From: an uncultured Spirochaetota bacterium
GTDB lineage: Bacteria; Spirochaetota; B62-G9; DRHN01
DNA: 64,000 bases
Assembly: GCA_964433545.1 (NCBI GenBank)
Contig: CAYSRJ010000002.1
Location: forward strand, 37,020 to 101,019
Direction: 5' to 3'
In this document: positions 1 through 64,000 of the stretch, piece after piece
How positions within the stretch are numbered: the first letter of the stretch is position 1
How the letters are laid out: each line of letters begins with the position of its first letter
Made by a program: the position numbers and the translations under genes
The notes under the pieces: generated by a model
What the model saw: the letters and a program-made list of their open reading frames with translations, nothing else
Databases searched by the model: none
What the model was told of the DNA's origin: nothing

Positions 1-1
1 G

Positions 2-112
2 GGAAGCAGGTCGTATCAGGCTTCTCTTATTCTCAAGGCGCAGGGTTTTAAGAATATCCGTATACTTGAAGGCGGGCTCAAGATGTGGCCTTTTCAAATG
101 GTGCGTGAGTAA
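2..112 (+). CDS. Rhodanese-like domain protein, C-terminal fragment (gene starts upstream of the window)
   Basis: Frame 2 reads ...SYQASLILKAQGFKNIRILEGGLKMWPFQMVRE*, which matches the C-terminal motif of rhodanese/sulfurtransferase domains (xGxRS..A..L...G...V..L.GG...W). Confidence 0.45.
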   Translation, partial: GSRSYQASLILKAQGFKNIRILEGGLKMWPFQMVRE

Positions 113-117
113 CCGCC

Positions 118-230
118 TATGGCTATTAATGACCGAAGGTTATTAATGACCTTGAGCTATAAATGACCGAAGACTACCAAAGGCCTTAGGTTATCAACGA
201 CCTGAGGTTATCAATGGCCTGTGGTTATCA
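118..230. repeat. Tandem about 17-18-bp imperfect repeat (GGTTATYAATGRCCNNNN) x about 7 in the convergent intergenic region between the rhodanese gene and the ABC ATPase
   Basis: Direct reading: ggctattaatgaccgaa ggttattaatgaccttga gctataaatgaccgaa gactaccaaaggccttag gttatcaacgacctgag gttatcaatggcctgtg gttatcagc. Confidence 0.8.
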
Positions 231-1776
231 GCATTCCGATCTCTTCTCTTTTCGCGTCAACACCATCGAGTACTTTAATAATATTTCCCTGAGACATAAC
301 GGCGATGCGGTCGCCCAGCGCCATTATCTCATCCAGGTCTTCGGAAATCAACAGGAAGGATGTGCCTGTTTCCCTCAGTTCCATGAATAGTTCCCAGGTG
401 TGTTCAATCGCTTTTGCGTCGAGTCCCTGTGTCGGATATGCAGCGACGATGAAGCGGGGCCTGCGCCAGGTTTCCCTCCCCAGTATGAGACGCTGTATGT
501 TCCCTCCCGATAGGATTCTGGTAGGTGTTTTCCACAGGTCCGACACAATAGCGCCGAAACTCGCGACAATTTTTTCTGTATGGTTTGTAATATAGGGAAT
601 ATTGAGAAACGAACGTTTCGAAAATGGTGGAATTCTGACATCCTTCAAGATGACGTTCTCTGCGACGGTCATTGCTTCAATCACACCGACCTCACGCCTC
701 ATTTCGGGAATATGCGCTATTCCCGCCTTGATTATTTTTTGTGGTGAGCTGTTCGTAAAATCTTTTCCCTCGATGAGCACCCTTCCGCCTGAAGCGTGCC
801 GCAGCCCGGTTACCACCTCGGCGAGCTCACTCTGACCGTTTCCGGAGACTCCTGCAATACCGAAGATTTCCCCCTCTCTGATAGAAAAAGACACACCACA
901 AAGCGCAGGCTCCTCATCCATTCCCGCTGCCTCGAGGTTTTGCACCTCGAATACGATCCGCTCTGAACGCACGGTTTTTCGCTTTAGCTGTGCCGGCTCG
1001 TGTTCTCCGAACATGAGTCTGACCAGCTCATCTTTGTCTGTCTCGGATGATTTTCTGGTGCCCATGAGCTTTCCGAGTCGAAGTACGGTAACGCGGTCGC
1101 CCATCTCGAGGGCTTCCTCGATTTTATGAGTTATGAATAGGATGCCGTACCCCATTTTCGCCATATTGTGGAGCACTTCAAACAGATGTTGGGCATCAAC
1201 GGATATAAGCGATGTAGGCTCATCGAGAATAAGAATCTCCGGATCATGGTACAGGACCTTGATGATTTCGGCCCGCTGCTGTTCTCCGGCGGAAAGGTCC
1301 TCGATCCGCGCCGTGGGATCGATATGCATATTATATCTCTTCGACAATTCGCGAACCCTGTTTTCTACTTCGCGGAGGGGAAAGGAGAAATTATATCCCG
1401 ACAGCCCGATCGCGATATTCTCGGCTACCGTAAATGGTTTTACAAGAGCCAGCTCCTGGTGTACCATCCCGATGCGGTGACTGAGACCGTCCTTTGGAGA
1501 TTTCAGATACACCGGTTGGCCTTTTACATATATCTGTCCCTCTGTGAGGCTGTAAAATCCTGAAAGGCAGTTTGCAATTACGGTCTTTCCGGCACCATTT
1601 TCTCCAAGGAGGGTATGTATTTCACCCACTCGTACATCGATGTTGATATGATCGAGGATGAGATGCTCCCATACGCCGGGAAATCCCTTGCAGATTCCCT
1701 CTCCCTGTAAAATGACTCTGGTATCATCCGGTCCGGTGTCGTTACTCATAGCTGTCCTGCTCCTTTTCTGTCTCAT
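211..1776 (-). CDS. ABC transporter ATP-binding protein with two ABC domains (nucleoside/sugar importer ATPase)
   Basis: 521 aa; Walker A GENGAGKT plus a second ABC domain; ATGA start/stop overlap with the upstream permease; an alternative start (MSNDTG) 27 nt downstream has an AAGGAG RBS. Confidence 0.9.
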   Translation of the reverse strand: MRQKRSRTAMSNDTGPDDTRVILQGEGICKGFPGVWEHLILDHINIDVRVGEIHTLLGENGAGKTVIANCLSGFYSLTEGQIYVKGQPVYLKSPKDGLSHRIGMVHQELALVKPFTVAENIAIGLSGYNFSFPLREVENRVRELSKRYNMHIDPTARIEDLSAGEQQRAEIIKVLYHDPEILILDEPTSLISVDAQHLFEVLHNMAKMGYGILFITHKIEEALEMGDRVTVLRLGKLMGTRKSSETDKDELVRLMFGEHEPAQLKRKTVRSERIVFEVQNLEAAGMDEEPALCGVSFSIREGEIFGIAGVSGNGQSELAEVVTGLRHASGGRVLIEGKDFTNSSPQKIIKAGIAHIPEMRREVGVIEAMTVAENVILKDVRIPPFSKRSFLNIPYITNHTEKIVASFGAIVSDLWKTPTRILSGGNIQRLILGRETWRRPRFIVAAYPTQGLDAKAIEHTWELFMELRETGTSFLLISEDLDEIMALGDRIAVMSQGNIIKVLDGVDAKREEIGMLITTGH

Positions 1777-2675
1777 TCACGCATGTATGGTGTTCCCATT
1801 GCAGCTGGAAACCTGACCCTGCCGATGACACCGGCCACGATAAGCAGTGTTACAATATAGGGGGCCATGGAAATAAGCTGCCACGGAACAACACTCTGAA
1901 CTGCGGGCATCGTGGATATCCATACCGCAAGATTTTCGAAGAATCCGAAAATAAAACCTCCTAACAGAACCAGAAGCGGGTTCAGTCCGCTGAAAACAAC
2001 GGTTGCCAATGCGATAAAGCCTCTACCAGCCGATATTTCCTTCGTTACAGAGCCCATCCATGCCACGCTGATATAGGCACCAGCAAGGCCGGCGAGGGAT
2101 GCCCCGGCAGCAGTAGAAAAAAGTCTGAGCAGATGAACATTAATGCCAGCGACATCCGCGGCCTGCGGATTCTCTCCTACAGCCCTGATTTTGAGACCGA
2201 GTTTTGTTCTGAAGAGCAGGATCCAGACAATAACCGGCAGTGCAATGGTCACCAGAATCATGGGGCTTATGTTGCCAATTGCAGTGGAAATATTGACCAG
2301 TTGACTCTCCTTGGGTACTGCATGGTGCCCGGGGACGCCGAGGTGTATGAGCCAGAACGCTACCATGCCGATGGCGGCGAGATTGATTCCAACCCCCGTA
2401 ATAAGCTGTACGCCTTTGAAGTAGGTGTTGATCAGCCCGAATATGAGGCCCATGGCAAACCCGGTCGCAAGGCCGGTTACAAGGCCCATGAAAGCGCCCC
2501 ATGCTTCTGCCCCGAGAGCACCGGTCATTGCGCTGAGAAGGATTATGCCTTCAAGCCCGATATTGAACAGTCCCGCGGATTCACCGACGGTTTCTCCCGT
2601 GGCGGTGAGTGTGATCGGGACCATTGCATGGAGCGACCCCGTGAATATTCCGATAAAAAGGTAGGCCAGGCTCAT
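1773..2675 (-). CDS. ABC transporter permease (BMP-family nucleoside uptake system)
   Basis: 300 aa polytopic membrane protein; operon context between the SBP and the ATPase. Confidence 0.85.
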   Translation of the reverse strand: MSLAYLFIGIFTGSLHAMVPITLTATGETVGESAGLFNIGLEGIILLSAMTGALGAEAWGAFMGLVTGLATGFAMGLIFGLINTYFKGVQLITGVGINLAAIGMVAFWLIHLGVPGHHAVPKESQLVNISTAIGNISPMILVTIALPVIVWILLFRTKLGLKIRAVGENPQAADVAGINVHLLRLFSTAAGASLAGLAGAYISVAWMGSVTKEISAGRGFIALATVVFSGLNPLLVLLGGFIFGFFENLAVWISTMPAVQSVVPWQLISMAPYIVTLLIVAGVIGRVRFPAAMGTPYMRE

Positions 2676-2718
2676 TCATTCCTCCGATACCCGGCTCTGT
2701 ATTGCCGGGGTACCTGTT

Positions 2719-3786
2719 TTACAGGGTTTGATCCTTTTTTCTTTTAAAGATGGAAAAGATACGTGACAGCTCGGGAATTGCGAGAAAAAGCACGACGACC
2801 CCCTCCAGTACACGGACCATCTCGAGGGGGACCTGGGCTAAGAGCTGCATCATCCTACCCCCGGCTAACAGGCCGCCGAAAAAAATCGCGGCAAAGATAA
2901 TCCCTGCCGGATGGTTTCTTCCGATCATCGCTACAGCGAGGCCGTCGAAACCGAGGTTCTGTATGGCGGGCAGACCGCCGAACACCGCGTATGTGGGGGG
3001 GCGGCCCATGACGTGCACTGCACCTCCGAGTCCGGCGGTTATCCCGCCCATCACGAATACGGAAAGTATCACCCTCCATTTTTCAATGCCCGCATACCTG
3101 GCTGCATCCTGGTTGTAGCCCATGGCCCGCAAGTCAAAACCGATGACTGTCCGCCAGATAAAAAGCCATACAAGGGCGGCTGCAGCAACAGAGAGAAAAA
3201 TACCGTAGCTGAGGCTTGTTCCCGGCACGAGCAGGGCGAAACGTGCGCCTCTGGCAATGCTGACGGTTTTCTCGGCCCTCTGAGGGTCGACGAGTACTTT
3301 TGAGATGAGGTAGAATGATAAAAAATGCGCGACCCAGTTGAGCATAATTGTGGATATTACTTCATGGACTCCCCTGGTGGCTTTCAAAACGGCAACAGGC
3401 ATACTCCAGATTATTCCGGCAAGTGCCGCTGCAATAATACTCAAAACAAAGGAAAGTGCAGGCGGGAGTCTCAGCAGGGTTATTGAAACAGCAGCAAGCG
3501 CCCCCAGATACAGCTGGCCCTCGGCACCGATATTGAACATGCCGCCCCGAAATCCGACAGCAAAGGTAAGTGCGGTAAGTATCAGTGGCGTGGCGTTTGC
3601 GACTGACTCTGAAAACCCGTACAGGTCACCGAATGCGCCGCTGAGAAGGGCCTGATACGCTGCTATCGGATTATATCCGTATGCCAGTATGATGAGTGCA
3701 CCAACGCAAAACCCGATAACTCCTGCAGTGATCGATTTTCTCAGCTCTTCCGTTCGGTCACGCGCGGTTTTTTTCCAGTCCTTCAT
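2719..3786 (-). CDS. ABC transporter permease (BMP-family nucleoside uptake system)
   Basis: 355 aa polytopic membrane protein, branched-chain/ribose permease family fold. Confidence 0.85.
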   Translation of the reverse strand: MKDWKKTARDRTEELRKSITAGVIGFCVGALIILAYGYNPIAAYQALLSGAFGDLYGFSESVANATPLILTALTFAVGFRGGMFNIGAEGQLYLGALAAVSITLLRLPPALSFVLSIIAAALAGIIWSMPVAVLKATRGVHEVISTIMLNWVAHFLSFYLISKVLVDPQRAEKTVSIARGARFALLVPGTSLSYGIFLSVAAAALVWLFIWRTVIGFDLRAMGYNQDAARYAGIEKWRVILSVFVMGGITAGLGGAVHVMGRPPTYAVFGGLPAIQNLGFDGLAVAMIGRNHPAGIIFAAIFFGGLLAGGRMMQLLAQVPLEMVRVLEGVVVLFLAIPELSRIFSIFKRKKDQTL

Positions 3787-3935
3787 TTAGAGTTATTTTT
3801 CCTTCACTGTATATTTACCCATTATACTTCTCTCAGTTAGGCGCCCTGCATGGTGAAAGGTAGGGTTTTCGAATGTCCAGTTTGTTCATTTAACGTGTTG
3901 GGAAATCAATTTCACACAGGACGTTTTCTGAAACA

Positions 3936-3968
3936 AAGAAAGGGGACAGCACCGGCTGTCCCCTGTAG
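3936..3968 (-). terminator. Stem-loop (GGGGACAGC-ACC-GCTGTCCCC) with flanking A/T runs between bmp and the permease genes; possible intra-operon attenuator or bidirectional terminator
   Basis: 9-bp perfect inverted repeat; A-run upstream on + (a U-run on the minus transcript); T-run downstream on +. Confidence 0.5.
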
Positions 3969-3978
3969 TTTTGAAAAC

Positions 3979-5175
3979 TTAGCGTGTCAGCGGGTATTTC
4001 GATCTGACTGCTTTCATCTCCTTGAGTGTGTTCGCTGTTGGAACGCTGACCTGGCCGGAAATTATCTGCTTCTCCAGGTCGTCAACCGCCCGCCAGATGA
4101 ATTCCGGAATATCGTTTCGCATACGTTTCCAGTTTGCAATTATTCTTCCCTTGTCCTGTGCGGTGATCTTTTTCGATTCAATACCGAACTCCATGAAGGT
4201 GCTGAGGTCTTCATACTTGCTTATGGCAACACCTTTTGAATCAAGACCCATAACAACGAGTCCTCCTTTGAATGTGCCGTTGACAACGGCCTTGACTGCA
4301 TTATAGCAGCCGTTATCCACACGCTTCAGCGCACTGGCAAGAACCCGATGCCCGTCTCCCATCCAGTCCTGATCTGCATCCACACCGATCATAAAGGGCG
4401 GGCCCGCTTCTTTTCCCTTTGCCTCGATTGCTTCGGTAACGGCCTGCAGGTCGCCTATTCCAAGCGGGCCGGCGACATTGTAGATAAGCCCGGCCCCCTG
4501 GGCGAGCATCGCTTTGGATGCTTCTTTTCCTTTAGCGATATCGGAGAAAGTTCCCGTATAGGTGTACAGAAGCCCAATATTCGGGTTCTTTCCCTTTACC
4601 TTTGCATACCGTTTGTTTCCCCAGTCGATGCCGTATCGGAACCCTGCTTCGAAATGGTACAACACTGGGATTTCAATTCCGAGCACACACCCCACATTGG
4701 GATAGCCGTAATAGGCCGCGGTCATCGCTGATAGAGCTCCGACGAGCGCCGAGCATTCATTTTCCTTGAAAACGATGGACATCACATTCGGTGAATCGAC
4801 TACAGAATCGATTATCATAAACTTCTGATCGGGAAACTCCTTCGCGACTGTTGAAACAGCATCGGTAAGCAGGAACCCGACCGCAATGATAAGATCGAAT
4901 CTGCCCGACCTGGCTGCATTTCGTACATTAGGAAGGTAATCGGCTGCGGAAGCGCTCTGAATTTCAACCATCTTTAAACCGAAATCGGCAGCCGCCCTGT
5001 CGGTACCCATGAACCCCATGTCGTTAAAGGCCAGGTCGCCTCGTCCGCCGACATCGAGCACAACGGCAACATTGCCTTTGAGCTTCGCATGCGCTGTTCC
5101 AGGTGCGACTAACAAACCAAAAACAAATAGTACTGCCACAACGGCGCACATCAATGACTTTTGTTTGATATTCAT
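3979..5175 (-). CDS. BMP-family (basic membrane protein / PnrA-like) ABC substrate-binding lipoprotein, probably nucleoside-binding
   Basis: 398 aa; N-terminal signal peptide; BMP/Med family sequence features; first gene of the ABC operon. Confidence 0.8.
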   Translation of the reverse strand: MNIKQKSLMCAVVAVLFVFGLLVAPGTAHAKLKGNVAVVLDVGGRGDLAFNDMGFMGTDRAAADFGLKMVEIQSASAADYLPNVRNAARSGRFDLIIAVGFLLTDAVSTVAKEFPDQKFMIIDSVVDSPNVMSIVFKENECSALVGALSAMTAAYYGYPNVGCVLGIEIPVLYHFEAGFRYGIDWGNKRYAKVKGKNPNIGLLYTYTGTFSDIAKGKEASKAMLAQGAGLIYNVAGPLGIGDLQAVTEAIEAKGKEAGPPFMIGVDADQDWMGDGHRVLASALKRVDNGCYNAVKAVVNGTFKGGLVVMGLDSKGVAISKYEDLSTFMEFGIESKKITAQDKGRIIANWKRMRNDIPEFIWRAVDDLEKQIISGQVSVPTANTLKEMKAVRSKYPLTR

Positions 5176-5452
5176 GTACCAGCCTCCTTTCAGGAATTAG
5201 TTTTTTGTACAGCCTTTTATGATGAATCACAGTATACCAAATATAAAAAATATGCAAGTACAATTGATGTTTTTTATGGGGGCCGGGTGAGGTGTATACG
5301 CGCGACGTATTGTATAACAAATCCAGGGTTTGCACCGGCGGCACTATTCGGATTCAAAGCGTCCGAAAAATAGGGGTTTCTGTGCATGTGTGCTTTCCGA
5401 TTGACCGTACTTCGTTTCTCCTGTACAATCTTAAAAATAGGGGGAGGAAAAT

Positions 5453-6514
5453 GTGGACCAGGTGATTCTCAAGGCAAAAGATCTGGACGGGTATCTCACC
5501 GAAAATGACAGGGGAAATATCGAACGGGTAAACAGGATGTATGATAAGGCGATTGCCGTTTTCCAGGTTCTTTCCGATGTTCGGGTATTGCAGAGAAGAG
5601 AGAAATCGATCAACGAGCTCATCGACCTGTATAATAAAGTGGGCGACATGATGCAGGAGATAATCAGCAGGGAAAACGGAATACACGTGTACTCATTTGA
5701 GACGCATGAGTCCATACACGGTGAGGCATCACGTCTTATTGCAAAGCTTCGCGACGAGAAGACCGAACGTCCAGAATTTATCTACTATATTCAACGCGCC
5801 TATGAGCTCCTGTTCAACTTTGCATTTGGTAACGTGAAGCACAAGAAAAAGAACTATATCGTGGTGAAGACTCCGGTGGATGTCCCGGTTGAAAATTACG
5901 CAGTCCATAAAATTCCGGACATCGATGACCGTGTCGAAAAGAGTGTAATGTGCGTCATGCTCAGGGGAGCGCTTCTGCCCTCGATGATCATGTCGAAAGA
6001 GATCCAGGAATATTCTTCCCATAACTACCTCACGCCATTTGCTCTCTTCAAGATAGCGAGAGACGACACAAAGGAAGAACACAATATGGAGTATATTCTC
6101 AATCTCCAGCGATCATACTTCAGCATAGAAGAACTCGACGGAAAGGACCTCTTTTTTGCAGATCCGATGAACGCAACGGGTGGAAGTATGGTGACGATCG
6201 TAAAGTATCTTCTGGATCAGGGTGTGAAGCCGCGTTCGATTAGTTTTTTCAACGTCATCTCGGTGTTGAAGGGCGCGCTTCGTATTGTCCGGGCTGTCGA
6301 AAATGTCCATGTGTATACACTATGGATGGATCCTGTCCTGAACAGGCTTGCATACATACTGCCAGGACTCGGCGATGCAGGGGACAGGATTAACGGGTAC
6401 GATGAAGCCGGTAGCCCGAGGAATATCCTGCGGCTCGTGGCAGATTACGGGGCAAACATCGCCCTGCTGTACAGGGACCAGCTGAAGCAAATAGAGGAAA
6501 CAGTATTGGAATAG
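5453..6514 (+). CDS. upp: Uracil phosphoribosyltransferase-like protein with an N-terminal extension of about 100 aa
   Basis: The C-terminal two-thirds carries the UPRTase motifs ...DPMNATGGS... and YILPGLGDAGDRINGY (cf. canonical DPMLATGGS / IIPGLGDAGDK); GTG start with a GGGGAGG RBS. Confidence 0.7.
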   Translation: MDQVILKAKDLDGYLTENDRGNIERVNRMYDKAIAVFQVLSDVRVLQRREKSINELIDLYNKVGDMMQEIISRENGIHVYSFETHESIHGEASRLIAKLRDEKTERPEFIYYIQRAYELLFNFAFGNVKHKKKNYIVVKTPVDVPVENYAVHKIPDIDDRVEKSVMCVMLRGALLPSMIMSKEIQEYSSHNYLTPFALFKIARDDTKEEHNMEYILNLQRSYFSIEELDGKDLFFADPMNATGGSMVTIVKYLLDQGVKPRSISFFNVISVLKGALRIVRAVENVHVYTLWMDPVLNRLAYILPGLGDAGDRINGYDEAGSPRNILRLVADYGANIALLYRDQLKQIEETVLE

Positions 6515-6546
6515 TGGTATGAATCTACTTCGGAGAGGAGAGACGG

Positions 6547-7101
6547 ATGACGAAAAAGGTTCTTGTGCCGATTGCCGACGGCAGTGAGGAAATAGAGGCT
6601 GTATGTATTATTGATGTGCTCCGAAGAGCAGGAGCGGAAGTTACCGTTGCATCAGTCGGTGAGCTTCAGATAACAGCCTCTCGCGGAGTCAAACTTGTCG
6701 CCGACACGCGTATAGCGGAGTGTACGGATAAAACCTACGACTGCATTGCCCTCCCGGGCGGTATGCCGGGAGCCGAGCATCTGAGGGACTCTGAAGAGCT
6801 CCTTGGCCTGTTGAAGCGACAGGCGGACGAGGGCAGGCTGTTTGCCGCGATCTGCGCTGCACCGGTGGTTGTGCTCAAGAATCACGGGCTTTTGGGAAGG
6901 CGGAGGGCAACAGGCCATCCGGATTTCAGCGATGTCTTTGAGAACAGGGAGAGTGTCGGCTCCCGTGTTGTGGTGGACGGCAACTGCGTGACAAGCCGCG
7001 GGCCAGGCACGGCAATCGAGTTCGCCCTCACACTGGTGGAGCTTCTCTTCAGTAAAGAAAAGGCTGATGAAGTTGCAGCCCCGATGCTCGTGCGGGAATG
7101 A
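6547..7101 (+). CDS. DJ-1/PfpI (ThiJ) family protein
   Basis: 184 aa; IALPGG...AICAAP nucleophile-elbow cysteine motif typical of DJ-1/PfpI. Confidence 0.8.
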   Translation: MTKKVLVPIADGSEEIEAVCIIDVLRRAGAEVTVASVGELQITASRGVKLVADTRIAECTDKTYDCIALPGGMPGAEHLRDSEELLGLLKRQADEGRLFAAICAAPVVVLKNHGLLGRRRATGHPDFSDVFENRESVGSRVVVDGNCVTSRGPGTAIEFALTLVELLFSKEKADEVAAPMLVRE

Positions 7102-7183
7102 CTATTTGCCGAAAATCTCTCATGTTCGCGTCCGATTAATGCCAAGCGGCATTACACAGAATCCAGGCCTGGTTTGGCCCGGT

Positions 7184-8146
7184 TTACGCGTGAAGGAAGC
7201 AGGCGACGAACTGCCCGGGTTTATTTTCCTTCAATTCCGGTACTTCTTTATCGCATACGTCCATCTTATAAGGACATCGTGGATGGAACCTGCATCCTGA
7301 AGGAGGGTTGACAGGGCTCGGAACATCTCCCATTAGAATTTCCCCCTTTTTTCTGCGCCTCGGGTTGGGAATGGGTATTGCTGATAGAAGCGCTTCAGTG
7401 TATGGGTGCTTTGGGTCGTCAAAGAGAATTTTTTTAGGTGCCATTTCAACAATTTTGCCCAGGTACATGACTGCAACGCGGTCGCTGATGTGTTTTATGA
7501 TACTCAGATCGTGAGCGATGAAGAGAAGGGTTATCCCGAATTCCTCCTGCAAATCCTGCAATAAATTGATGATCTGGGCCTGAATTGAAACATCCAGAGC
7601 GGAGACTGACTCATCTGCAACGATAAATTCCGGGTTTATCGCCAGAGCCCGTGCGATTCCGATTCGCTGCCTCTGTCCCCCACTGAACTCATGGGGATAG
7701 CGAAACCTCTGATCGGCTGTGAGCCCCACCTTTTCCATTATTTCTATTACCTTCTCATCTCGTTCTTTTTTCGGTACGGTTCTATGCACTGCCAGAGGTT
7801 CGGCAATTGCTGATTTCACGGTCATTCTCGGATCAAGGGAGCCAAACGGGTCCTGGTAAATGATCATCATCCTGCGCCTGATCGGCATCATCTCCTTTTT
7901 TTTCAAATGAGTGATTTCTCTGCCACCAAAATAGATGCTGCCTTCGGTAGGATCCAGTATCTTCAGGATAACCTTCCCGCACGTTGTTTTGCCGCAGCCC
8001 GATTCTCCGACAAGCCCGAGGACTTCTTTCTGTTTAATAAAGAAGCTCACATCATCCACAGCCCTCACGGCCTCTTTTCCCATAGGGCCCCTCTTCCCTG
8101 TCCAGAACCATTTTCTCAGATTTTTAACTTCAACCGTTTTCTCCAA
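7184..8146 (-). CDS. oppF: Oligopeptide/dipeptide ABC transporter ATP-binding protein (OppF/DppF-like)
   Basis: 320 aa; Walker [10 protein letters not shown]; C-terminal oligopeptide-ABC extension with conserved Cys. Confidence 0.85.
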
Positions 8147-8171
8147 CCTGACTGTCCCCCTGGAGTTTTTC

Positions 8172-9134
8172 TTAATATAAGTGGCATTTTACGAAATGAT
8201 TGGTATCGATTTCCTTTAATTCCGGAGATTCGGTGACACATTTTTCGAAGCAAAAATTGCACCGTGGATGAAATGAACATCCTGAGGGCATGGCTAAAAG
8301 ATTCGGGACCAGACCTTTTATTGTATCGAGACGTTTCACGTTTTTGTCCAGCCGAGGTATGGATTTATTGAGTCCCATCGTATAGGGGTGGAGCGGGTTG
8401 CTGAACAGTGCATCAATATCGGCATACTCAACGATGTGTCCTGCATACATCACTGCAACATCGTCACACATTTCTGCAATCACACCGAGATCATGGGTTA
8501 TCAGCAGTACCGAAGCGTTGATTTTAGCCTTCATTTCATTGATCAATCTCAGGATCTGGGCCTGGATGGTTACATCAAGTGCGGTTGTAGGTTCATCGGC
8601 GATGAGCAGCGCAGGGTGGCAGGACAACGCCATTGCGATCATTACTCTTTGTCTCATTCCGCCGGAAAGCTCATGAGGGTAGTTGTTTAACCTCTTTTCT
8701 GCATCAGGAATCCCGACAATCGCAAGTGCTCCTATTGCTGCTTTTTTTGCCTCTGTCTTATTCAATCCCTGATGCAGGGTGATTGATTCCATTATTTCAT
8801 GGCCGATGGTGAATACGGGGTCAAGTGATGTCATTGGCTCCTGAAAAATCATTGATATTTCGCACCCTCGAATCTTTCTCATTTCCCTTTCAGTCAGATT
8901 CAGGAGGTTCTTTCCCTTAAAGATTATTTCTCCTCCCACAATCTTTCCGGGAGGATACGGAACCAGCCTCAAGATGGAAAGAGCCGTAATACTCTTGCCG
9001 CATCCGGATTCTCCGACGAGCCCCAGTGTCTTGCCCTGGTTTATGGTTAGACTTATTCCATCAACAGCTTTTGCTGTTCCCTCATACATATAAAATGAAG
9101 TTTGCAGGTTTTTTAAATTCAGCAACTCTTTCAT
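8172..9134 (-). CDS. oppD: Oligopeptide/dipeptide ABC transporter ATP-binding protein (OppD/DppD-like)
   Basis: 320 aa; Walker A GESGCGKS; LSGGMRQR signature. Confidence 0.85.
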
Positions 9135-9142
9135 ATTCCGCC

Positions 9143-10024
9143 CTATGTTTTCAATCTTGGGTCAAGAATATCCCGCAGGCCGTCTCCCAGCAGGTTGAGG
9201 CCTAACACCGAAAAAAGAATGGCAATACCGGGAAAAGTAGCCACCCACCATGCGCCGCTCACTATGTAGGAGTAACTTTTAGAGAGCATCGCTCCCCATT
9301 CAGGAGTTGGGGGCTGGGCTCCCAGGCCCAGAAAACCCAGCGCTGCACAGTCAAGAATTGCCGTCGCCAGCATCAGGGTTCCGTATACAATCACCGGTGC
9401 AACGCTGTTCGGTAGAACATGACGGAAAATAATCCGCAGGTTTCGTGAACCGAGCGCAGTCTGCACCTCTATATACTCCATTTCCTTGATGTAGAGTACC
9501 GAGCTCCTTATAATTCTCGCCATCTGCGGTGTGTATACAATACCGATAGCTATCATTGCTTTACTCAGCCCCTGGCCTATGATGGTCACGATGACGATTG
9601 CAAGAAGCAGCGCAGGGAATGCAAACATAATGTCGACGAATCTCATAATTGTTGCATCGACCCATCCCCCGAAATAGCCCGCGATTATTCCAAAGGTAAT
9701 GCCGAGTATCATTGCAATGCCAACGGCAACAAAACCTGCACTCAAACTGACCCTGGTTCCGTATATGATTCTGCTGAGAACACACCGTCCGAGGGCATCG
9801 GTTCCAAGCGGCTTGCCCTTCAGGCCTTCTGCGCTCCAGAAACCTGGTTTTAATTTATTGGCAAGATCGGGCGGTGAGGGAATGGGATCATTGGGCGCAA
9901 TGATGTTTGCGAAAATTGCACAGAGGATTAAAATAATGAGAATTACAAGACCGAACGTCGCGGACTTGTTGTATTTCAGCCGTCTTATTACTTCTGCGGC
10001 TCTGGTTTCTTTCTTCTTCTCCAT
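9143..10024 (-). CDS. oppC: Oligopeptide ABC transporter permease (OppC/DppC-like)
   Basis: 293 aa membrane protein of the BPD_transp_1 family; operon context. Confidence 0.85.
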   Translation of the reverse strand: MEKKKETRAAEVIRRLKYNKSATFGLVILIILILCAIFANIIAPNDPIPSPPDLANKLKPGFWSAEGLKGKPLGTDALGRCVLSRIIYGTRVSLSAGFVAVGIAMILGITFGIIAGYFGGWVDATIMRFVDIMFAFPALLLAIVIVTIIGQGLSKAMIAIGIVYTPQMARIIRSSVLYIKEMEYIEVQTALGSRNLRIIFRHVLPNSVAPVIVYGTLMLATAILDCAALGFLGLGAQPPTPEWGAMLSKSYSYIVSGAWWVATFPGIAILFSVLGLNLLGDGLRDILDPRLKT

Positions 10025-10035
10025 TTGTATCCTGC

Positions 10036-11040
10036 TTACTTGTATTTAATCCTCGGATCGATGAACACATAGAGGATATCTGTAATCAGATTTACGATAA
10101 CGAACATAAAAGCAAAAAACAGCACACACCCCTGTACGGCGGGGTAATCTCGCATGCGCACCGCATTTATAACGTATCTCCCTATTCCTGGCCAGGAGAA
10201 AACTGTTTCTGTGAGGATTGCGCCTGCCAGAAGCAAACCGAAGTTCAATCCTATAACCGTAATTACAGGAAGCATTGCGTTTTTCGCCGCGTGTTTATAG
10301 ATGACAAGCCGTTCCGATAGGCCTTTTGCGCGTTCCGTGCGGATGTAATCCTGTCTCAATACCTCCAGCATACTCGACCGGGTCACTCTGGCGATCGTTG
10401 CCATGGGGATGGTGCCGAGGGCGACGGAGGGAAGGATTAAATAGCGGATAGTGCTTATGAGAGCCGGACCATTCCAGGTAATGATGCTGTCAAGAAGGTA
10501 GAAGCCGGTGATATGCCTGAAGGGAATAAGTGAATCGATACGCCCGCTTATGGGAAGCCACCGTAAAAACACGCCAAAAACCATCATGAGCATAATACCA
10601 AGCCAGAAAACTGGCATAGAGACCCCGAAAAGCGCGACTCCCATGGTGGAATAATCGAGAATAGAGTACTGCCTGGAAGCCGAGATGATCCCCGCGAATG
10701 AACCGACAAGAATGGCGATCGCCATTGCACAGAAGGTGAGCTCAACAGTATTGGGAAACCTGTGAAATATTTCCTTTGTAACGTATTCATTTGAAACAAT
10801 AGAGCGTCCCATATCACCATGCAGGACTCTTTTCAGCCAGATCCAGTACTGCGTTGTAAGCGGTTTATCAAGTCCGTATTTTTCTCTTATTGCATTGATT
10901 GTCTGCACGGATGCATGCTCACCCGCCATCGTTATTGCGGGGTCTCCCGGTGCTAGCTGTATTAACGCAAATGAAAGCATTGAAACACCCAGCAATACGG
11001 GTACGAGCATGAGAAGGCGCTTGGTGATATACCATTTCAT
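10036..11040 (-). CDS. oppB: Oligopeptide ABC transporter permease (OppB/DppB-like)
   Basis: 334 aa membrane protein; operon context. Confidence 0.85.
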   Translation of the reverse strand: MKWYITKRLLMLVPVLLGVSMLSFALIQLAPGDPAITMAGEHASVQTINAIREKYGLDKPLTTQYWIWLKRVLHGDMGRSIVSNEYVTKEIFHRFPNTVELTFCAMAIAILVGSFAGIISASRQYSILDYSTMGVALFGVSMPVFWLGIMLMMVFGVFLRWLPISGRIDSLIPFRHITGFYLLDSIITWNGPALISTIRYLILPSVALGTIPMATIARVTRSSMLEVLRQDYIRTERAKGLSERLVIYKHAAKNAMLPVITVIGLNFGLLLAGAILTETVFSWPGIGRYVINAVRMRDYPAVQGCVLFFAFMFVIVNLITDILYVFIDPRIKYK

Positions 11041-11310
11041 TTATTGGTACCTTTTTTCTCCGGCATGACGAAGAATATGTAACCCTGAACCTTACTTTAT
11101 TACAACCTTTTATCGCCCGCACAGGAAAAAAAACATGCTTTCCCAGAAAAATCTTGGGCGAGATGCAGTACTCTTCGGTTTTGTGGGGAAAAACCATATG
11201 ACGCGTGTTGGTTTGCACCTTTTATGATTGAAAGTTCATTTGTCTATTATTTAACCGGCAAAGGAGTGAAATCCCCTTTGCCGGTTAAAAATTATACACA
11301 ATACGCTATC

Positions 11311-13026
11311 TTACTTTATCCACACAGGGTAGAAAAACTTTCTCGATGTGGGATGCAGCGTGTATCCCTCTACATTTGACCTGAACACGATATTCTGATT
11401 GGAATGAGCAATATATACCCAGTTTGCACTTTCATGAATTCTCACCTGTGCTTCCTTGTAGTATTCTGCACGTTTTTTCACATCGTAGGTCTGCAGCGCT
11501 GCGGTAAGAAGCTCCTGTGTTTTTTCGTCGTTATAGAAGCCGTAGTTGCCGGCTTTACCTATCGAACAGGCATTTGCGCCGTACAGGACGTTCATAAAAT
11601 TGTCCGGGTCGCCGTTGTCGCCTGTCCACCCGAGAAGACACATCTGATGCTTTCCGGCCTCGGTTTCCTGCAGGTAGGTACCCCAGTCGACCTGGTAGAA
11701 CTTCACCTTGATGCCGACAGCGGCCAGATAACTCTGGATTGCCTCGCCGATCTTCGGAGGATCGAACATGTAGGGCCGTGATACCGGCATGACGTACAGG
11801 GTAACCTCAAATCCATCAGGATATCCTGCTTCTGCAAGAAGCTTCTTTGCCATCTCCGGATCGTAGGGATAATCTTTGATATCATTGTTGTATCCAAGCA
11901 TAAACGGCGGCATTCCGTTCTTTGCCACTATTGCGGTCCCCATGTAGATATTATCCACAATAGACTTTTTATCAATAGCGTAGTTGATGGCCTGTCTCAC
12001 CTTTTTCTTGGTGAGGGGTTCATAATATCCGGGAGTCTTGACAAGCGGTTCATCCGCGTCACGTATGCCGTTTCCATTGGCATCATTATATCCGTACCCG
12101 GCATTCATGGCCATATATCCAATATTCATTCCAGGCGCTGAGAGTAGTTTCAGATCTTTATTGGATTTAATTCTATCAAAGTCGGCAGGGTTCGGGTATT
12201 CGATACCCTGAACTTCACCGACCTCCAGGGCTAAAAGCCGTGCAGAAGGATCGGGGATAACCTTGAAGATCAACTTGTCCAGTTTGGGCCTTTTGCGCCA
12301 GTAGTTGTCGTTTGCCTCGAGAGTAATGTGGTCATCCTTTACCCACTCGACGAATTTGAAGGGGCCGGTCCCGCAGGGATGCTTGAAGGCATCGCCCTTG
12401 TATTTCTCGGCATTGGTCGGGCTTACAATAGCCGTTGTGAACATCGCAAGGCTTGTCATGATGGAAGCATTGACATTTTTAAGGACCAGTTTCACCGTAT
12501 AGTCGTCGATCTTCTCCATTCTGTCCACATCATAGAACATGTATCCCCAGTATGCCCATTCTCCGTACTGATGAAAGGGATGGTTCGTATCGTACTGTCT
12601 GGCAAAGGAAAATACAACGGCATCGGCATTAAAATCCGTTCCATCGTGGAATTTTACTCCCTTTCTCAAGTGAAAGGTAATTTCTTTGCCGTCTGCGGAT
12701 GTTTCCCAAGATGTGGCCAGGGCAGGTTGTATTTCTGTCGAACCCTTCTTATATTCAACCAGGCCTTCAAAAATGTTGTCCATTCTCTGTATGGACTCTC
12801 CGTCGGTCACATCTCCAGGGTCCAATCGAGACGCATCTCCGCTGCTGCCAAACACCATAATCTGAGCAGGAGCCTCCTTTTTCTCGGGAGCCGGAGCTTT
12901 CTCTTTCTCCTCTGCAGGTGCTGCTGCTGGAGCAGCCTCCTTCTTCTTGCCGCCGGCAAAGACGGCCTGCACTGAAAAAAGCATAGCCAGTGCAATAAAA
13001 ATGACGATGAATGTTTTGAACTTCAT
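11311..13026 (-). CDS. oppA: ABC transporter substrate-binding protein, family 5 (OppA/DppA-like), with signal peptide and a Pro/Ala/Lys-rich linker
   Basis: 571 aa; N-terminal signal; SBP_bac_5 features; followed by a 12-bp-stem hairpin (about 11255-11293) before oppB. Confidence 0.8.
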   Translation of the reverse strand: MKFKTFIVIFIALAMLFSVQAVFAGGKKKEAAPAAAPAEEKEKAPAPEKKEAPAQIMVFGSSGDASRLDPGDVTDGESIQRMDNIFEGLVEYKKGSTEIQPALATSWETSADGKEITFHLRKGVKFHDGTDFNADAVVFSFARQYDTNHPFHQYGEWAYWGYMFYDVDRMEKIDDYTVKLVLKNVNASIMTSLAMFTTAIVSPTNAEKYKGDAFKHPCGTGPFKFVEWVKDDHITLEANDNYWRKRPKLDKLIFKVIPDPSARLLALEVGEVQGIEYPNPADFDRIKSNKDLKLLSAPGMNIGYMAMNAGYGYNDANGNGIRDADEPLVKTPGYYEPLTKKKVRQAINYAIDKKSIVDNIYMGTAIVAKNGMPPFMLGYNNDIKDYPYDPEMAKKLLAEAGYPDGFEVTLYVMPVSRPYMFDPPKIGEAIQSYLAAVGIKVKFYQVDWGTYLQETEAGKHQMCLLGWTGDNGDPDNFMNVLYGANACSIGKAGNYGFYNDEKTQELLTAALQTYDVKKRAEYYKEAQVRIHESANWVYIAHSNQNIVFRSNVEGYTLHPTSRKFFYPVWIK

Positions 13027-13206
13027 GGTGAACCTCCTTGAAAAGAATGATTACTAATAATTGTACGCAGTTATAAAATAAATACAAGAAAATTAATTTA
13101 AGAAACGGGGCTATTTTTATATAGTTTTGCGGGGTGTGTATTTACAGAAAGCGAGTGTCAAACGCACGTACAGGTTTTCTGAACTGAAGTATTAATACCG
13201 AGTATA

Positions 13207-13250
13207 TAAAAAAGAGCCGGGTTGATGTTTCACAAAACATCCCCGGCCCC
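13207..13250 (-). terminator. Rho-independent terminator ending the hox operon
   Basis: Hairpin GCCGGG..TGATGTTT-CACAA-AACATC..CCCGGC followed on the minus strand by TCTTTTTT. Confidence 0.6.
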
Positions 13251-13328
13251 TGATATACAGGAAACTCAATCGATTGTCTGATTTTTCAAAGCGCTGTTTT
13301 CCAAAACCCCGTGTTCCGTAGTAATGGG

Positions 13329-14180
13329 TTATTTAATGTTGAGCTTAGTCTTCAGCGTGCTTATGAGGATCTCGTGGTTGATCGGCTTCTGAAAAATACC
13401 GTCAAGACCGAGCTCCTTCGCATCGATGTTGTAGCGAACCGTATCTCCTGCAGCGCTGAGCAGGTAGATTGGGCCCTTGAACCCCGATTCTTTCAGCTTC
13501 GCCGATACCTTGCTGCCGGCATCGACCGTTTCCATCATCAGGTCGACAATGACGGCATCAGGATTCACTTTCTGGGCGACTTTCAAGCCCTCTTCACCGT
13601 CACCCGCCTCTCCGATTGAAAATCCGGCTGCCTCTAACACTATGCGCATGGAAGCCCTGATATCGGCATCGTCATCAATGATTAATACTGTTTTTTCCTC
13701 ATTTTGCGTGGTTGCCATAGTTCTTTCCTCATATGTACGTAATAGTTGAGTTATAAAATGAAACGTCTCTCGGTAGTTCTCCCGTGCCCTTTCGGTGAAA
13801 CCCTCCGCAAACTCGAACTCGTATCCCCTGATGCCGATGATCCATACATCGGGTACCCTGCCGAATGCATCCTCACACAGGGCCACGACAGATTCAGGGT
13901 TGACCAGGTGACTCGTGAAGGTGATGGTGGAAGACGGCAACACCTTCCGAATTGAAAAGCAGTCGACATCCTGAACCGTCGTATCGATGAGGATGATAAA
14001 ATCATGCTCCGCCATTTCTGCGGCATCCTCGATACTCAGCTGGTAGTTCGCATCCGTTTCGACAAAGCTGTAACCGAGACATTCTATCTCCTCGATCATG
14101 GCCGGGCCAAGGCCGTCGTCCTGGCGACCCGGGTTCCCGTATCCGAATATGAGCACAGGTTTGCCGTCCAGCCCCTTCAA
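13329..14180 (-). CDS. hoxW: [NiFe]-hydrogenase maturation endopeptidase (HoxW/HybD/HycI family) fused to a C-terminal response-regulator receiver (REC) domain
   Basis: N-terminal VLIFGYGNPGRQDDGLGPAM protease motif (about 150 aa); C-terminal about 120 aa with VLIIDDD...DAVIVDLMM...FQKP receiver hallmarks; last gene of the hox operon. Confidence 0.75.
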   Translation of the reverse strand: MKGLDGKPVLIFGYGNPGRQDDGLGPAMIEEIECLGYSFVETDANYQLSIEDAAEMAEHDFIILIDTTVQDVDCFSIRKVLPSSTITFTSHLVNPESVVALCEDAFGRVPDVWIIGIRGYEFEFAEGFTERARENYRETFHFITQLLRTYEERTMATTQNEEKTVLIIDDDADIRASMRIVLEAAGFSIGEAGDGEEGLKVAQKVNPDAVIVDLMMETVDAGSKVSAKLKESGFKGPIYLLSAAGDTVRYNIDAKELGLDGIFQKPINHEILISTLKTKLNIK

Positions 14181-15619
14181 TCACGAACCTTTTCATCGAG
14201 CACTGCGCCGTTTTTGTCTTCCAGGGTCACGATAAGGGGCATCTGACCTATTGCATGGGTGGCACAGCTCAGGCAGGGGTCATAGGCCCGTATTGCAACT
14301 TCAACCAGGTTCAGAATAGGTTCTGTAACCTCCTTGCCGACAATATAATCCTCTGCAACAACGCGCACAGCCTCATTCATCGGCTGATTGTTGCTCGTTG
14401 TTGAAACGATGAGGTTTGCCATGGTAACCTGGTCTTTGTCGTCGACCTGATAGTGATGAAACAGGGTACCCCTCGGCGCCTCGATAATGGCAATTCCCTC
14501 GTTTCTTTTCTCGCCCGATACAACGAGGTCCTCCCCCTGTAGATCGGGATCATTCAGAAGTTCTTTAATCCTCTCAGCAGCATACAGGGTTTCGATCAGC
14601 CGCGCCCAGTGATAGGCCATGGTCGAATGAACGGGCCTGCCGCCCCCGAGCTCCATAAACTCCTGGCGCTCCTTCTCTGCCTTCGGCGTTGTGATAAAAT
14701 CACAGTTGTTCAGCCGTGCGAGCGGGCCGACGCGATACCAGCCCTTCTCCTGGCCGAGTGAGTAGATGAACGGGAATTTCATGTAGCTCCAGTTTCTCAC
14801 CCCTTCCCGAATATACTTCAGGTAGTCTTTCGGCTCGACCATATCGAAAATCAGTTTGCCGTCCGGGTCTTTCGCCCTGAGTTTTCCGTCATACATATCG
14901 AGCGCCCCATCCTCACGCACAATGCTGACAAAATTCGATTCAAAGGATCCGAGTTTGCCCAGGCGGGCGATATCGTCGCGGTAGAGTTTTTTGTACAGAT
15001 CAAGACCCCCCTGTGCCCAGTCGATCATCTGGTCGACATCCTTGAGCAGGGCATCCCGTTCTTCGATCGACAGGTTCTTATTGACGCCGCCGGGAATCGA
15101 ACCGTTTCCGTGTATCTTTTTGCCTGCGGTTGCCTTGATAACCTCCTGACCGTACTTTCGCATCATTACCGCCTGCACTGCAAGATCCGTGTTTTTCTTT
15201 GCGAGCCCGATGACGTTCCTGATTGCGGGGTCCGCATCGTATCCCAGTAAAAGATCGGGTGCACTGAGGTGGAAGAAGTGCAGTGAATGGGACTGGTATA
15301 CCTGCCCCATGTGCAGGAGCCTCCTCATCTTCTCGGCGGTCGACGTGAGCTTGTCTGCGCCGATAATGACATCCATTGCCTTGGATGCGCAGAGCAGGTG
15401 GCTGACAGGACATATCCCGCACAGGCGCTGCACTATAACCGGTGCTTCCCAGTACAGGCGGCCGCGCACAAAGCGTTCGAAACCACGAAACTCCACAATA
15501 TGCATCCTTGCCTTGTCGATCTTCCCGTTTTCATCGAGTCTGATCGTTACCTTGGCATGTCCTTCAATCCGTGTCACCGGGTTGATGACAATTTTTCTTG
15601 CTTTTGTCTCAGAAGCCAT
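14177..15619 (-). CDS. hoxH: [NiFe]-hydrogenase large subunit (group 3 bidirectional/HoxH-like)
   Basis: 480 aa; N-terminal RIEGHAKV and RLCGICPVSH (CxxC); C-terminal DPCLSCATHA metal-binding motif followed by a cleavable extension. Confidence 0.9.
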   Translation of the reverse strand: MASETKARKIVINPVTRIEGHAKVTIRLDENGKIDKARMHIVEFRGFERFVRGRLYWEAPVIVQRLCGICPVSHLLCASKAMDVIIGADKLTSTAEKMRRLLHMGQVYQSHSLHFFHLSAPDLLLGYDADPAIRNVIGLAKKNTDLAVQAVMMRKYGQEVIKATAGKKIHGNGSIPGGVNKNLSIEERDALLKDVDQMIDWAQGGLDLYKKLYRDDIARLGKLGSFESNFVSIVREDGALDMYDGKLRAKDPDGKLIFDMVEPKDYLKYIREGVRNWSYMKFPFIYSLGQEKGWYRVGPLARLNNCDFITTPKAEKERQEFMELGGGRPVHSTMAYHWARLIETLYAAERIKELLNDPDLQGEDLVVSGEKRNEGIAIIEAPRGTLFHHYQVDDKDQVTMANLIVSTTSNNQPMNEAVRVVAEDYIVGKEVTEPILNLVEVAIRAYDPCLSCATHAIGQMPLIVTLEDKNGAVLDEKVRD

Positions 15620-15639
15620 ATTAAAACGCCTCCATGAAA

Positions 15640-16179
15640 TTAGTCGTATTTGATTAACTCGTACGGCAGCTTGGGTTCTTCGCCTTTAAGCAGAGCCGTT
15701 AACGCAGCCCAGAAAGTTTCCGCTCTGGGAGGACAGCCGGGCAGCCAGTAATCGATCTTCACCACCTCGTGGATAGGGTAGACCTTGTCCAGGATAAGCG
15801 GAATATCGGGGTCGTTCGGGATGACGCCGTCGACGACGGACGGGCCTTTGAGATACGCTTCCTCCATGCATTCTCTGAGGGGAATCGTGTTTCTCAGGTG
15901 GGGAACCCCCCCGGTATTGGCGCATTCTCCGACTGAAATGAGAATTTTGCAGTGCTTGCGAAAAGAACGAAGCACCTCGACATTCTCCTGCGTCGAGCAT
16001 CCTCCCTCTATCAGGCCGATATCTACAGGGCCTGTAAACTTCTTTATATCGTCTATGGGTGATTTGTCGAAATCCACAAGCTCGATCAGGTCGAGTATCT
16101 TCTCATCGATGTCGAGCAGAGACATGTGACAGCCAAAGCACCCCGTCATATGAGTTGTCGCTACTTTTGGTTTGGCCAT
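15640..16179 (-). CDS. hoxY: [NiFe]-hydrogenase small subunit (HoxY-like, NuoB/20 kDa-type)
   Basis: 179 aa; Cys ligands typical of the proximal FeS cluster in group-3 small subunits; adjacent to the large subunit. Confidence 0.85.
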   Translation of the reverse strand: MAKPKVATTHMTGCFGCHMSLLDIDEKILDLIELVDFDKSPIDDIKKFTGPVDIGLIEGGCSTQENVEVLRSFRKHCKILISVGECANTGGVPHLRNTIPLRECMEEAYLKGPSVVDGVIPNDPDIPLILDKVYPIHEVVKIDYWLPGCPPRAETFWAALTALLKGEEPKLPYELIKYD

Positions 16180-16205
16180 TTTTCCTTCCTCAAAATAAAG
16201 TTTTT

Positions 16206-16919
16206 TTACGGAGCCTTTTGAATATCCGAACCAATGGGTTGCTTGTCGTACAGGCGGGTGCCGAATGGCTTTGCATAGCCGATACGTTTGATGACAATAC
16301 AGCCGGTCGGGCAGATTGAAGCCGCCTTGTCGGCTGCTGCAAGCTCTGTATCGGATAATCGGTCGCCTTGTGAATTAACCGCGATTCGCTTGTTTATGCC
16401 GCGCCCGACAAACCCGAACACGCTTTTCCCATCGAGGTCACGCGATGCCCGCACACACCTTCCGCAGAGAACACACCGCTCACGGTCTATATACACATCC
16501 GGATGTGTCGCATCGACCTCGACATGTTTGTACTGGTAGGTGTATGTCGGGGTGAGCATGCCGAAACGGTATGCAAGCGCCTGCAGTTCGCAGTCGCCGC
16601 TTTTTTCACAGAACGGACAGAAGTGATTCCCCTCGACAAAAAGCATCTCAATTATATTCCGGCGCTCTTCTGTTAATTCCGGAGTTTCATTTTCGATGAC
16701 CATACCGTCTGCGGCAGGCATTGAACAGGCGTTAGTCGGTTTTCCGTTGACTTTTACCGTGCAGACACGGCAATGTCCGGCCGGAATCAGGTCCTTGTGA
16801 TAGCAGAGGCGTGGGATATAGATTCCCGCTTCATCGGCTGCCTGCATGATCGACTGGCCGGAAGCCGCCTTGATTTCTTTACCGTCAATGATTATTGTTA
16901 TTTTTTGCTCTTTCATCAT
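16206..16919 (-). CDS. hoxU: Hydrogenase diaphorase FeS subunit (HoxU-like; NuoG N-terminal/2Fe-2S + 4Fe-4S ferredoxin)
   Basis: 237 aa; N-terminal 2Fe-2S ferredoxin fold (ITIIIDGKEIKA...CYH...C..C) and multiple CxxCxxC motifs. Confidence 0.8.
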   Translation of the reverse strand: MMKEQKITIIIDGKEIKAASGQSIMQAADEAGIYIPRLCYHKDLIPAGHCRVCTVKVNGKPTNACSMPAADGMVIENETPELTEERRNIIEMLFVEGNHFCPFCEKSGDCELQALAYRFGMLTPTYTYQYKHVEVDATHPDVYIDRERCVLCGRCVRASRDLDGKSVFGFVGRGINKRIAVNSQGDRLSDTELAAADKAASICPTGCIVIKRIGYAKPFGTRLYDKQPIGSDIQKAP

Positions 16920-18739
16920 TCCTCCTCTTCCACCACAGGTTCTCTTCCAGCGATCTGGATTCCCACAGCAAGCGCTTTTTCATAGTCAAACGGCGGAATA
17001 AACTCGTCAGTTTTTGCCTTTGCCGTATACAGCGAGTGAAAATTTCTGAGCGTCGTCAGAATCGGATTTGCCGCAGTTTGGCCGAGGCCGCAGCGGCTCA
17101 TCTTCTCCACCGTGTTTCCGAGGCTCTCGATCTCCTGCAGGTCCAGTTTCGATCCTCTTCCTTCAAGAATTTTCTCGAGCTTCTGCAAAAGGAGTGTCGT
17201 TCCGACCCTGCATGGTGCACACCACCCGCACGATTCTTCAACAAAGAATTCGGTGAACTGCCTGACAATTTCAAGAAGGTCCCGTTCTTTGCTGAAAACG
17301 ATTATTGAGCCGCCGGTTGGAAGGTCTTCAAAACTGATACTTCTTCCAAAATCCTTCGGTGCAACGCATCGTCCGGATGGTCCGCCGACCTGAACCGCCT
17401 GTGTGTCTTTTGCTCCCACAAGATCGAGCAGATCGTCGATTGTAATTCCATATTCGACCTCATACACCCCTGGGTGCGCACAATCGCCTGACACGCTCAG
17501 GCATTTTGTACCTGTTGAATCTTTCGTGCCGATTTTCGAAAACCATTCGGCGCCCTTCTCCATGATACGGGCGGCGCAGCAGAATGTTTCGACATTGTTG
17601 ACGGAACTCGGCTGGTTCATATAGCCACGGGTAACGGGAAACGGCGGTCTGTCGCGCGGCGCGCCCCGTTTTCCTTCGAGCGATTCAATGAGTGCGGATT
17701 CTTCGCCGCACACATAGGCCCCTGCACCGACCTGAATTCGAATATCGAAGTCGAATCCCTGCCTGCCTGCGATATTTTTGCCGAGAAGGCCAAGATGTCT
17801 CCTACGATTAAGAACCTGCTCGAGTGAGCTGAGAAGGTATTTAAATTCTCCTCTCAGGTACATGAATCCCTGCGATGCGCCTATTGCATATCCTGCAATC
17901 GTCATTCCTTCAAAAGCGAGATCTGCAGCTTCGGTGAGGATGACCCTGTCTTTAAAGGTGCCGGGTTCTCCTTCATCCGCATTGCAGATCACATAGTGCT
18001 CTTTTCCCTCCGATTTTCTGCAGAAGTTCCACTTCATGCCCGTCGGAAAACCGGCACCGCCGCGGCCGCGAAGGCGTGATTCGGTAATTGTATTTATCAC
18101 ATCCTCCGGTGACATGTTGAGTGCGGCCCTGATTCCGCTCCCCGGTTCCTGAGGGGAGAAAACAACGGGACCTGTTTTATTGAGATTGTTCTCCACCAGG
18201 GTGGCAGGAAGAACCGTCGCTGCTTTTTCAGGGCTGTACTTCGAACCGCCTTTGAGCTCTTTTACTATGCCCGGCACATCTTCCGGACATATTTTTGTAA
18301 CGGGGATGCCGTTGATGAGAGCAGACGGAGGCTGATCACTCATCCCGATACATGAAGTGTACTCAAGTGAAATCGAACCGTCCGTGCTCGTGCTGCCGAA
18401 GGGAACACCCACTTCTTTTTCGAAGGTATCCGCGACAAGGTCGGCCCCATGCAATCTCTCGACAACAGCATTGCAGAGACGGACCACGCTCTTTCCTGTC
18501 GGTTCACGAGAAAAGAAGGTATAAAAACTCACCATGTCACGAACTTCGACGAGGGGGATACCCAGTGCCCTTGCAATGTGCCCCATGCTCTCCTCGGAAA
18601 TATATCCGAATCGATTTTGTACCTTTTGTGCAATATCCATCAAGTTGCTGCGGTCGCTGCAGCACTCCTCGACAATTTCCTTGATGGCTTTACTTTGATC
18701 ATTTGCCATTACTGTACCTCCGATTGAATAATCAGTCAC
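16916..18739 (-). CDS. hoxF: NAD(P)H-binding diaphorase subunit (HoxF-like; fused NuoE-like thioredoxin-fold 2Fe-2S domain + NuoF FMN/NADH/4Fe-4S domain)
   Basis: 607 aa; NuoF-type GxGxxG/FMN motifs and C-terminal CxxCxxC...C cluster; N-terminal NuoE-like region. Confidence 0.85.
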   Translation of the reverse strand: MTDYSIGGTVMANDQSKAIKEIVEECCSDRSNLMDIAQKVQNRFGYISEESMGHIARALGIPLVEVRDMVSFYTFFSREPTGKSVVRLCNAVVERLHGADLVADTFEKEVGVPFGSTSTDGSISLEYTSCIGMSDQPPSALINGIPVTKICPEDVPGIVKELKGGSKYSPEKAATVLPATLVENNLNKTGPVVFSPQEPGSGIRAALNMSPEDVINTITESRLRGRGGAGFPTGMKWNFCRKSEGKEHYVICNADEGEPGTFKDRVILTEAADLAFEGMTIAGYAIGASQGFMYLRGEFKYLLSSLEQVLNRRRHLGLLGKNIAGRQGFDFDIRIQVGAGAYVCGEESALIESLEGKRGAPRDRPPFPVTRGYMNQPSSVNNVETFCCAARIMEKGAEWFSKIGTKDSTGTKCLSVSGDCAHPGVYEVEYGITIDDLLDLVGAKDTQAVQVGGPSGRCVAPKDFGRSISFEDLPTGGSIIVFSKERDLLEIVRQFTEFFVEESCGWCAPCRVGTTLLLQKLEKILEGRGSKLDLQEIESLGNTVEKMSRCGLGQTAANPILTTLRNFHSLYTAKAKTDEFIPPFDYEKALAVGIQIAGREPVVEEEE

Positions 18740-19364
18740 AAGTGTTGATGAATTTTACAATAATTTTTTAGTGTGATGGTAACGCTGATGCTGCATGTAT
18801 AGTGTGTTTTCGATTATAATCTCACGTTTTTTTATCGTTGCGCCCCCTTTTTTAAAATTGGTATGGATACATTCCTCTAAATTGCCTCGATGTGTGCCAA
18901 ATCAGTTAGACATACAAGATTAAACAGCGATGCATTGAAGCTATCCTTTGAGGATTGTACCGGCTTCTAAGTAACTTAGAACAAGTTGCTTTTTGATACT
19001 CGGCCGCGAAGTGGCTTTCCCCTAGGGGGACTTGCGCCACTTTGTTTTACTTGACCCGGTGCACTGCCGCTGTTAAATTCATTGCCGCAGCAGGAAACAG
19101 CGGGTAATACACAAAAGTTTCGTCGTATTACGGGACTATGTTAAAAAATTAACTATTATTTTAGTGAGACAAATCCTTATATATCTATTCTGCTTTTATG
19201 AAATTGTCAAGGATATTTTCTTTCAGAAGTGAATAAATATCGGGTGAGGTAATAATTATTGCAAGCCCGGGGAAATATTTAAATATTTGAAGAACGCCCT
19301 CAGCATGATAAACATTGTTCAGGTGAATACATAACCTTCATAGAGGCGACCACGGGCACAGATC

Positions 19365-19607
19365 ATGCACGAGCTTTCAATCACGGAAGAGCTGCTTATG
19401 ATAATACACCGGCGTGCTGGAGAGGAGGGCATACAGAAGATTTCGAAAATCAACCTGAAAATCGGAAAGTACTCCGGTGTGTTCACCGATGCGCTTCTCT
19501 TTGCATTCGACGTGCTCTCGAAGGACACAATTTCCGAGGGGGCTCACATCAGTATAGAAGAGACAGGAGGGTCTGAACTCCAGGTTCTTTCGTTTGAGGG
19601 AGACTGA
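19365..19607 (+). CDS. hypA: HypA-like hydrogenase nickel insertion protein, truncated (N-terminal Ni-binding domain only; no Zn-finger)
   Basis: Starts MHELSITEEL (canonical MHE Ni-binding N-terminus); aligns to HypA residues 1-75, then stops; the CxxC...CxxC zinc motifs are absent in all frames downstream. Confidence 0.6.
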   Translation: MHELSITEELLMIIHRRAGEEGIQKISKINLKIGKYSGVFTDALLFAFDVLSKDTISEGAHISIEETGGSELQVLSFEGD

Positions 19608-19720
19608 CGGGTAAAATCCTCGGTTTACAGGAGATTTCAATAGTTATTCGGACGCTTCGCGTCTGAATAATGCCGCTTAACGGCGGAATCATATCAACTA
19701 CATCTTGAAAGGATGAATCC

Positions 19721-20362
19721 ATGAAGGTAAATGTTATGACCGATATTCTGCAGGCGAATGACCTTCTTGCGCAGGATATCAGGAATATACTTCATGACAA
19801 GAAGATCGCATGCTGGAATGTCATGGGATCGCCCGGTGCCGGAAAGACCGCAATGCTTGAACGGCTTGTGCCGATGTTGCCCGCGGAGATAAAAGCGGCC
19901 GTGATAGAGGGTGATCTCGCAACATCGCGTGATGCCGAGAGGATTTCGAAAACCGGCGTGCAGTCCGCGCAAATCAATACGAACGGCGCATGCCATCTGG
20001 ATGCCGCGATGGTGAGATCGGCTCTCGATACGATCGAGCTCGACGATATTTCCCTGCTGTTTATCGAAAATGTCGGAAACCTCGTCTGCCCGTCGGGTTT
20101 CGATCTCGGTGAGAAGGGAAGAATAATTGTCGCCGGTATTACAGAGGGCGATGACAAGCCGGAGAAATATCCCTCGATGTATAAGACTGCGGACCTGGTG
20201 GTGGTCAATAAGATGGATATGCAGGAGAACTCGAATTTCAAGATCGAGAACTTCGAAAAAGGGCTTAAAATGATCAACCCTTCATCTGATATTGTTCCCG
20301 TTTCCTCTGTAACCGGAGAAGGCTTTGACAATCTCCTCGGATGGATACTTGACAGGCAGTAA
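19721..20362 (+). CDS. hypB: Hydrogenase nickel incorporation GTPase HypB
   Basis: 213 aa; P-loop GSPGAGKT; ENVGNLVCP motif; SIMIBI GTPase. Confidence 0.9.
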   Translation: MKVNVMTDILQANDLLAQDIRNILHDKKIACWNVMGSPGAGKTAMLERLVPMLPAEIKAAVIEGDLATSRDAERISKTGVQSAQINTNGACHLDAAMVRSALDTIELDDISLLFIENVGNLVCPSGFDLGEKGRIIVAGITEGDDKPEKYPSMYKTADLVVVNKMDMQENSNFKIENFEKGLKMINPSSDIVPVSSVTGEGFDNLLGWILDRQ

Positions 20363-20365
20363 CAA

Positions 20366-22672
20366 ATGGAAAATGCCGGTACAACCGGTGCCGTTATATG
20401 GTACAAAGGCATCGTGCAGGGGGTGGGGTTTCGGCCGCTCGCGTACAGAAGGGCCCACCTTTATCGCCTCAGAGGAACCATCAGAAACACCGAAACCGGT
20501 GTGCACATTGAGCTGGACGGCTCAAGGCGGAGCATCGAACAATTCTACAGGGACGTTCTGAAAAATCCACCGGTTCTCGCTGAAATACATACAAGCTCGA
20601 TCGAATACACGAAACCGCACGGGTTTACAAAACTCAGGATTGCCGGGAGCACCGCAGAAGGAGAGGGGTTTACACCGATCTCCCCGGATATTGCCACCTG
20701 TGACAACTGCCTCGAGGAAGTATTCGATCCGAATAACAGAAGATATCTCTACCCTTTTACCAACTGTACCGACTGCGGACCGCGATTTACAATAATCCAG
20801 TCAGTTCCATATGATAGAAAAAATACGACGATGAGTGAATTCGTCATGTGCTCCGACTGCAGGGCCGAATATGAAAATCCCCTTGACCGCCGGTATCATG
20901 CTCAGCCGAATGCATGTCCCGTATGCGGGCCTTCACTCGAATTGAGGGCCCCGGACGGATCTGTTATCGAAAAAGACGCGCTGGATAATGCGGTCTCGCT
21001 GCTCGAACAGGGGGCTATTGTTGCAGTCAAAGGGCTCGGCGGCTATCATCTGGCAGTTTCACCGCAGAGGCCTGAGTGGGTAATGCGTCTACGGAAAATG
21101 AAGCGGAGGCCCGCAAAACCGTTTGCCTTGATGGCCCGGGATATGCCGACGATAAGGAAGTACTGCATCGTCGGGGAACGGGCAGAGGACCTGCTTGCAG
21201 GCTTTGAACGGCCCATCGTCCTGCTTCGGGGAAGGAAAGGCAAACTTCCCAATGAAATCGCCCCTGATACAGATTGTATCGGTATTATGCTGCCCTACAC
21301 TCCTCTGCATCATATTCTTCTAAGAGAAGGGCCTGAAATACTTATAATGACGAGCGCGAATGTATCCGAGGAACCGCTTGTCTACCGGGACGACGAGGCG
21401 TCAGAAGAGCTCACCGGTATTGCTGATGCATTTCTCGTGCATAACAGGAAGATACAGCGCCCCTGCGACGATTCGGTTTTTTTTGTGAGTGATGGGGTTC
21501 CTGTACCGGTGCGAAGGTCACGTGGGTATGTGCCGAAGGCTATACCCGTCGGCCCGCCTGAAAGGACACTGCTGGCGTTCGGCCCGAACGAAAAAAACAC
21601 CTTCTGTGTTTTTCGGGAAGAAATGGCCTATGTGAGCCACCACATAGGGGATCTGAACAACACCAAGAGTATCGACGCCTATACAGCGGGTATTCAGGAT
21701 TTTTTGAGTATGCTGAGGGTGGAGCCTGAAATACTCGTCTGTGACATACACCCCGATTATATAAGCACACGCATTGCAGAAAGGATGGCCTCGGATCGGG
21801 GAATACACCTTGAGCGCGTTCAGCATCATCATGCGCATATAGCCAGTGTTCTCGGTGAAGCAGATGTTAATGACGCCGTGATTGGTGTTGCACTTGACGG
21901 AACAGGATACGGGACTGACGAGACGATATGGGGTGGTGAGTTTCTTATTGCAACACAGAAGGATTTTACCAGGGCCGCGCGGTATTTCCCCGTTCCCATG
22001 CCTGGAGGTGAAAAGGCGATTATCGAAACTGACCGCATGGCGGTTTCTTACTTGCTTCATGCCTTTGGGTCAGCATCGGGAATTCCGGATTTCCCGTTTA
22101 TTGTAAAATACGATAAAAAAAAGCTGGCACTTTTTGAAAAGATGATACATTCGGGGATTAACTGCCCGCGTACCTCCTCCTGCGGCAGGTTGTTTGATGC
22201 GGTGTCGGCTCTGATAGGCCTCTGTGTTCAGCCGTCATATGATGCACAGCCGGCCGTGCTTCTTGAAACGGCGGCAGGTCCTCCGGAAGCACTGTCCCTG
22301 TCACCGGAGAATGCTTATTCATATAGTATCGATGACGGGATGAACCTGCATTTCGAGCCTGCAATCAGAGAAATCGTCAGCGATATGCAAGGGGGGAGTT
22401 CCCGCAATTTTATCTCACAAAAGTTTCATGCAGCTGTTATATTATCTGGTGTTGATGTATGCAGGCGCCTTCGGAAAAAAACAGGAATAAACACCATTGC
22501 CCTGAGCGGCGGTGTATTCCAGAACCGAATTATTTTAAAGCTCATCCGACGCCTGCTGTCGGAGAATAATTTTTCAGTGCTTTTTCACAGATTGATGCCA
22601 CCGAATGACGGCGGTATTTCCTTCGGGCAGGGAATTGTTGCCCGTCGGCGGTGCGGAAGGGGTGTGGAATAA
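20366..22672 (+). CDS. hypF: Carbamoyltransferase HypF
   Basis: 768 aa; N-terminal acylphosphatase domain, two CxxC-x18-CxxC zinc fingers, YrdC-like and Kae1/HypF C-terminal domains. Confidence 0.9.
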   Translation: MENAGTTGAVIWYKGIVQGVGFRPLAYRRAHLYRLRGTIRNTETGVHIELDGSRRSIEQFYRDVLKNPPVLAEIHTSSIEYTKPHGFTKLRIAGSTAEGEGFTPISPDIATCDNCLEEVFDPNNRRYLYPFTNCTDCGPRFTIIQSVPYDRKNTTMSEFVMCSDCRAEYENPLDRRYHAQPNACPVCGPSLELRAPDGSVIEKDALDNAVSLLEQGAIVAVKGLGGYHLAVSPQRPEWVMRLRKMKRRPAKPFALMARDMPTIRKYCIVGERAEDLLAGFERPIVLLRGRKGKLPNEIAPDTDCIGIMLPYTPLHHILLREGPEILIMTSANVSEEPLVYRDDEASEELTGIADAFLVHNRKIQRPCDDSVFFVSDGVPVPVRRSRGYVPKAIPVGPPERTLLAFGPNEKNTFCVFREEMAYVSHHIGDLNNTKSIDAYTAGIQDFLSMLRVEPEILVCDIHPDYISTRIAERMASDRGIHLERVQHHHAHIASVLGEADVNDAVIGVALDGTGYGTDETIWGGEFLIATQKDFTRAARYFPVPMPGGEKAIIETDRMAVSYLLHAFGSASGIPDFPFIVKYDKKKLALFEKMIHSGINCPRTSSCGRLFDAVSALIGLCVQPSYDAQPAVLLETAAGPPEALSLSPENAYSYSIDDGMNLHFEPAIREIVSDMQGGSSRNFISQKFHAAVILSGVDVCRRLRKKTGINTIALSGGVFQNRIILKLIRRLLSENNFSVLFHRLMPPNDGGISFGQGIVARRRCGRGVE

Positions 22673-22899
22673 TGTGTCTTGCGGTAACAGGAAAGATAAT
22701 AACTAAAGAGGGCTTGACCGGCGTAGTGGACATGAGTGGGATCAGGGTCAATACCGGTTTTCATCTTGTTCCGGAAGCAAAAGTGGGCGACTACGTTTTG
22801 CTTCATGCCGGGTTTGCCATACAGATCATTGACGAGCAGGAAGCGCTTGAAACGAACGCCCTGCTCGATGAGCTTCTTCATCCGGAGGAAATCCGGTGA
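22651..22899 (+). CDS. hypC: Hydrogenase maturation factor HypC
   Basis: 82 aa; starts MCLAV (essential Cys2); overlaps hypF by 22 nt. Confidence 0.85.
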   Translation: MRKGCGIMCLAVTGKIITKEGLTGVVDMSGIRVNTGFHLVPEAKVGDYVLLHAGFAIQIIDEQEALETNALLDELLHPEEIR

Positions 22900-23981
22900 A
22901 TGAACCGTACAGGGACAGGGAGCTGGTAAAGACGGTTACACGGAAAATACACGATGTCTATCCGGGCGACGCGGTCAAGATCATGGAAGTCTGCGGCACA
23001 CACACAATGGCGATCGCCAAATACGGCCTCAGAAGCCTTCTCCCGGACGGACTTTCGCTCATCTCCGGCCCTGGATGCCCGGTTTGTGTCACACCTTCAT
23101 CTATCATAAACGCGGTGCTCGAACTGGCAGTGCTTCCGAATGTCACTGTTGCGACATTCGGCGATATGATTCGTGTTCCGGGCTCTGATAAAAATCTCGA
23201 ACAGTTAAAAGCCGAAGGTGCCGATGTTCGCATTGTCTATTCGGCGTATGAACTGATCGACATGGCATCATCCGAAAAGGACAGGGAGTTCGTTTTCGTC
23301 AGTGTCGGATTCGAGACTACTACCCCTGGGATTGCGCTTGCAATTCTGGAGGCGGAAAAACGGGGTATAAAAAACCTGTTTTTCATAGCTGCAAACCGTC
23401 TGGTGATACCGGCGCTTGAGGCACTCTGCATCAGTGAGAACACGCTGATAGACGGTTTTTTATGCCCCGGCCATGTCAGCGTTATTATCGGCTGGGACGC
23501 GTACCGGCCGATTGCAGACCGGTTTCATGTGCCGTGCGTTGTCGGCGGTTTCGAGCCGGTTGATATATTGACGGCTGTCTACGAAATCGTCCGGCGGGTG
23601 TCAAAGGGAGAGGCTGGCGTCGCCAATACCTATAAAAGAGCGGTTTCCGAGAAAGGAAATGCGCGCGCCCTTGAAGTGATGGACAGGGTGTTCGAGCCGG
23701 CGGATGCCGCCTGGCGCGGTATAGGTACAATCCCAAAAAGCGGCCTAAAGCTTCGTGATGAGTTTGCCCACCTCGAGGCGCTGTCTCATTTTAGGGTTCA
23801 TCTCATCGAAAGCCCCGACCCGAAGGGGTGCCGATGCGGTGATGTTCTCAAGGGGGTGATAATTCCGCCTGAGTGTGCGTTGTTCGGAAAGAGATGCACC
23901 CCCGAGAATCCTGTCGGGCCGTGCATGGTTTCTTCTGAAGGATCCTGTGCAGCCTACTACAGGTACCCAAAAAGCGAGTAA
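22896..23981 (+). CDS. hypD: Hydrogenase maturation factor HypD
   Basis: 361 aa; CGxH, GPGCPVC and C-terminal CxxC...CxxC HypD motifs. Confidence 0.9.
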   Translation: MNEPYRDRELVKTVTRKIHDVYPGDAVKIMEVCGTHTMAIAKYGLRSLLPDGLSLISGPGCPVCVTPSSIINAVLELAVLPNVTVATFGDMIRVPGSDKNLEQLKAEGADVRIVYSAYELIDMASSEKDREFVFVSVGFETTTPGIALAILEAEKRGIKNLFFIAANRLVIPALEALCISENTLIDGFLCPGHVSVIIGWDAYRPIADRFHVPCVVGGFEPVDILTAVYEIVRRVSKGEAGVANTYKRAVSEKGNARALEVMDRVFEPADAAWRGIGTIPKSGLKLRDEFAHLEALSHFRVHLIESPDPKGCRCGDVLKGVIIPPECALFGKRCTPENPVGPCMVSSEGSCAAYYRYPKSE

Positions 23982-24072
23982 GTACCCAAAAAGTGGGTAA
24001 CTACCCGATTCCTCATTTTGCAGCTGTGATGTATAATTCAGTTAGAAATCTTCGAGATGATGGAGGTGGGGC

Positions 24073-25116
24073 ATGAGCATTGAGAGAGTCCTTCTTATCC
24101 ATGGAGGCGGCGGACGCATGGCGAGAAGGCTCATCGAGAGCATCGTTTCAACATTCGACAATACGGCTTTGAGCCGGATGGAGGATGCATCGCCGATTTA
24201 CATTCCTGAGCATGAAAAAAAGTCAGCGGGCGACACTGCAGAACAGCAGCCGAGAATTGTCATGACGACCGACAGCTTTGTCGTGACCCCACTCTTTTTC
24301 CCCGGCGGAGACATCGGTAAGCTTTCTGTATGCGGAACAGTAAACGACCTCGCTACTGCCGGCGCGGTTCCCGCCGCCCTGTCTGTAGGGCTGATAATCG
24401 AGGAGGGCTTTCCTGTTCGGGACCTCGAGCGAGTGCTCACATCGATGAAGGAAACCGCAGACAGTGTACCCGTCCCACTCATAACGGGAGATACGAAGGT
24501 TGTAGAGAAGGGCAGGGGTGACGGTGTTTACATCTCGACCGCTGGAGTCGGGGTTGTGCGGCCCGGTATCGAACTTTCGCCGGCGCGGATTGAGGAGGGA
24601 GACACGGTACTTATCAACGGTTCCATAGGCAACCATGAGGCCTCTATACTGAGTGCGAGAAACGAACTTTCACTGGGAGCGAAAATAGAATCAGATTGCG
24701 CTCCTCTAGGCGATCTCATGCAGACAGTTCTCGAAGCCGCGCCGGAAGCCAAATGTGCGCGTGACCCGACCAGGGGAGGGGTTACAGCAGTTCTCTGTGA
24801 GCTTGCTGAAAGCGCCGGATGCACTATAACACTTGATGAAGAGGCAATTCCGGTCAATGAAGATGTGCAGGGCCTCTGCGACATACTCGGTCTCGATCCA
24901 TTGCAGATGGCGAATGAGGGAAAGATGATCGTGATTGTGCCCGGTAGAATGGCGCAGATAGTTCTCGAAGCGATGAAAACCCTCGACGTTGGAAGGAACA
25001 GTGTGAAAATCGGAGAGGTCCAAAAAGGACCAGGACGTCTCGTTATGAAAACACCATACGGGACGAGCAGGATCATCACCATGCCGGTAGGGAACCAGCT
25101 CCCCCGCATATGTTGA
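24073..25116 (+). CDS. hypE: Hydrogenase maturation factor HypE (carbamoyl dehydratase)
   Basis: 347 aa; PurM-like fold; C-terminal ...PRIC motif. Confidence 0.9.
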   Translation: MSIERVLLIHGGGGRMARRLIESIVSTFDNTALSRMEDASPIYIPEHEKKSAGDTAEQQPRIVMTTDSFVVTPLFFPGGDIGKLSVCGTVNDLATAGAVPAALSVGLIIEEGFPVRDLERVLTSMKETADSVPVPLITGDTKVVEKGRGDGVYISTAGVGVVRPGIELSPARIEEGDTVLINGSIGNHEASILSARNELSLGAKIESDCAPLGDLMQTVLEAAPEAKCARDPTRGGVTAVLCELAESAGCTITLDEEAIPVNEDVQGLCDILGLDPLQMANEGKMIVIVPGRMAQIVLEAMKTLDVGRNSVKIGEVQKGPGRLVMKTPYGTSRIITMPVGNQLPRIC

Positions 25117-25171
25117 TTGCAGGGGGCAGCCGCTTGAAAACCAATTATACTAGGAAAAAAGCGTCGTAATT

Positions 25172-25325
25172 CCTTGACAGGATACATCCCCCTGGGATAC
25201 ATCCCCCCGGGACTGAGTATCAGACAGTAACTTGCTCGAAGTTACTTAGAAGCGGTGTTCGTCCCTGTGGGACTGAGTATCGACGAGTAACTTTATAATT
25301 GAAGTTAATTAAAAAAGCCCGAAGG
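25172..25325 (+). repeat. Repeat family 2 copy (TTGACAGG module, 2 x 15-bp units, two GGGACTGAGTATC...AGTAACTT hairpin sub-units) in the hypE/eno convergent spacer
   Basis: ccttgacaggatacatccccctgggatacatccccccgggactgagtatcagacagtaacttgctcgaagttacttagaagcgg...gggactgagtatcgacgagtaacttt. Confidence 0.85.
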
Positions 25326-25396
25326 ATTGTGTAATTGCCTGTTACACTGCGTTTCTGTTTATGCCCCTGAAGCACCTTAATCTACATACCCGATAT

Positions 25397-26749
<1,353 letters not shown>

Positions 26750-26888
26750 TTATCAAGAATTAATTTATCGCTGTTTTTACTACTGCCGGCATGCCTATGA
26801 TGAAGATACTTAAGATTAATAGGAACGCTTTCTGTACCGATAAATTAAAGGAAAACACGGCATTACGTCCGAACAGTATGAAGAGTAT

Positions 26889-28415
26889 ATGGAAAAGAAA
26901 GAAAAAGAATTGCTTGTTGATCCAGGCGATTGGTACTCGGAACTTTTTAATGGCGACCCCAATGGGGCGGCTCCCACGTCCCATACCTCCAATTCGAAAA
27001 AATTAGCAGGACAAATACCGGAGCCCGTTCTTTCTGAGGAAACTGAGGAATCCCATCCAGATACTGCTGAAAATGCCTCCCTGGAAAAAGAAAAACATAC
27101 ACCGGGGAAAAGCATGCACATTCATGTGTATGCCTTTTTTTGCTGCTCGGTTATTATATTTGTGCTGTGTTTGTATTATCTCTTTCATGCTGATGATTTC
27201 AGTACATTACCCGCTCTTCATTTTTCGCCGCCCCGTACAGAATATGTCTCGAGCTACCTCTCGTATTCTACAAAACAGAATATGTCAAGCAGCGCCCTTG
27301 ATCTATTGAGAAAGAATGGAGCACGGCTCGCATCACTCCAGCATGAGCTCGAAACACTCGAAGAGAACAAAAACGATTTCATTAAAGGAATAGAAGGTAA
27401 GGATAAAATTTATTTTCAGAGCAGGTCTATATTCGGATTGACGGGAAAAGAGAAGAACCTGCGGTCTATAGCCGACCTCGTCAGATCGGATGTAGAGTTC
27501 AGAGGGGAAAAGAAACGCCGCATACAGATATATCTACAGCAGTACAATAAAAAAAGGCAGTCCCTTCTTGCGCAAAAGACAGAGTATGAAAAATCTATTG
27601 GTAACCTGACTGCATACCAGAAGACGGTTGACCGTATCCGCCCTGTTAAAGATCAAAGTTTCGATAGTGCGTTTCTTGTCGATACCTTGCGGTCCGGTTA
27701 TCTAAGTAAATTTATGTACTCTGTCGAACACGAGGATTATGACGGGGCGCTTTCCGCCCTGAGATTCCTCAAGCCCCTGTCCCCGAGGGGGGAAGATATG
27801 ACGATGAAGCTGATTCATCGCCTGGTTCTTCTGTTGAAAGAATATGACAGACGGATGGAACTGCTGACCAGACATTCGCCATTTGAGGAAATAAATCTTG
27901 CATATTTGAATGAAGACTACAATGCAGTTGAAAAGAAAATCGGTAATCTTCAAAAAGAAGGATTTTTAAAGCCTATTCTCAGTGGAATAGACGGAAGTCT
28001 TTTCGAAAACAGCACGAACCGGGATGCGATTGACTCTGAAATCAGGCAGAGCGGGCAACTTGTGGATCTCGTTCAGAGAGCCCGGATGTATGAGAAAAAA
28101 TACGAGTATAAAAAAGCCCTTGATATATATGAAAACCTGCTTGTCTTCAGAACGAATAGCTATGACCGTGAAATGATAATCGGAAAGCTCCATTCAATCT
28201 GGCTTGCTCTCGAACAAGAAAAGCAGAGGCGGGAGGAGAATACGCGGGCGATAAAGTACATTAACAGTGCCCGTATTCTTGGAAGGGAGGGCAAGGACGC
28301 AGATGCACTCGAGTATTACAGGATGCTTTTACAGGAATGTCCGAACTCCGATTATATACAGGAAGCAGTGGAAGGTATTATTAAGATTACCTCTATGCAA
28401 AAGATTCCCGGTTGA
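26889..28415 (+). CDS. Hypothetical membrane-anchored protein with coiled-coil and C-terminal TPR-like region
   Basis: 508 aa; acidic N-terminus; one TM helix (VYAFFCCSVIIFVLCLYYLF); no recognisable enzymatic motif. Confidence 0.5.
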   Translation: MEKKEKELLVDPGDWYSELFNGDPNGAAPTSHTSNSKKLAGQIPEPVLSEETEESHPDTAENASLEKEKHTPGKSMHIHVYAFFCCSVIIFVLCLYYLFHADDFSTLPALHFSPPRTEYVSSYLSYSTKQNMSSSALDLLRKNGARLASLQHELETLEENKNDFIKGIEGKDKIYFQSRSIFGLTGKEKNLRSIADLVRSDVEFRGEKKRRIQIYLQQYNKKRQSLLAQKTEYEKSIGNLTAYQKTVDRIRPVKDQSFDSAFLVDTLRSGYLSKFMYSVEHEDYDGALSALRFLKPLSPRGEDMTMKLIHRLVLLLKEYDRRMELLTRHSPFEEINLAYLNEDYNAVEKKIGNLQKEGFLKPILSGIDGSLFENSTNRDAIDSEIRQSGQLVDLVQRARMYEKKYEYKKALDIYENLLVFRTNSYDREMIIGKLHSIWLALEQEKQRREENTRAIKYINSARILGREGKDADALEYYRMLLQECPNSDYIQEAVEGIIKITSMQKIPG

Positions 28416-28515
28416 TTACGAGAATATGTTTTTGCATTCATCACCTCTCAGAGAACTGGTTTTATGCTTGTCATCACCTTCATATTTACGTAGAATAAAA
28501 TAAAATTAAAAATCA

Positions 28516-30735
28516 ATGAAAAAGCTAAATATCACACCCAGCGCATTGTCGGATGCACGGAAGAAGTTATACTATTTTACTTTTTTAAACATCATCGCCT
28601 TTACCCTGCTCAGTGGAAACCTTATCACTCTATTTTCTTTGCGACTTGGCGCAGACAGTTTTTTAATTGGGATGCTCTCATTTTTTACCTACATAAGTTA
28701 CCTCTGTATGCTTATTGGGCGGTCTCTTGTTAAGAAATTCGGTGTTGTCGGTTTAATGGGGAGATTCTGGTTCGCACGTCATTTGATGATGCTGCCGATG
28801 CTTATCACTCCGCTGATAGCCGGGAAGGGCTACTACACCGCTGTTTATGCGGTAATCATTTTCAGCGTGCTCGGTTTCAGTGTATCCCGCGGAATTGCAA
28901 TTACAGGATACAATCCGGTAATCGGTGAGGTGACAACAGAAAAACAACGCGGCTATCTGCTTTCGCAGCTTCAGAAAATACAGCATGCAGCCACTCTTGT
29001 GGTCAGCATCATTATGGCCCTGGTTCTGGGAAAGCAGGCTCCTCTCTACAGGTATGTGCTCTTCATTATTACAGGAATCATCTGTGGCTCATTCGCCTCT
29101 TTCGTCTTTATGAAAATACCCGAACCGGATAATATCAGGGAAAATATATCGGAAAATTTATGGACGGGCTTTTTTCAGGCGCTTAAAAGAGCTTCGTTCA
29201 GAAAGTTCATTGTTATCCACTTTTTAATCTCCTTTGCAACATTCATGGTCTTTCCTTTTCTCATTGTTTATATAAAAAAGATATTCAATCAACCCGACAA
29301 CTTTATTCTTTTTTACACTGTTTTCGGGAGCCTGGGTGCTATTCTCATGGCACTTATCAGCGGATTTATGATCGACAGGCTCGGCGCCAAACCTCTTTAT
29401 TTTATCTTTTCAGGCATAATCCTGCTTGCCGTAATCCCGACTATTCTATCACCTGGAACAATACAGCCCGAATTTATATGGATATTCGCATCCGCGGTAT
29501 TTTTCTTTCACAATATGGGAAATTTTGGCGTTTTTAATGCTGGCCAGACATATTTTTTCTCAGCCATCAGGGCTGAAGAGAGCCTCAACCTGGGGGTTAT
29601 GTTCTTTCTGATCAGAGGGCTTGCAAGCGGGATCGGGGCATTGTCAGGAGGTATTATCCTCGAATGGCTCCAAAAGTTTCAATCCATTGGCACTGCTGAC
29701 GTTTTCAGGATATACTTCGGGTTTGTTGCCCTGATGTTCGGGTTTATCATGATACTCATTGCCAGGATGGAAAACCTGGGGGCCTATCCCATCCGTAATG
29801 CAATGGCAATAATCTTCTCTCCAAGGGAAATACGTACAGTCAGCCTGCTGAACAGGCTGGACCGGTCACAGACAGTTTCGGAAGAAAAGAGCGTAATCAG
29901 GGCACTTGGCGGATCGAAGTCGGAGCTGTCAATAGACGATATTCTGAACAAGCTTACATCTCCGCTGTTTACAATACGGAAAGAGGCTCTTTCAGCACTC
30001 AGCACTCTGCCGGTTGATAAAACCGTTATCAACGCTCTTATATCAGAGGTTAAAAACCACGCATTTACAACAGCATATATTGCAGCAGATATTATCGGGA
30101 AGAGAAAAATCAAAGAATCTAAAGCCGTACTCAGAAAACAGCTTTACTCAAAGGACTACATTTTGGGCGGTAAGTGTATGGTAGCTCTTGCGAATTTGAA
30201 TGACAGGAAAAGTCTTGGGGCTATCGAAGATATTATCAGGAAAACCAGGAATCCGGGTTTAATTGTGCATGGTGCTGCAGCTCTGTCAATATTCCATGAT
30301 CCGGCGTCGGTTCAAACACTTTTTGCCAAATTAAAAGAAAAAAACCAACCCTATATGCGGGACGAAATAATACTATCTATTGCGGGTATCCTTGGATTCG
30401 AAAAATGGTTCTATCCGGTCTATATTTCTTTTCTTGAAAACAGCACAACCGGAATTTCTCATTTAATCGATTTTCTGTCAGATAATCGGCCTCAGAAGCA
30501 GATTGTCGACCAGATTGAAAAATTGTATGCGAGCCTCCCAATAACCGGTCCATCTCAATTTTCAATGCTTGCAGAAAAACTGCTTCAACAGATAGCTGTA
30601 AAGCCGGAAGGCGCTGACATATCGCCTCTAATGCTATCGGCTGTTAAAGATGCAGGCCTTGCCAGGCTTGTACGCTTTCGTTTTCTTATTGCGGCAACAA
30701 TCACCTGGTTCGGTATAAGGAGACACCATACGTGA
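28516..30735 (+). CDS. MFS transporter fused to a C-terminal HEAT-repeat (PBS-lyase-like) domain
   Basis: 739 aa; about 12 predicted TM helices in the first 430 aa; C-terminal 300 aa with repeated ...ALGxxxxxxAIxxLIxxLxD... HEAT-like units. Confidence 0.65.
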   Translation: MKKLNITPSALSDARKKLYYFTFLNIIAFTLLSGNLITLFSLRLGADSFLIGMLSFFTYISYLCMLIGRSLVKKFGVVGLMGRFWFARHLMMLPMLITPLIAGKGYYTAVYAVIIFSVLGFSVSRGIAITGYNPVIGEVTTEKQRGYLLSQLQKIQHAATLVVSIIMALVLGKQAPLYRYVLFIITGIICGSFASFVFMKIPEPDNIRENISENLWTGFFQALKRASFRKFIVIHFLISFATFMVFPFLIVYIKKIFNQPDNFILFYTVFGSLGAILMALISGFMIDRLGAKPLYFIFSGIILLAVIPTILSPGTIQPEFIWIFASAVFFFHNMGNFGVFNAGQTYFFSAIRAEESLNLGVMFFLIRGLASGIGALSGGIILEWLQKFQSIGTADVFRIYFGFVALMFGFIMILIARMENLGAYPIRNAMAIIFSPREIRTVSLLNRLDRSQTVSEEKSVIRALGGSKSELSIDDILNKLTSPLFTIRKEALSALSTLPVDKTVINALISEVKNHAFTTAYIAADIIGKRKIKESKAVLRKQLYSKDYILGGKCMVALANLNDRKSLGAIEDIIRKTRNPGLIVHGAAALSIFHDPASVQTLFAKLKEKNQPYMRDEIILSIAGILGFEKWFYPVYISFLENSTTGISHLIDFLSDNRPQKQIVDQIEKLYASLPITGPSQFSMLAEKLLQQIAVKPEGADISPLMLSAVKDAGLARLVRFRFLIAATITWFGIRRHHT

Positions 30736-30822
30736 GCGGCATTGAAGATTTTCGTGCTTCGCGCGGTTAAAGGGAATGGTTGTAATCAAATATTTCAGAG
30801 GAATAGCATAAACGACTATTGG

Positions 30823-31302
30823 TTATGTTCGCTCAAGGATAAAAAAGGTAAAAGGAATTGATCCCTCATGTTCTTCCCTGAAAGAAACCTTGAACTGTTT
30901 CTCAGGATAGGAGGGGAAGTAGACATCCCCCTCGAAATCACTCCTGATAAGTGTCTGATAGATCCTGTGGGCAACAGGAATGGCCTTTTGGAACACCTCT
31001 TTCCCGCCTATAATAAAAACGTCGTTTCTCTTCATCTCTTTTGCATATGAGAGGGCCCCTTCAAACGAATGAAAGACAATCGCCCCGTCTGCTCTGTAGT
31101 TTTTTTGCCGTGTGAGGATGATGTTTTCACGCTGTGGCAGGCCCCGGCCTATTGATTCAAATGTTTTTCTACCCATAATGACAGTATGATCGAGGGTGTG
31201 GCGCCGGAACCACTGAAAATCCTCGGGGATATGCCAGGGGAGTTTTCCGTTCTTTCCAATGACTCCTGTCTGTGTCATTGCAACGATAATGGATACTGTC
31301 AT
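30823..31302 (-). CDS. folA: Dihydrofolate reductase
   Basis: 159 aa; the DHFR N-terminal motif IIVAMTQTGVIGKNGKLPWHIPEDFQWFRRHT. Confidence 0.9.
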   Translation of the reverse strand: MTVSIIVAMTQTGVIGKNGKLPWHIPEDFQWFRRHTLDHTVIMGRKTFESIGRGLPQRENIILTRQKNYRADGAIVFHSFEGALSYAKEMKRNDVFIIGGKEVFQKAIPVAHRIYQTLIRSDFEGDVYFPSYPEKQFKVSFREEHEGSIPFTFFILERT

Positions 31303-31304
31303 GG

Positions 31305-31817
31305 TCAGTAGCCCTTTTCTTTCAGCTCATTGAAGTGTTTTTTTGCAAGCTCATTGTCCTTGTCGACGGCCAGGAGATGCATATATGCCTTTTTTGCTTC
31401 AGTAAAATGCTGTGTCTTTTCATAGGTAACGGCAAGATTTGTGATGTAGAGCTTGTCTTCCGGTTTAAGAAGATACGCCTTCTCGAAGTAGGGAAGAGCT
31501 TTTTCATACATACCGAGATTTCCATACACAAGCCCCAGGGCTTCAAGAGCCTGATCATGATTCGGGCTGTACTTCAGGGTGAGCTCGAATTCCTCCACTG
31601 CCTTATCGTACTGTTGGGATTTTACGTAGCGTTTTCCGTCCTCATAGTGTTTTGTTGATTTGACATTGGCGCATCCCGCGAGCTGAAGCAAGAGGAGACC
31701 CGATAAAACTACTGTAAAACCAATGAATTTTCCTGCACGTTGTCGTTTCCGTATGTTCTGAGAGTTTGTACAGGCTGTCATGTTCAGGTCCCTTTCAAGA
31801 ATATGTTTTTTCCGCAT
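31305..31817 (-). CDS. TPR-repeat protein with N-terminal signal/membrane anchor
   Basis: 170 aa; hydrophobic N-terminus; 3-4 TPR units. Confidence 0.6.
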   Translation of the reverse strand: MRKKHILERDLNMTACTNSQNIRKRQRAGKFIGFTVVLSGLLLLQLAGCANVKSTKHYEDGKRYVKSQQYDKAVEEFELTLKYSPNHDQALEALGLVYGNLGMYEKALPYFEKAYLLKPEDKLYITNLAVTYEKTQHFTEAKKAYMHLLAVDKDNELAKKHFNELKEKGY

Positions 31818-31835
31818 GTGCAGTACGGCTCCAAT

Positions 31836-31912
31836 TAAGATACATCTTGCAAAGATACATCTTGAAAAGATACATCTTGAAAAGATACATCTTGCAAAGA
31901 TACAATGTATGG
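31836..31912. repeat. Tandem 15-bp repeat (AAGATACATCTTGMA) x about 4.5, directly upstream of the TPR gene start
   Basis: Direct reading: aagatacatcttgcaaagatacatcttgaaaagatacatcttgaaaagatacatcttgcaaagataca; each unit holds the inverted repeat AAGAT-AC-ATCTT. Confidence 0.85.
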
Positions 31913-31964
31913 GGCGTAAAAAGAAATAAAAACGAGAGTTAGGAGACCGTTGGCCCCGGGTTTA

Positions 31965-33077
31965 CTACTGTATCTGTATCTTCCCCCTGCTGCTGCTATT
32001 AATGAGACTCGTGGTCTCCTGCCATCCTGCAGGAAAATCGGGGTCGTGTACGCGGCTTTGCCATTCAATGTACTGTTTTCGTTTGATATACCGGTACATC
32101 TGAAGCTGTCTTGGAGAGAGGAATTCACTGGGGTCCTCATCCAGAAAGAGGGCGTTGTTCACCATAATAGCCTGTTTTTCGGTCATAGGAACGAATCTAT
32201 AGATCGATTTTGAGAGATACCGTTTGTAGCTGGCCTTCCTGGGTGCCGGGACGAACGCATCCGCAGTAGTATCGACGACTTTTTTATCTGGCATGATGCC
32301 ATGAGCAGCGGTGCTCTGTTGTTCATTCATGGGAAAAGCTTCATTGATCAGATTGAGATCGAGCGATGATTTCAAGATGTCTTCGTAGCTGATTGCCGAA
32401 CCGTTGAATTCCAGGTACAGAGCCTCCTTATCACCGATATAACCGGGTTCGGTATAGACGATTCCATGTTCGATACCAAGCTCGACTTCACCCGACCAGA
32501 AGCAGTGCAATGTTATTACTGCTGATTCACGCTTTTCGGCCGCGTTGAATTCCTCATTCACCAGCTTAAGGTATACGGGTGCAGCCATTCCCTCCTGTTG
32601 AAGAGCATCGAGCATAATCCCGGTCAAATGCTTCATCCACGCCGCATCGTCTGAGTTTTTACTTTTTGGATGTCCATCGGTGCCGACTATACTCATTGCC
32701 GTGCCCGTTTTGGTGTCCCCGGGTAAAGAGAGGATGCTATGTTCAGCGGCAACGGCAGGAGAAACAGCAACCGGGATGAAATTCGACTCTATTGCTTCAA
32801 CGATAAGAGGATGACTTAAAATCTCGTTCCGTCGCACGGAAAGCACATCGTTTCCGGTATTACCCAGTATATACACGAGCATCGGTTTGTTTTCTTCCGC
32901 CATTTTCAGCAAAGCTGTGTTGTAGTCAGACAACCAGCGTACCCTCCCCAGGTTTTTATTGTTCAGGGCCGTTTCGGTTCTCAGGTGATCATTTTTATTT
33001 GAGGGAGCGATGCTGCTGCATGAGATTGAAAGTACAAGCAAGGCAGTAAGCACTGTAAAAACCAGTGTCTTTATCAT
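31965..33077 (-). CDS. Hypothetical secreted/lipoprotein-like protein
   Basis: 370 aa; N-terminal signal peptide (MIKTLVFTVLTALLVLSISCSS); no confident family assignment. Confidence 0.5.
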   Translation of the reverse strand: MIKTLVFTVLTALLVLSISCSSIAPSNKNDHLRTETALNNKNLGRVRWLSDYNTALLKMAEENKPMLVYILGNTGNDVLSVRRNEILSHPLIVEAIESNFIPVAVSPAVAAEHSILSLPGDTKTGTAMSIVGTDGHPKSKNSDDAAWMKHLTGIMLDALQQEGMAAPVYLKLVNEEFNAAEKRESAVITLHCFWSGEVELGIEHGIVYTEPGYIGDKEALYLEFNGSAISYEDILKSSLDLNLINEAFPMNEQQSTAAHGIMPDKKVVDTTADAFVPAPRKASYKRYLSKSIYRFVPMTEKQAIMVNNALFLDEDPSEFLSPRQLQMYRYIKRKQYIEWQSRVHDPDFPAGWQETTSLINSSSRGKIQIQ

Positions 33078-33261
33078 TTTAGCACCTCTCTGCTATATAA
33101 AATAATATCCAAAAGATATAAAATCAATAGTATATAGTTAGTATGGTTGCAATTTTCCAATTAGTTGATGCGTTCTGCATTACAGTGTTATTTTATGCTG
33201 CGTATCTTGGCGTGTCATGATTCTGTTTTTCTTAGAAATAAGCAGGTGAGCCTTCAACCTT

Positions 33262-33372
33262 AATAGGTTCAAGCCAATCGGGCTCGCGAATAAGTGTTTT
33301 TCCGTTGCAACTGCATAGCGAGCCCATTCTGACGGCCGAAGGCCGGAAGAACACTTGCCTAATGGTTTTTAC
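33262..33372 (+). repeat. Dispersed intergenic repeat family 1 (MITE/REP-like, about 110 bp), copy A
   Basis: About 85% identical to the copies at about 44209-44355 (reverse) and 54353-54485; internal 8-bp stem GGGCTCGC/GCGAGCCC and a GGCC-GAA-GGCC hairpin. Confidence 0.8.
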
Positions 33373-33447
33373 CTTAATTTATCAATTACTTTAAAAGCCA
33401 TGGAAAATTAAAGGACCATTGTTTTTTTAAAAATCTGGTACAAAATA

Positions 33448-35055
33448 TCAGTCTTTTAATAGATAAAACCATAATTTATACACAGCGGTCAGGAGAATAC
33501 CGAGTGCAATATAGTACCATACCCACAGAGGAAGACCCGCTGCCAGTACCGGAGTCTTCCCCCAGTTCCAGAAATCGTTTCCCAGAATAAAAATTAGGAC
33601 GAAAATCGGTATAAAGAAAAGTGATCCCCTTTTTATCCGAAATACAATATTTGTATTTTCGTTACTGACGCTCGTCAGGGCGCTTACGAATATAAACACA
33701 ACGCCGGTTGCGCTCAGTATGGGAATGACCGGGTGCAAGCCGGATATCTGTATTTTTTCGAAATAATAGGCTACCACCATGAATTCGCCGGTGAATATGC
33801 TTGCGATTGCGCCGAACTTGTTTGCTTTTTTCCAGTACAGGCCGCCTAAAACACAGGGACCGAGTACACTCAGACCGTTGAAGGTCGTCCTGCTGATAAA
33901 TGCAAGAATAGTATTCGGCGGTTTCAAGGCAATTAATAAGCTGACTGCGCCGATCACAATAATGGTGGTTTTTTCCTTTAATATTTCATTCTTCTCTACT
34001 TTGAGAAAATCGATGGTGATCATCGAAGTAAGAGTCAAGAGCTGGGAGTCCATTGTCGACATGAGCGCTGCGATGGCTCCGGTCAACAGGAGGGTGCTCA
34101 GGAAGGTGCTCGTATAGTTTCCAAGCAATAGCGGGAAAATGGTATCCGATCTGCCTGCCTCTAAAGCGGGAAATGCCGATCTTCCCATAACACCTATCGA
34201 TACGGTTAGGAAAAAAAGAAACGTGGTTATGATAGGGTAGAGGATCACCGTCGTGTGGAGGGTCTCGCGGTCCTTTGCAACCATGAAACGCTGAAAGAGC
34301 TGTGGAAACATTGGGTCCGCAAAGAACCAGAGCACCATGTAACCAATCCAGATTCCAAAGCCCATCGAACCGTTCATTCCCGGTCTTGAAAAGAGTGAAG
34401 GTGCATTGGAAAAAATAGTTTCATGCACGTGAATAAACCCTCCGCTTTTCCGGGCAATAATTATAAATGCGGTGAGTGTGAATACAATCATCAACACTCC
34501 CTGGAAAAAGTCCGTCCACACAATTGATCGGAGTCCGCCGAGCACCACATAGGTTACCACAAATCCGGTAATAAGAAGTGCTCCAGCGAGGTAGGGAATA
34601 CCGATAAGCGAATTGAGCGATTTCCCGCTCGCGATGGCCTGCAGGGAAATGTAGGGCAGTGTGAAAATAATCATTATCATGGAGAAGAGTTTTTTCAGGA
34701 AGGGTGAGTTGTACCGGTCCTGGATAAAATCCGAGGGAATTATGTAGTTCCTCTTTTTTGAAAGGATAAGGATTTTTTCTCCGATAACGATGAATGAAAG
34801 CGCCATGAATGCCGTTCCGAAGCCCATAACCGGATAGAATGAGTAACCGATTCTGTAGCCGGCGCCGGAAAAGCCGAATATCGTAAAGGCACTGAAGTTA
34901 GTCGCAGCCATTGTAAAGAAAAGGAGCATGCGGTTCAAATTACGGCCTGCAAGAAAGAATTCGACAGAACTGATCCGTGCGCTTTTTCGAAACAGCACAC
35001 CGATACCGAGCGTTGCGAGAAGATAAACCAGTACAATGGAAAGTTGTGTAATCAT
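33448..35055 (-). CDS. Sodium:solute symporter (SSS) family transporter
   Basis: 535 aa; 13-14 TM helices; SSS family sequence features. Confidence 0.8.
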   Translation of the reverse strand: MITQLSIVLVYLLATLGIGVLFRKSARISSVEFFLAGRNLNRMLLFFTMAATNFSAFTIFGFSGAGYRIGYSFYPVMGFGTAFMALSFIVIGEKILILSKKRNYIIPSDFIQDRYNSPFLKKLFSMIMIIFTLPYISLQAIASGKSLNSLIGIPYLAGALLITGFVVTYVVLGGLRSIVWTDFFQGVLMIVFTLTAFIIIARKSGGFIHVHETIFSNAPSLFSRPGMNGSMGFGIWIGYMVLWFFADPMFPQLFQRFMVAKDRETLHTTVILYPIITTFLFFLTVSIGVMGRSAFPALEAGRSDTIFPLLLGNYTSTFLSTLLLTGAIAALMSTMDSQLLTLTSMITIDFLKVEKNEILKEKTTIIVIGAVSLLIALKPPNTILAFISRTTFNGLSVLGPCVLGGLYWKKANKFGAIASIFTGEFMVVAYYFEKIQISGLHPVIPILSATGVVFIFVSALTSVSNENTNIVFRIKRGSLFFIPIFVLIFILGNDFWNWGKTPVLAAGLPLWVWYYIALGILLTAVYKLWFYLLKD

Positions 35056-35167
35056 TGTTCCCTCCTCGAAATTTGGTATATACCGGTCAAAGACAACAAA
35101 TTACTGAATTTGTTGAAACGTCAGGGTCACCCGGATTTCGGAACAGCGAGCTCATGATTACGAGTAA

Positions 35168-35205
35168 TTAAAAAAAGCCATCCGGACCGTGAGGGTCTGG
35201 ATGGC
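35168..35205 (-). terminator. Strong terminator-like hairpin (13-bp stem) with a U7 tail on the minus strand, inside the SSS transporter leader region
   Basis: AGCCATCCGGACC-GTGAG-GGTCTGGATGGCT; the minus strand reads the hairpin followed by TTTTTTT; no minus-strand CDS upstream. Confidence 0.5.
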
Positions 35206-35387
35206 TTTCACCTTGGCATAACCCGTTATTGTATTGTATACGTATAAGCGTATAACGTCAATTATTTTTATACTAATAGCGTATTGGAATGGAGTTGTTT
35301 ATTCATGATGCTCAGCGTAATCTGCTGATTGTAAGTACATGTTAAAAGCGACGTGAATCCCCCTGGGAATGTCGCTTCGCGGCCGAG

Positions 35388-35590
35388 CCTTGACAGGATA
35401 CATCCCCCCGGGATACATCCCCCCGGGATACATCCTCCCGGGAAACATCCCCCCGGGATACATCCTCCGGGGATACATCCTCCGGGGACTGAGTATCAAA
35501 CAGTAACTTGTGCGAAGTTACTTGGAAGCGGCCTACCTCCTGAGGGACCGAATATCATGAAGTAACTTCGCGAGAAGTTACTTAGAAGTA
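35388..35590 (+). repeat. Dispersed composite repeat family 2: TTGACAGG module + 6 x 15-bp tandem GGGATACATCCYCCS units + two AGTAACTT...AAGTTACT hairpin sub-units
   Basis: Direct reading; related copies at about 25172-25325, 48581-48700 (reverse), 62101-62213, and degenerate ones at about 18962-19045 and 50170-50265. Confidence 0.85.
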
Positions 35591-35673
35591 CGCACAGCCG
35601 GCAATTTAATAATTGACTGAATTTCAATTCCGGTATATTTTGATAAAACATAAATGCAGAGGGAGGTATATTA

Positions 35674-36300
35674 ATGGCGGATTTTAAAGGTATGGCAGAA
35701 GCCCTTATTGAGGGGAATGCCGGAAAGGTAAAAGAGCTCGTACAGGCGGCTGTTGATGAGAGTGTTGGACCGCAGAAGATACTTGATGAAGGCCTGATTT
35801 CCGGCATGGAGGTTGTTGGTGTGCGTTTCAAGAATTGTGAAATTTACGTGCCTGAGGTACTGGTCAGTGCAAGAGCTATGTCTGCGGGTATGGAAATACT
35901 GGAACCACTTCTTGCAAAAGCCGGTGCAAAATCCCGTGGTATTTTTGTTGTGGGAACGGTCAAAGGCGACCTGCACGACATAGGGAAAAACCTGGTTGCC
36001 ATGATGCTGAAGGGGGCAGGATGGAAGGTTGTGGATGCCGGCGTTGATGTTGATGCTGAGAAGTTTGTTCAAACGGCCATTGACGAAAATGCGGATGTAA
36101 TCGGACTGAGCGCATTGCTTACAACGACCATGGTAAATATGAAGCAGGTAATCGAGCTTGCCAAGAATAAAGACTGCAAATCAAAAATTGTTGTCGGTGG
36201 AGCGCCCCTTACGCAAAATTACGCCAATGAAATCGGTGCTGACGGTTATGCGCCGGATGCAGCGACCGCTGTTGAGGTTATCAATAGCCTCGTTTCATAA
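35674..36300 (+). CDS. Stand-alone corrinoid (cobalamin-binding) protein, MtaC/MtbC-like (B12-binding_2 cap + B12-binding Rossmann domain)
   Basis: 208 aa; DxHxxG cobalamin motif (GDLHDIGKNLV); no adjacent methyltransferase genes. Confidence 0.75.
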   Translation: MADFKGMAEALIEGNAGKVKELVQAAVDESVGPQKILDEGLISGMEVVGVRFKNCEIYVPEVLVSARAMSAGMEILEPLLAKAGAKSRGIFVVGTVKGDLHDIGKNLVAMMLKGAGWKVVDAGVDVDAEKFVQTAIDENADVIGLSALLTTTMVNMKQVIELAKNKDCKSKIVVGGAPLTQNYANEIGADGYAPDAATAVEVINSLVS

Positions 36301-36471
36301 TAACCGTGCAGTCAGGTTCGGTTTCGGGCACGATTAATTGCATCTATATGCCCTTATGGAACTGCGGAGGAGAGCCGAGGACCTTTCTCCTCCTTTATAT
36401 TTGATAACATAAACATTATTCCATCACCGGGTGCTCCGGTATATGTATCGTCCGGTTGGTACAGGAGAGAG

Positions 36472-37134
36472 GTGAAGCGTCTTGTCCATCGAACAGGACG
36501 GGCGTATCGCTGTGCGGTCGATGAAGCCCTTTTTTTTCGTGAAAAGGGAGGGCGGATGGGTATGAAAAAAGTGCAGGCGAATGGATGGGGAATGGCAAAA
36601 AGGTTTTTAGCATGGAAGTCTCTTTTTTCCGAAGAGGTGTTTTCAACCCCCTGGATGAGTATCTATCATGACCAGTTTGAAATGCCCGATGGGAAAAAGG
36701 GAAACTACTTTTATATGCACACGAGGGGGAGCGCTCTCGTCATCCCGGTAACCGATGAGAAAGAGATAATCCTTGTTAAACAGTACCGCTATCTGATGAA
36801 TAAGGCGTCAATTGAGCTGCCCTGCGGCGGAATCAAGGATGGGCAGGATGAAAACGACGCGGCACGTACGGAACTCGTTGAGGAAACCGGATATGACTGC
36901 GAGCGTCTGAAAAAAGTCTGCCGCTTTATTCCTTATAACGGGCTGTCGGACGAATTTTGCGCGGTTTTTATTGCAAAGAAACTTTCATTTGTCGGATCCA
37001 GACCCGATGAAACGGAGCAGATAGAGGTTATGAAGGCCCCTCCCAAAGAAGTTGATTCAATGATCACAAAGGGAAAAATTATCGATGGCATGAGCATCGC
37101 CGGGTGGATGCTGTGCCGCAGGTATTTCCAATAG
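36472..37134 (+). CDS. NUDIX hydrolase (ADP-ribose pyrophosphatase-like)
   Basis: Nudix box GGIKDGQDENDAARTELVEETG; the true start is probably internal (MGMKKV, about 36558). Confidence 0.75.
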   Translation: MKRLVHRTGRAYRCAVDEALFFREKGGRMGMKKVQANGWGMAKRFLAWKSLFSEEVFSTPWMSIYHDQFEMPDGKKGNYFYMHTRGSALVIPVTDEKEIILVKQYRYLMNKASIELPCGGIKDGQDENDAARTELVEETGYDCERLKKVCRFIPYNGLSDEFCAVFIAKKLSFVGSRPDETEQIEVMKAPPKEVDSMITKGKIIDGMSIAGWMLCRRYFQ

Positions 37135-37149
37135 AACCGGCCGGACAAA

Positions 37150-38316
37150 TCAGCTGCAGCTTATCACGCGTACAATTGTTACTCCTTTAATAGACCGTAT
37201 CCTCTTCACACTGGTTTCACTAATTTCCGTGTCTGTATCGATAATGTTGTACGCATTGTCGCCTTTTGACCGGTTGAGCATATCTGATATATTAATGCCC
37301 TCTTCTGCGAGTACCGCGGTAATCTGTCCGACCATTGTCGGAATGTTCTGATTTGCAACCACTAATCTCTGCTTGCCGGAAATATCCAGGTCGCAGTCTG
37401 GGAAGTTTACGGAATTTTTTATGTTTCCTCTTTCAAGCAGATTTCGGACCTGTTCAACCGCCATCACCACGCAGTTCTCCTCTGCCTCAGGTGTCGAAGC
37501 CCCGAGATGGGGAATAGCGATCACCCTGTCCATTGTCAGGAGGTCTTCGTCCGGGAAATCGGATATATAGACTGAGACGATACCATCCGCAATAGCCTTT
37601 TTTAAATCATTCCTGTTGACGAGGCCACCCCGGGCATAGTTGAGGATGCGGACGCCTCTTTTCATCAGGCCAAACCTGCTCTCATTGAGAATATTTTCCG
37701 TCTCCTCGGTTAGCGGTATATGCAGGGTAACATAGTCGGATTGTGACAGAAGGCTCTCGAAGTTACGAGCCTTTCGAATGTTCCGTGAAAGTCCCCATGC
37801 TGCATCAACAGAGATGAAGGGGTCGTGCCCCAGTACATTCATGCCCAGCGCGACTGCATCGTTTGCGACCATTACGCCTATTGCCCCAAGGCCGATGACC
37901 CCCAGTGTTTTACCCTTTATTTCGGGACCTGCAAACTGCGATTTGTTTTTTTCTATGATTCGCGGAACATCTTCACCGGTCAGTGTTTTCGCCCACGTGA
38001 TTCCCTGAACAACCTTTCTTGATGCGATAAACAGTCCCATCAATACAAGCTCTTTAACACTGTTCGCATTTGCCCCCGGTGTATTCAAAACAACGATTCC
38101 CCGTTTCGAGCATTGTTCAACAGGAATATTGTTCACACCCACACCGGCACGCACAATGGCCTTCAGCGATGACGGAAGTTCTATGTCATGCATGTTCTGG
38201 CTTCTAACCAGCACAGCATCGGGATTTGGTATTTCCGAAGCAATTTCATATTCTTCCATAGGGAAACGTTCAAGTCCTGCTGTGGAGATTCTGTTGAATG
38301 TTTGAATTCTGAACAT
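37150..38316 (-). CDS. serA: D-3-phosphoglycerate dehydrogenase (2-hydroxyacid dehydrogenase with C-terminal ACT domain)
   Basis: 388 aa; NAD-binding GLGAIG motif; C-terminal ACT-like domain; adjacent to serC. Confidence 0.8.
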   Translation of the reverse strand: MFRIQTFNRISTAGLERFPMEEYEIASEIPNPDAVLVRSQNMHDIELPSSLKAIVRAGVGVNNIPVEQCSKRGIVVLNTPGANANSVKELVLMGLFIASRKVVQGITWAKTLTGEDVPRIIEKNKSQFAGPEIKGKTLGVIGLGAIGVMVANDAVALGMNVLGHDPFISVDAAWGLSRNIRKARNFESLLSQSDYVTLHIPLTEETENILNESRFGLMKRGVRILNYARGGLVNRNDLKKAIADGIVSVYISDFPDEDLLTMDRVIAIPHLGASTPEAEENCVVMAVEQVRNLLERGNIKNSVNFPDCDLDISGKQRLVVANQNIPTMVGQITAVLAEEGINISDMLNRSKGDNAYNIIDTDTEISETSVKRIRSIKGVTIVRVISCS

Positions 38317-38351
38317 GTCGTAATCCTTAATTCTTGTACGTGAGACCTATG

Positions 38352-39434
38352 TTACTTGTTTTCAGTTTCAAATTCCTTGAGGAAAGACACGAGCTTTTGC
38401 ACTCCCGCCATCGGCATTGCATTGAAGATACTTGCCCTGAGCCCTCCCACAGAACGGTGACCCTTGAGATTTAAAAGACCTTTTTGTTCCGCTTCACGAA
38501 CACACTTCACGGTGAGCTCATCGGTGGGAAGAGCGAAAGTGACATTCATACGCGAGCGGTCCCTCTTTTCTGCTGTCCCTCGAAAGAGCGTGGAGCTATC
38601 GAGGAAATCGTACAGCAACCCCGCTTTTTCTCTGTTGATTTTCTCGAGTGAGGGCACACCCCCCTGTGCCACGACCCATTCGAACATGAGTTTCGCCATG
38701 TAAATATTCCAGCAGGGCGGGGTGTTGTATACCGATTTTTTTTCCGCATGTGTTTTGTAATCGAGCATGGTCGGCGTTATGTCAAGCGCATTGCCGATAA
38801 GGTCGTTACGTACTATGACGATTGTCAATCCCGCCGGCGCAATATTCTTCTGTGCCCCTGCATATATGAGTCCGAATTTCGATACATCGTAGACTTCAGA
38901 AAGTATGTTCGAGGACATGTCCGCAACAAGCGGTGTTTTTCCTGTATCGGGGATGGCACTGAAGCGTGTGCCGTAGATCGTGTTGTTTGTGGTAATATGA
39001 AAATAATCCGCATCAGGATCGAACTGTGAGCTGTCAAGGTCCGGTATACAGGTATAATTTTTATCCTCTGAAGATGCAATCACCCGTACCGCTCCGTACC
39101 GTGATGCTTCGGCTATCGCTTTTTTCGACCAGTTCCCCGTGTTGACATAGTCGGCCTTTCTGCTCTTTTTGAAGAGGTTGAGAGGAACCATGGCAAACTG
39201 CGTCGATGCACCGCCCTGGAGGAAGAGCACTGTATGGGTGGGCGGAACATTCATAATCTCGCGAGAAAGAGACTCGGCGCCCTGTATAACCTCCCCGAAA
39301 AGATCAGACCTGTGGCTGAGCTCCATAATCGACATGCCGGATCCGTTGTAGTCGAGAAGCTGGTTTTGAGCGTGCTCCAGCACTTTTTCTGGGAGTGTAG
39401 AGGGGCCGGGGGAAAAGTTGAACACACTGCGCAT
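38352..39434 (-). CDS. serC: Phosphoserine aminotransferase
   Basis: 360 aa; class-V aminotransferase, SerC family; N-terminal FNFSPGPSTLP motif. Confidence 0.85.
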   Translation of the reverse strand: MRSVFNFSPGPSTLPEKVLEHAQNQLLDYNGSGMSIMELSHRSDLFGEVIQGAESLSREIMNVPPTHTVLFLQGGASTQFAMVPLNLFKKSRKADYVNTGNWSKKAIAEASRYGAVRVIASSEDKNYTCIPDLDSSQFDPDADYFHITTNNTIYGTRFSAIPDTGKTPLVADMSSNILSEVYDVSKFGLIYAGAQKNIAPAGLTIVIVRNDLIGNALDITPTMLDYKTHAEKKSVYNTPPCWNIYMAKLMFEWVVAQGGVPSLEKINREKAGLLYDFLDSSTLFRGTAEKRDRSRMNVTFALPTDELTVKCVREAEQKGLLNLKGHRSVGGLRASIFNAMPMAGVQKLVSFLKEFETENK

Positions 39435-39596
39435 TGTATTTCTCCTTGATCAGTTCTGATAATTATATCAGGTGTAATTGGATTACGGTTAATCCGCCCT
39501 GCACGGGAGCAAGGCCGACTCTCATAGTATACTACTATTTGCCTGAGGATGAAAATGTGAAAAACAACACACTGTGCGGGCTGCTTCGGAAAGCCT

Positions 39597-39785
39597 TTAC
39601 GGCGAACTTTTTTTATCGTATACCTTTTCAAAAAAAGTAAAGAGCCATTTAGGCCTAAAGAGAAGCAAAGCTATACCTAGAACTGCAGCGATGGGAACGA
39701 ATATTGAAAAGGCATCAACAATTGCAACTGCAATCAGGATAAGAATCGCCATGATGCGCAATTGTAAACTCTTTTTCATCGGCAT
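39597..39785 (-). CDS. Small hydrophobic membrane protein (62 aa), hypothetical
   Basis: Two predicted TM segments; AGGAAG RBS 8 nt upstream of the ATG; a + strand ORF overlapping it is rejected. Confidence 0.35.
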   Translation of the reverse strand: MPMKKSLQLRIMAILILIAVAIVDAFSIFVPIAAVLGIALLLFRPKWLFTFFEKVYDKKSSP

Positions 39786-39844
39786 ACTTCCTTTTTTTTT
39801 ACATTATCAGCGGCGCCCATTTTAGTCAACAAAAACAAAAAAAC

Positions 39845-39873
39845 CTTGACAGACCCTGTTTGTGGTGATAAGT
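39845..39873 (+). promoter_or_regulatory. Candidate sigma70-type promoter for yajC-secDF (TTGACA-17 bp-TAAGTT), overlapped by the inverted repeat GTGATAA...TTATCAC
   Basis: Direct reading; coordinates approximate (+/-2). Confidence 0.4.
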
Positions 39874-39874
39874 T

Positions 39875-40312
39875 TTGCGCGTTTATCACGTTTTGAAGAA
39901 AGGATTAGGAATTATGATTACTCAGTTGTTTGCAGCATACGGACCGCAGGGGGGCGCAGGAGGCCAGAGTTCCGGAGGCGGAAGCCCCATGTCACTTATT
40001 TTCATGATTATAGCGATTTTTGCAGTTATGTATTTCCTCATGATACGCCCTCAGCAAAGGCAGAAAAAACAGCATGCGGATATGATGAGTCAGCTCTCCA
40101 AAGGTGATAAGGTTGTCACCACGGGCGGGATACATGGTACTGTCGCCGGTGTAAAGGATAATCTCGTCATCCTGAAAATTGCCGATAACGTGAAAGTAGA
40201 GATAAACAGAGCTTCGGTCGGCCAGATTGTTTCTTCCAGGGCCTCAAAAACACAGCCCAAGGGCCCGCAGAAGGCTGAAGAGAAGAGCCAAAAGACCAAA
40301 AATCAGGAATAG
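39875..40312 (+). CDS. yajC: Preprotein translocase subunit YajC
   Basis: C-terminal ...DKVVTTGGIHGTVAGVKDNLVILKIADNVKVEINRASVGQIV is the canonical YajC core; the likely true start is the internal ATG (MITQLF) about 39914. Confidence 0.85.
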   Translation: MRVYHVLKKGLGIMITQLFAAYGPQGGAGGQSSGGGSPMSLIFMIIAIFAVMYFLMIRPQQRQKKQHADMMSQLSKGDKVVTTGGIHGTVAGVKDNLVILKIADNVKVEINRASVGQIVSSRASKTQPKGPQKAEEKSQKTKNQE

Positions 40313-40406
40313 CAAACATCTCACAATTCAGATTTTCTTATTGCGTAATGCATCGGTTAACATAACATCTGCTGACGTAAGCGGAGAATCCTAACCAGAG
40401 AGATCA

Positions 40407-41894
40407 ATGAACAAAGCATTCAGACTTCTGATAGTACTTGTCGCCGTCGGAATCGCTACATGGGGTTTTTCCTATACGTTTATCTGGTACTTCAGGTACA
40501 CAAAAGAGGATCGGGCCCTGACCAATCTCACCGCGGAAGAACTTGTCCGGTATCCGGAGAAGAAGAGGCTCCACATAAAAGAGATAAAGAAACTTCGATC
40601 CCGGATAATAAATCTCGGCCTCGACCTCCAGGGTGGTATCTACATGGTTTTAGAGCCGGATTACCAGGAGCTCGAAAAACGGCAGGGGAGTGCGCTCACT
40701 CCCGATGAGATGAAGGATGCGATGAGACGGGTTATGGAAATTCTGAGAAACCGTATAGATAAATTCGGTGTCTCGGAACCCTCTATCAGGACACAGGGCG
40801 AGGACAGGATAGTCGTAGAGCTGCCGGGCTCAAAGGATCCCAACAGGGCCAGAAACGTGGTAATGGGACGGGGCCTTTTGGAGTTTCGTCTTGTTGATGA
40901 GGAGACCACGGCCAAGCTGACACGGGACATGTTCGACGACACCGGGACCCTGATCGACCGATCCATAATCCCGGAGGGGTCGGAGCTGCTCTATCTCTGG
41001 GTGAAGAACAGGTTTGATATTCTCGAGAGGCAACGGGCCGTTGTCGTGTACAAGAAGGTCCTCCTCGAGGGAGGCGCAATCAAGCGTGCGCAGGTGCAGA
41101 CCGATCAGTTTGGCAAGCCGGAAGTCATCTTTGAGCTCAGCTCTGATGGTGCCAAGGAGTTCGCCAGCATTACCGGGGCAAATGTGGGTAAGCGTCTTGC
41201 AATTATACTGGACAACAAAATCCTCTCCATGCCTTCTATTCGCGAGAGAATCCCATCCGGTCGTGTTCGCATAACCGGTGATTTCACCATGAAGGATGCG
41301 CAGGATCAGGCGCTTGTGTTGAGGGCGGGTGCTTTTCCCGTCCCCCTGCAGATCGCCGAACAGAGAATTGTCGGCCCTTCTCTCGGAGAAGATTCGATAC
41401 GGGCAGGAATAAAGGCTGCATTAATAGGCGCTGCACTCGTGATTCTCTTTATGCTGGTTTATTACAAGCTTTCGGGTATTGTCGCAAATATTGCTCTTAT
41501 GCTCAATATTTATCTGCTCCTCGGTATTCTCGCATGGCTGAATTTCACACTGACCCTCCCCGGAATTGCAGGCATGATTTTGACGGTCGGTATGGCGGTA
41601 GACGCAAATGTCATTATCTTTGAAAGAATCAAAGAAGAACTAAGAAGCGGGAAAACCGTATCAGCAGCTGTGCAATCCGGGTATGAGAAGGCGTTTCGAA
41701 CCATACTGGATGCGAATATGACAACCCTGATTGCAACGTTCGTGCTGTCCCAGTTTGGCTCGGGCCCGATCAAAGGTTTTGCAGTGACACTGAGCATCGG
41801 TATTGTCATCAATATGTTTACATCGATTTTCGTAACACGACTTTTGTTTACGATGGGTATCGATGCGTTCAGGGTAAAAAAGCTTTCGATCTGA
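40407..41894 (+). CDS. secD: Protein translocase subunit SecD
   Basis: 495 aa; N-terminal TM, large periplasmic domain, C-terminal 5 TM of the SecD/SecF family. Confidence 0.9.
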   Translation: MNKAFRLLIVLVAVGIATWGFSYTFIWYFRYTKEDRALTNLTAEELVRYPEKKRLHIKEIKKLRSRIINLGLDLQGGIYMVLEPDYQELEKRQGSALTPDEMKDAMRRVMEILRNRIDKFGVSEPSIRTQGEDRIVVELPGSKDPNRARNVVMGRGLLEFRLVDEETTAKLTRDMFDDTGTLIDRSIIPEGSELLYLWVKNRFDILERQRAVVVYKKVLLEGGAIKRAQVQTDQFGKPEVIFELSSDGAKEFASITGANVGKRLAIILDNKILSMPSIRERIPSGRVRITGDFTMKDAQDQALVLRAGAFPVPLQIAEQRIVGPSLGEDSIRAGIKAALIGAALVILFMLVYYKLSGIVANIALMLNIYLLLGILAWLNFTLTLPGIAGMILTVGMAVDANVIIFERIKEELRSGKTVSAAVQSGYEKAFRTILDANMTTLIATFVLSQFGSGPIKGFAVTLSIGIVINMFTSIFVTRLLFTMGIDAFRVKKLSI

Positions 41895-41927
41895 TGCCGG
41901 TTTTTGCGGAATAGATAAGAGGAAAGC

Positions 41928-42830
41928 ATGAAAAATATTAAAATCCTGCACATCAGAAAATTTACCTATACGGTGTCTGCCGTAATTATTCTGGCGGGTA
42001 TCGTGAATATGACGATCCATCATGGACTCAAGATGGGTATCGATTTTGCCGGCGGCAACGTTGTGCAGGTGCAGCTTGCCGATCCGAATATCACAATCGG
42101 CGAAGTGCGCACTGTGCTTATCGGAACCGGTTACGGAAACAATGTGCAGAAAATCGATGATCCTGCAAAAAACCTGTTTATCCTTAAAACTCTCGCCAGG
42201 GAAAGAGATAACGACAAAATCATAACAGAAATAACAGATGCGCTGTATCGGAAATTCGGCAGAGATGCGGTTGTAATAGAGAAGGCTGATATCGTCGGTC
42301 CGAGAATCAGCAAGTACCTGTTAAGGAGCTCATATATCATTGGAGTAGTTGCGCTTGTGTTGATTCTGCTGTATACGACATTCAGGTTCAAATTCCGGTT
42401 TGGTGTTACTGCAATTATTGCTCTCCTTCATGATGTCTTAATTGTGCTCAGTTTTATCTCCTTTTTCGGCAAGGAGATGGATACCTTTGTCCTCGCGGCG
42501 GTATTGACAATTATCGGATACTCACTGAACGACACAATTGTTGTTTTTGACAGGGTACGGGAAAACCTTAAATCATCAAAAGCGTATGAGGAATACATCA
42601 AGACGGTGAACCGCAGTATTAACCAGTCTCTTTCACGTACCGTTATAACCTCTTTGACGACTCTGCTTGCCGTTTTTTCCCTCTTTATATTCGGAGGGAA
42701 TACAATGAAAGATTTCGCATTTGCTCTTATTGTCGGCATCATTGCCGGAACCTATTCCTCAATATTCATTGCATCGGCTCTTGTAGTGGATTGGCACAGA
42801 TGGCGGCCGGAAAAGATGAAAAAGATTTAA
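41928..42830 (+). CDS. secF: Protein translocase subunit SecF
   Basis: 300 aa; SecF family; follows secD. Confidence 0.9.
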   Translation: MKNIKILHIRKFTYTVSAVIILAGIVNMTIHHGLKMGIDFAGGNVVQVQLADPNITIGEVRTVLIGTGYGNNVQKIDDPAKNLFILKTLARERDNDKIITEITDALYRKFGRDAVVIEKADIVGPRISKYLLRSSYIIGVVALVLILLYTTFRFKFRFGVTAIIALLHDVLIVLSFISFFGKEMDTFVLAAVLTIIGYSLNDTIVVFDRVRENLKSSKAYEEYIKTVNRSINQSLSRTVITSLTTLLAVFSLFIFGGNTMKDFAFALIVGIIAGTYSSIFIASALVVDWHRWRPEKMKKI

Positions 42831-42914
42831 ATGTACACCGCAGTTCACGTGTGTCGATAATTATCTATACAGTATTTTCAAGTATAGTAATTTTTAGAGT
42901 AAGGAGTTATAGGA

Positions 42915-43340
42915 ATGGTGAAACCCAACGACGTGAAGTTGATTGAAGAAAAGGATATTGATACGGTACTTGCGGAAGATATCGATTTTACAGGCACAAT
43001 GAAGTTCCAGAACTCGCTTATGATCAAAGGTAAATTTGACGGGCAAATCGATGCAGTGGGGCATCTTATCCTCGGTCCCAATGCGGTCGTGAAAGCAACG
43101 ATACGGGCCGGAGTAGTAACGAATTACGGGAAGATAATCGGAAATGTAGAAACTATTAAAAAACTGGAATTGTTGAAGGGTGCGGAATTAAACGGTGATG
43201 TCAAGACGCCCGACCTTATTATAGAGAGCGGCTGCTCCTTCAACGGGAAATGCACCATGGGGCCCGTCGATATCGTGTCCGGACACTATGACTCAAAGGA
43301 AAAATCTTCCGGGTCTCCGGCCCAATCCCTGAAAGAATAG
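42915..43340 (+). CDS. Bactofilin-family cytoskeletal protein
   Basis: 141 aa; beta-helical bactofilin (DUF583) repeat pattern ...MIKGKFDGQIDAVGHLILGPNAVVKATIRAGVVTNYGKIIGNV... Confidence 0.7.
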   Translation: MVKPNDVKLIEEKDIDTVLAEDIDFTGTMKFQNSLMIKGKFDGQIDAVGHLILGPNAVVKATIRAGVVTNYGKIIGNVETIKKLELLKGAELNGDVKTPDLIIESGCSFNGKCTMGPVDIVSGHYDSKEKSSGSPAQSLKE

Positions 43341-43394
43341 TGAATTTACTCCGTATGTTACCGGCATATTTAGTACCCGGAATACTTCCAATAA

Positions 43395-44105
43395 GTGTTT
43401 AAAATCGATAAGCAGTACCCACTGTACATACCTGGGGGCGTGAAAAGCGTAATGAATAAATATGTGCATATTTTTTTTCTGGCTATTATAGTGTTTCTTA
43501 TTTCCATCCTCCCCGCAGTCTCAATTTTTGCCAGTTTCCAGCAGGGATATGACCTGTACAGAAAAGGTAAATACTACGACGCCGAAGAGGTGCTCCTTCG
43601 TGAAAAAGAACTCTCACCAGGAAACCTCGATGTCTATGCAGTTTTAGGCTGGTGCTATTTAAATACCGGAAGGTATAAGAATGCCATAGATATCAGCAAT
43701 GAGGGCCTGAAACTGAATGCCGGGGATGCCAGGTTTTTAACCACACTCGGAAGGTCATATCTTGAATTGAAGCGATTCAATGAGGCTCTTTCCTATTTAC
43801 AACGAGCCATTTCTCTGAATCCTAATTACGAGTATAACTACTTCTATGTCGGGCGTGCATATCTCAGTCAGGGTAAGTATATACTTGCAGAGACTGCCTT
43901 TTCGGCAGCCATAAAACTGAGAAATGACAGGTATATCTTCTATCGCTTACGCGGCGAGGTGTATGAAAAAATGGCAAACTACAAAGCTGCAGAAGAAGAC
44001 TACAAACAGGCCCTGACGCTAAAGCCGAACGACCCCCGTTTGAAAGAGTCGCTTATACGCGTTATAAGCAAGCAAACAGAGCAAACGACAGGGATAGAAG
44101 AGTAG
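43395..44105 (+). CDS. TPR-repeat protein with N-terminal membrane anchor
   Basis: 236 aa; hydrophobic N-terminus; about 5 TPR units. Confidence 0.6.
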   Translation: MFKIDKQYPLYIPGGVKSVMNKYVHIFFLAIIVFLISILPAVSIFASFQQGYDLYRKGKYYDAEEVLLREKELSPGNLDVYAVLGWCYLNTGRYKNAIDISNEGLKLNAGDARFLTTLGRSYLELKRFNEALSYLQRAISLNPNYEYNYFYVGRAYLSQGKYILAETAFSAAIKLRNDRYIFYRLRGEVYEKMANYKAAEEDYKQALTLKPNDPRLKESLIRVISKQTEQTTGIEE

Positions 44106-44208
44106 CTCCCATACTCACCCCAAGTAGCCCATGTAAAAAAGATCAGCAGAAGGTGCTTTTTTCCTTACAATCGATGGTCCGACAATCCGCAATTATGGTT
44201 TTATCCAT

Positions 44209-44355
44209 TGGAATACCGGCATTCCATGTCGGAGAAGGCTGGTTCATCCGGCCTTCGGCCGTCAGAATGGGCTTGCTATTCAGTTGCAACGGAAAAACAC
44301 TTATCAGCGAGCCCGATTGGTTTGAACCTTTTTTGATTGAAAGTTAACTTGCCTA
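44209..44355 (-). repeat. Dispersed intergenic repeat family 1, copy B (reverse orientation) with the GGCAAGTTAACTTTCAAT end module and an alternative tail
   Basis: Reverse complement aligns to copy A (33262-33372) and to copy C; its tail (…GGATGAACCAGCCTTCTCCGACATGGAATGCCGGTATTCC) recurs in copy C at about 54578-54612. Confidence 0.8.
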
Positions 44356-44412
44356 TATACATTATGGGTACGGTGTACCTGGGATATTAACGGGGAAAGA
44401 GGGATTCTTATC

Positions 44413-45798
44413 GTGAATAAACCGACAGGTGTCGGGAAGACCCCGACAGTTGCCGTGATCAACCACGGCTGTAAATTAAATCAGTTTGAAGGGGAATCCA
44501 TAGCGTATTCTCTTGAGCGAGCGGGTTTTGAAGTCATCGGAATGGAAGCCGGAGGTACGCCTTCGGGAGGCCATGGTGATAATGAAGGGGATGGGCGTCT
44601 ACGTGGCAGAGCTGTTCATAACAGCTGCAGGAAGCCCGATATCATCATTATCAACTCGTGCACGGTTACCGGGAAGAGCGACAGGAAGTCCAGGCATTCC
44701 GTGCTACATGCGGCCCGGCGCCTTGCAGAAGACGGGATTCTTGTTGTAACAGGCTGTTATGCAGAGACAGATCCCGATGATCTGCAGAAAATAGAGAGAG
44801 TCGATCTTGTTATCGGGCAAAGAAATAAAGCGTCGATTCCCGGCATTTTGCGCAACAAGTACGGCAAAAGTTCTCCTGTTAAATCCGATGTATCCGTCTT
44901 TGATTTTCATGATCCTGAGCCGAACCGTTCACGGGCATTTGTGAAGGTTCAGGACGGATGCGATATGCGCTGCTCCTACTGCAAGGTGCCCTTTGCGCGA
45001 GGTACGTCCCAGAGTAGAAGTGATCGTGATGTGTTCGCTGCGGTGAGGGAACTTGTTGCAAACGGATACCATGAAGTGGTGCTTACCGGAGTCAACCTTG
45101 GCGCTTATAATTACGGTGGGGCGAGGCTTCACACATTGATTTCTCGTATATTTGAAAAGGTTCAGGGAGATTACCGGATACGCCTTTCATCGATTGAACC
45201 GGTGCTCTTCACCGATATGCTCGTTGACCTGATTGCACAGAACCCGAATATCGTACCGCATTTTCATATACCTCTTCAGAGCGGCTCGGACAGGCTGCTC
45301 AGGCTGATGAAAAGGCCCTATACATCGGATGTCTACCTTGATACTGTTTACAGACTCCGAAGCGCAAGACCTGAAAGCCATATTGCAATGGACGTTATGG
45401 TCGGGTTCCCAACGGAAACCATCGATGATTTCAAAGCAACCGAGCGTGTTATTAAGAAATCCGAATGTGCATCTTTGCATGTGTTCAGATACTCACCTCG
45501 AAAAGAAACTACAGCAGCAGCCCTGCAGGATGATGTTTCATATCAGGAGAAATCTGAGAGAAGCAGGCGGTTGATGGAACTGGGCAGCACGCTCAACTAT
45601 ATATACAGAAAGAGGTTTTTGGGAGCGGCGCGGGATACAATTGTTCAGCAGCATGGAAACAAATATGAAGGCATTACAGACAACTATATTCGAGTTCAAT
45701 TGGCACCAACCCGTGGAATGCAGAAAAAGAGATGCAGTGTACGAATAGTCGGTGTAGAAAAGAAGAAAACAACAGGTGAGATTGTTACAATATATTAA
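44413..45798 (+). CDS. Radical-SAM methylthiotransferase, MtaB/MiaB/RimO family (tRNA t6A or i6A methylthiolation), with TRAM domain
   Basis: 461 aa; N-terminal MTTase Cys triad; radical-SAM CSYCKVP motif; C-terminal TRAM; a Gly/Asp/Arg-rich insertion of about 30 aa near residues 45-75. Confidence 0.75.
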   Translation: MNKPTGVGKTPTVAVINHGCKLNQFEGESIAYSLERAGFEVIGMEAGGTPSGGHGDNEGDGRLRGRAVHNSCRKPDIIIINSCTVTGKSDRKSRHSVLHAARRLAEDGILVVTGCYAETDPDDLQKIERVDLVIGQRNKASIPGILRNKYGKSSPVKSDVSVFDFHDPEPNRSRAFVKVQDGCDMRCSYCKVPFARGTSQSRSDRDVFAAVRELVANGYHEVVLTGVNLGAYNYGGARLHTLISRIFEKVQGDYRIRLSSIEPVLFTDMLVDLIAQNPNIVPHFHIPLQSGSDRLLRLMKRPYTSDVYLDTVYRLRSARPESHIAMDVMVGFPTETIDDFKATERVIKKSECASLHVFRYSPRKETTAAALQDDVSYQEKSERSRRLMELGSTLNYIYRKRFLGAARDTIVQQHGNKYEGITDNYIRVQLAPTRGMQKKRCSVRIVGVEKKKTTGEIVTIY

Positions 45799-45823
45799 AT
45801 GCACACCCGAAATATTTCCCGCC

Positions 45824-48514
45824 CTAAAACAGCGCCTTTTCTATTTTCAATATTTTATACTGCTTTTTTCTAGTGCTCCTGCCAAGTTCGATTACATCTC
45901 CAACAGACTTGTTCAAGAGGTTTTCTCCGATTGGTGATGTATAGGATATAATGTTCTTTGCAGGTTCCGATTCCCACGGACCGAGAACGGTAAATTTTTC
46001 TTTTTTTTCGTCCTCAATGCAGTTCAAACTAATCACCGTCCCGACTGAGATAACATTTGTCTTGATATCTTCACCTTTGAGAATCTTCGCCCTGTTCAGA
46101 CTTTCCCTGAGGTTTTTAACCTGCTGTTTCAGGAATTCCTGCTTTTCAAGTGCGAACTTGTATTCCGCATTCTCCCGAAGATCGCCTTTTTCCATGGCGA
46201 CACCGATCTCTTTGCTGTTTGAGGGGATTGCCACGTCCATCAGGTATTTCAATTCGTTCTGTTTCAATTCGAACGATCGCTGTGTGACGAGGAGCTGTTT
46301 CGAGTTGTCTACACTCTCTACTTCATCATCGAATACAATACTCGGGTAGGTTGTTTTGATAGCGAAACGGGTTTTAATGATATATTCATCCTTTAACTCT
46401 TCGATATTCAGAATGGTCGGCATCAGCCGTCGGACTCTGGCTTCATCAGCAGTTTTGATATACTCGACAAGAAGATCGTCTTTGAACAGGATGTCGACAA
46501 TGGTGTTGAATATTTTCCTGTTGTATACCACATTCCGTTCATTAATGAGTTCCCTGCTCGCAATCTCGAGTAAATGGGTAAGGCCGATCATGACCTTATC
46601 GAAATTTATCTTGAAGTCATATTCATCCTGTTTTCTGATGAGATTCTTGCTGATCCAGATAAAAAGTTTGCTGTACTCCCTGTAATGGGAGGTGATATTG
46701 GATATAATTTCATCCACGCGGGCAGTTTCTCCGGATGCAATTAGCTCATCGATTATGAATTTCATGGGGTGTATATAAAAACTCTTTACAAACAACTCTG
46801 GCCATGCGTTGGATTCCTTTTTGATATTCAGTAAGAAGATTTTTCTAAGATCGTTATCCGGTATAATCGAGAGATATGTGTGAATGTCCTTGAGGTTTTC
46901 GAGTATCGCACTGAAATCGAAAGAAAAATCAAACGGGAGGTAGCTGTACGATTTCTTCAGGGTTTTCAGGAGCAGAAAGCTCTTTAGTGTATTTTCGTTC
47001 ATGTTCCCGGATGATGTAATAAATCCGGTAAAGTAGTGGAGCATTTCTTCGAAATATTCGGAGTCGATATCGCCGTTGGAAATGTAATCATTGAAGAGCT
47101 CGAATCTTTTATTGAAATTCTTCTCGGTTTTAAATTTATTATATATATCTTCGTTATATGAAATCGGCTTTTTTCTTATGAAGTATATATCGTTGTTTTC
47201 AGGTGAAGTACCAAAATAAGGATTCTTTTTAAGTATTGTTTTTGCCCTGTTCCACCATTTCGACCATTCTTTTTTTGTGAGTACACCTTTGAGAAGCTCT
47301 TCTTTGAAATCTTTAACCGATGCTGTATTATTTTTGCTCTTTATTACTATCCTCAATCCTTCCTCAACATTGTTCAAAATCAATTCCCGTAATTTATCAA
47401 GGTCCTTTGCCTTGAGAAGCCATATATGATCATCAGGGAGAATCTGAAGGCAGCTGAGAGCCATCTGCAGCGTCATACTGTGGTTTTTCTTGTCCGTAAA
47501 GTCAATGATTAGAGATTCATCTTTTATATCGGTGCACCTGCCAATACCCCAGGTTCGGTGAAATACGTAGCTGCCGACATCGAAGATTATGTGTTTTTCA
47601 AAGGTTTCGATTGCTTTGATACTGTCAGTTGCCGGGTCTTTTAAGCCCGACATTTCTATATATTCATCAAGGTAGGAATGTGTGCTGTATTTATTTGTAT
47701 AACAATCAATGAGTTCCTCACGTGATTCTCTGTCCCGTGCGTTGTATCTCAGAATTTTCTTCAGAATGTCGATGGCGGTATCGAACTCGCCCTTGTCTTT
47801 GAAGTAGGGGAGTATAAAAGACAGAAGAAATGCAGATTTGTCTGTTCCTATTGTATCTGCAATTCTCTTTTCCGTGCTCAGGAAAAAATTGAGGTCTTCC
47901 GGGATCAGGTCCACGAGTTTCAGCCATATCTCTTCGACGGGATTATTAATCCCTTTTTTCAGATATCTGAGTAGCGCTTTTTTATAGTAATCGACCGCTT
48001 CTTCGATAGCGCCTTTTTTCTCTTTAATTGTTGCAAGCTTCCGTGTTAATTCCGCTTCGTCGTAGTCGATTTTGACAAGGCGTTCCCATACTCTTATTAG
48101 CTGGTCTTCCCTGTTGTCGTTTGAAAGACATTGTGAGAGTGCCTCGAGGGCATACTTGTTTTCTCCGTATTTAAGAGTCTCTTTTGCGAGGAACTCAACA
48201 ATGTTAAAACGTTTATTGTCGATAAAAAGGTTTATGAGTTTCTGAATATGCCCTTCATCGAGAGCCTGTTCTTCGAAGTTGATCTTTCCCATTATGTAGA
48301 GCGCAATTATACTGTTTGGTGTGTGCGTCAGGTGTTCCTCGGTAAGACTGCGCACTGCAGGATGCTTTCCTGTTTTTTTTGCTTCTGTCAGAAGGGTGTC
48401 TAAATCGGTAAAATTTTTAATTGTGTAATTGTTGAGAGTCGCCCGGGTCCATTTTTCCTCGTTTAAAAGATCGGACAACTGTTGAACTGTCTCGACTGCC
48501 ATATGTATCTCCAT
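45824..48514 (-). CDS. greA: Transcription elongation factor GreA with an N-terminal extension of about 730 aa (spirochaete-type long GreA)
   Basis: The C-terminal 160 aa align to full GreA (GDLRENAEYKFALEKQ coiled-coil + FKBP-like C-terminal domain); the N-terminal region has no recognisable domain. Confidence 0.75.
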   Translation of the reverse strand: MEIHMAVETVQQLSDLLNEEKWTRATLNNYTIKNFTDLDTLLTEAKKTGKHPAVRSLTEEHLTHTPNSIIALYIMGKINFEEQALDEGHIQKLINLFIDNKRFNIVEFLAKETLKYGENKYALEALSQCLSNDNREDQLIRVWERLVKIDYDEAELTRKLATIKEKKGAIEEAVDYYKKALLRYLKKGINNPVEEIWLKLVDLIPEDLNFFLSTEKRIADTIGTDKSAFLLSFILPYFKDKGEFDTAIDILKKILRYNARDRESREELIDCYTNKYSTHSYLDEYIEMSGLKDPATDSIKAIETFEKHIIFDVGSYVFHRTWGIGRCTDIKDESLIIDFTDKKNHSMTLQMALSCLQILPDDHIWLLKAKDLDKLRELILNNVEEGLRIVIKSKNNTASVKDFKEELLKGVLTKKEWSKWWNRAKTILKKNPYFGTSPENNDIYFIRKKPISYNEDIYNKFKTEKNFNKRFELFNDYISNGDIDSEYFEEMLHYFTGFITSSGNMNENTLKSFLLLKTLKKSYSYLPFDFSFDFSAILENLKDIHTYLSIIPDNDLRKIFLLNIKKESNAWPELFVKSFYIHPMKFIIDELIASGETARVDEIISNITSHYREYSKLFIWISKNLIRKQDEYDFKINFDKVMIGLTHLLEIASRELINERNVVYNRKIFNTIVDILFKDDLLVEYIKTADEARVRRLMPTILNIEELKDEYIIKTRFAIKTTYPSIVFDDEVESVDNSKQLLVTQRSFELKQNELKYLMDVAIPSNSKEIGVAMEKGDLRENAEYKFALEKQEFLKQQVKNLRESLNRAKILKGEDIKTNVISVGTVISLNCIEDEKKEKFTVLGPWESEPAKNIISYTSPIGENLLNKSVGDVIELGRSTRKKQYKILKIEKALF

Positions 48515-48580
48515 ATATGGTTTTATCCATTAAAAGTCTAATAGTATGTATAAAGATTTACAATATACAATGGTCTTTTA

Positions 48581-48800
48581 CTTCTAAGTCACTTCTCGCG
48601 AAGTTACTTTATGATATTCGGTCCTTCGGGGATACATCCTGTCAAGGACGTAGACCACTTCCAAGTAACCTCGATTAAGTTACGTTTTGATACCTAGTCC
48701 TGCCAAGGACTAGTCGTGACAGAGATCGGCTGCGAAGTCGCCACTTTTCCTTGGCTCGTTAAGCATTGGGAAATTAAGGTAAAAACCATTAGGCAAGTGA
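48581..48800 (-). repeat. Repeat family 2 copy (reverse orientation) followed by the CTAGTCC-TGCCAA-GGACTAG hairpin and a family-1 tail fragment (AAAAACCATTAGGCAAGTG)
   Basis: Reverse complement of 48590-48655 matches 35545-35590 and 62139-62213 nearly base for base. Confidence 0.8.
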
Positions 48801-48943
48801 TAAATTGTATCTTTTAGAATTAACAAGCTAACGTACCTATTTTTTCAATTATTCTGTGTGCAAGTTTTTTTCCGGGATACTAATAAAGTAAAAAAAGTGT
48901 TACGGAAAATCAATCATTATTTGAAATACTGCTTGCATGTATA

Positions 48944-49000
48944 CCAAGGGCACAGGTACCAAGGGCACAGGTACCAAGGGCACAGGTACCAAGGGCACAG
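48944..49000. repeat. Tandem 15-bp repeat (AAGGGCACAGGTACC) x 4 immediately 3' of the TPR gene
   Basis: Direct reading: accaagggcacaggtaccaagggcacaggtaccaagggcacaggtaccaagggcacag. Confidence 0.85.
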
Positions 49001-49017
49001 AAGAGTGAAAAACCGGT

Positions 49018-49992
49018 TTATTCCAGGTAACGGGAGAAGATTTCTGTATCAATCTCATTGATCCTCTGCAGAGATTGCTCTATCTCTTTTCTGCTCCCAC
49101 CGATGATCTTCAGTGTGTCTATCAGCCAGAAATAATGGTTAAGCAGTTTTGGCTCGATAAAGGAACGCTTTTTACGGTTTGTTTCATACTCCTTTTCGAG
49201 CACCTCTATTTCCAGACGCAGCTTTTCAAGCTCCCCTTTTTTTGGCTCGCGTTTGACATTGAATGCCCTGTTTATTTCCGCAATCACGGGCAGCCAGTAA
49301 ATAGATACTTCCGGGTCTGGCGCCTTTTCTATTGTCTTTTTATAGAGCATGTGGATGAACGGTGACTCGATGCTATCAAGCTCAATCTGGCCGGGATCGA
49401 TAAAAAAGGCTTCTCTGAAAAGAACCTTGGCCTTTGATGTTTCATCTATGCTGAAGTAACAGTCTCCGAGCTTGGACATCAGGTCAGGGTCGTTTATGTT
49501 GAAGCTTCTCGCATACTCGTATATGTCGATAGCACGCTCGTAATTGCCTAATTTTTTAAAACAGTCCCCTATCTGGATGAGGATGCCGGTATCCGGTGCT
49601 GCTCCCTCATTATATGCATCGGTAAATGATTCGATAATGTCCCCGAAAATATACTTTTGAATAGCCGCGGTGGATCTCCCATGCCGGAGATTATTTTTTA
49701 CCATATATTTTTCAAAATCCCTCCATTCTTTCAAGAGCACCCGCGCCTTGTCGTATGGACTGTTGAATCTTTTGGCCTTTTTCCTGCTGATCCAGAACCT
49801 GGTTGCCTTGACTCCGTCGACAACTCCCGGATAATTGCTGTTTTCACGAATGATATTTTCGAAAAGGGCAATTGCTTCGCTGAAATTGCCATCTTCCAGC
49901 AGTTTGTGAGCCCTGTTCTGCTTGATATACAGAGGATCATCCTCAAATGTGAGCTGACCGTCGTTTTCCATTGACATGCATTCCGTTAGCAA
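49018..49992 (-). CDS. TPR-repeat protein (cytoplasmic)
   Basis: 324 aa; multiple TPR units; no signal peptide. Confidence 0.6.
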   Translation of the reverse strand: MLTECMSMENDGQLTFEDDPLYIKQNRAHKLLEDGNFSEAIALFENIIRENSNYPGVVDGVKATRFWISRKKAKRFNSPYDKARVLLKEWRDFEKYMVKNNLRHGRSTAAIQKYIFGDIIESFTDAYNEGAAPDTGILIQIGDCFKKLGNYERAIDIYEYARSFNINDPDLMSKLGDCYFSIDETSKAKVLFREAFFIDPGQIELDSIESPFIHMLYKKTIEKAPDPEVSIYWLPVIAEINRAFNVKREPKKGELEKLRLEIEVLEKEYETNRKKRSFIEPKLLNHYFWLIDTLKIIGGSRKEIEQSLQRINEIDTEIFSRYLE

Positions 49993-50411
49993 GGAAAGTT
50001 GTTTTTTTTCATTTCTATTTTTCAGTGCACAAAGTGGGAAGGCTTCCGCAGCAGGTACCCCGTGTAAATTACCCCGCGCGATTTTAAATTTCCGTATGCC
50101 CTGCAGTCATAGTAACATATTCTGTAAAAATCTGTCAAATGGTTTAAATCCTTCTGGGCAACTTAAAATACGTTATCTGTGATACTTCATCCTGCCGGGG
50201 ATCTGCCGTGAAGTAACGTTCTCTGGGTGGATTCTCCCAGGGGGATCTACGTCACTTTTAAAACTCTTAATTGCGCCTGTATAGGTGTCGACTAGTATTA
50301 TAATGAGAGTATTGCTGCTCAAATAATACTCCAGCGATGCATACTGATTAATTAAAGGACTGTGATAGACTGTCGAGGGCACCAAGCCGGCATGCAGACT
50401 GAATACAAGGT

Positions 50412-51371
50412 GTGGAGCAGTGCATGAAAAAAAAACAGATAATAATTATTGTTATACTGAGTGTGATATTTATTATAACCTTTTTCCCAGCCGCCAGTTT
50501 GTCTCGAGCTTTAACTCTTGAAGACGCCCAGTTCGATTTAGCACTTACCCTGTTCAGGAGAGGAAATTATACGGCTGCAACTACTGAATTCCGTCGGCTT
50601 CTCTTCGATATGAAAACCGTCAAGTACAGAGATGCCGGATACTACTACGTTGCCCGCTGCTATTTGTACATGAAAAATTACATCAGGGCAAAAAAGAACC
50701 TGGAAATTGTCGTTAATACGATGGAAAATAGCAGGTATCACGGCGCATCACTGTATTATCTTGGAAGGTGCCAATATCTGCAGAAAGAATACAAGGTCGC
50801 AATCACCGCATTTGACACCTATGTCAGTTTATACCCCTCACAGGAATATGCGGACAACGCTCTCTACTGGAAGGCGGAGAGTCTGCTCAACCTGGGCTCA
50901 CGCTCACAGGCACGAAAGACGCTTGTTGAAATTTTAAAAAGATACCCGAATGGAAACAAGGCGGATGCCGCATCGTTCAAGCTGCGCCTTCTCGATCTGG
51001 AGCAGCTTGAAAAAAAGGAAACTGCACAAATAAGTCCCGTGTCTTCTGATGAGGGTCTGAAAAAGGAGCTTGCGCAGGCGCAGGAGGAGCTGACGCGAAT
51101 GAAGGAGAAGGAAGCACAATGCAAGGATGAGATCACCAGGCTGAATAATCAGATAGAGACATTGCAATCGGAGATAACGAACCTGAAAGAAATCGGAAAG
51201 GGGACGAATGATGAGAGGGAAAAACAGATCGAGGAAAAGATAAAAGCACTTGTGTCCTGGGAAAACGTTTTGAAAGTGAAAGAGGAGGCTCTTGACGACA
51301 AGGAACAGATGCTGGACGAGGAATATGAGAGACTACAAAAAATCACCGCCGAGCTCGAAAACAATGATTAA
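50412..51371 (+). CDS. Secreted TPR + coiled-coil protein
   Basis: 319 aa; signal peptide; N-terminal TPRs; C-terminal heptad-rich coiled coil; its stop overlaps the next gene's ATG (ATGATTAA). Confidence 0.6.
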   Translation: MEQCMKKKQIIIIVILSVIFIITFFPAASLSRALTLEDAQFDLALTLFRRGNYTAATTEFRRLLFDMKTVKYRDAGYYYVARCYLYMKNYIRAKKNLEIVVNTMENSRYHGASLYYLGRCQYLQKEYKVAITAFDTYVSLYPSQEYADNALYWKAESLLNLGSRSQARKTLVEILKRYPNGNKADAASFKLRLLDLEQLEKKETAQISPVSSDEGLKKELAQAQEELTRMKEKEAQCKDEITRLNNQIETLQSEITNLKEIGKGTNDEREKQIEEKIKALVSWENVLKVKEEALDDKEQMLDEEYERLQKITAELENND

Positions 51372-52497
51372 GACTGCTTCTATCATTTTTCTATCGATGA
51401 TTTTCATTTTCACTGTACAGCCGGTCTTTCCCGCAGTTTTACGAAGCAGTTCTATTCTTGTCGATATTGACGACACCACCGGCAGATTGTTTCTTTCAAC
51501 AGTGAACGGAAAAGATGATGTAGAGGGGGACGAAAACAGTAATCTGCTTTTTTACGATGAGCCGCCGACAAGTTATACGATCGTATATGTCGATGATGAG
51601 CTTTTTGTTTTCGGCAGTACCGAAGGCGTGTTTTCTCTACTCCCCGTAAACAGAAACTCCTCGATTGAGGCTGTGTGGGAAAACGACCTGGTGCGTGTCC
51701 GGCAGATTGTTACTTTTGTGCAGAGAAAGGGTACAGGCAAGGAAGAAGGCGCGCTTATCCAATATCGGGTAGAGAACAAATCAAAAAAAAAGCGGTCGAT
51801 AGGTTTTCGGATACTGTACGACACCTATCTCGGTGAAAAGGGTCAGTACCATTTCGAGCTTTCAGGTAGGAGACGGATATCATTTGAGACAACCCTTGAA
51901 AACAAATCATTACCCACGTTCTGGCGTTCTCAATCCGAAAAAAATCCAGCTCTCTGTCTGAGTGGTTTGCTGAAGGGCGGTATCGTGACGGTTCCCTATA
52001 AAATAAATTTTGCAAATTTTAAAACATTACAGGATCATCTGGAATTCGGCTGGGTCGTTCCTGATACTAAACGTAAAAGAAGGTTCGATAATCTGCCCTT
52101 TTCCAAGGATGACAGTGCCGTAGCCCTGTACTTCAAACCAGTTCCCGTTGATCCCGGCGGCGTGCGGGAGGTCAACAGCGTGCTGGGCCTCTGCGGCATT
52201 GAGGATTTCACACTCGAAACCTCTGAAACGGTTGTCAAAATCGTAAAAAACGAAGGTGAAAAGAAGCCTCCCGAGTTTCAGCAGAAGCATGAAGACCTCT
52301 CTCTCCTTTCTCAGGCCGATCTGGACCGTATTGTAAAAGAGCTGAAAAGAATTAAGCTGCTACACGGCTCTCTTGACGATATAAACGGGGTCATAAAAAG
52401 GATAAATGAGATCCTTGCCTCGGAGGGGAAGAAGGTAGAGGAGGATGAGCTCGTTGATATACTTGACTCTTTGCAGAATATGAGGAAAAAGCCCTAA
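51367..52497 (+). CDS. Hypothetical secreted protein, translationally coupled to the upstream TPR/coiled-coil gene
   Basis: The ORF track gives 51292-52497; the likely real start is the ATG at about 51367 (MIKTASIIFLSMIFIFTVQPVFP is a signal peptide). Confidence 0.5.
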   Translation: MKTASIIFLSMIFIFTVQPVFPAVLRSSSILVDIDDTTGRLFLSTVNGKDDVEGDENSNLLFYDEPPTSYTIVYVDDELFVFGSTEGVFSLLPVNRNSSIEAVWENDLVRVRQIVTFVQRKGTGKEEGALIQYRVENKSKKKRSIGFRILYDTYLGEKGQYHFELSGRRRISFETTLENKSLPTFWRSQSEKNPALCLSGLLKGGIVTVPYKINFANFKTLQDHLEFGWVVPDTKRKRRFDNLPFSKDDSAVALYFKPVPVDPGGVREVNSVLGLCGIEDFTLETSETVVKIVKNEGEKKPPEFQQKHEDLSLLSQADLDRIVKELKRIKLLHGSLDDINGVIKRINEILASEGKKVEEDELVDILDSLQNMRKKP

Positions 52498-52518
52498 TTC
52501 GAGCTGGAGGATTGAAAT

Positions 52519-53010
52519 TTATTTAAGCTGGCCTGATAGGTTCGAGGCCTTGAAATGCCGCTTTAGCTCCCGTGATTCGTCCCTTTTTCTGATGTCTTCT
52601 TTTTTATTATACAGTTTTTTCCCTCTGACCAGTCCGAGCTCCACTTTAACCCTGCCGTCTTTGAGGTATACCCTGAGAGGCACGAGTGTGTATCCCTTTT
52701 CACGAATCTTTGAACGGAGTTTTTGTATTTCACTTTTATGAAGAAGCAGTTTCCTCTCGCGAACAGGATCGTGATTCATCCTGTTTCCAAACGGATACTG
52801 GCTGATATGCACGTTCTTTAAAAAGATCTCTCCTGACCTGATAAATGCAAAACCGTCCTTGAGGCTGATGTTCCTATCCCGTATGGATTTAACCTCGGTG
52901 CCGAGTAGAGATATTCCCGCCTCTATTTTCTGGATTATGGTAAAATCATGGTAGGCTTTTTTATTGGTAACAAGTACTTTTTCTTCAGTGCTTTTCTCAG
53001 GCATACACAT
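52519..53010 (-). CDS. smpB: SsrA-binding protein SmpB
   Basis: 163 aa; SmpB core motif …AYHDFTIIQKIEAGISLLGTEVKSIR… (cf. canonical NKKAxHDY…ExGIxLxGxEVKSxR) and C-terminal basic tail. Confidence 0.9.
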   Translation of the reverse strand: MCMPEKSTEEKVLVTNKKAYHDFTIIQKIEAGISLLGTEVKSIRDRNISLKDGFAFIRSGEIFLKNVHISQYPFGNRMNHDPVRERKLLLHKSEIQKLRSKIREKGYTLVPLRVYLKDGRVKVELGLVRGKKLYNKKEDIRKRDESRELKRHFKASNLSGQLK

Positions 53011-53043
53011 AACATACTATGACGGTATCTCAACAGTCAACCG

Positions 53044-54231
53044 GTGAGCATGTATTTTACCGGTCGGCTTTTAAAAACTGAAGGCGGTATTATGATTTCT
53101 CTTTATATTCACATACCGTTCTGCACGAGCAAATGTGCGTACTGCGATTTTCTCTCCTTCGCCTCACCGGATGATGATGAGGTCTTCCGCTATCTACATG
53201 CACTCAACTGTGAAATGGCCCTCTATAGGGGAGAACGGATCAATACTGTGTACATAGGGGGGGGTACTCCCTCTATTCTTACAACCCGGCAGTTTGGTTT
53301 TATTACTGAGAAGTTGTACAGCAGTTTTAACATCATTCAGGATGCTGAATTTACACTGGAGGCGAATCCAGAATCAGTTGACCGGCAGAAGGTTCGGGCC
53401 TGGAAATCCTCCGGAATAAACCGGGTGTCACTTGGGGTGCAGAGCTTCGAAGATTCGGTGCTGGAACAATGGGCGCGGAAAACACGAAGGGCGGATTCTA
53501 TAAGAGCTGTTGAAATTCTTTCTGAAGAGAATATTAATAATTTCAACATCGACCTTATACTCGGGCTACAGGCAGGGAGGGATGTTGCGGCAGGTGTGGG
53601 TCTGTTTAAAAAAGATCTTGCAGAGGCCGCAGCTCTTAAACCCGCGCATATATCGGTATATATGCTTTCCATTCACGAGGGGGGTGGTTTTGCACTTTCA
53701 TCGGAAGCCCTTCTGTTCGATGATAGCACCTATGAGAAGCTGTATTACCGTACAGTCAGATTTTTGTCGTCTTTCGGGTACAGCCAGTATGAGGTTTCAA
53801 ACTTTGCAAAAAAGGGCTTCCGGTCAAAACATAATATAAATTACTGGAGGTCAGGCCAATACATTGGCGTGGGGCTCGGTGCGGTAACGACAAGAAACGG
53901 TATTCGTGAGAAAAATACACAGGATCTCGGGAAATATATTGAAGTTGCCGAAAAAGGGTTGAAACCGATAGCGGAGACAGAAGTGCTCGGCAAACGGGAA
54001 CTGTTGTATGAAAGGATAATACTCGCCCTGCGAATGACCGGCGGTATCAAGCTGTCAGAATTGGAGTGTATGGCCAATGTAAAATATAAGGTTCACTTAG
54101 ACAGGTACATCAATGAGCTTCAAAATCTCGGTTATGCGGAAAAGAAAACAGACCGCTTGTGCCTTACATCTGCCGGATTCTTCCGCTCAAATTATATCAT
54201 TGCAAGGCTTCTGCGGTTTATCAGCTGCTGA
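53044..54231 (+). CDS. hemW: Radical-SAM HemW/HemN-like protein (heme chaperone / oxygen-independent coproporphyrinogen oxidase family)
   Basis: CxxxCxYC (CTSKCAYCDF) radical-SAM motif; HemN_C-like C-terminal region; probable true start MISLYIHIPFC about 53092. Confidence 0.8.
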   Translation: MSMYFTGRLLKTEGGIMISLYIHIPFCTSKCAYCDFLSFASPDDDEVFRYLHALNCEMALYRGERINTVYIGGGTPSILTTRQFGFITEKLYSSFNIIQDAEFTLEANPESVDRQKVRAWKSSGINRVSLGVQSFEDSVLEQWARKTRRADSIRAVEILSEENINNFNIDLILGLQAGRDVAAGVGLFKKDLAEAAALKPAHISVYMLSIHEGGGFALSSEALLFDDSTYEKLYYRTVRFLSSFGYSQYEVSNFAKKGFRSKHNINYWRSGQYIGVGLGAVTTRNGIREKNTQDLGKYIEVAEKGLKPIAETEVLGKRELLYERIILALRMTGGIKLSELECMANVKYKVHLDRYINELQNLGYAEKKTDRLCLTSAGFFRSNYIIARLLRFISC

Positions 54232-54352
54232 CACTCAGGGGCGGAGGGGATAATTAAGGATTCTCGAATACGTTTTAGTTGACGTTGAATTTTTTTATCG
54301 TTATCTTTTTCCTATCCGGAAAATGGCTAAATCTTCTTTGAATAATACTATA

Positions 54353-54612
54353 GGCAAGTAAACTTTCAATTGTAGAAGACCAAACCGATCGGGCTCGTTG
54401 ATAAATGTTTTTCGTTACAACTACACAGGCGAACCCATTCTGACGGTAGAAGGTCGGAAGAACGCTTGCCTAAGGGTTTTTAGCGAAATTTGTCAATGCT
54501 TAATAGGCCGTGGACAGGAAAAGAGTTATTGTCTATTAAAAAAACCGGTATTAAGGATACCGGGGAATACTGGTACAAAACACCAGCCTTCTCCGGCATG
54601 GAATGTCGGTAT
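54353..54612 (+). repeat. Dispersed intergenic repeat family 1, copy C, with an 80-bp insertion carrying an A7-hairpin (CCGGTAT-TAAG-GATACCGG) before the tail module
   Basis: GGCAAGTAAACTTTCAAT...GGGCTCG...CCCATTCTGACGG...CTTGCC; the core aligns to copies A and B; the tail aligns to copy B. Confidence 0.8.
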
Positions 54613-54617
54613 TCTAA

Positions 54618-55424
54618 GTGGATAGAATCATAAAAATAGAAAATATGGATAGAAAAGATAAAGAGAATTCAAAGCGTAAAAAAAACACTGAAGCCAGTAG
54701 AGGATACGATAAAAAGGGCGATGAACAGGAGATTTCGATAGACAAACTCGATGCGACGAATAATCAGGAGATTTCGGCTGAAAAGAAGAAAAACGGGCAA
54801 AATACAACCCAAGAATGTTCACCCGCAAAGACGCTTTTGCAAACCCTCTGTGAAGATGAACTGCAGGAACTTCTCAGCGTCAGAGAGAAACTTGACGAAC
54901 AGTCGAAAATTCTGGAAGAGAAGAAGAGCCTCCTTTCCGAATATGAGGACCTGCTTAAGCGCAAACAGGCGGATTTTGAAAATTATCGTAAGAGAGTCCA
55001 GCGGGAATTCGATGATTTTAAAAAATATGCAACCTCTGATCTTGTTCTCGACATCCTGAACGTTATAGACGATTTTGAACGGGCTATCGATTCTGCACGG
55101 TCGTCAAAGGATTTCGACACGCTTCTCGAAGGCATCCTGCTTGTGGAAAAACATCTCCGGAACCTTCTCGAGAGCAAGTACGATATCGAGCCTATTGAAA
55201 CTGTCGGCAGAGAATTTGACCCAATGGTCCATGATGCAATCATGATGGAAGAATCAGAGCAATACAGTGAAGATACAGTGGTAGAGGATTTCCAGAAGGG
55301 ATATAAACTCCATGATAGAGTTTTGAGACCTGCCAAGGTTAAGGTTGCGAAAGCTGTATCTTCGAACAGTGCGTCAGACGAAAAAACCGATGAAGTAGCG
55401 GAATCCTCCGGGAAAGGAGATTAA
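54618..55424 (+). CDS. grpE: Nucleotide exchange factor GrpE with a Lys/Glu-rich N-terminal extension
   Basis: 268 aa; C-terminal GrpE four-helix bundle/beta domain features; precedes dnaK. Confidence 0.85.
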
Positions 55425-55426
55425 AA

Positions 55427-57370
55427 ATGGGAAAGATAATAGGAATTGATCTTGGTACTACCAATTCCTGTGTTGCCGTAATGGAGGGCAGTGAAGCAAA
55501 GGTAATTACCAATGCGGAAGGGCAGAGAACGACCCCTTCTGTCGTTGCTTTTACAAAGAAGGATGAAGTGTTGGTCGGGCAACCGGCGAAGAATCAGATC
55601 ATCACAAACTCGGAAAATACTGTCTACTCCATAAAGAGATTTATGGGGCGGCGTTATTCAGAAGTATCAAAAGAGAAGGGGATGGTTCCATATCAGGTTA
55701 TTCAGGGGAAAAACGGCGATGCACGCGTCAAAGTAAATGCCGGTGAGTTCTCGCCGCCTGAAATTTCAGCCCGTGTACTTCAGAAAATGAGGCAGACAGC
55801 TGAGGATTATCTCGGTGAGAAGGTGATCGAGGCAGTCGTTACCGTACCGGCGTATTTTAACGATTCTCAGAGACAGGCAACAAAGGATGCAGGAAGAATT
55901 GCCGGCCTCGACGTGAAGCGCATAATCAACGAGCCGACTGCTGCCTCGCTTGCTTACGGCCTGGAGAAAAAGAAGGATGAAAAGATTGCCGTCTATGATC
56001 TCGGCGGTGGAACATTCGATATATCGATTCTTGAGCTTGGTGACGGTGTATTCGAGGTCAAATCGACCAACGGCAATACTCATCTCGGCGGAGATGACTT
56101 TGACAAACGTGTTATGGACTGGCTGATCGATGAATTCAAAAAAGATTACAGTATCGACCTCTCACAGGATAAAATGGCGCTCCAAAGGCTCAAAGAATCG
56201 GCTGAGAAGGCCAAAGTTGAGTTATCAAGCGCCATGTCGACAGACATCAATCTCCCCTTTATTACGGCTGACTCGGGGGGTCCGAAGCATTTGAACTATA
56301 CGTTGACACGCGCCAAATTGGAACAGCTTCTTGGAGATCTGGTGGAGTCCACGAGGGGACCCTGCGAAAATGCGCTCAAGGATGCAGGCTTGACCGCAAA
56401 TGATATCGATGAGGTTATTCTCGTCGGGGGTTCTACTCGCATGCCAGCTGTCGTTGAAGTGGTTAAAAAAATATTCAAGAAAGAGCCGAACAAAGGCGTA
56501 AACCCTGATGAGGCGGTCGCAATCGGCGCTGCGATTCAAGGTGGTATTCTTGCCGGTGATGTGAAAGATGTTCTTCTCCTCGATGTTACACCGCTTTCGC
56601 TTGGTATTGAAACCCTTGGCAGTGTAATGACCAGACTTATCGAGAAGAATACGACAATACCGACTCGCAAGAGCCAGATTTTTTCAACCGCTGCGGACAA
56701 TCAAACGGCGGTAAGCATACATGTGCTGCAGGGTGAGCGTGAAATGGCAGCACATAACAGAACGCTCGGTAGATTTGACCTTGTCGGTATTCCACCCGCA
56801 CCGAGGGGTATTCCGCAGATTGAGGTTACATTTGATATCGATGCAAACGGTATCGTTCACGTATCCGCGAAAGACCTTGCCACCGGGAAAGAACAGAAGA
56901 TCAGAATCGAGTCATCGAGCGGTCTCAGCGAGGATGAAATTAAAAAAATGGTAAGGGATGCCGAAACCCATGCTGAAGAGGACAGGAAGGCAAAGGAGAA
57001 GGCTGAATCAGTGAATCAAGCTGACAGCCTTATCTACCAGACTGAAAAGATGCTGAAAGATTACGGTGACAAGATTTCTCCGGATGATCGATCGAACATA
57101 GAGAATGAAATTGAGAACACCAGAAAGGCCATGAGTGAAGGCGATGCCGATGCCATAAAACAGGCTGTCGAATCTTTGACACAGGCTTCTTATAAAATCT
57201 CCGAATCGATGTATAGGGAAGCGGCGAGCCAACAGGCGTCGCAGCAGGGACAAACCGCAGATACCTCAGAGTCAGGACCGGAGGGAGAGGCTGGGTCACA
57301 GCAGAAGGAAGAAGACGTGGTTGACGCCGAGTACGAAGTAGTTGATGATGACAAGAATACAAACAATTAA
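55427..57370 (+). CDS. dnaK: Molecular chaperone DnaK (Hsp70)
   Basis: 647 aa; Hsp70 signatures IDLGTTNS and DLGGGTFD; acidic C-terminal tail. Confidence 0.97.
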
Positions 57371-57455
57371 CTATCAAAATTTCTAGCCTCATGACCCCGG
57401 ACCAAGGAGGTGGGCGAAAGTCCGCCTCCTGTTCAGTTTTGGAGAATCGCTCAAA

Positions 57456-58619
57456 ATGGCACCAAAAAGAGACTACTATGAAATTCTTGGCATTGACAGA
57501 AACGCATCAAAAGACGAGATCAAGAAAGCCTACAGAAAACTCGCTGTAAGATATCATCCCGATAAAAATCCAGACGATAAATCTGCGGAAGAGAAGTTCA
57601 AGGAAGCAACTGAAGCCTATGAAGTTCTGGGAGATCAAGAGCGGCGAAAAATGTACGACCAGTTCGGTCATGAAGGGGTCAATGCCCAGGCCGGTGGATT
57701 CCGAGGATTCAGGAGCAGTTCTGATTTTGAGGACCTGTTTAGCGGATTTTCTGATATTTTCGGATCTGATTTTTTCGAGTCGTTTTTCGGGTTCGGAAAT
57801 GCTTTCGGCAGGTCGCGGGAAGGCTCTTCACAACAGCGTGCCGCGCGGCAACGTGCCGCACGGGGATCTGACATTCGCTACGATGTTAATCTGAATCTTG
57901 AAGAGGCTGCATTCGGCAAAAAAATTGAGATACAGCTCAATAGGTTGGAGCATTGTCGGGAGTGTGGAGGCACGGGCTCAAAAGAGGGAAGCGGCTACGT
58001 AAACTGTCCAAAGTGTGGCGGCACCGGGCAAATAACCCGGTCCCAGGGTTTTTTTACCATTGCCTCCACATGCCCCACATGTAGAGGAACGGGAAAGGTC
58101 ATCAAAGATTACTGCACTGTCTGCAAGGGTAGCGGGCAGGTGAAAAAGAGCAGGAAGATCGTGCTTGATATTGAGCCCGGCGTTGAAGACGGCACCGTTT
58201 TGCGTCTCCATGGAGAAGGAAATGCCGGTCAACAAGGTGGTCCGCATGGTGACCTGATCGTTGTTGTTCATCAGAAACCCCATCCCTTTTTCCTCAGAAA
58301 GGGGAATGACGTTATCTGTGAAGTACCGATCAGTGTTTTTCAAGCCATACTAGGAGCGGAGATCAAGGTTCCCACTCTTGACGAGAAGATTGTAAAGATC
58401 AATATTCCTTCCGGAACTGAGAGCGGAAAAGTGTTCCGGCTGAAAAAGGAGGGAATTCCCTATTTCAAACGATGGGGAAAGGGTGATCAGCTCGTCAAGG
58501 TTATCGTTCAGATACCGAAGAACCTTTCATTAAAAGAAAAAAAAGTTTTACACGAGCTTAACACGGTTAGAAAAGATACCGACACACCTTCTCTTCTTCG
58601 TGTCAATGACTTCAAGTAA
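57456..58619 (+). CDS. dnaJ: Molecular chaperone DnaJ
   Basis: 387 aa; J domain with HPD; G/F-rich region; four CxxCxGxG zinc-finger repeats. Confidence 0.95.
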
Positions 58620-58826
58620 CACGCACTGTTTTTCCTGCCTGAAACTTCAGGTGCATGAAATTATTGCTGCTGTCAAGTAACGTACATCACTATTATCTGC
58701 AAAGCTGTTAACAAAATTCCATTTTTTTTGGACAAATGCAGTCACAGGGGATATTTTGTAATGTATGTTGTACTTCTATACTTCGTACGTATGCTGTAAA
58801 GTACAAATAAATAGAGGAATGGAGTT

Positions 58827-59843
58827 ATGAAGAGGGAGAGACGAATCGAACTGGACAAAAGAATCAGGATAGGGATAATCGGTGTAGGGAAAATGGGAAC
58901 ATATCATGCCAATGTGCTTTCCACCATGGACGATGAAATTGAATTTATCGGCGTGTACGACATTGACGACCGTCGGGCTCAGGAAATATCCAAAAAATAC
59001 AAAATCCGCGCATACGAGAATATGGAAGACCTGCTCGGTGAAGCAGACGGAGTATGTGTGGCTGTTCCTACAGGCATCCACTACGATATTTCCAAGAAGG
59101 CTCTTGATGCAGGTGTTCATACGCTTGTGGAAAAGCCGATTTCAAGAACTATTGAAGAGGCAACCGATCTTGTCAATACGGCTACCACCAATAAACTCAT
59201 CTTCCAGGTGGGGCATATTGAGCGGTTTAAAGGTGCGGTCGCTGAATTGAAAAAGATTGTGGCGGATCCGTATCTCGTAGAGGCAAGAAGAATCGGGCCC
59301 TGGAAGGACAGGGATTGGGATACAGGCGTCGTTCTCGATTTGATGATTCATGATATTGATATTGTTCTGTCTCTGATAAACAGCGGCGTTGTTCACATAG
59401 ACAGTATCGGCAACCGGGTTAAAAGCAGCTTTGAGGATATTGCATCTGCGGTCCTGCAGTTTGAGAACGGTGCAATTGCGACCATAACTTCAAGCAGATT
59501 AAGTGAGACCCGAATCCGAACCATGGCAATATCCCAGGACAAGGCATACATTGTGCTTGATTTTGAAGCGAACGATATAAATATATACAGAGGTTCGTCC
59601 GCACGGTTCTTTGTTTCACCGGTTGAAATAACCTATAAGCATGATTCATTCGTCGAACGTGTCCTCGTCCAGAAGGAAAATGCCTTGAAGGATGAGCTGC
59701 AGCACTTTATCGATTGTATCTATGAACGAACAGAGCCCATTGTAAGCGGAGAAGACGATATCAAGACCCTTGATATAACTCTCAAGATTATCGGACAGAT
59801 TGAGAAAAGAATACAAGCATCAGAACAGATGTTCAGCGTATAG
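58827..59843 (+). CDS. Gfo/Idh/MocA family NAD(P)-dependent oxidoreductase
   Basis: 338 aa; N-terminal Rossmann motif IGIIGVGKMG; family-typical EKP motif. Confidence 0.75.
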   Translation: MKRERRIELDKRIRIGIIGVGKMGTYHANVLSTMDDEIEFIGVYDIDDRRAQEISKKYKIRAYENMEDLLGEADGVCVAVPTGIHYDISKKALDAGVHTLVEKPISRTIEEATDLVNTATTNKLIFQVGHIERFKGAVAELKKIVADPYLVEARRIGPWKDRDWDTGVVLDLMIHDIDIVLSLINSGVVHIDSIGNRVKSSFEDIASAVLQFENGAIATITSSRLSETRIRTMAISQDKAYIVLDFEANDINIYRGSSARFFVSPVEITYKHDSFVERVLVQKENALKDELQHFIDCIYERTEPIVSGEDDIKTLDITLKIIGQIEKRIQASEQMFSV

Positions 59844-60032
59844 AATAGGATTTTTCACAGTAATTCAGTCTTGTATGCACTGAAAAAATGAATTACAATT
59901 CGAATTAGGACGGTGAAACAGGATTTGGCTGTTTATCGTTTATAGAGGGTTCAGCCGGCCAAGGGTTTGCGGAACCATGACAGTATCATGTGCAGGTTTT
60001 TTACCACAACTCAATTACAGGAGTGAAAAATA

Positions 60033-60632
60033 ATGCACAGAAGAAGACATTTTATTATTGAAGGTAACTTTCAAACACGCTTTATTCTTCGCTTTATTCT
60101 TGTTGTTGTTGGAGCGACGCTTCTTTCTACTGCCGCAATTCTTGGACTTTTTTATTTTAAATATCAGTACGGCGGTGCAAATTTCGAGAATATTGTCATT
60201 ATGGTCACGAGCGAGGGACAAACGGATGTGACCGGTCTTTTTCAGGTTGTCCTCACCCCGCTTATTGCGGCAAATCTATTCGTACTGTGTATCATCGTTC
60301 CCTTTTCCCTGTTTTATTCACATAAAATAGCGGGACCTATATACCGGCTCGAGCAGAGCCTGGATTTACTGCTCAGTGGGGATATGGATTTTATTATTAC
60401 GCTGAGAAAGCACGATGAATTCAAATATCTCGCTGACAAGATGAATGCTCTTATCGATTATATGCGGCGGAATGTCGGCGAGGTCAGGTCGAGCTACAGA
60501 CTGATTCAGGAAAAGATCGGTAAGATATCGGCAAACCTTCACTCTGAACGGCCCGATGTAGGTTCTCTTAAAAAAGAGATTATGGAATTAGAGCGTTTCT
60601 TCACCGAACGCAAGAAACCCTTCAGTTACTGA
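60033..60632 (+). CDS. Small membrane protein with a HAMP-like domain
   Basis: 199 aa; two TM helices followed by KIAGPIYRLEQSLDLLLSGDMDF (HAMP-like amphipathic segment); no output domain. Confidence 0.5.
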   Translation: MHRRRHFIIEGNFQTRFILRFILVVVGATLLSTAAILGLFYFKYQYGGANFENIVIMVTSEGQTDVTGLFQVVLTPLIAANLFVLCIIVPFSLFYSHKIAGPIYRLEQSLDLLLSGDMDFIITLRKHDEFKYLADKMNALIDYMRRNVGEVRSSYRLIQEKIGKISANLHSERPDVGSLKKEIMELERFFTERKKPFSY

Positions 60633-60680
60633 CAGTATTTCCTCTTCGCCGATAACAGCCCTCCCGTGCGCAGGTTTTGA

Positions 60681-61316
60681 TTACCACTGTATTTTTTTCA
60701 GGGCGTCACGGGCTGCTATCTTTATACTCCGTCTGAATTTCCCCCGCATTACTTCAATAAGAGGCACAAATCCGTCCCTGTGCCCTATATCACCGAGTGC
60801 CTGTACGCAGGCCAGAACGAGCTGGTCGTCAGGTCCTGATGGACTGGATGTTTCAATAGTACGGGTTATTTCCGGGATTGATTTCCGCTGTCCCATTTTG
60901 CCGATACCGATAACCACTGAGCTCCTCACAAATACATCAGTGTCGTATCTGAGAGCCTGGTAGAGCTTGGGAAGAACTCGTGTATCTCCGATATTTCCGA
61001 GTGCAACTGCACTTGCCGCTCTTACATCCCAGAAGTCGTTAACCACCCTGCCGTTCTGCCTCTCTACATAAAGAGTTCCCTGCTGCAGTCCGAACACGAG
61101 TGCATCAATAACGTCCTGATCCTTTGCGCCCATTTCAACCAGCTTGTTTATCGCCCACAGCTTGTTCTCATGAGACCCCTCATAAATGAGCTTTACATAG
61201 TCCTCTTTGCCGGGTTTTTCCAGATCACGAAGAAACTGTTCGATGCTTTCCTGTGCTTGAAGCACTCCTGCGCCGAGCACAAAGAGTACTGCAACGATTA
61301 TAACTATTTTTCTCAT
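60681..61316 (-). CDS. Secreted HEAT-repeat (PBS-lyase-like) protein
   Basis: 211 aa; signal peptide; repeated ...AAxALGxIGD... HEAT-like units. Confidence 0.6.
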   Translation of the reverse strand: MRKIVIIVAVLFVLGAGVLQAQESIEQFLRDLEKPGKEDYVKLIYEGSHENKLWAINKLVEMGAKDQDVIDALVFGLQQGTLYVERQNGRVVNDFWDVRAASAVALGNIGDTRVLPKLYQALRYDTDVFVRSSVVIGIGKMGQRKSIPEITRTIETSSPSGPDDQLVLACVQALGDIGHRDGFVPLIEVMRGKFRRSIKIAARDALKKIQW

Positions 61317-61317
61317 T

Positions 61318-62106
61318 CTATCCCTCCTCCTCTCGCAGGCCTTTCAACCATGTGCCGTTGATTCTGATAAAAGTATGCTGCGGCTCGGGGAATTCCCGGC
61401 CCTCAAAAAATACATAAACATAGGCTTTATTCTGGTTGGCGAAAACCACCCGTGATATTTTCAAAGTCTTTATCTGCCCTTTTCTCCTCGTTTCAACAAG
61501 AAGGTTGAAAAAAGAATGGAGGTCTGCTGCATCCCACCCGTCATTGTGCAGGTTTTCGGGATTGCCGTACTTCTTTCTGTAATCCGGGGTTAACATGCCC
61601 TTCCACCCTTCAAAGTCATCCTTTTCATACATTTCCTCGAGCTTGTTGATAATCTCGAGTATGTTCTCTGCTTCATGTTTTGCTTCTCCAGCGTCAATTG
61701 CAGTAGAGACATTATCACTTTCGGGCAGTACGACTTCTATTTTCGAATCCTGTTCGGGGACTGAGATGGTTAATTCTTCCGTGTTTTCCATGTTGGTATT
61801 ATCGGCGGCAACTTCAGTCCCGGCGGGTTCTTTCTGCTTTATTTCAACCTGAGTTTGTTCCAAAGGCTCCCGGGTGGATTTATGTTCTGAAGGCTTCTCT
61901 TCAACACCTGACGGCCCCTGTTGCTGGTAATCAAACTGCACAGATTTTTTTCCTGAACAGCCGGTTATAAAAAGTACCGCACATGCGGTGAGCAGAAGGC
62001 ACCCTCGTATATTCTGAAATTTATTCATCATTATATAAGGAATTTTAACAACTTCTCCTTTTTTTTCAATATCTTTCTCCTCCTGCGAATAAGGGAGGTG
62101 TATCAA
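61318..62106 (-). CDS. Hypothetical lipoprotein
   Basis: 262 aa; lipobox FITGC after a hydrophobic h-region; acidic low-complexity linker. Confidence 0.5.
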   Translation of the reverse strand: MIHLPYSQEEKDIEKKGEVVKIPYIMMNKFQNIRGCLLLTACAVLFITGCSGKKSVQFDYQQQGPSGVEEKPSEHKSTREPLEQTQVEIKQKEPAGTEVAADNTNMENTEELTISVPEQDSKIEVVLPESDNVSTAIDAGEAKHEAENILEIINKLEEMYEKDDFEGWKGMLTPDYRKKYGNPENLHNDGWDAADLHSFFNLLVETRRKGQIKTLKISRVVFANQNKAYVYVFFEGREFPEPQHTFIRINGTWLKGLREEEG

Positions 62107-62213
62107 ACAGTATCTTGATCGATGTTACATAGAAGCGGTCTACATCCTTGACAGGATGTATCCCTGGGGGATCGAATATCGCAAAGTAACTTCGCGAGAA
62201 GTTACTTAGAAGA
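62101..62213 (+). repeat. Repeat family 2 copy (sub-unit a'-TTGACAGG module-sub-unit b)
   Basis: CCTTGACAGGATGTATCCCTGGGGGATCGAATATCGCAAAGTAACTTCGCGAGAAGTTACTTAGAAG, nearly identical to the reverse complement of 48590-48655. Confidence 0.85.
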
Positions 62214-62280
62214 TATGCAGTTCAAAATAATACATTCTGTTCACTCCGGCATGTACTTTTACATCATATATTGGGTATTT

Positions 62281-63306
62281 TTACCCAGCACTCGGTTTGA
62301 GCATTGAAGCGTCCAGTGCCGTTCCCTTCTTAATATCTGTTGCTGCTCTCATACAAAGCAGTGTATCGACCTCCTCTGCACCGATGCCCGTGTTCGGCCG
62401 TAAGAAAGACAATTTTCTCAGGGTAAATTTTTCTCCGCGTGTAATGTTTCTTGCTGCATATACGCCTCTCCTCGCAAAGACCCTTTCACGTGCCTCCCTG
62501 GGGCTCACCTCCCTTTTTTTACTTCCGCTCATTTTTTCACCGGTTCGAATTCTTTCAACGAATTGTTTGAAATGAGGCGGATCGAGGGAATTTCTATGAT
62601 CCTGCCCCTCCTGGGTACTGTTGAGGGTAAAATGTTTTTCAATAGCCGCGATTCCCTTGCCAATACAAATTATCGATGCCTCTGATTCCATGGTATGGTC
62701 GGAAAAACCAATAGGAAGTTTATACCGGCTTTTCAGGGTATCGATGAAATCAAGGTTCAACAGTCTGTCAGGAGGGGGATACAGCATGACACAGTGCATA
62801 ATGCAAATAAAAGGAGGATGATAGGAGGCAAGTAGCTGTACTGCCCGGTCTATTTCATGCAGTGTAGACGCCCCTGTTGAAATGAATATACCCTTTTTCG
62901 TTTCAGCTATTGCTCTGAGGAGAGTCGTATGGGTGATATCGCCGGAAGATATTTTATAGAAAGGTACAAAGGGGTCCAGCATTGCCACCGCTTTCACTGA
63001 AAAGGGTGTCGAAAACCAGTGAATACCCACACGGGTTGCCTCTTCGCTGATTGGACGAATCCAACCCGGCTTGAAAGAGATGTGCTCAATTTTATTTATC
63101 CAGGTAGAATCAGAAATATTGAGCGCCTTTGCATAGTGAAGAGTGGAGAAGAGTCCTTTTAGTGTGAAGCTCTGAAACTTTATCGCATCCGCACCCGTAT
63201 CTTTTGCACTCTTAACCATTTTCAGGGCGGTATCGAGATTTCCGTTGTGGTTCGAGCCCGCCTCCGCGACAATGAACACCTTTTCAAACATGCCCTCTCC
63301 TTTCAA
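62281..63306 (-). CDS. neuB: N-acetylneuraminate/pseudaminic/legionaminic acid synthase family (NeuB-like, with C-terminal SAF domain)
   Basis: 341 aa; N-terminal MFEKVFIVAEAGSNHNGNLDTALKMV...GADAIKFQ NeuB motif; SAF/antifreeze-like C-terminal domain. Confidence 0.8.
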   Translation of the reverse strand: MKGEGMFEKVFIVAEAGSNHNGNLDTALKMVKSAKDTGADAIKFQSFTLKGLFSTLHYAKALNISDSTWINKIEHISFKPGWIRPISEEATRVGIHWFSTPFSVKAVAMLDPFVPFYKISSGDITHTTLLRAIAETKKGIFISTGASTLHEIDRAVQLLASYHPPFICIMHCVMLYPPPDRLLNLDFIDTLKSRYKLPIGFSDHTMESEASIICIGKGIAAIEKHFTLNSTQEGQDHRNSLDPPHFKQFVERIRTGEKMSGSKKREVSPREARERVFARRGVYAARNITRGEKFTLRKLSFLRPNTGIGAEEVDTLLCMRAATDIKKGTALDASMLKPSAG

Positions 63307-63865
63307 TCGCAGTAGTCATGGTCCATATGAATGCAGTCAGTTTTCGGTCTTTATCCGTATAAAGTACTGTCGTAAATACCTGGATTTTTTCACAACTCCG
63401 GGCGAGCGGATAGAATATCCACCTTAATATTGCAGAGAACATGCTGCTTGGCATCGGCAATATATTGAATCTTCCCCCATCACATAGTATACTATGCTAC
63501 ACGGCTTCTATGCGCTCCATGTTCATGCAGAGGGCTATCCTTTTATGTGAAGCTTTACACAAATACGGGTGGAGCATTTTTTTCGGCCCTAACGCATGGC
63601 TTGTATCGTGTTTTAGGATCGTTTATTTTATGTATCGGCAGGTTGATAGTACTTCTTATCTTACAAACCCGCGTATAGTTTTATTAGATCACAATCGTTA
63701 AGCAGGTGTTAGGGCTTAACTTTTTCGATTAATGCATTTACAAGCCTATTCTCTGCAGCCTTGCATGAAAAGGCCTGAATGAGTGTAATAAGCGGTTTGC
63801 ATGGTTGAATATTAATGAAGTGTGCCTGTGCATACCGGATATTAAAATAAAAAATGGAAGAGTGA

Positions 63866-64000
<135 letters not shown>

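Follow-up and report, generated by a model that had tools for sequence, protein, structure and literature searches.

The 15-bp tandem arrays of the window (the whole 64-kb stretch of DNA that was analyzed) are likely to be slippage-driven VNTRs of a mini-hairpin module that belongs to an intergenic repeat family of the REP/BIME/BOX/NIME kind. The arrays of the GGGATACATCC type at 35396 and 25180, named here by their first positions, are embedded in an element that is dispersed, intergenic and present in both orientations; unit number is polymorphic, and the arrays have a common hairpin geometry.

According to the model that we propose, these two arrays are a variable module inside the copies of a mosaic family that is rich in hairpins and carries no genes. 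Its plan starts with a set of 5' hairpin modules, continues with [ATCC(C)-loop-(G)GGAT + AC]n and closes with 1–4 units of ~60 nt, and the family is dispersed in the intergenic DNA of the source organism and of related Desulfobacteraceae-type genomes. Units would be gained and lost during replication, when self-complementary direct repeats allow slipped-strand mispairing or template switching. Any effect on neighboring genes would be incidental, through RNA hairpins in transcribed copies and altered spacing of divergent promoters, as for REP/BIME/BOX.

Period-15 arrays and their hairpin geometry

TRF and reading of the sequence confirmed the three 15-bp arrays reported by the first-pass annotation: the 35396 array (6.2 copies of GGATACATCCCCCCG, 92% match, score 144), the 31837 array (31837–31904 in the TRF call, 4.5 copies of AAGATACATCTTGAA, score 122) and the 48942 array (3.9 copies of TACCAAGGGCACAGG, 100% match, score 118). 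TRF reported an additional period-15 array at 25180 (2.2 copies), absent from that annotation, with a unit identical to that of the 35396 array (Table 1). The arrays far exceed the level of chance: in 100 first-order-Markov randomized windows run through TRF, the top score was 71 and the mean best score 43.6, and the four period-15 rows of the real window compare with a mean of 0.15 and a maximum of 2 per randomized window.

Table 1. Arrays and copies of the mosaic element in the window.
Feature	Position	Strand	Composition or context
Array	35396-35488	+	6.2 units of GGGATACATCC(C/T)CC(C/G); ATCCC-NNN-GGGAT mini-hairpins linked via AC
Array	31837-31911	+	4.5 units of AAGATACATCTTGMA
Array	48942-49000	-	3.9 perfect units; minus strand CTGTGCCCTTGGTAC = GGTAC-CT-GTGCC-CTT
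Array	25180-25212	+	2.2 units, unit as in 35396 array
Element copy	35344-35588	+	5' modules, array, two ~60-nt units
5' hairpin modules	35344-35395	+	GCGAC..GTCGC long hairpin, TTCGCGGCCGAGCC, TTGACA loop variant at 35390-35395
Two tandem ~60-nt units	35470-35588	+	GGGACnGArTATCA..AGTAACTT-loop-AAGTTACTTrGAAG, directly 3' of 35396 array
Element copy	25159-25310	+	enolase/hypE locus
5' module remnant and TTGACA loop (25174-25179)	25159-25179	+	
Two tandem ~60-nt units	25193-25310	+	enolase/hypE locus
Element copy	48581-48714	-	two ~60-nt units split by ACGTCC-TTGACA-GGATGT hairpin, one GGATGTATCC
Element copy	62100-62212	+	degenerate unit, ACATCC-TTGACA-GGATGT hairpin, full unit
Single ~60-nt unit	18964-19018	-	divergent nuoF-like/hypA intergenic region

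As had been claimed, the units of the 35396 and 31837 arrays have in common the core GATACATC, which lies inside the inverted repeats GGGAT-AC-ATCCC and AAGAT-AC-ATCTT; the 48942 array is without an AC-centered palindrome. The description of the arrays as unrelated did not hold, since two of them (35396 and 25180) are one module and all three unit types have the geometry arm(5)-2-arm'(5)-3, namely, GGGAT-AC-ATCCC-CCC, AAGAT-AC-ATCTT-GMA and, on the minus strand and with one G.T wobble, GGTAC-CT-GTGCC-CTT. Each array is a chain of 5-bp hairpins with 3-nt loops and dinucleotide joints. Between the 35396 and 31837 arrays, the outer positions of the arms change on both sides (GG..CC to AA..TT). 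As read from the sequence, what these changes keep is base-pairing, not a recognition sequence; they could reflect selection for the hairpin or template-switch ('quasipalindrome') mutation.

The first-pass annotation proposed instead that the arrays may be iteron-like landing pads, with a dimeric or nucleoid-associated protein bound to the 5-AC-5 palindrome every 1.5 helical turns. The 12-bp palindromes of the 35396 and 31837 arrays are indeed perfect and regularly phased, the arrays resemble iterons and phased operators in being evenly spaced direct repeats of 15–22 bp, and GATACATC occurs 15 times in the window against 2.1 expected. However, this excess stems almost wholly from the arrays themselves, the arms co-vary between arrays, and those of the 48942 array are unrelated to the others. 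The period is 16 in a sister genome, the unit number is unconstrained (2–9), a TTGACA loop variant precedes the repeats, one array lies in a convergent, terminator-side region, and arrays are embedded in a dispersed repeat. No DnaA-box cluster, replication-initiator (rep) gene or origin context was found in a search that included the surroundings of the GC-skew minimum at ~18 kb. We consider an operator or iteron role highly improbable, and we found nothing in favor of nucleoid-protein sites.

The check for a genome-wide signature pointed the same way. A scan of metagenomes and viral contigs for three GATACATC cores at 15-nt phase gave ~140 loci, and we rejected this phasing as a general signature, most of these loci being unrelated coding repeats in long ORFs with non-complementary flanks. 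A coherent subset of ten further GGGATACATCC loci (L120/L201 among them, 3–9 units) consisted entirely of contigs of the JGI sample series that also yielded the window's population.

The mosaic element and its relatives

A repeat search of the window and direct reading of the sequence showed that the 35396 and 25180 arrays have common flanks. The order of the element is one or more 5' hairpin modules, the array, and one to four head-to-tail units of ~60 nt. An example of the 5' modules is GCGAC..GTCGC, followed by TTCGCGGCCGA and then by ATCC-TTGACA-GGAT; the 5' module of the 35344 copy recurs at two other loci (L025 and L039). The ~60-nt unit reads GGGACnGArTATCAnnnAGTAACTT-loop-AAGTTACTTAGAAG, with the end AGTAACTT-loop-AAGTTACTTAGAAG. 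Its hairpin 1 is variable and its hairpin 2 (AGTAACTT-loop-AAGTTACT) is conserved; hairpin 1 of the first unit is at the same time the final hairpin of the GGGAT arrays. The 3' end of the element is sharp, at TTAGAAG; the 5' end is a variable mosaic in which no single 'boxA' can be defined.

The window holds five copies of the element. The 48714–48581 copy interrupts a copy of the 'leader family', an unrelated conserved family of non-coding sequences, upstream of a GreA/GRAD-domain gene, with no TSD evident, and the 62100 copy is anti-oriented between two minus-strand genes. In both, the array slot holds one GGATGTATCC, which pairs with an ACATCC located upstream, on the other side of the TTGACA loop; the 25180 copy has a 2x and the 35396 copy a 6x amplification of this segment. 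The hexamer preceding the array varies (TTGACA, TTGATA, CTGGCA and CTGGCG; TTTACA and TTGGCA in other copies). TTGACA was rejected as a sigma-70 −35 box because the hexamer varies and forms the loop of a hairpin, and because more convincing promoter-like sites are located beyond the element. Two readings of the units were discarded by eye: a sigma-54 promoter, the GG/GC spacing being unlike −24/−12, and a CsrA (GGA-loop) target, GGA being located in stems and missing from the 31837 and 48942 arrays.

The two ends of the element differ, no terminal inverted repeats span it, and no consistent direct duplication of the target site was seen at its borders, which sets it apart from MITEs. The loop of hairpin 2 varies from 4 to 7 nt while the arms are invariant, and this is compatible with an intrastrand hairpin and awkward for a duplex dimer site.

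A hairpin-pattern scan of the genome collection gave 47 loci, ~35 of them in one MAG labelled Spirochaetota (CAZGJW01) and the remainder mainly in MAGs labelled Desulfobacteraceae or Desulfobacterales; three pattern matches, in a Chromatiaceae MAG and an alphaproteobacterial MAG, were without the rest of the element. In the window and these 47 loci taken together, a profile search with nhmmer detected 84 units, grouped into 59 elements, of which, by a crude ORF call, 56 lie between long ORFs and three within a putative long ORF. Both orientations occur, with 18 co-oriented and 10 anti-oriented elements between co-directional genes. The ~60-nt units can stand in direct tandem with a 60-nt period (2.9 copies in L047, 2.3 in L024). 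In L047, three units lie between etfB and etfA, within the operon, and an inverted copy lies upstream of etfB.

TRF on the fetched loci found 15/16-nt arrays of the GGGAT..ATCCC module at six of them; the 16-nt period of the sister MAG comes with a 4-nt loop (ATCCC-TGGC-GGGAT). At all 10 further GGGATACATCC loci (11 contigs), the array has an identical internal position in the element, after ...CGCGGCCGATCC-loop- and before GGGACnGrGTATCA..hairpin..TTAGAAG. The first-pass annotation had noted that arrays confined to copies of its repeat family 2 would be a sub-module of that element; for the GGGATACATCC type, this is what both window arrays and the 10 further loci turned out to be.

As to the origin of the family, the Desulfobacteraceae versions are gene-less mosaics of up to ~290 nt with an abrupt end at ...ACTTAGAAG. 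A parent mobile element was rejected for the versions in the Tobar/CAZVFQ MAG, where the common sequence is at most ~290 nt and without genes, and a phage or viral origin was rejected because the hairpin unit had no hits in viral contigs. The window and the MAG loci share no synteny apart from the repeats.

Hairpin 2 and its single-stranded flanks keep their primary sequence across genera, in MAGs from several different studies, and this conservation hints at a trans-acting factor. A stronger version, which we regard as quite unlikely, is that the family is the substrate of a hairpin-specific factor (Y1/RAYT-like or RNA-binding) acting on AGTAACTT-loop-AAGTTACTTAGAAG, with the VNTR as a selected 'rheostat'. 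In the ~0.4 Mb inspected, inverted pairs of elements enclose housekeeping genes (those for rubrerythrin and ABC transporter components, and etfB), and no RAYT or transposase gene was found among these.

The family can be compared with several known systems. The REP/BIME sequences of enterobacteria and pseudomonads are short, non-coding extragenic hairpin repeats of high copy number, which form mosaics of a few module types in both orientations and occupy convergent and intra-operon sites (PMC3184786). The mosaic family found here is likewise short, extragenic, hairpin-forming, multi-copy, non-coding and present in both orientations, between convergent genes and within operons. REPs are imperfect palindromes of about 20–65 nt, and the counts of units, elements and positions between long ORFs given above are likewise those of a population of many short extragenic palindromes. 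However, its units are direct and head-to-tail rather than alternating inverted REPs with defined linker motifs between them, so the BIME architecture is lacking; there is no sequence similarity, no GTAG-type 5' tetranucleotide was seen beside hairpin 2, and the inspected ~0.4 Mb yielded no RAYT (Y1 transposase) gene, which in REP systems is flanked by inverted REPs. We know of no BIME counterpart to the internal 15-nt mini-hairpin VNTR.

BOX of Streptococcus pneumoniae (boxA-boxB(n)-boxC) is a modular, non-autonomous element with a variable internal tandem module, and it can be co-transcribed with its neighbors (PMC3184786). The element described here is also modular and intergenic, with an internal module that varies from 2 to 9 units at a fixed position, and it too is non-autonomous and open to transcription together with adjacent genes, but its sequence is unrelated, terminal modules equivalent to A and C are not defined for it, and its host belongs to another phylum. 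The variable module of BOX is ~45 nt long, compared with 15 nt here.

NIMEs are neisserial intergenic mosaics of 50–150-bp units with short inverted repeats (PMC3184786). The present family differs from them in unit sequences and organization, and it has no link to a pilin locus or to phage integration. The NIME repeat dRS3, ATTCCC-N8-GGGAAT, flanks RS units, and ATCCC-N3-GGGAT resembles this punctuation. Finally, mycobacterial MIRU-VNTRs, like bacterial VNTRs in general, are intergenic tandem repeats, often within operons, whose unit number varies among near-identical strains. Unit number varies in the same way here relative to near-identical flanks; MIRUs, however, are 40–100 bp long and are not made of mini-hairpins, whereas the variable unit of the present arrays is a 15-nt mini-hairpin. 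The family behaves like REP/BIME, BOX, NIME and MIRU and is assigned to none of them.

Copy-number variation and gene surroundings

The same loci were fetched from numerous independent sediment metagenome assemblies by exact-protein look-up of the flanking genes. The look-up with the TPR gene 49018..49992 gave no match, and the 48942 locus was reached through the GreA-domain gene in its place. The comparison of copy number, which the first-pass annotation had suggested, revealed variation at the 25180, 35396 and 48942 arrays and none at the 31837 array. At the 35396 array, the window and two further contigs have 6 units and three other contigs have 5. At the 25180 array, the window and three contigs have 2 units, one contig has 6, another has 6 together with an extra 31-nt hairpin module, and two have 7 together with this module; the order of the C/T loop variants is unlike between alleles, and three further contigs end within the array. 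The 48942 array has 3 units in one contig, 4 in the window, and 5 in three contigs, while the 31837 array is identical in 10 of 10 contigs. Elsewhere, L120 and L201 differ by 3 vs. 4 units and L137 and L178 by 6 vs. 7; in the small set of contigs compared, no difference was seen in the number of 60-nt units.

It should be noted that short-read assemblies can mis-size repeats; the arrays (30–135 bp) are, however, shorter than a typical read, and the same alleles turn up in samples that are independent of each other. The flanks of the arrays, over 3.2–3.9 kb, are 99.7–100% identical while unit number differs, which indicates that change in the arrays outpaces the accumulation of point substitutions by a wide margin.

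The gene contexts given by the first-pass annotation for its three arrays were correct according to Pfam. The 35396 array is flanked by the divergent genes of an SSF symporter (−) and a B12-binding protein (+), and it lies between the predicted divergent promoters of this SSF/corrinoid spacer, whose best sigma-70-like sites (35261..35233 on the minus strand and 35613..35641 on the plus strand) are outside the element. The 31837 array lies 20–87 nt upstream of the start of the TPR gene 31305..31817(−) and adjoins its Shine-Dalgarno region. The 48942 array begins 17 nt past the stop of the TPR gene 49018..49992(−). The 25180 array sits where the hypE-like gene 24073..25116(+) and the enolase gene 25397..26686(−) converge, between their 3' ends, so promoter geometry is irrelevant there.

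These data allow us to weigh the possibility that the arrays are selected hypermutable spacers, which tune the corrinoid/SSF, TPR and GreA-domain genes through unit number in the manner of contingency-type phase variation. Tract length varies within a near-clonal population, as expected of contingency loci, at three of the four window arrays (2/6/7 units at 25180, 5/6 at 35396, and 3/4/5 at 48942) and at two other loci, and the position of the 35396 array between predicted divergent promoters and that of the 31837 array beside the Shine-Dalgarno region would suit such a role. Against this, the most variable array is the one between convergent 3' ends, and the array nearest to a start codon, at 31837, is the sole invariant one. 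The arrays are fixed relative to the element and not to genes, and the elements occur in both orientations. The 15-bp step is not an integral helical turn, and no window array lies inside an ORF or between −35 and −10. The earlier suggestion of phase-variable spacers is thus borne out as regards variable copy number and fails as regards a consistent position relative to promoters, and we find contingency-type control unlikely as a general explanation. At the 35396 array in particular, changes in the spacing of the divergent promoters could matter.

A second alternative operates at the RNA level: the elements would be transcribed stem-loop cassettes, serving as an mRNA stabilizer, a processing or attenuation site, or the target of an RNA-binding protein, and the arrays would add hairpins to them. 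Copies are found inside operons and in 5'/3' UTR positions, the predicted fold of 35335–35600 has z = −5.1, G.T pairs outnumber A.C mismatches by 8:3 on the element strand, and co-oriented elements are in excess (18:10). On the other hand, 10 of the 28 elements between co-directional genes are antisense. Rfam 15 gave no hits at the gathering threshold in the window, and even at E ≤ 1 there were chance-level hits alone, at three loci, with neither the unit nor the whole element matched. No terminator-like T tracts were found in 35056–35673, the sole intergenic region scanned.

The pairing statistics add little to this alternative. Hairpin 2 is 99% paired and never varies, so it provides no covariation; for hairpin 1 the paired fraction is 83%, and two pairs have changed on both sides, which lends weak support. 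Such formal pair counts say little in either direction, as a young family would give. We judge an RNA-level function improbable as the explanation of the family; for transcribed copies, a role as stabilizer or processing hairpins is possible.

Arrays outside the element and implications

No 60-nt unit is joined to the 31837 or the 48942 array, and the L137/L178 array is likewise an orphan; such orphan arrays may be decayed fragments of elements. In L024, the terminal hairpin of the 'leader family' carries a 15-nt insertion that includes a single exact match to the 14-mer of the 48942 unit, and degenerate tandem relatives of the unit (GTACCAGGGGCAC and ATACCACGGGCAC) occur in L029 and, directly upstream of the three-unit element, in L047. 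Because related units recur beside elements or inside other non-coding repeats, we regard the 48942 array as a mini-hairpin VNTR of the same class with other arms. We rejected CTGTGCCCTTGGTAC as an operator of the GreA/GRAD gene, since in L024 a non-homologous gene lies downstream of this 14-mer. 'MDKTIY', common to both, is a DNA motif of another repeat family.

The 31837 array is a probable AT-rich derivative of the GGGAT module, because its 8-nt center and geometry are identical; by our rough estimate, two independent 5-2-5 palindromes would match as those of 31837 and 35396 do about once in 1000 cases. Being invariant, it is possibly constrained and might be functional.

Taken together, the evenly phased palindromic arrays at gene boundaries are explained here by dispersed hairpin repeats and slippage and not by operators. 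With the qualification that the 31837 and 48942 arrays stand outside the element, the arrays lie mostly within this family of uncultured Desulfobacteraceae-like bacteria and are an ordinary kind of bacterial "junk/VNTR" repeat, not docking sites of a regulator. The family is absent from Rfam, and no description of it was found in the literature searched. With its 60-nt unit and its 15/16-nt mini-hairpin VNTR, it explains why contigs break when this lineage is assembled from metagenomes, and searches for motifs or sRNAs should mask it. The VNTRs are natural strain-typing markers for an uncultured population resembling sulfate reducers.

If a hairpin-specific factor did act on the family, the VNTR would diversify the expression or mRNA stability of neighboring housekeeping genes in an almost clonal sediment population, and the contingency mechanism would be that of a free-living anaerobe and not of a pathogen. 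More generally, if the VNTRs modulate expression, the biology of contingency loci would reach environmental anaerobes.

The leader family and its predicted fold

A second conserved repeat family, separate from the mosaic element, comprises about 170 nt of non-coding sequence lying directly 5' of ORF starts, and in the copies examined its orientation follows the strand of the downstream ORF. Its motifs occur in the order TAGGCAAGTG..CACTTGCCTAATGGTTTTTACC..TTCTGGTAC-AAAAA-ACCAGAA..ATGGATAAAACCAT. The copies in the window and at genome-collection loci matching the hairpin pattern are collected in the table, together with the tandem repeats.

RNAalifold applied to five copies predicts a nested fold, in which helix P1 has 10 bp with one compensatory change from C-G to U-A, and helix P2 is long-range and takes in AUGGAUAAAACCAU. 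The terminal loop holds foreign insertions of 15 nt in L024 and 21 nt in L029. Two possible readings of the family, which has no entry in Rfam, are a cis-regulatory leader and a promoter/operator cassette.

Positions of leader-family copies and tandem repeats
Feature	Locus	Position	Strand	Repeat
Leader family	window	33290-33480	+	
Leader family	window	54400-54640	+	
Leader family	window	44360-44140	-	
Leader family	window	48860-48500	-	
Leader family	L011	~3095-3250		
Leader family	L014		-	
Leader family	L024	5500-5670		
Leader family	L029	~3010-3180		
Leader family	L040	~6840-7010		
Leader family	L041	~5100-5260		
Orphan array AGGATACATCCCAGG	L137	123-210		15 nt
Orphan array AGGATACATCCCAGG	L178	9642-9745		15 nt
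Short tandem repeat CCTGAGGTTATCAACGA	window	184-230		17 bp x2.8
Short tandem repeat GTACCCAAAAAGCGAGTAA	window, hypD/hypE junction	23963-24006		19 bp x2.3

Reading frames that begin in the leader motif

The ORF at 45824..48514 (-) is unusually long at 896 aa and carries HTH_GRAD and GRAD_C domains followed by C-terminal GreA/GreB N- and C-domains; its N-terminus, MDKTIY, is encoded by the leader-family motif ATGGATAAAACCAT (48514-48486, -). The same motif starts a 14-codon mini-ORF 5' of an unrelated gene (L024, 5652-5696) and a Cys-rich mini-ORF of 21 codons, MDKTIIADCRTIDCKEKSTFC, at 44208-44143 (-) of the window. The annotated start of the GreA/GRAD-domain gene may be wrong, or the mini-ORFs started by ATGGATAAAACCAT may be leader peptides.

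Variable arrays, modules and element borders

The AGGATACATCCCAGG array, which adjoins no 60-nt unit, represents one locus recovered in two samples (metagenome contigs L137 and L178), and the two assemblies differ in unit number, 6 vs 7. It is a further polymorphic mini-hairpin VNTR, in the same sample series as the other arrays. In the enolase/hypE spacer (metagenome contigs L065, L066 and L069), one haplotype has an additional 31-nt hairpin module, GGATAAATCCTCTTGGGACCGATCCCTGGCA, placed after the TTGACA loop and before the array; the population therefore gains or loses whole modules besides 15-nt units.

At several anti-oriented copies of the mosaic element (L008, L009 and L006), the adjacent ORF appears to stop about 6 nt within the element border, and thus elements adjoin or slightly overlap gene ends. 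The reverse complement of the terminal ..TTAGAAG contains TAA, which could supply the stop codon of the neighboring ORF.

GC skew and taxonomic spread

Cumulative GC skew has its minimum near 18 kb (~16000-20000), where gene orientation switches from minus-strand genes (to 18739) to the plus-strand hyp operon (from 19365). A DnaA-box cluster was looked for in the spacer 18740-19364 and none was found, so there is no evidence for an origin near 18 kb.

The repeat families are present dozens of times in a MAG whose label reads 'uncultured Spirochaetota bacterium binchicken_co89_639' (L001-L047, contigs CAZGJW01...); all other occurrences seen were in the window or in MAGs of Desulfobacteraceae/Desulfobacterales. 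The Spirochaetota label of binchicken_co89_639 may be wrong, or the repeat families may have moved across phyla.
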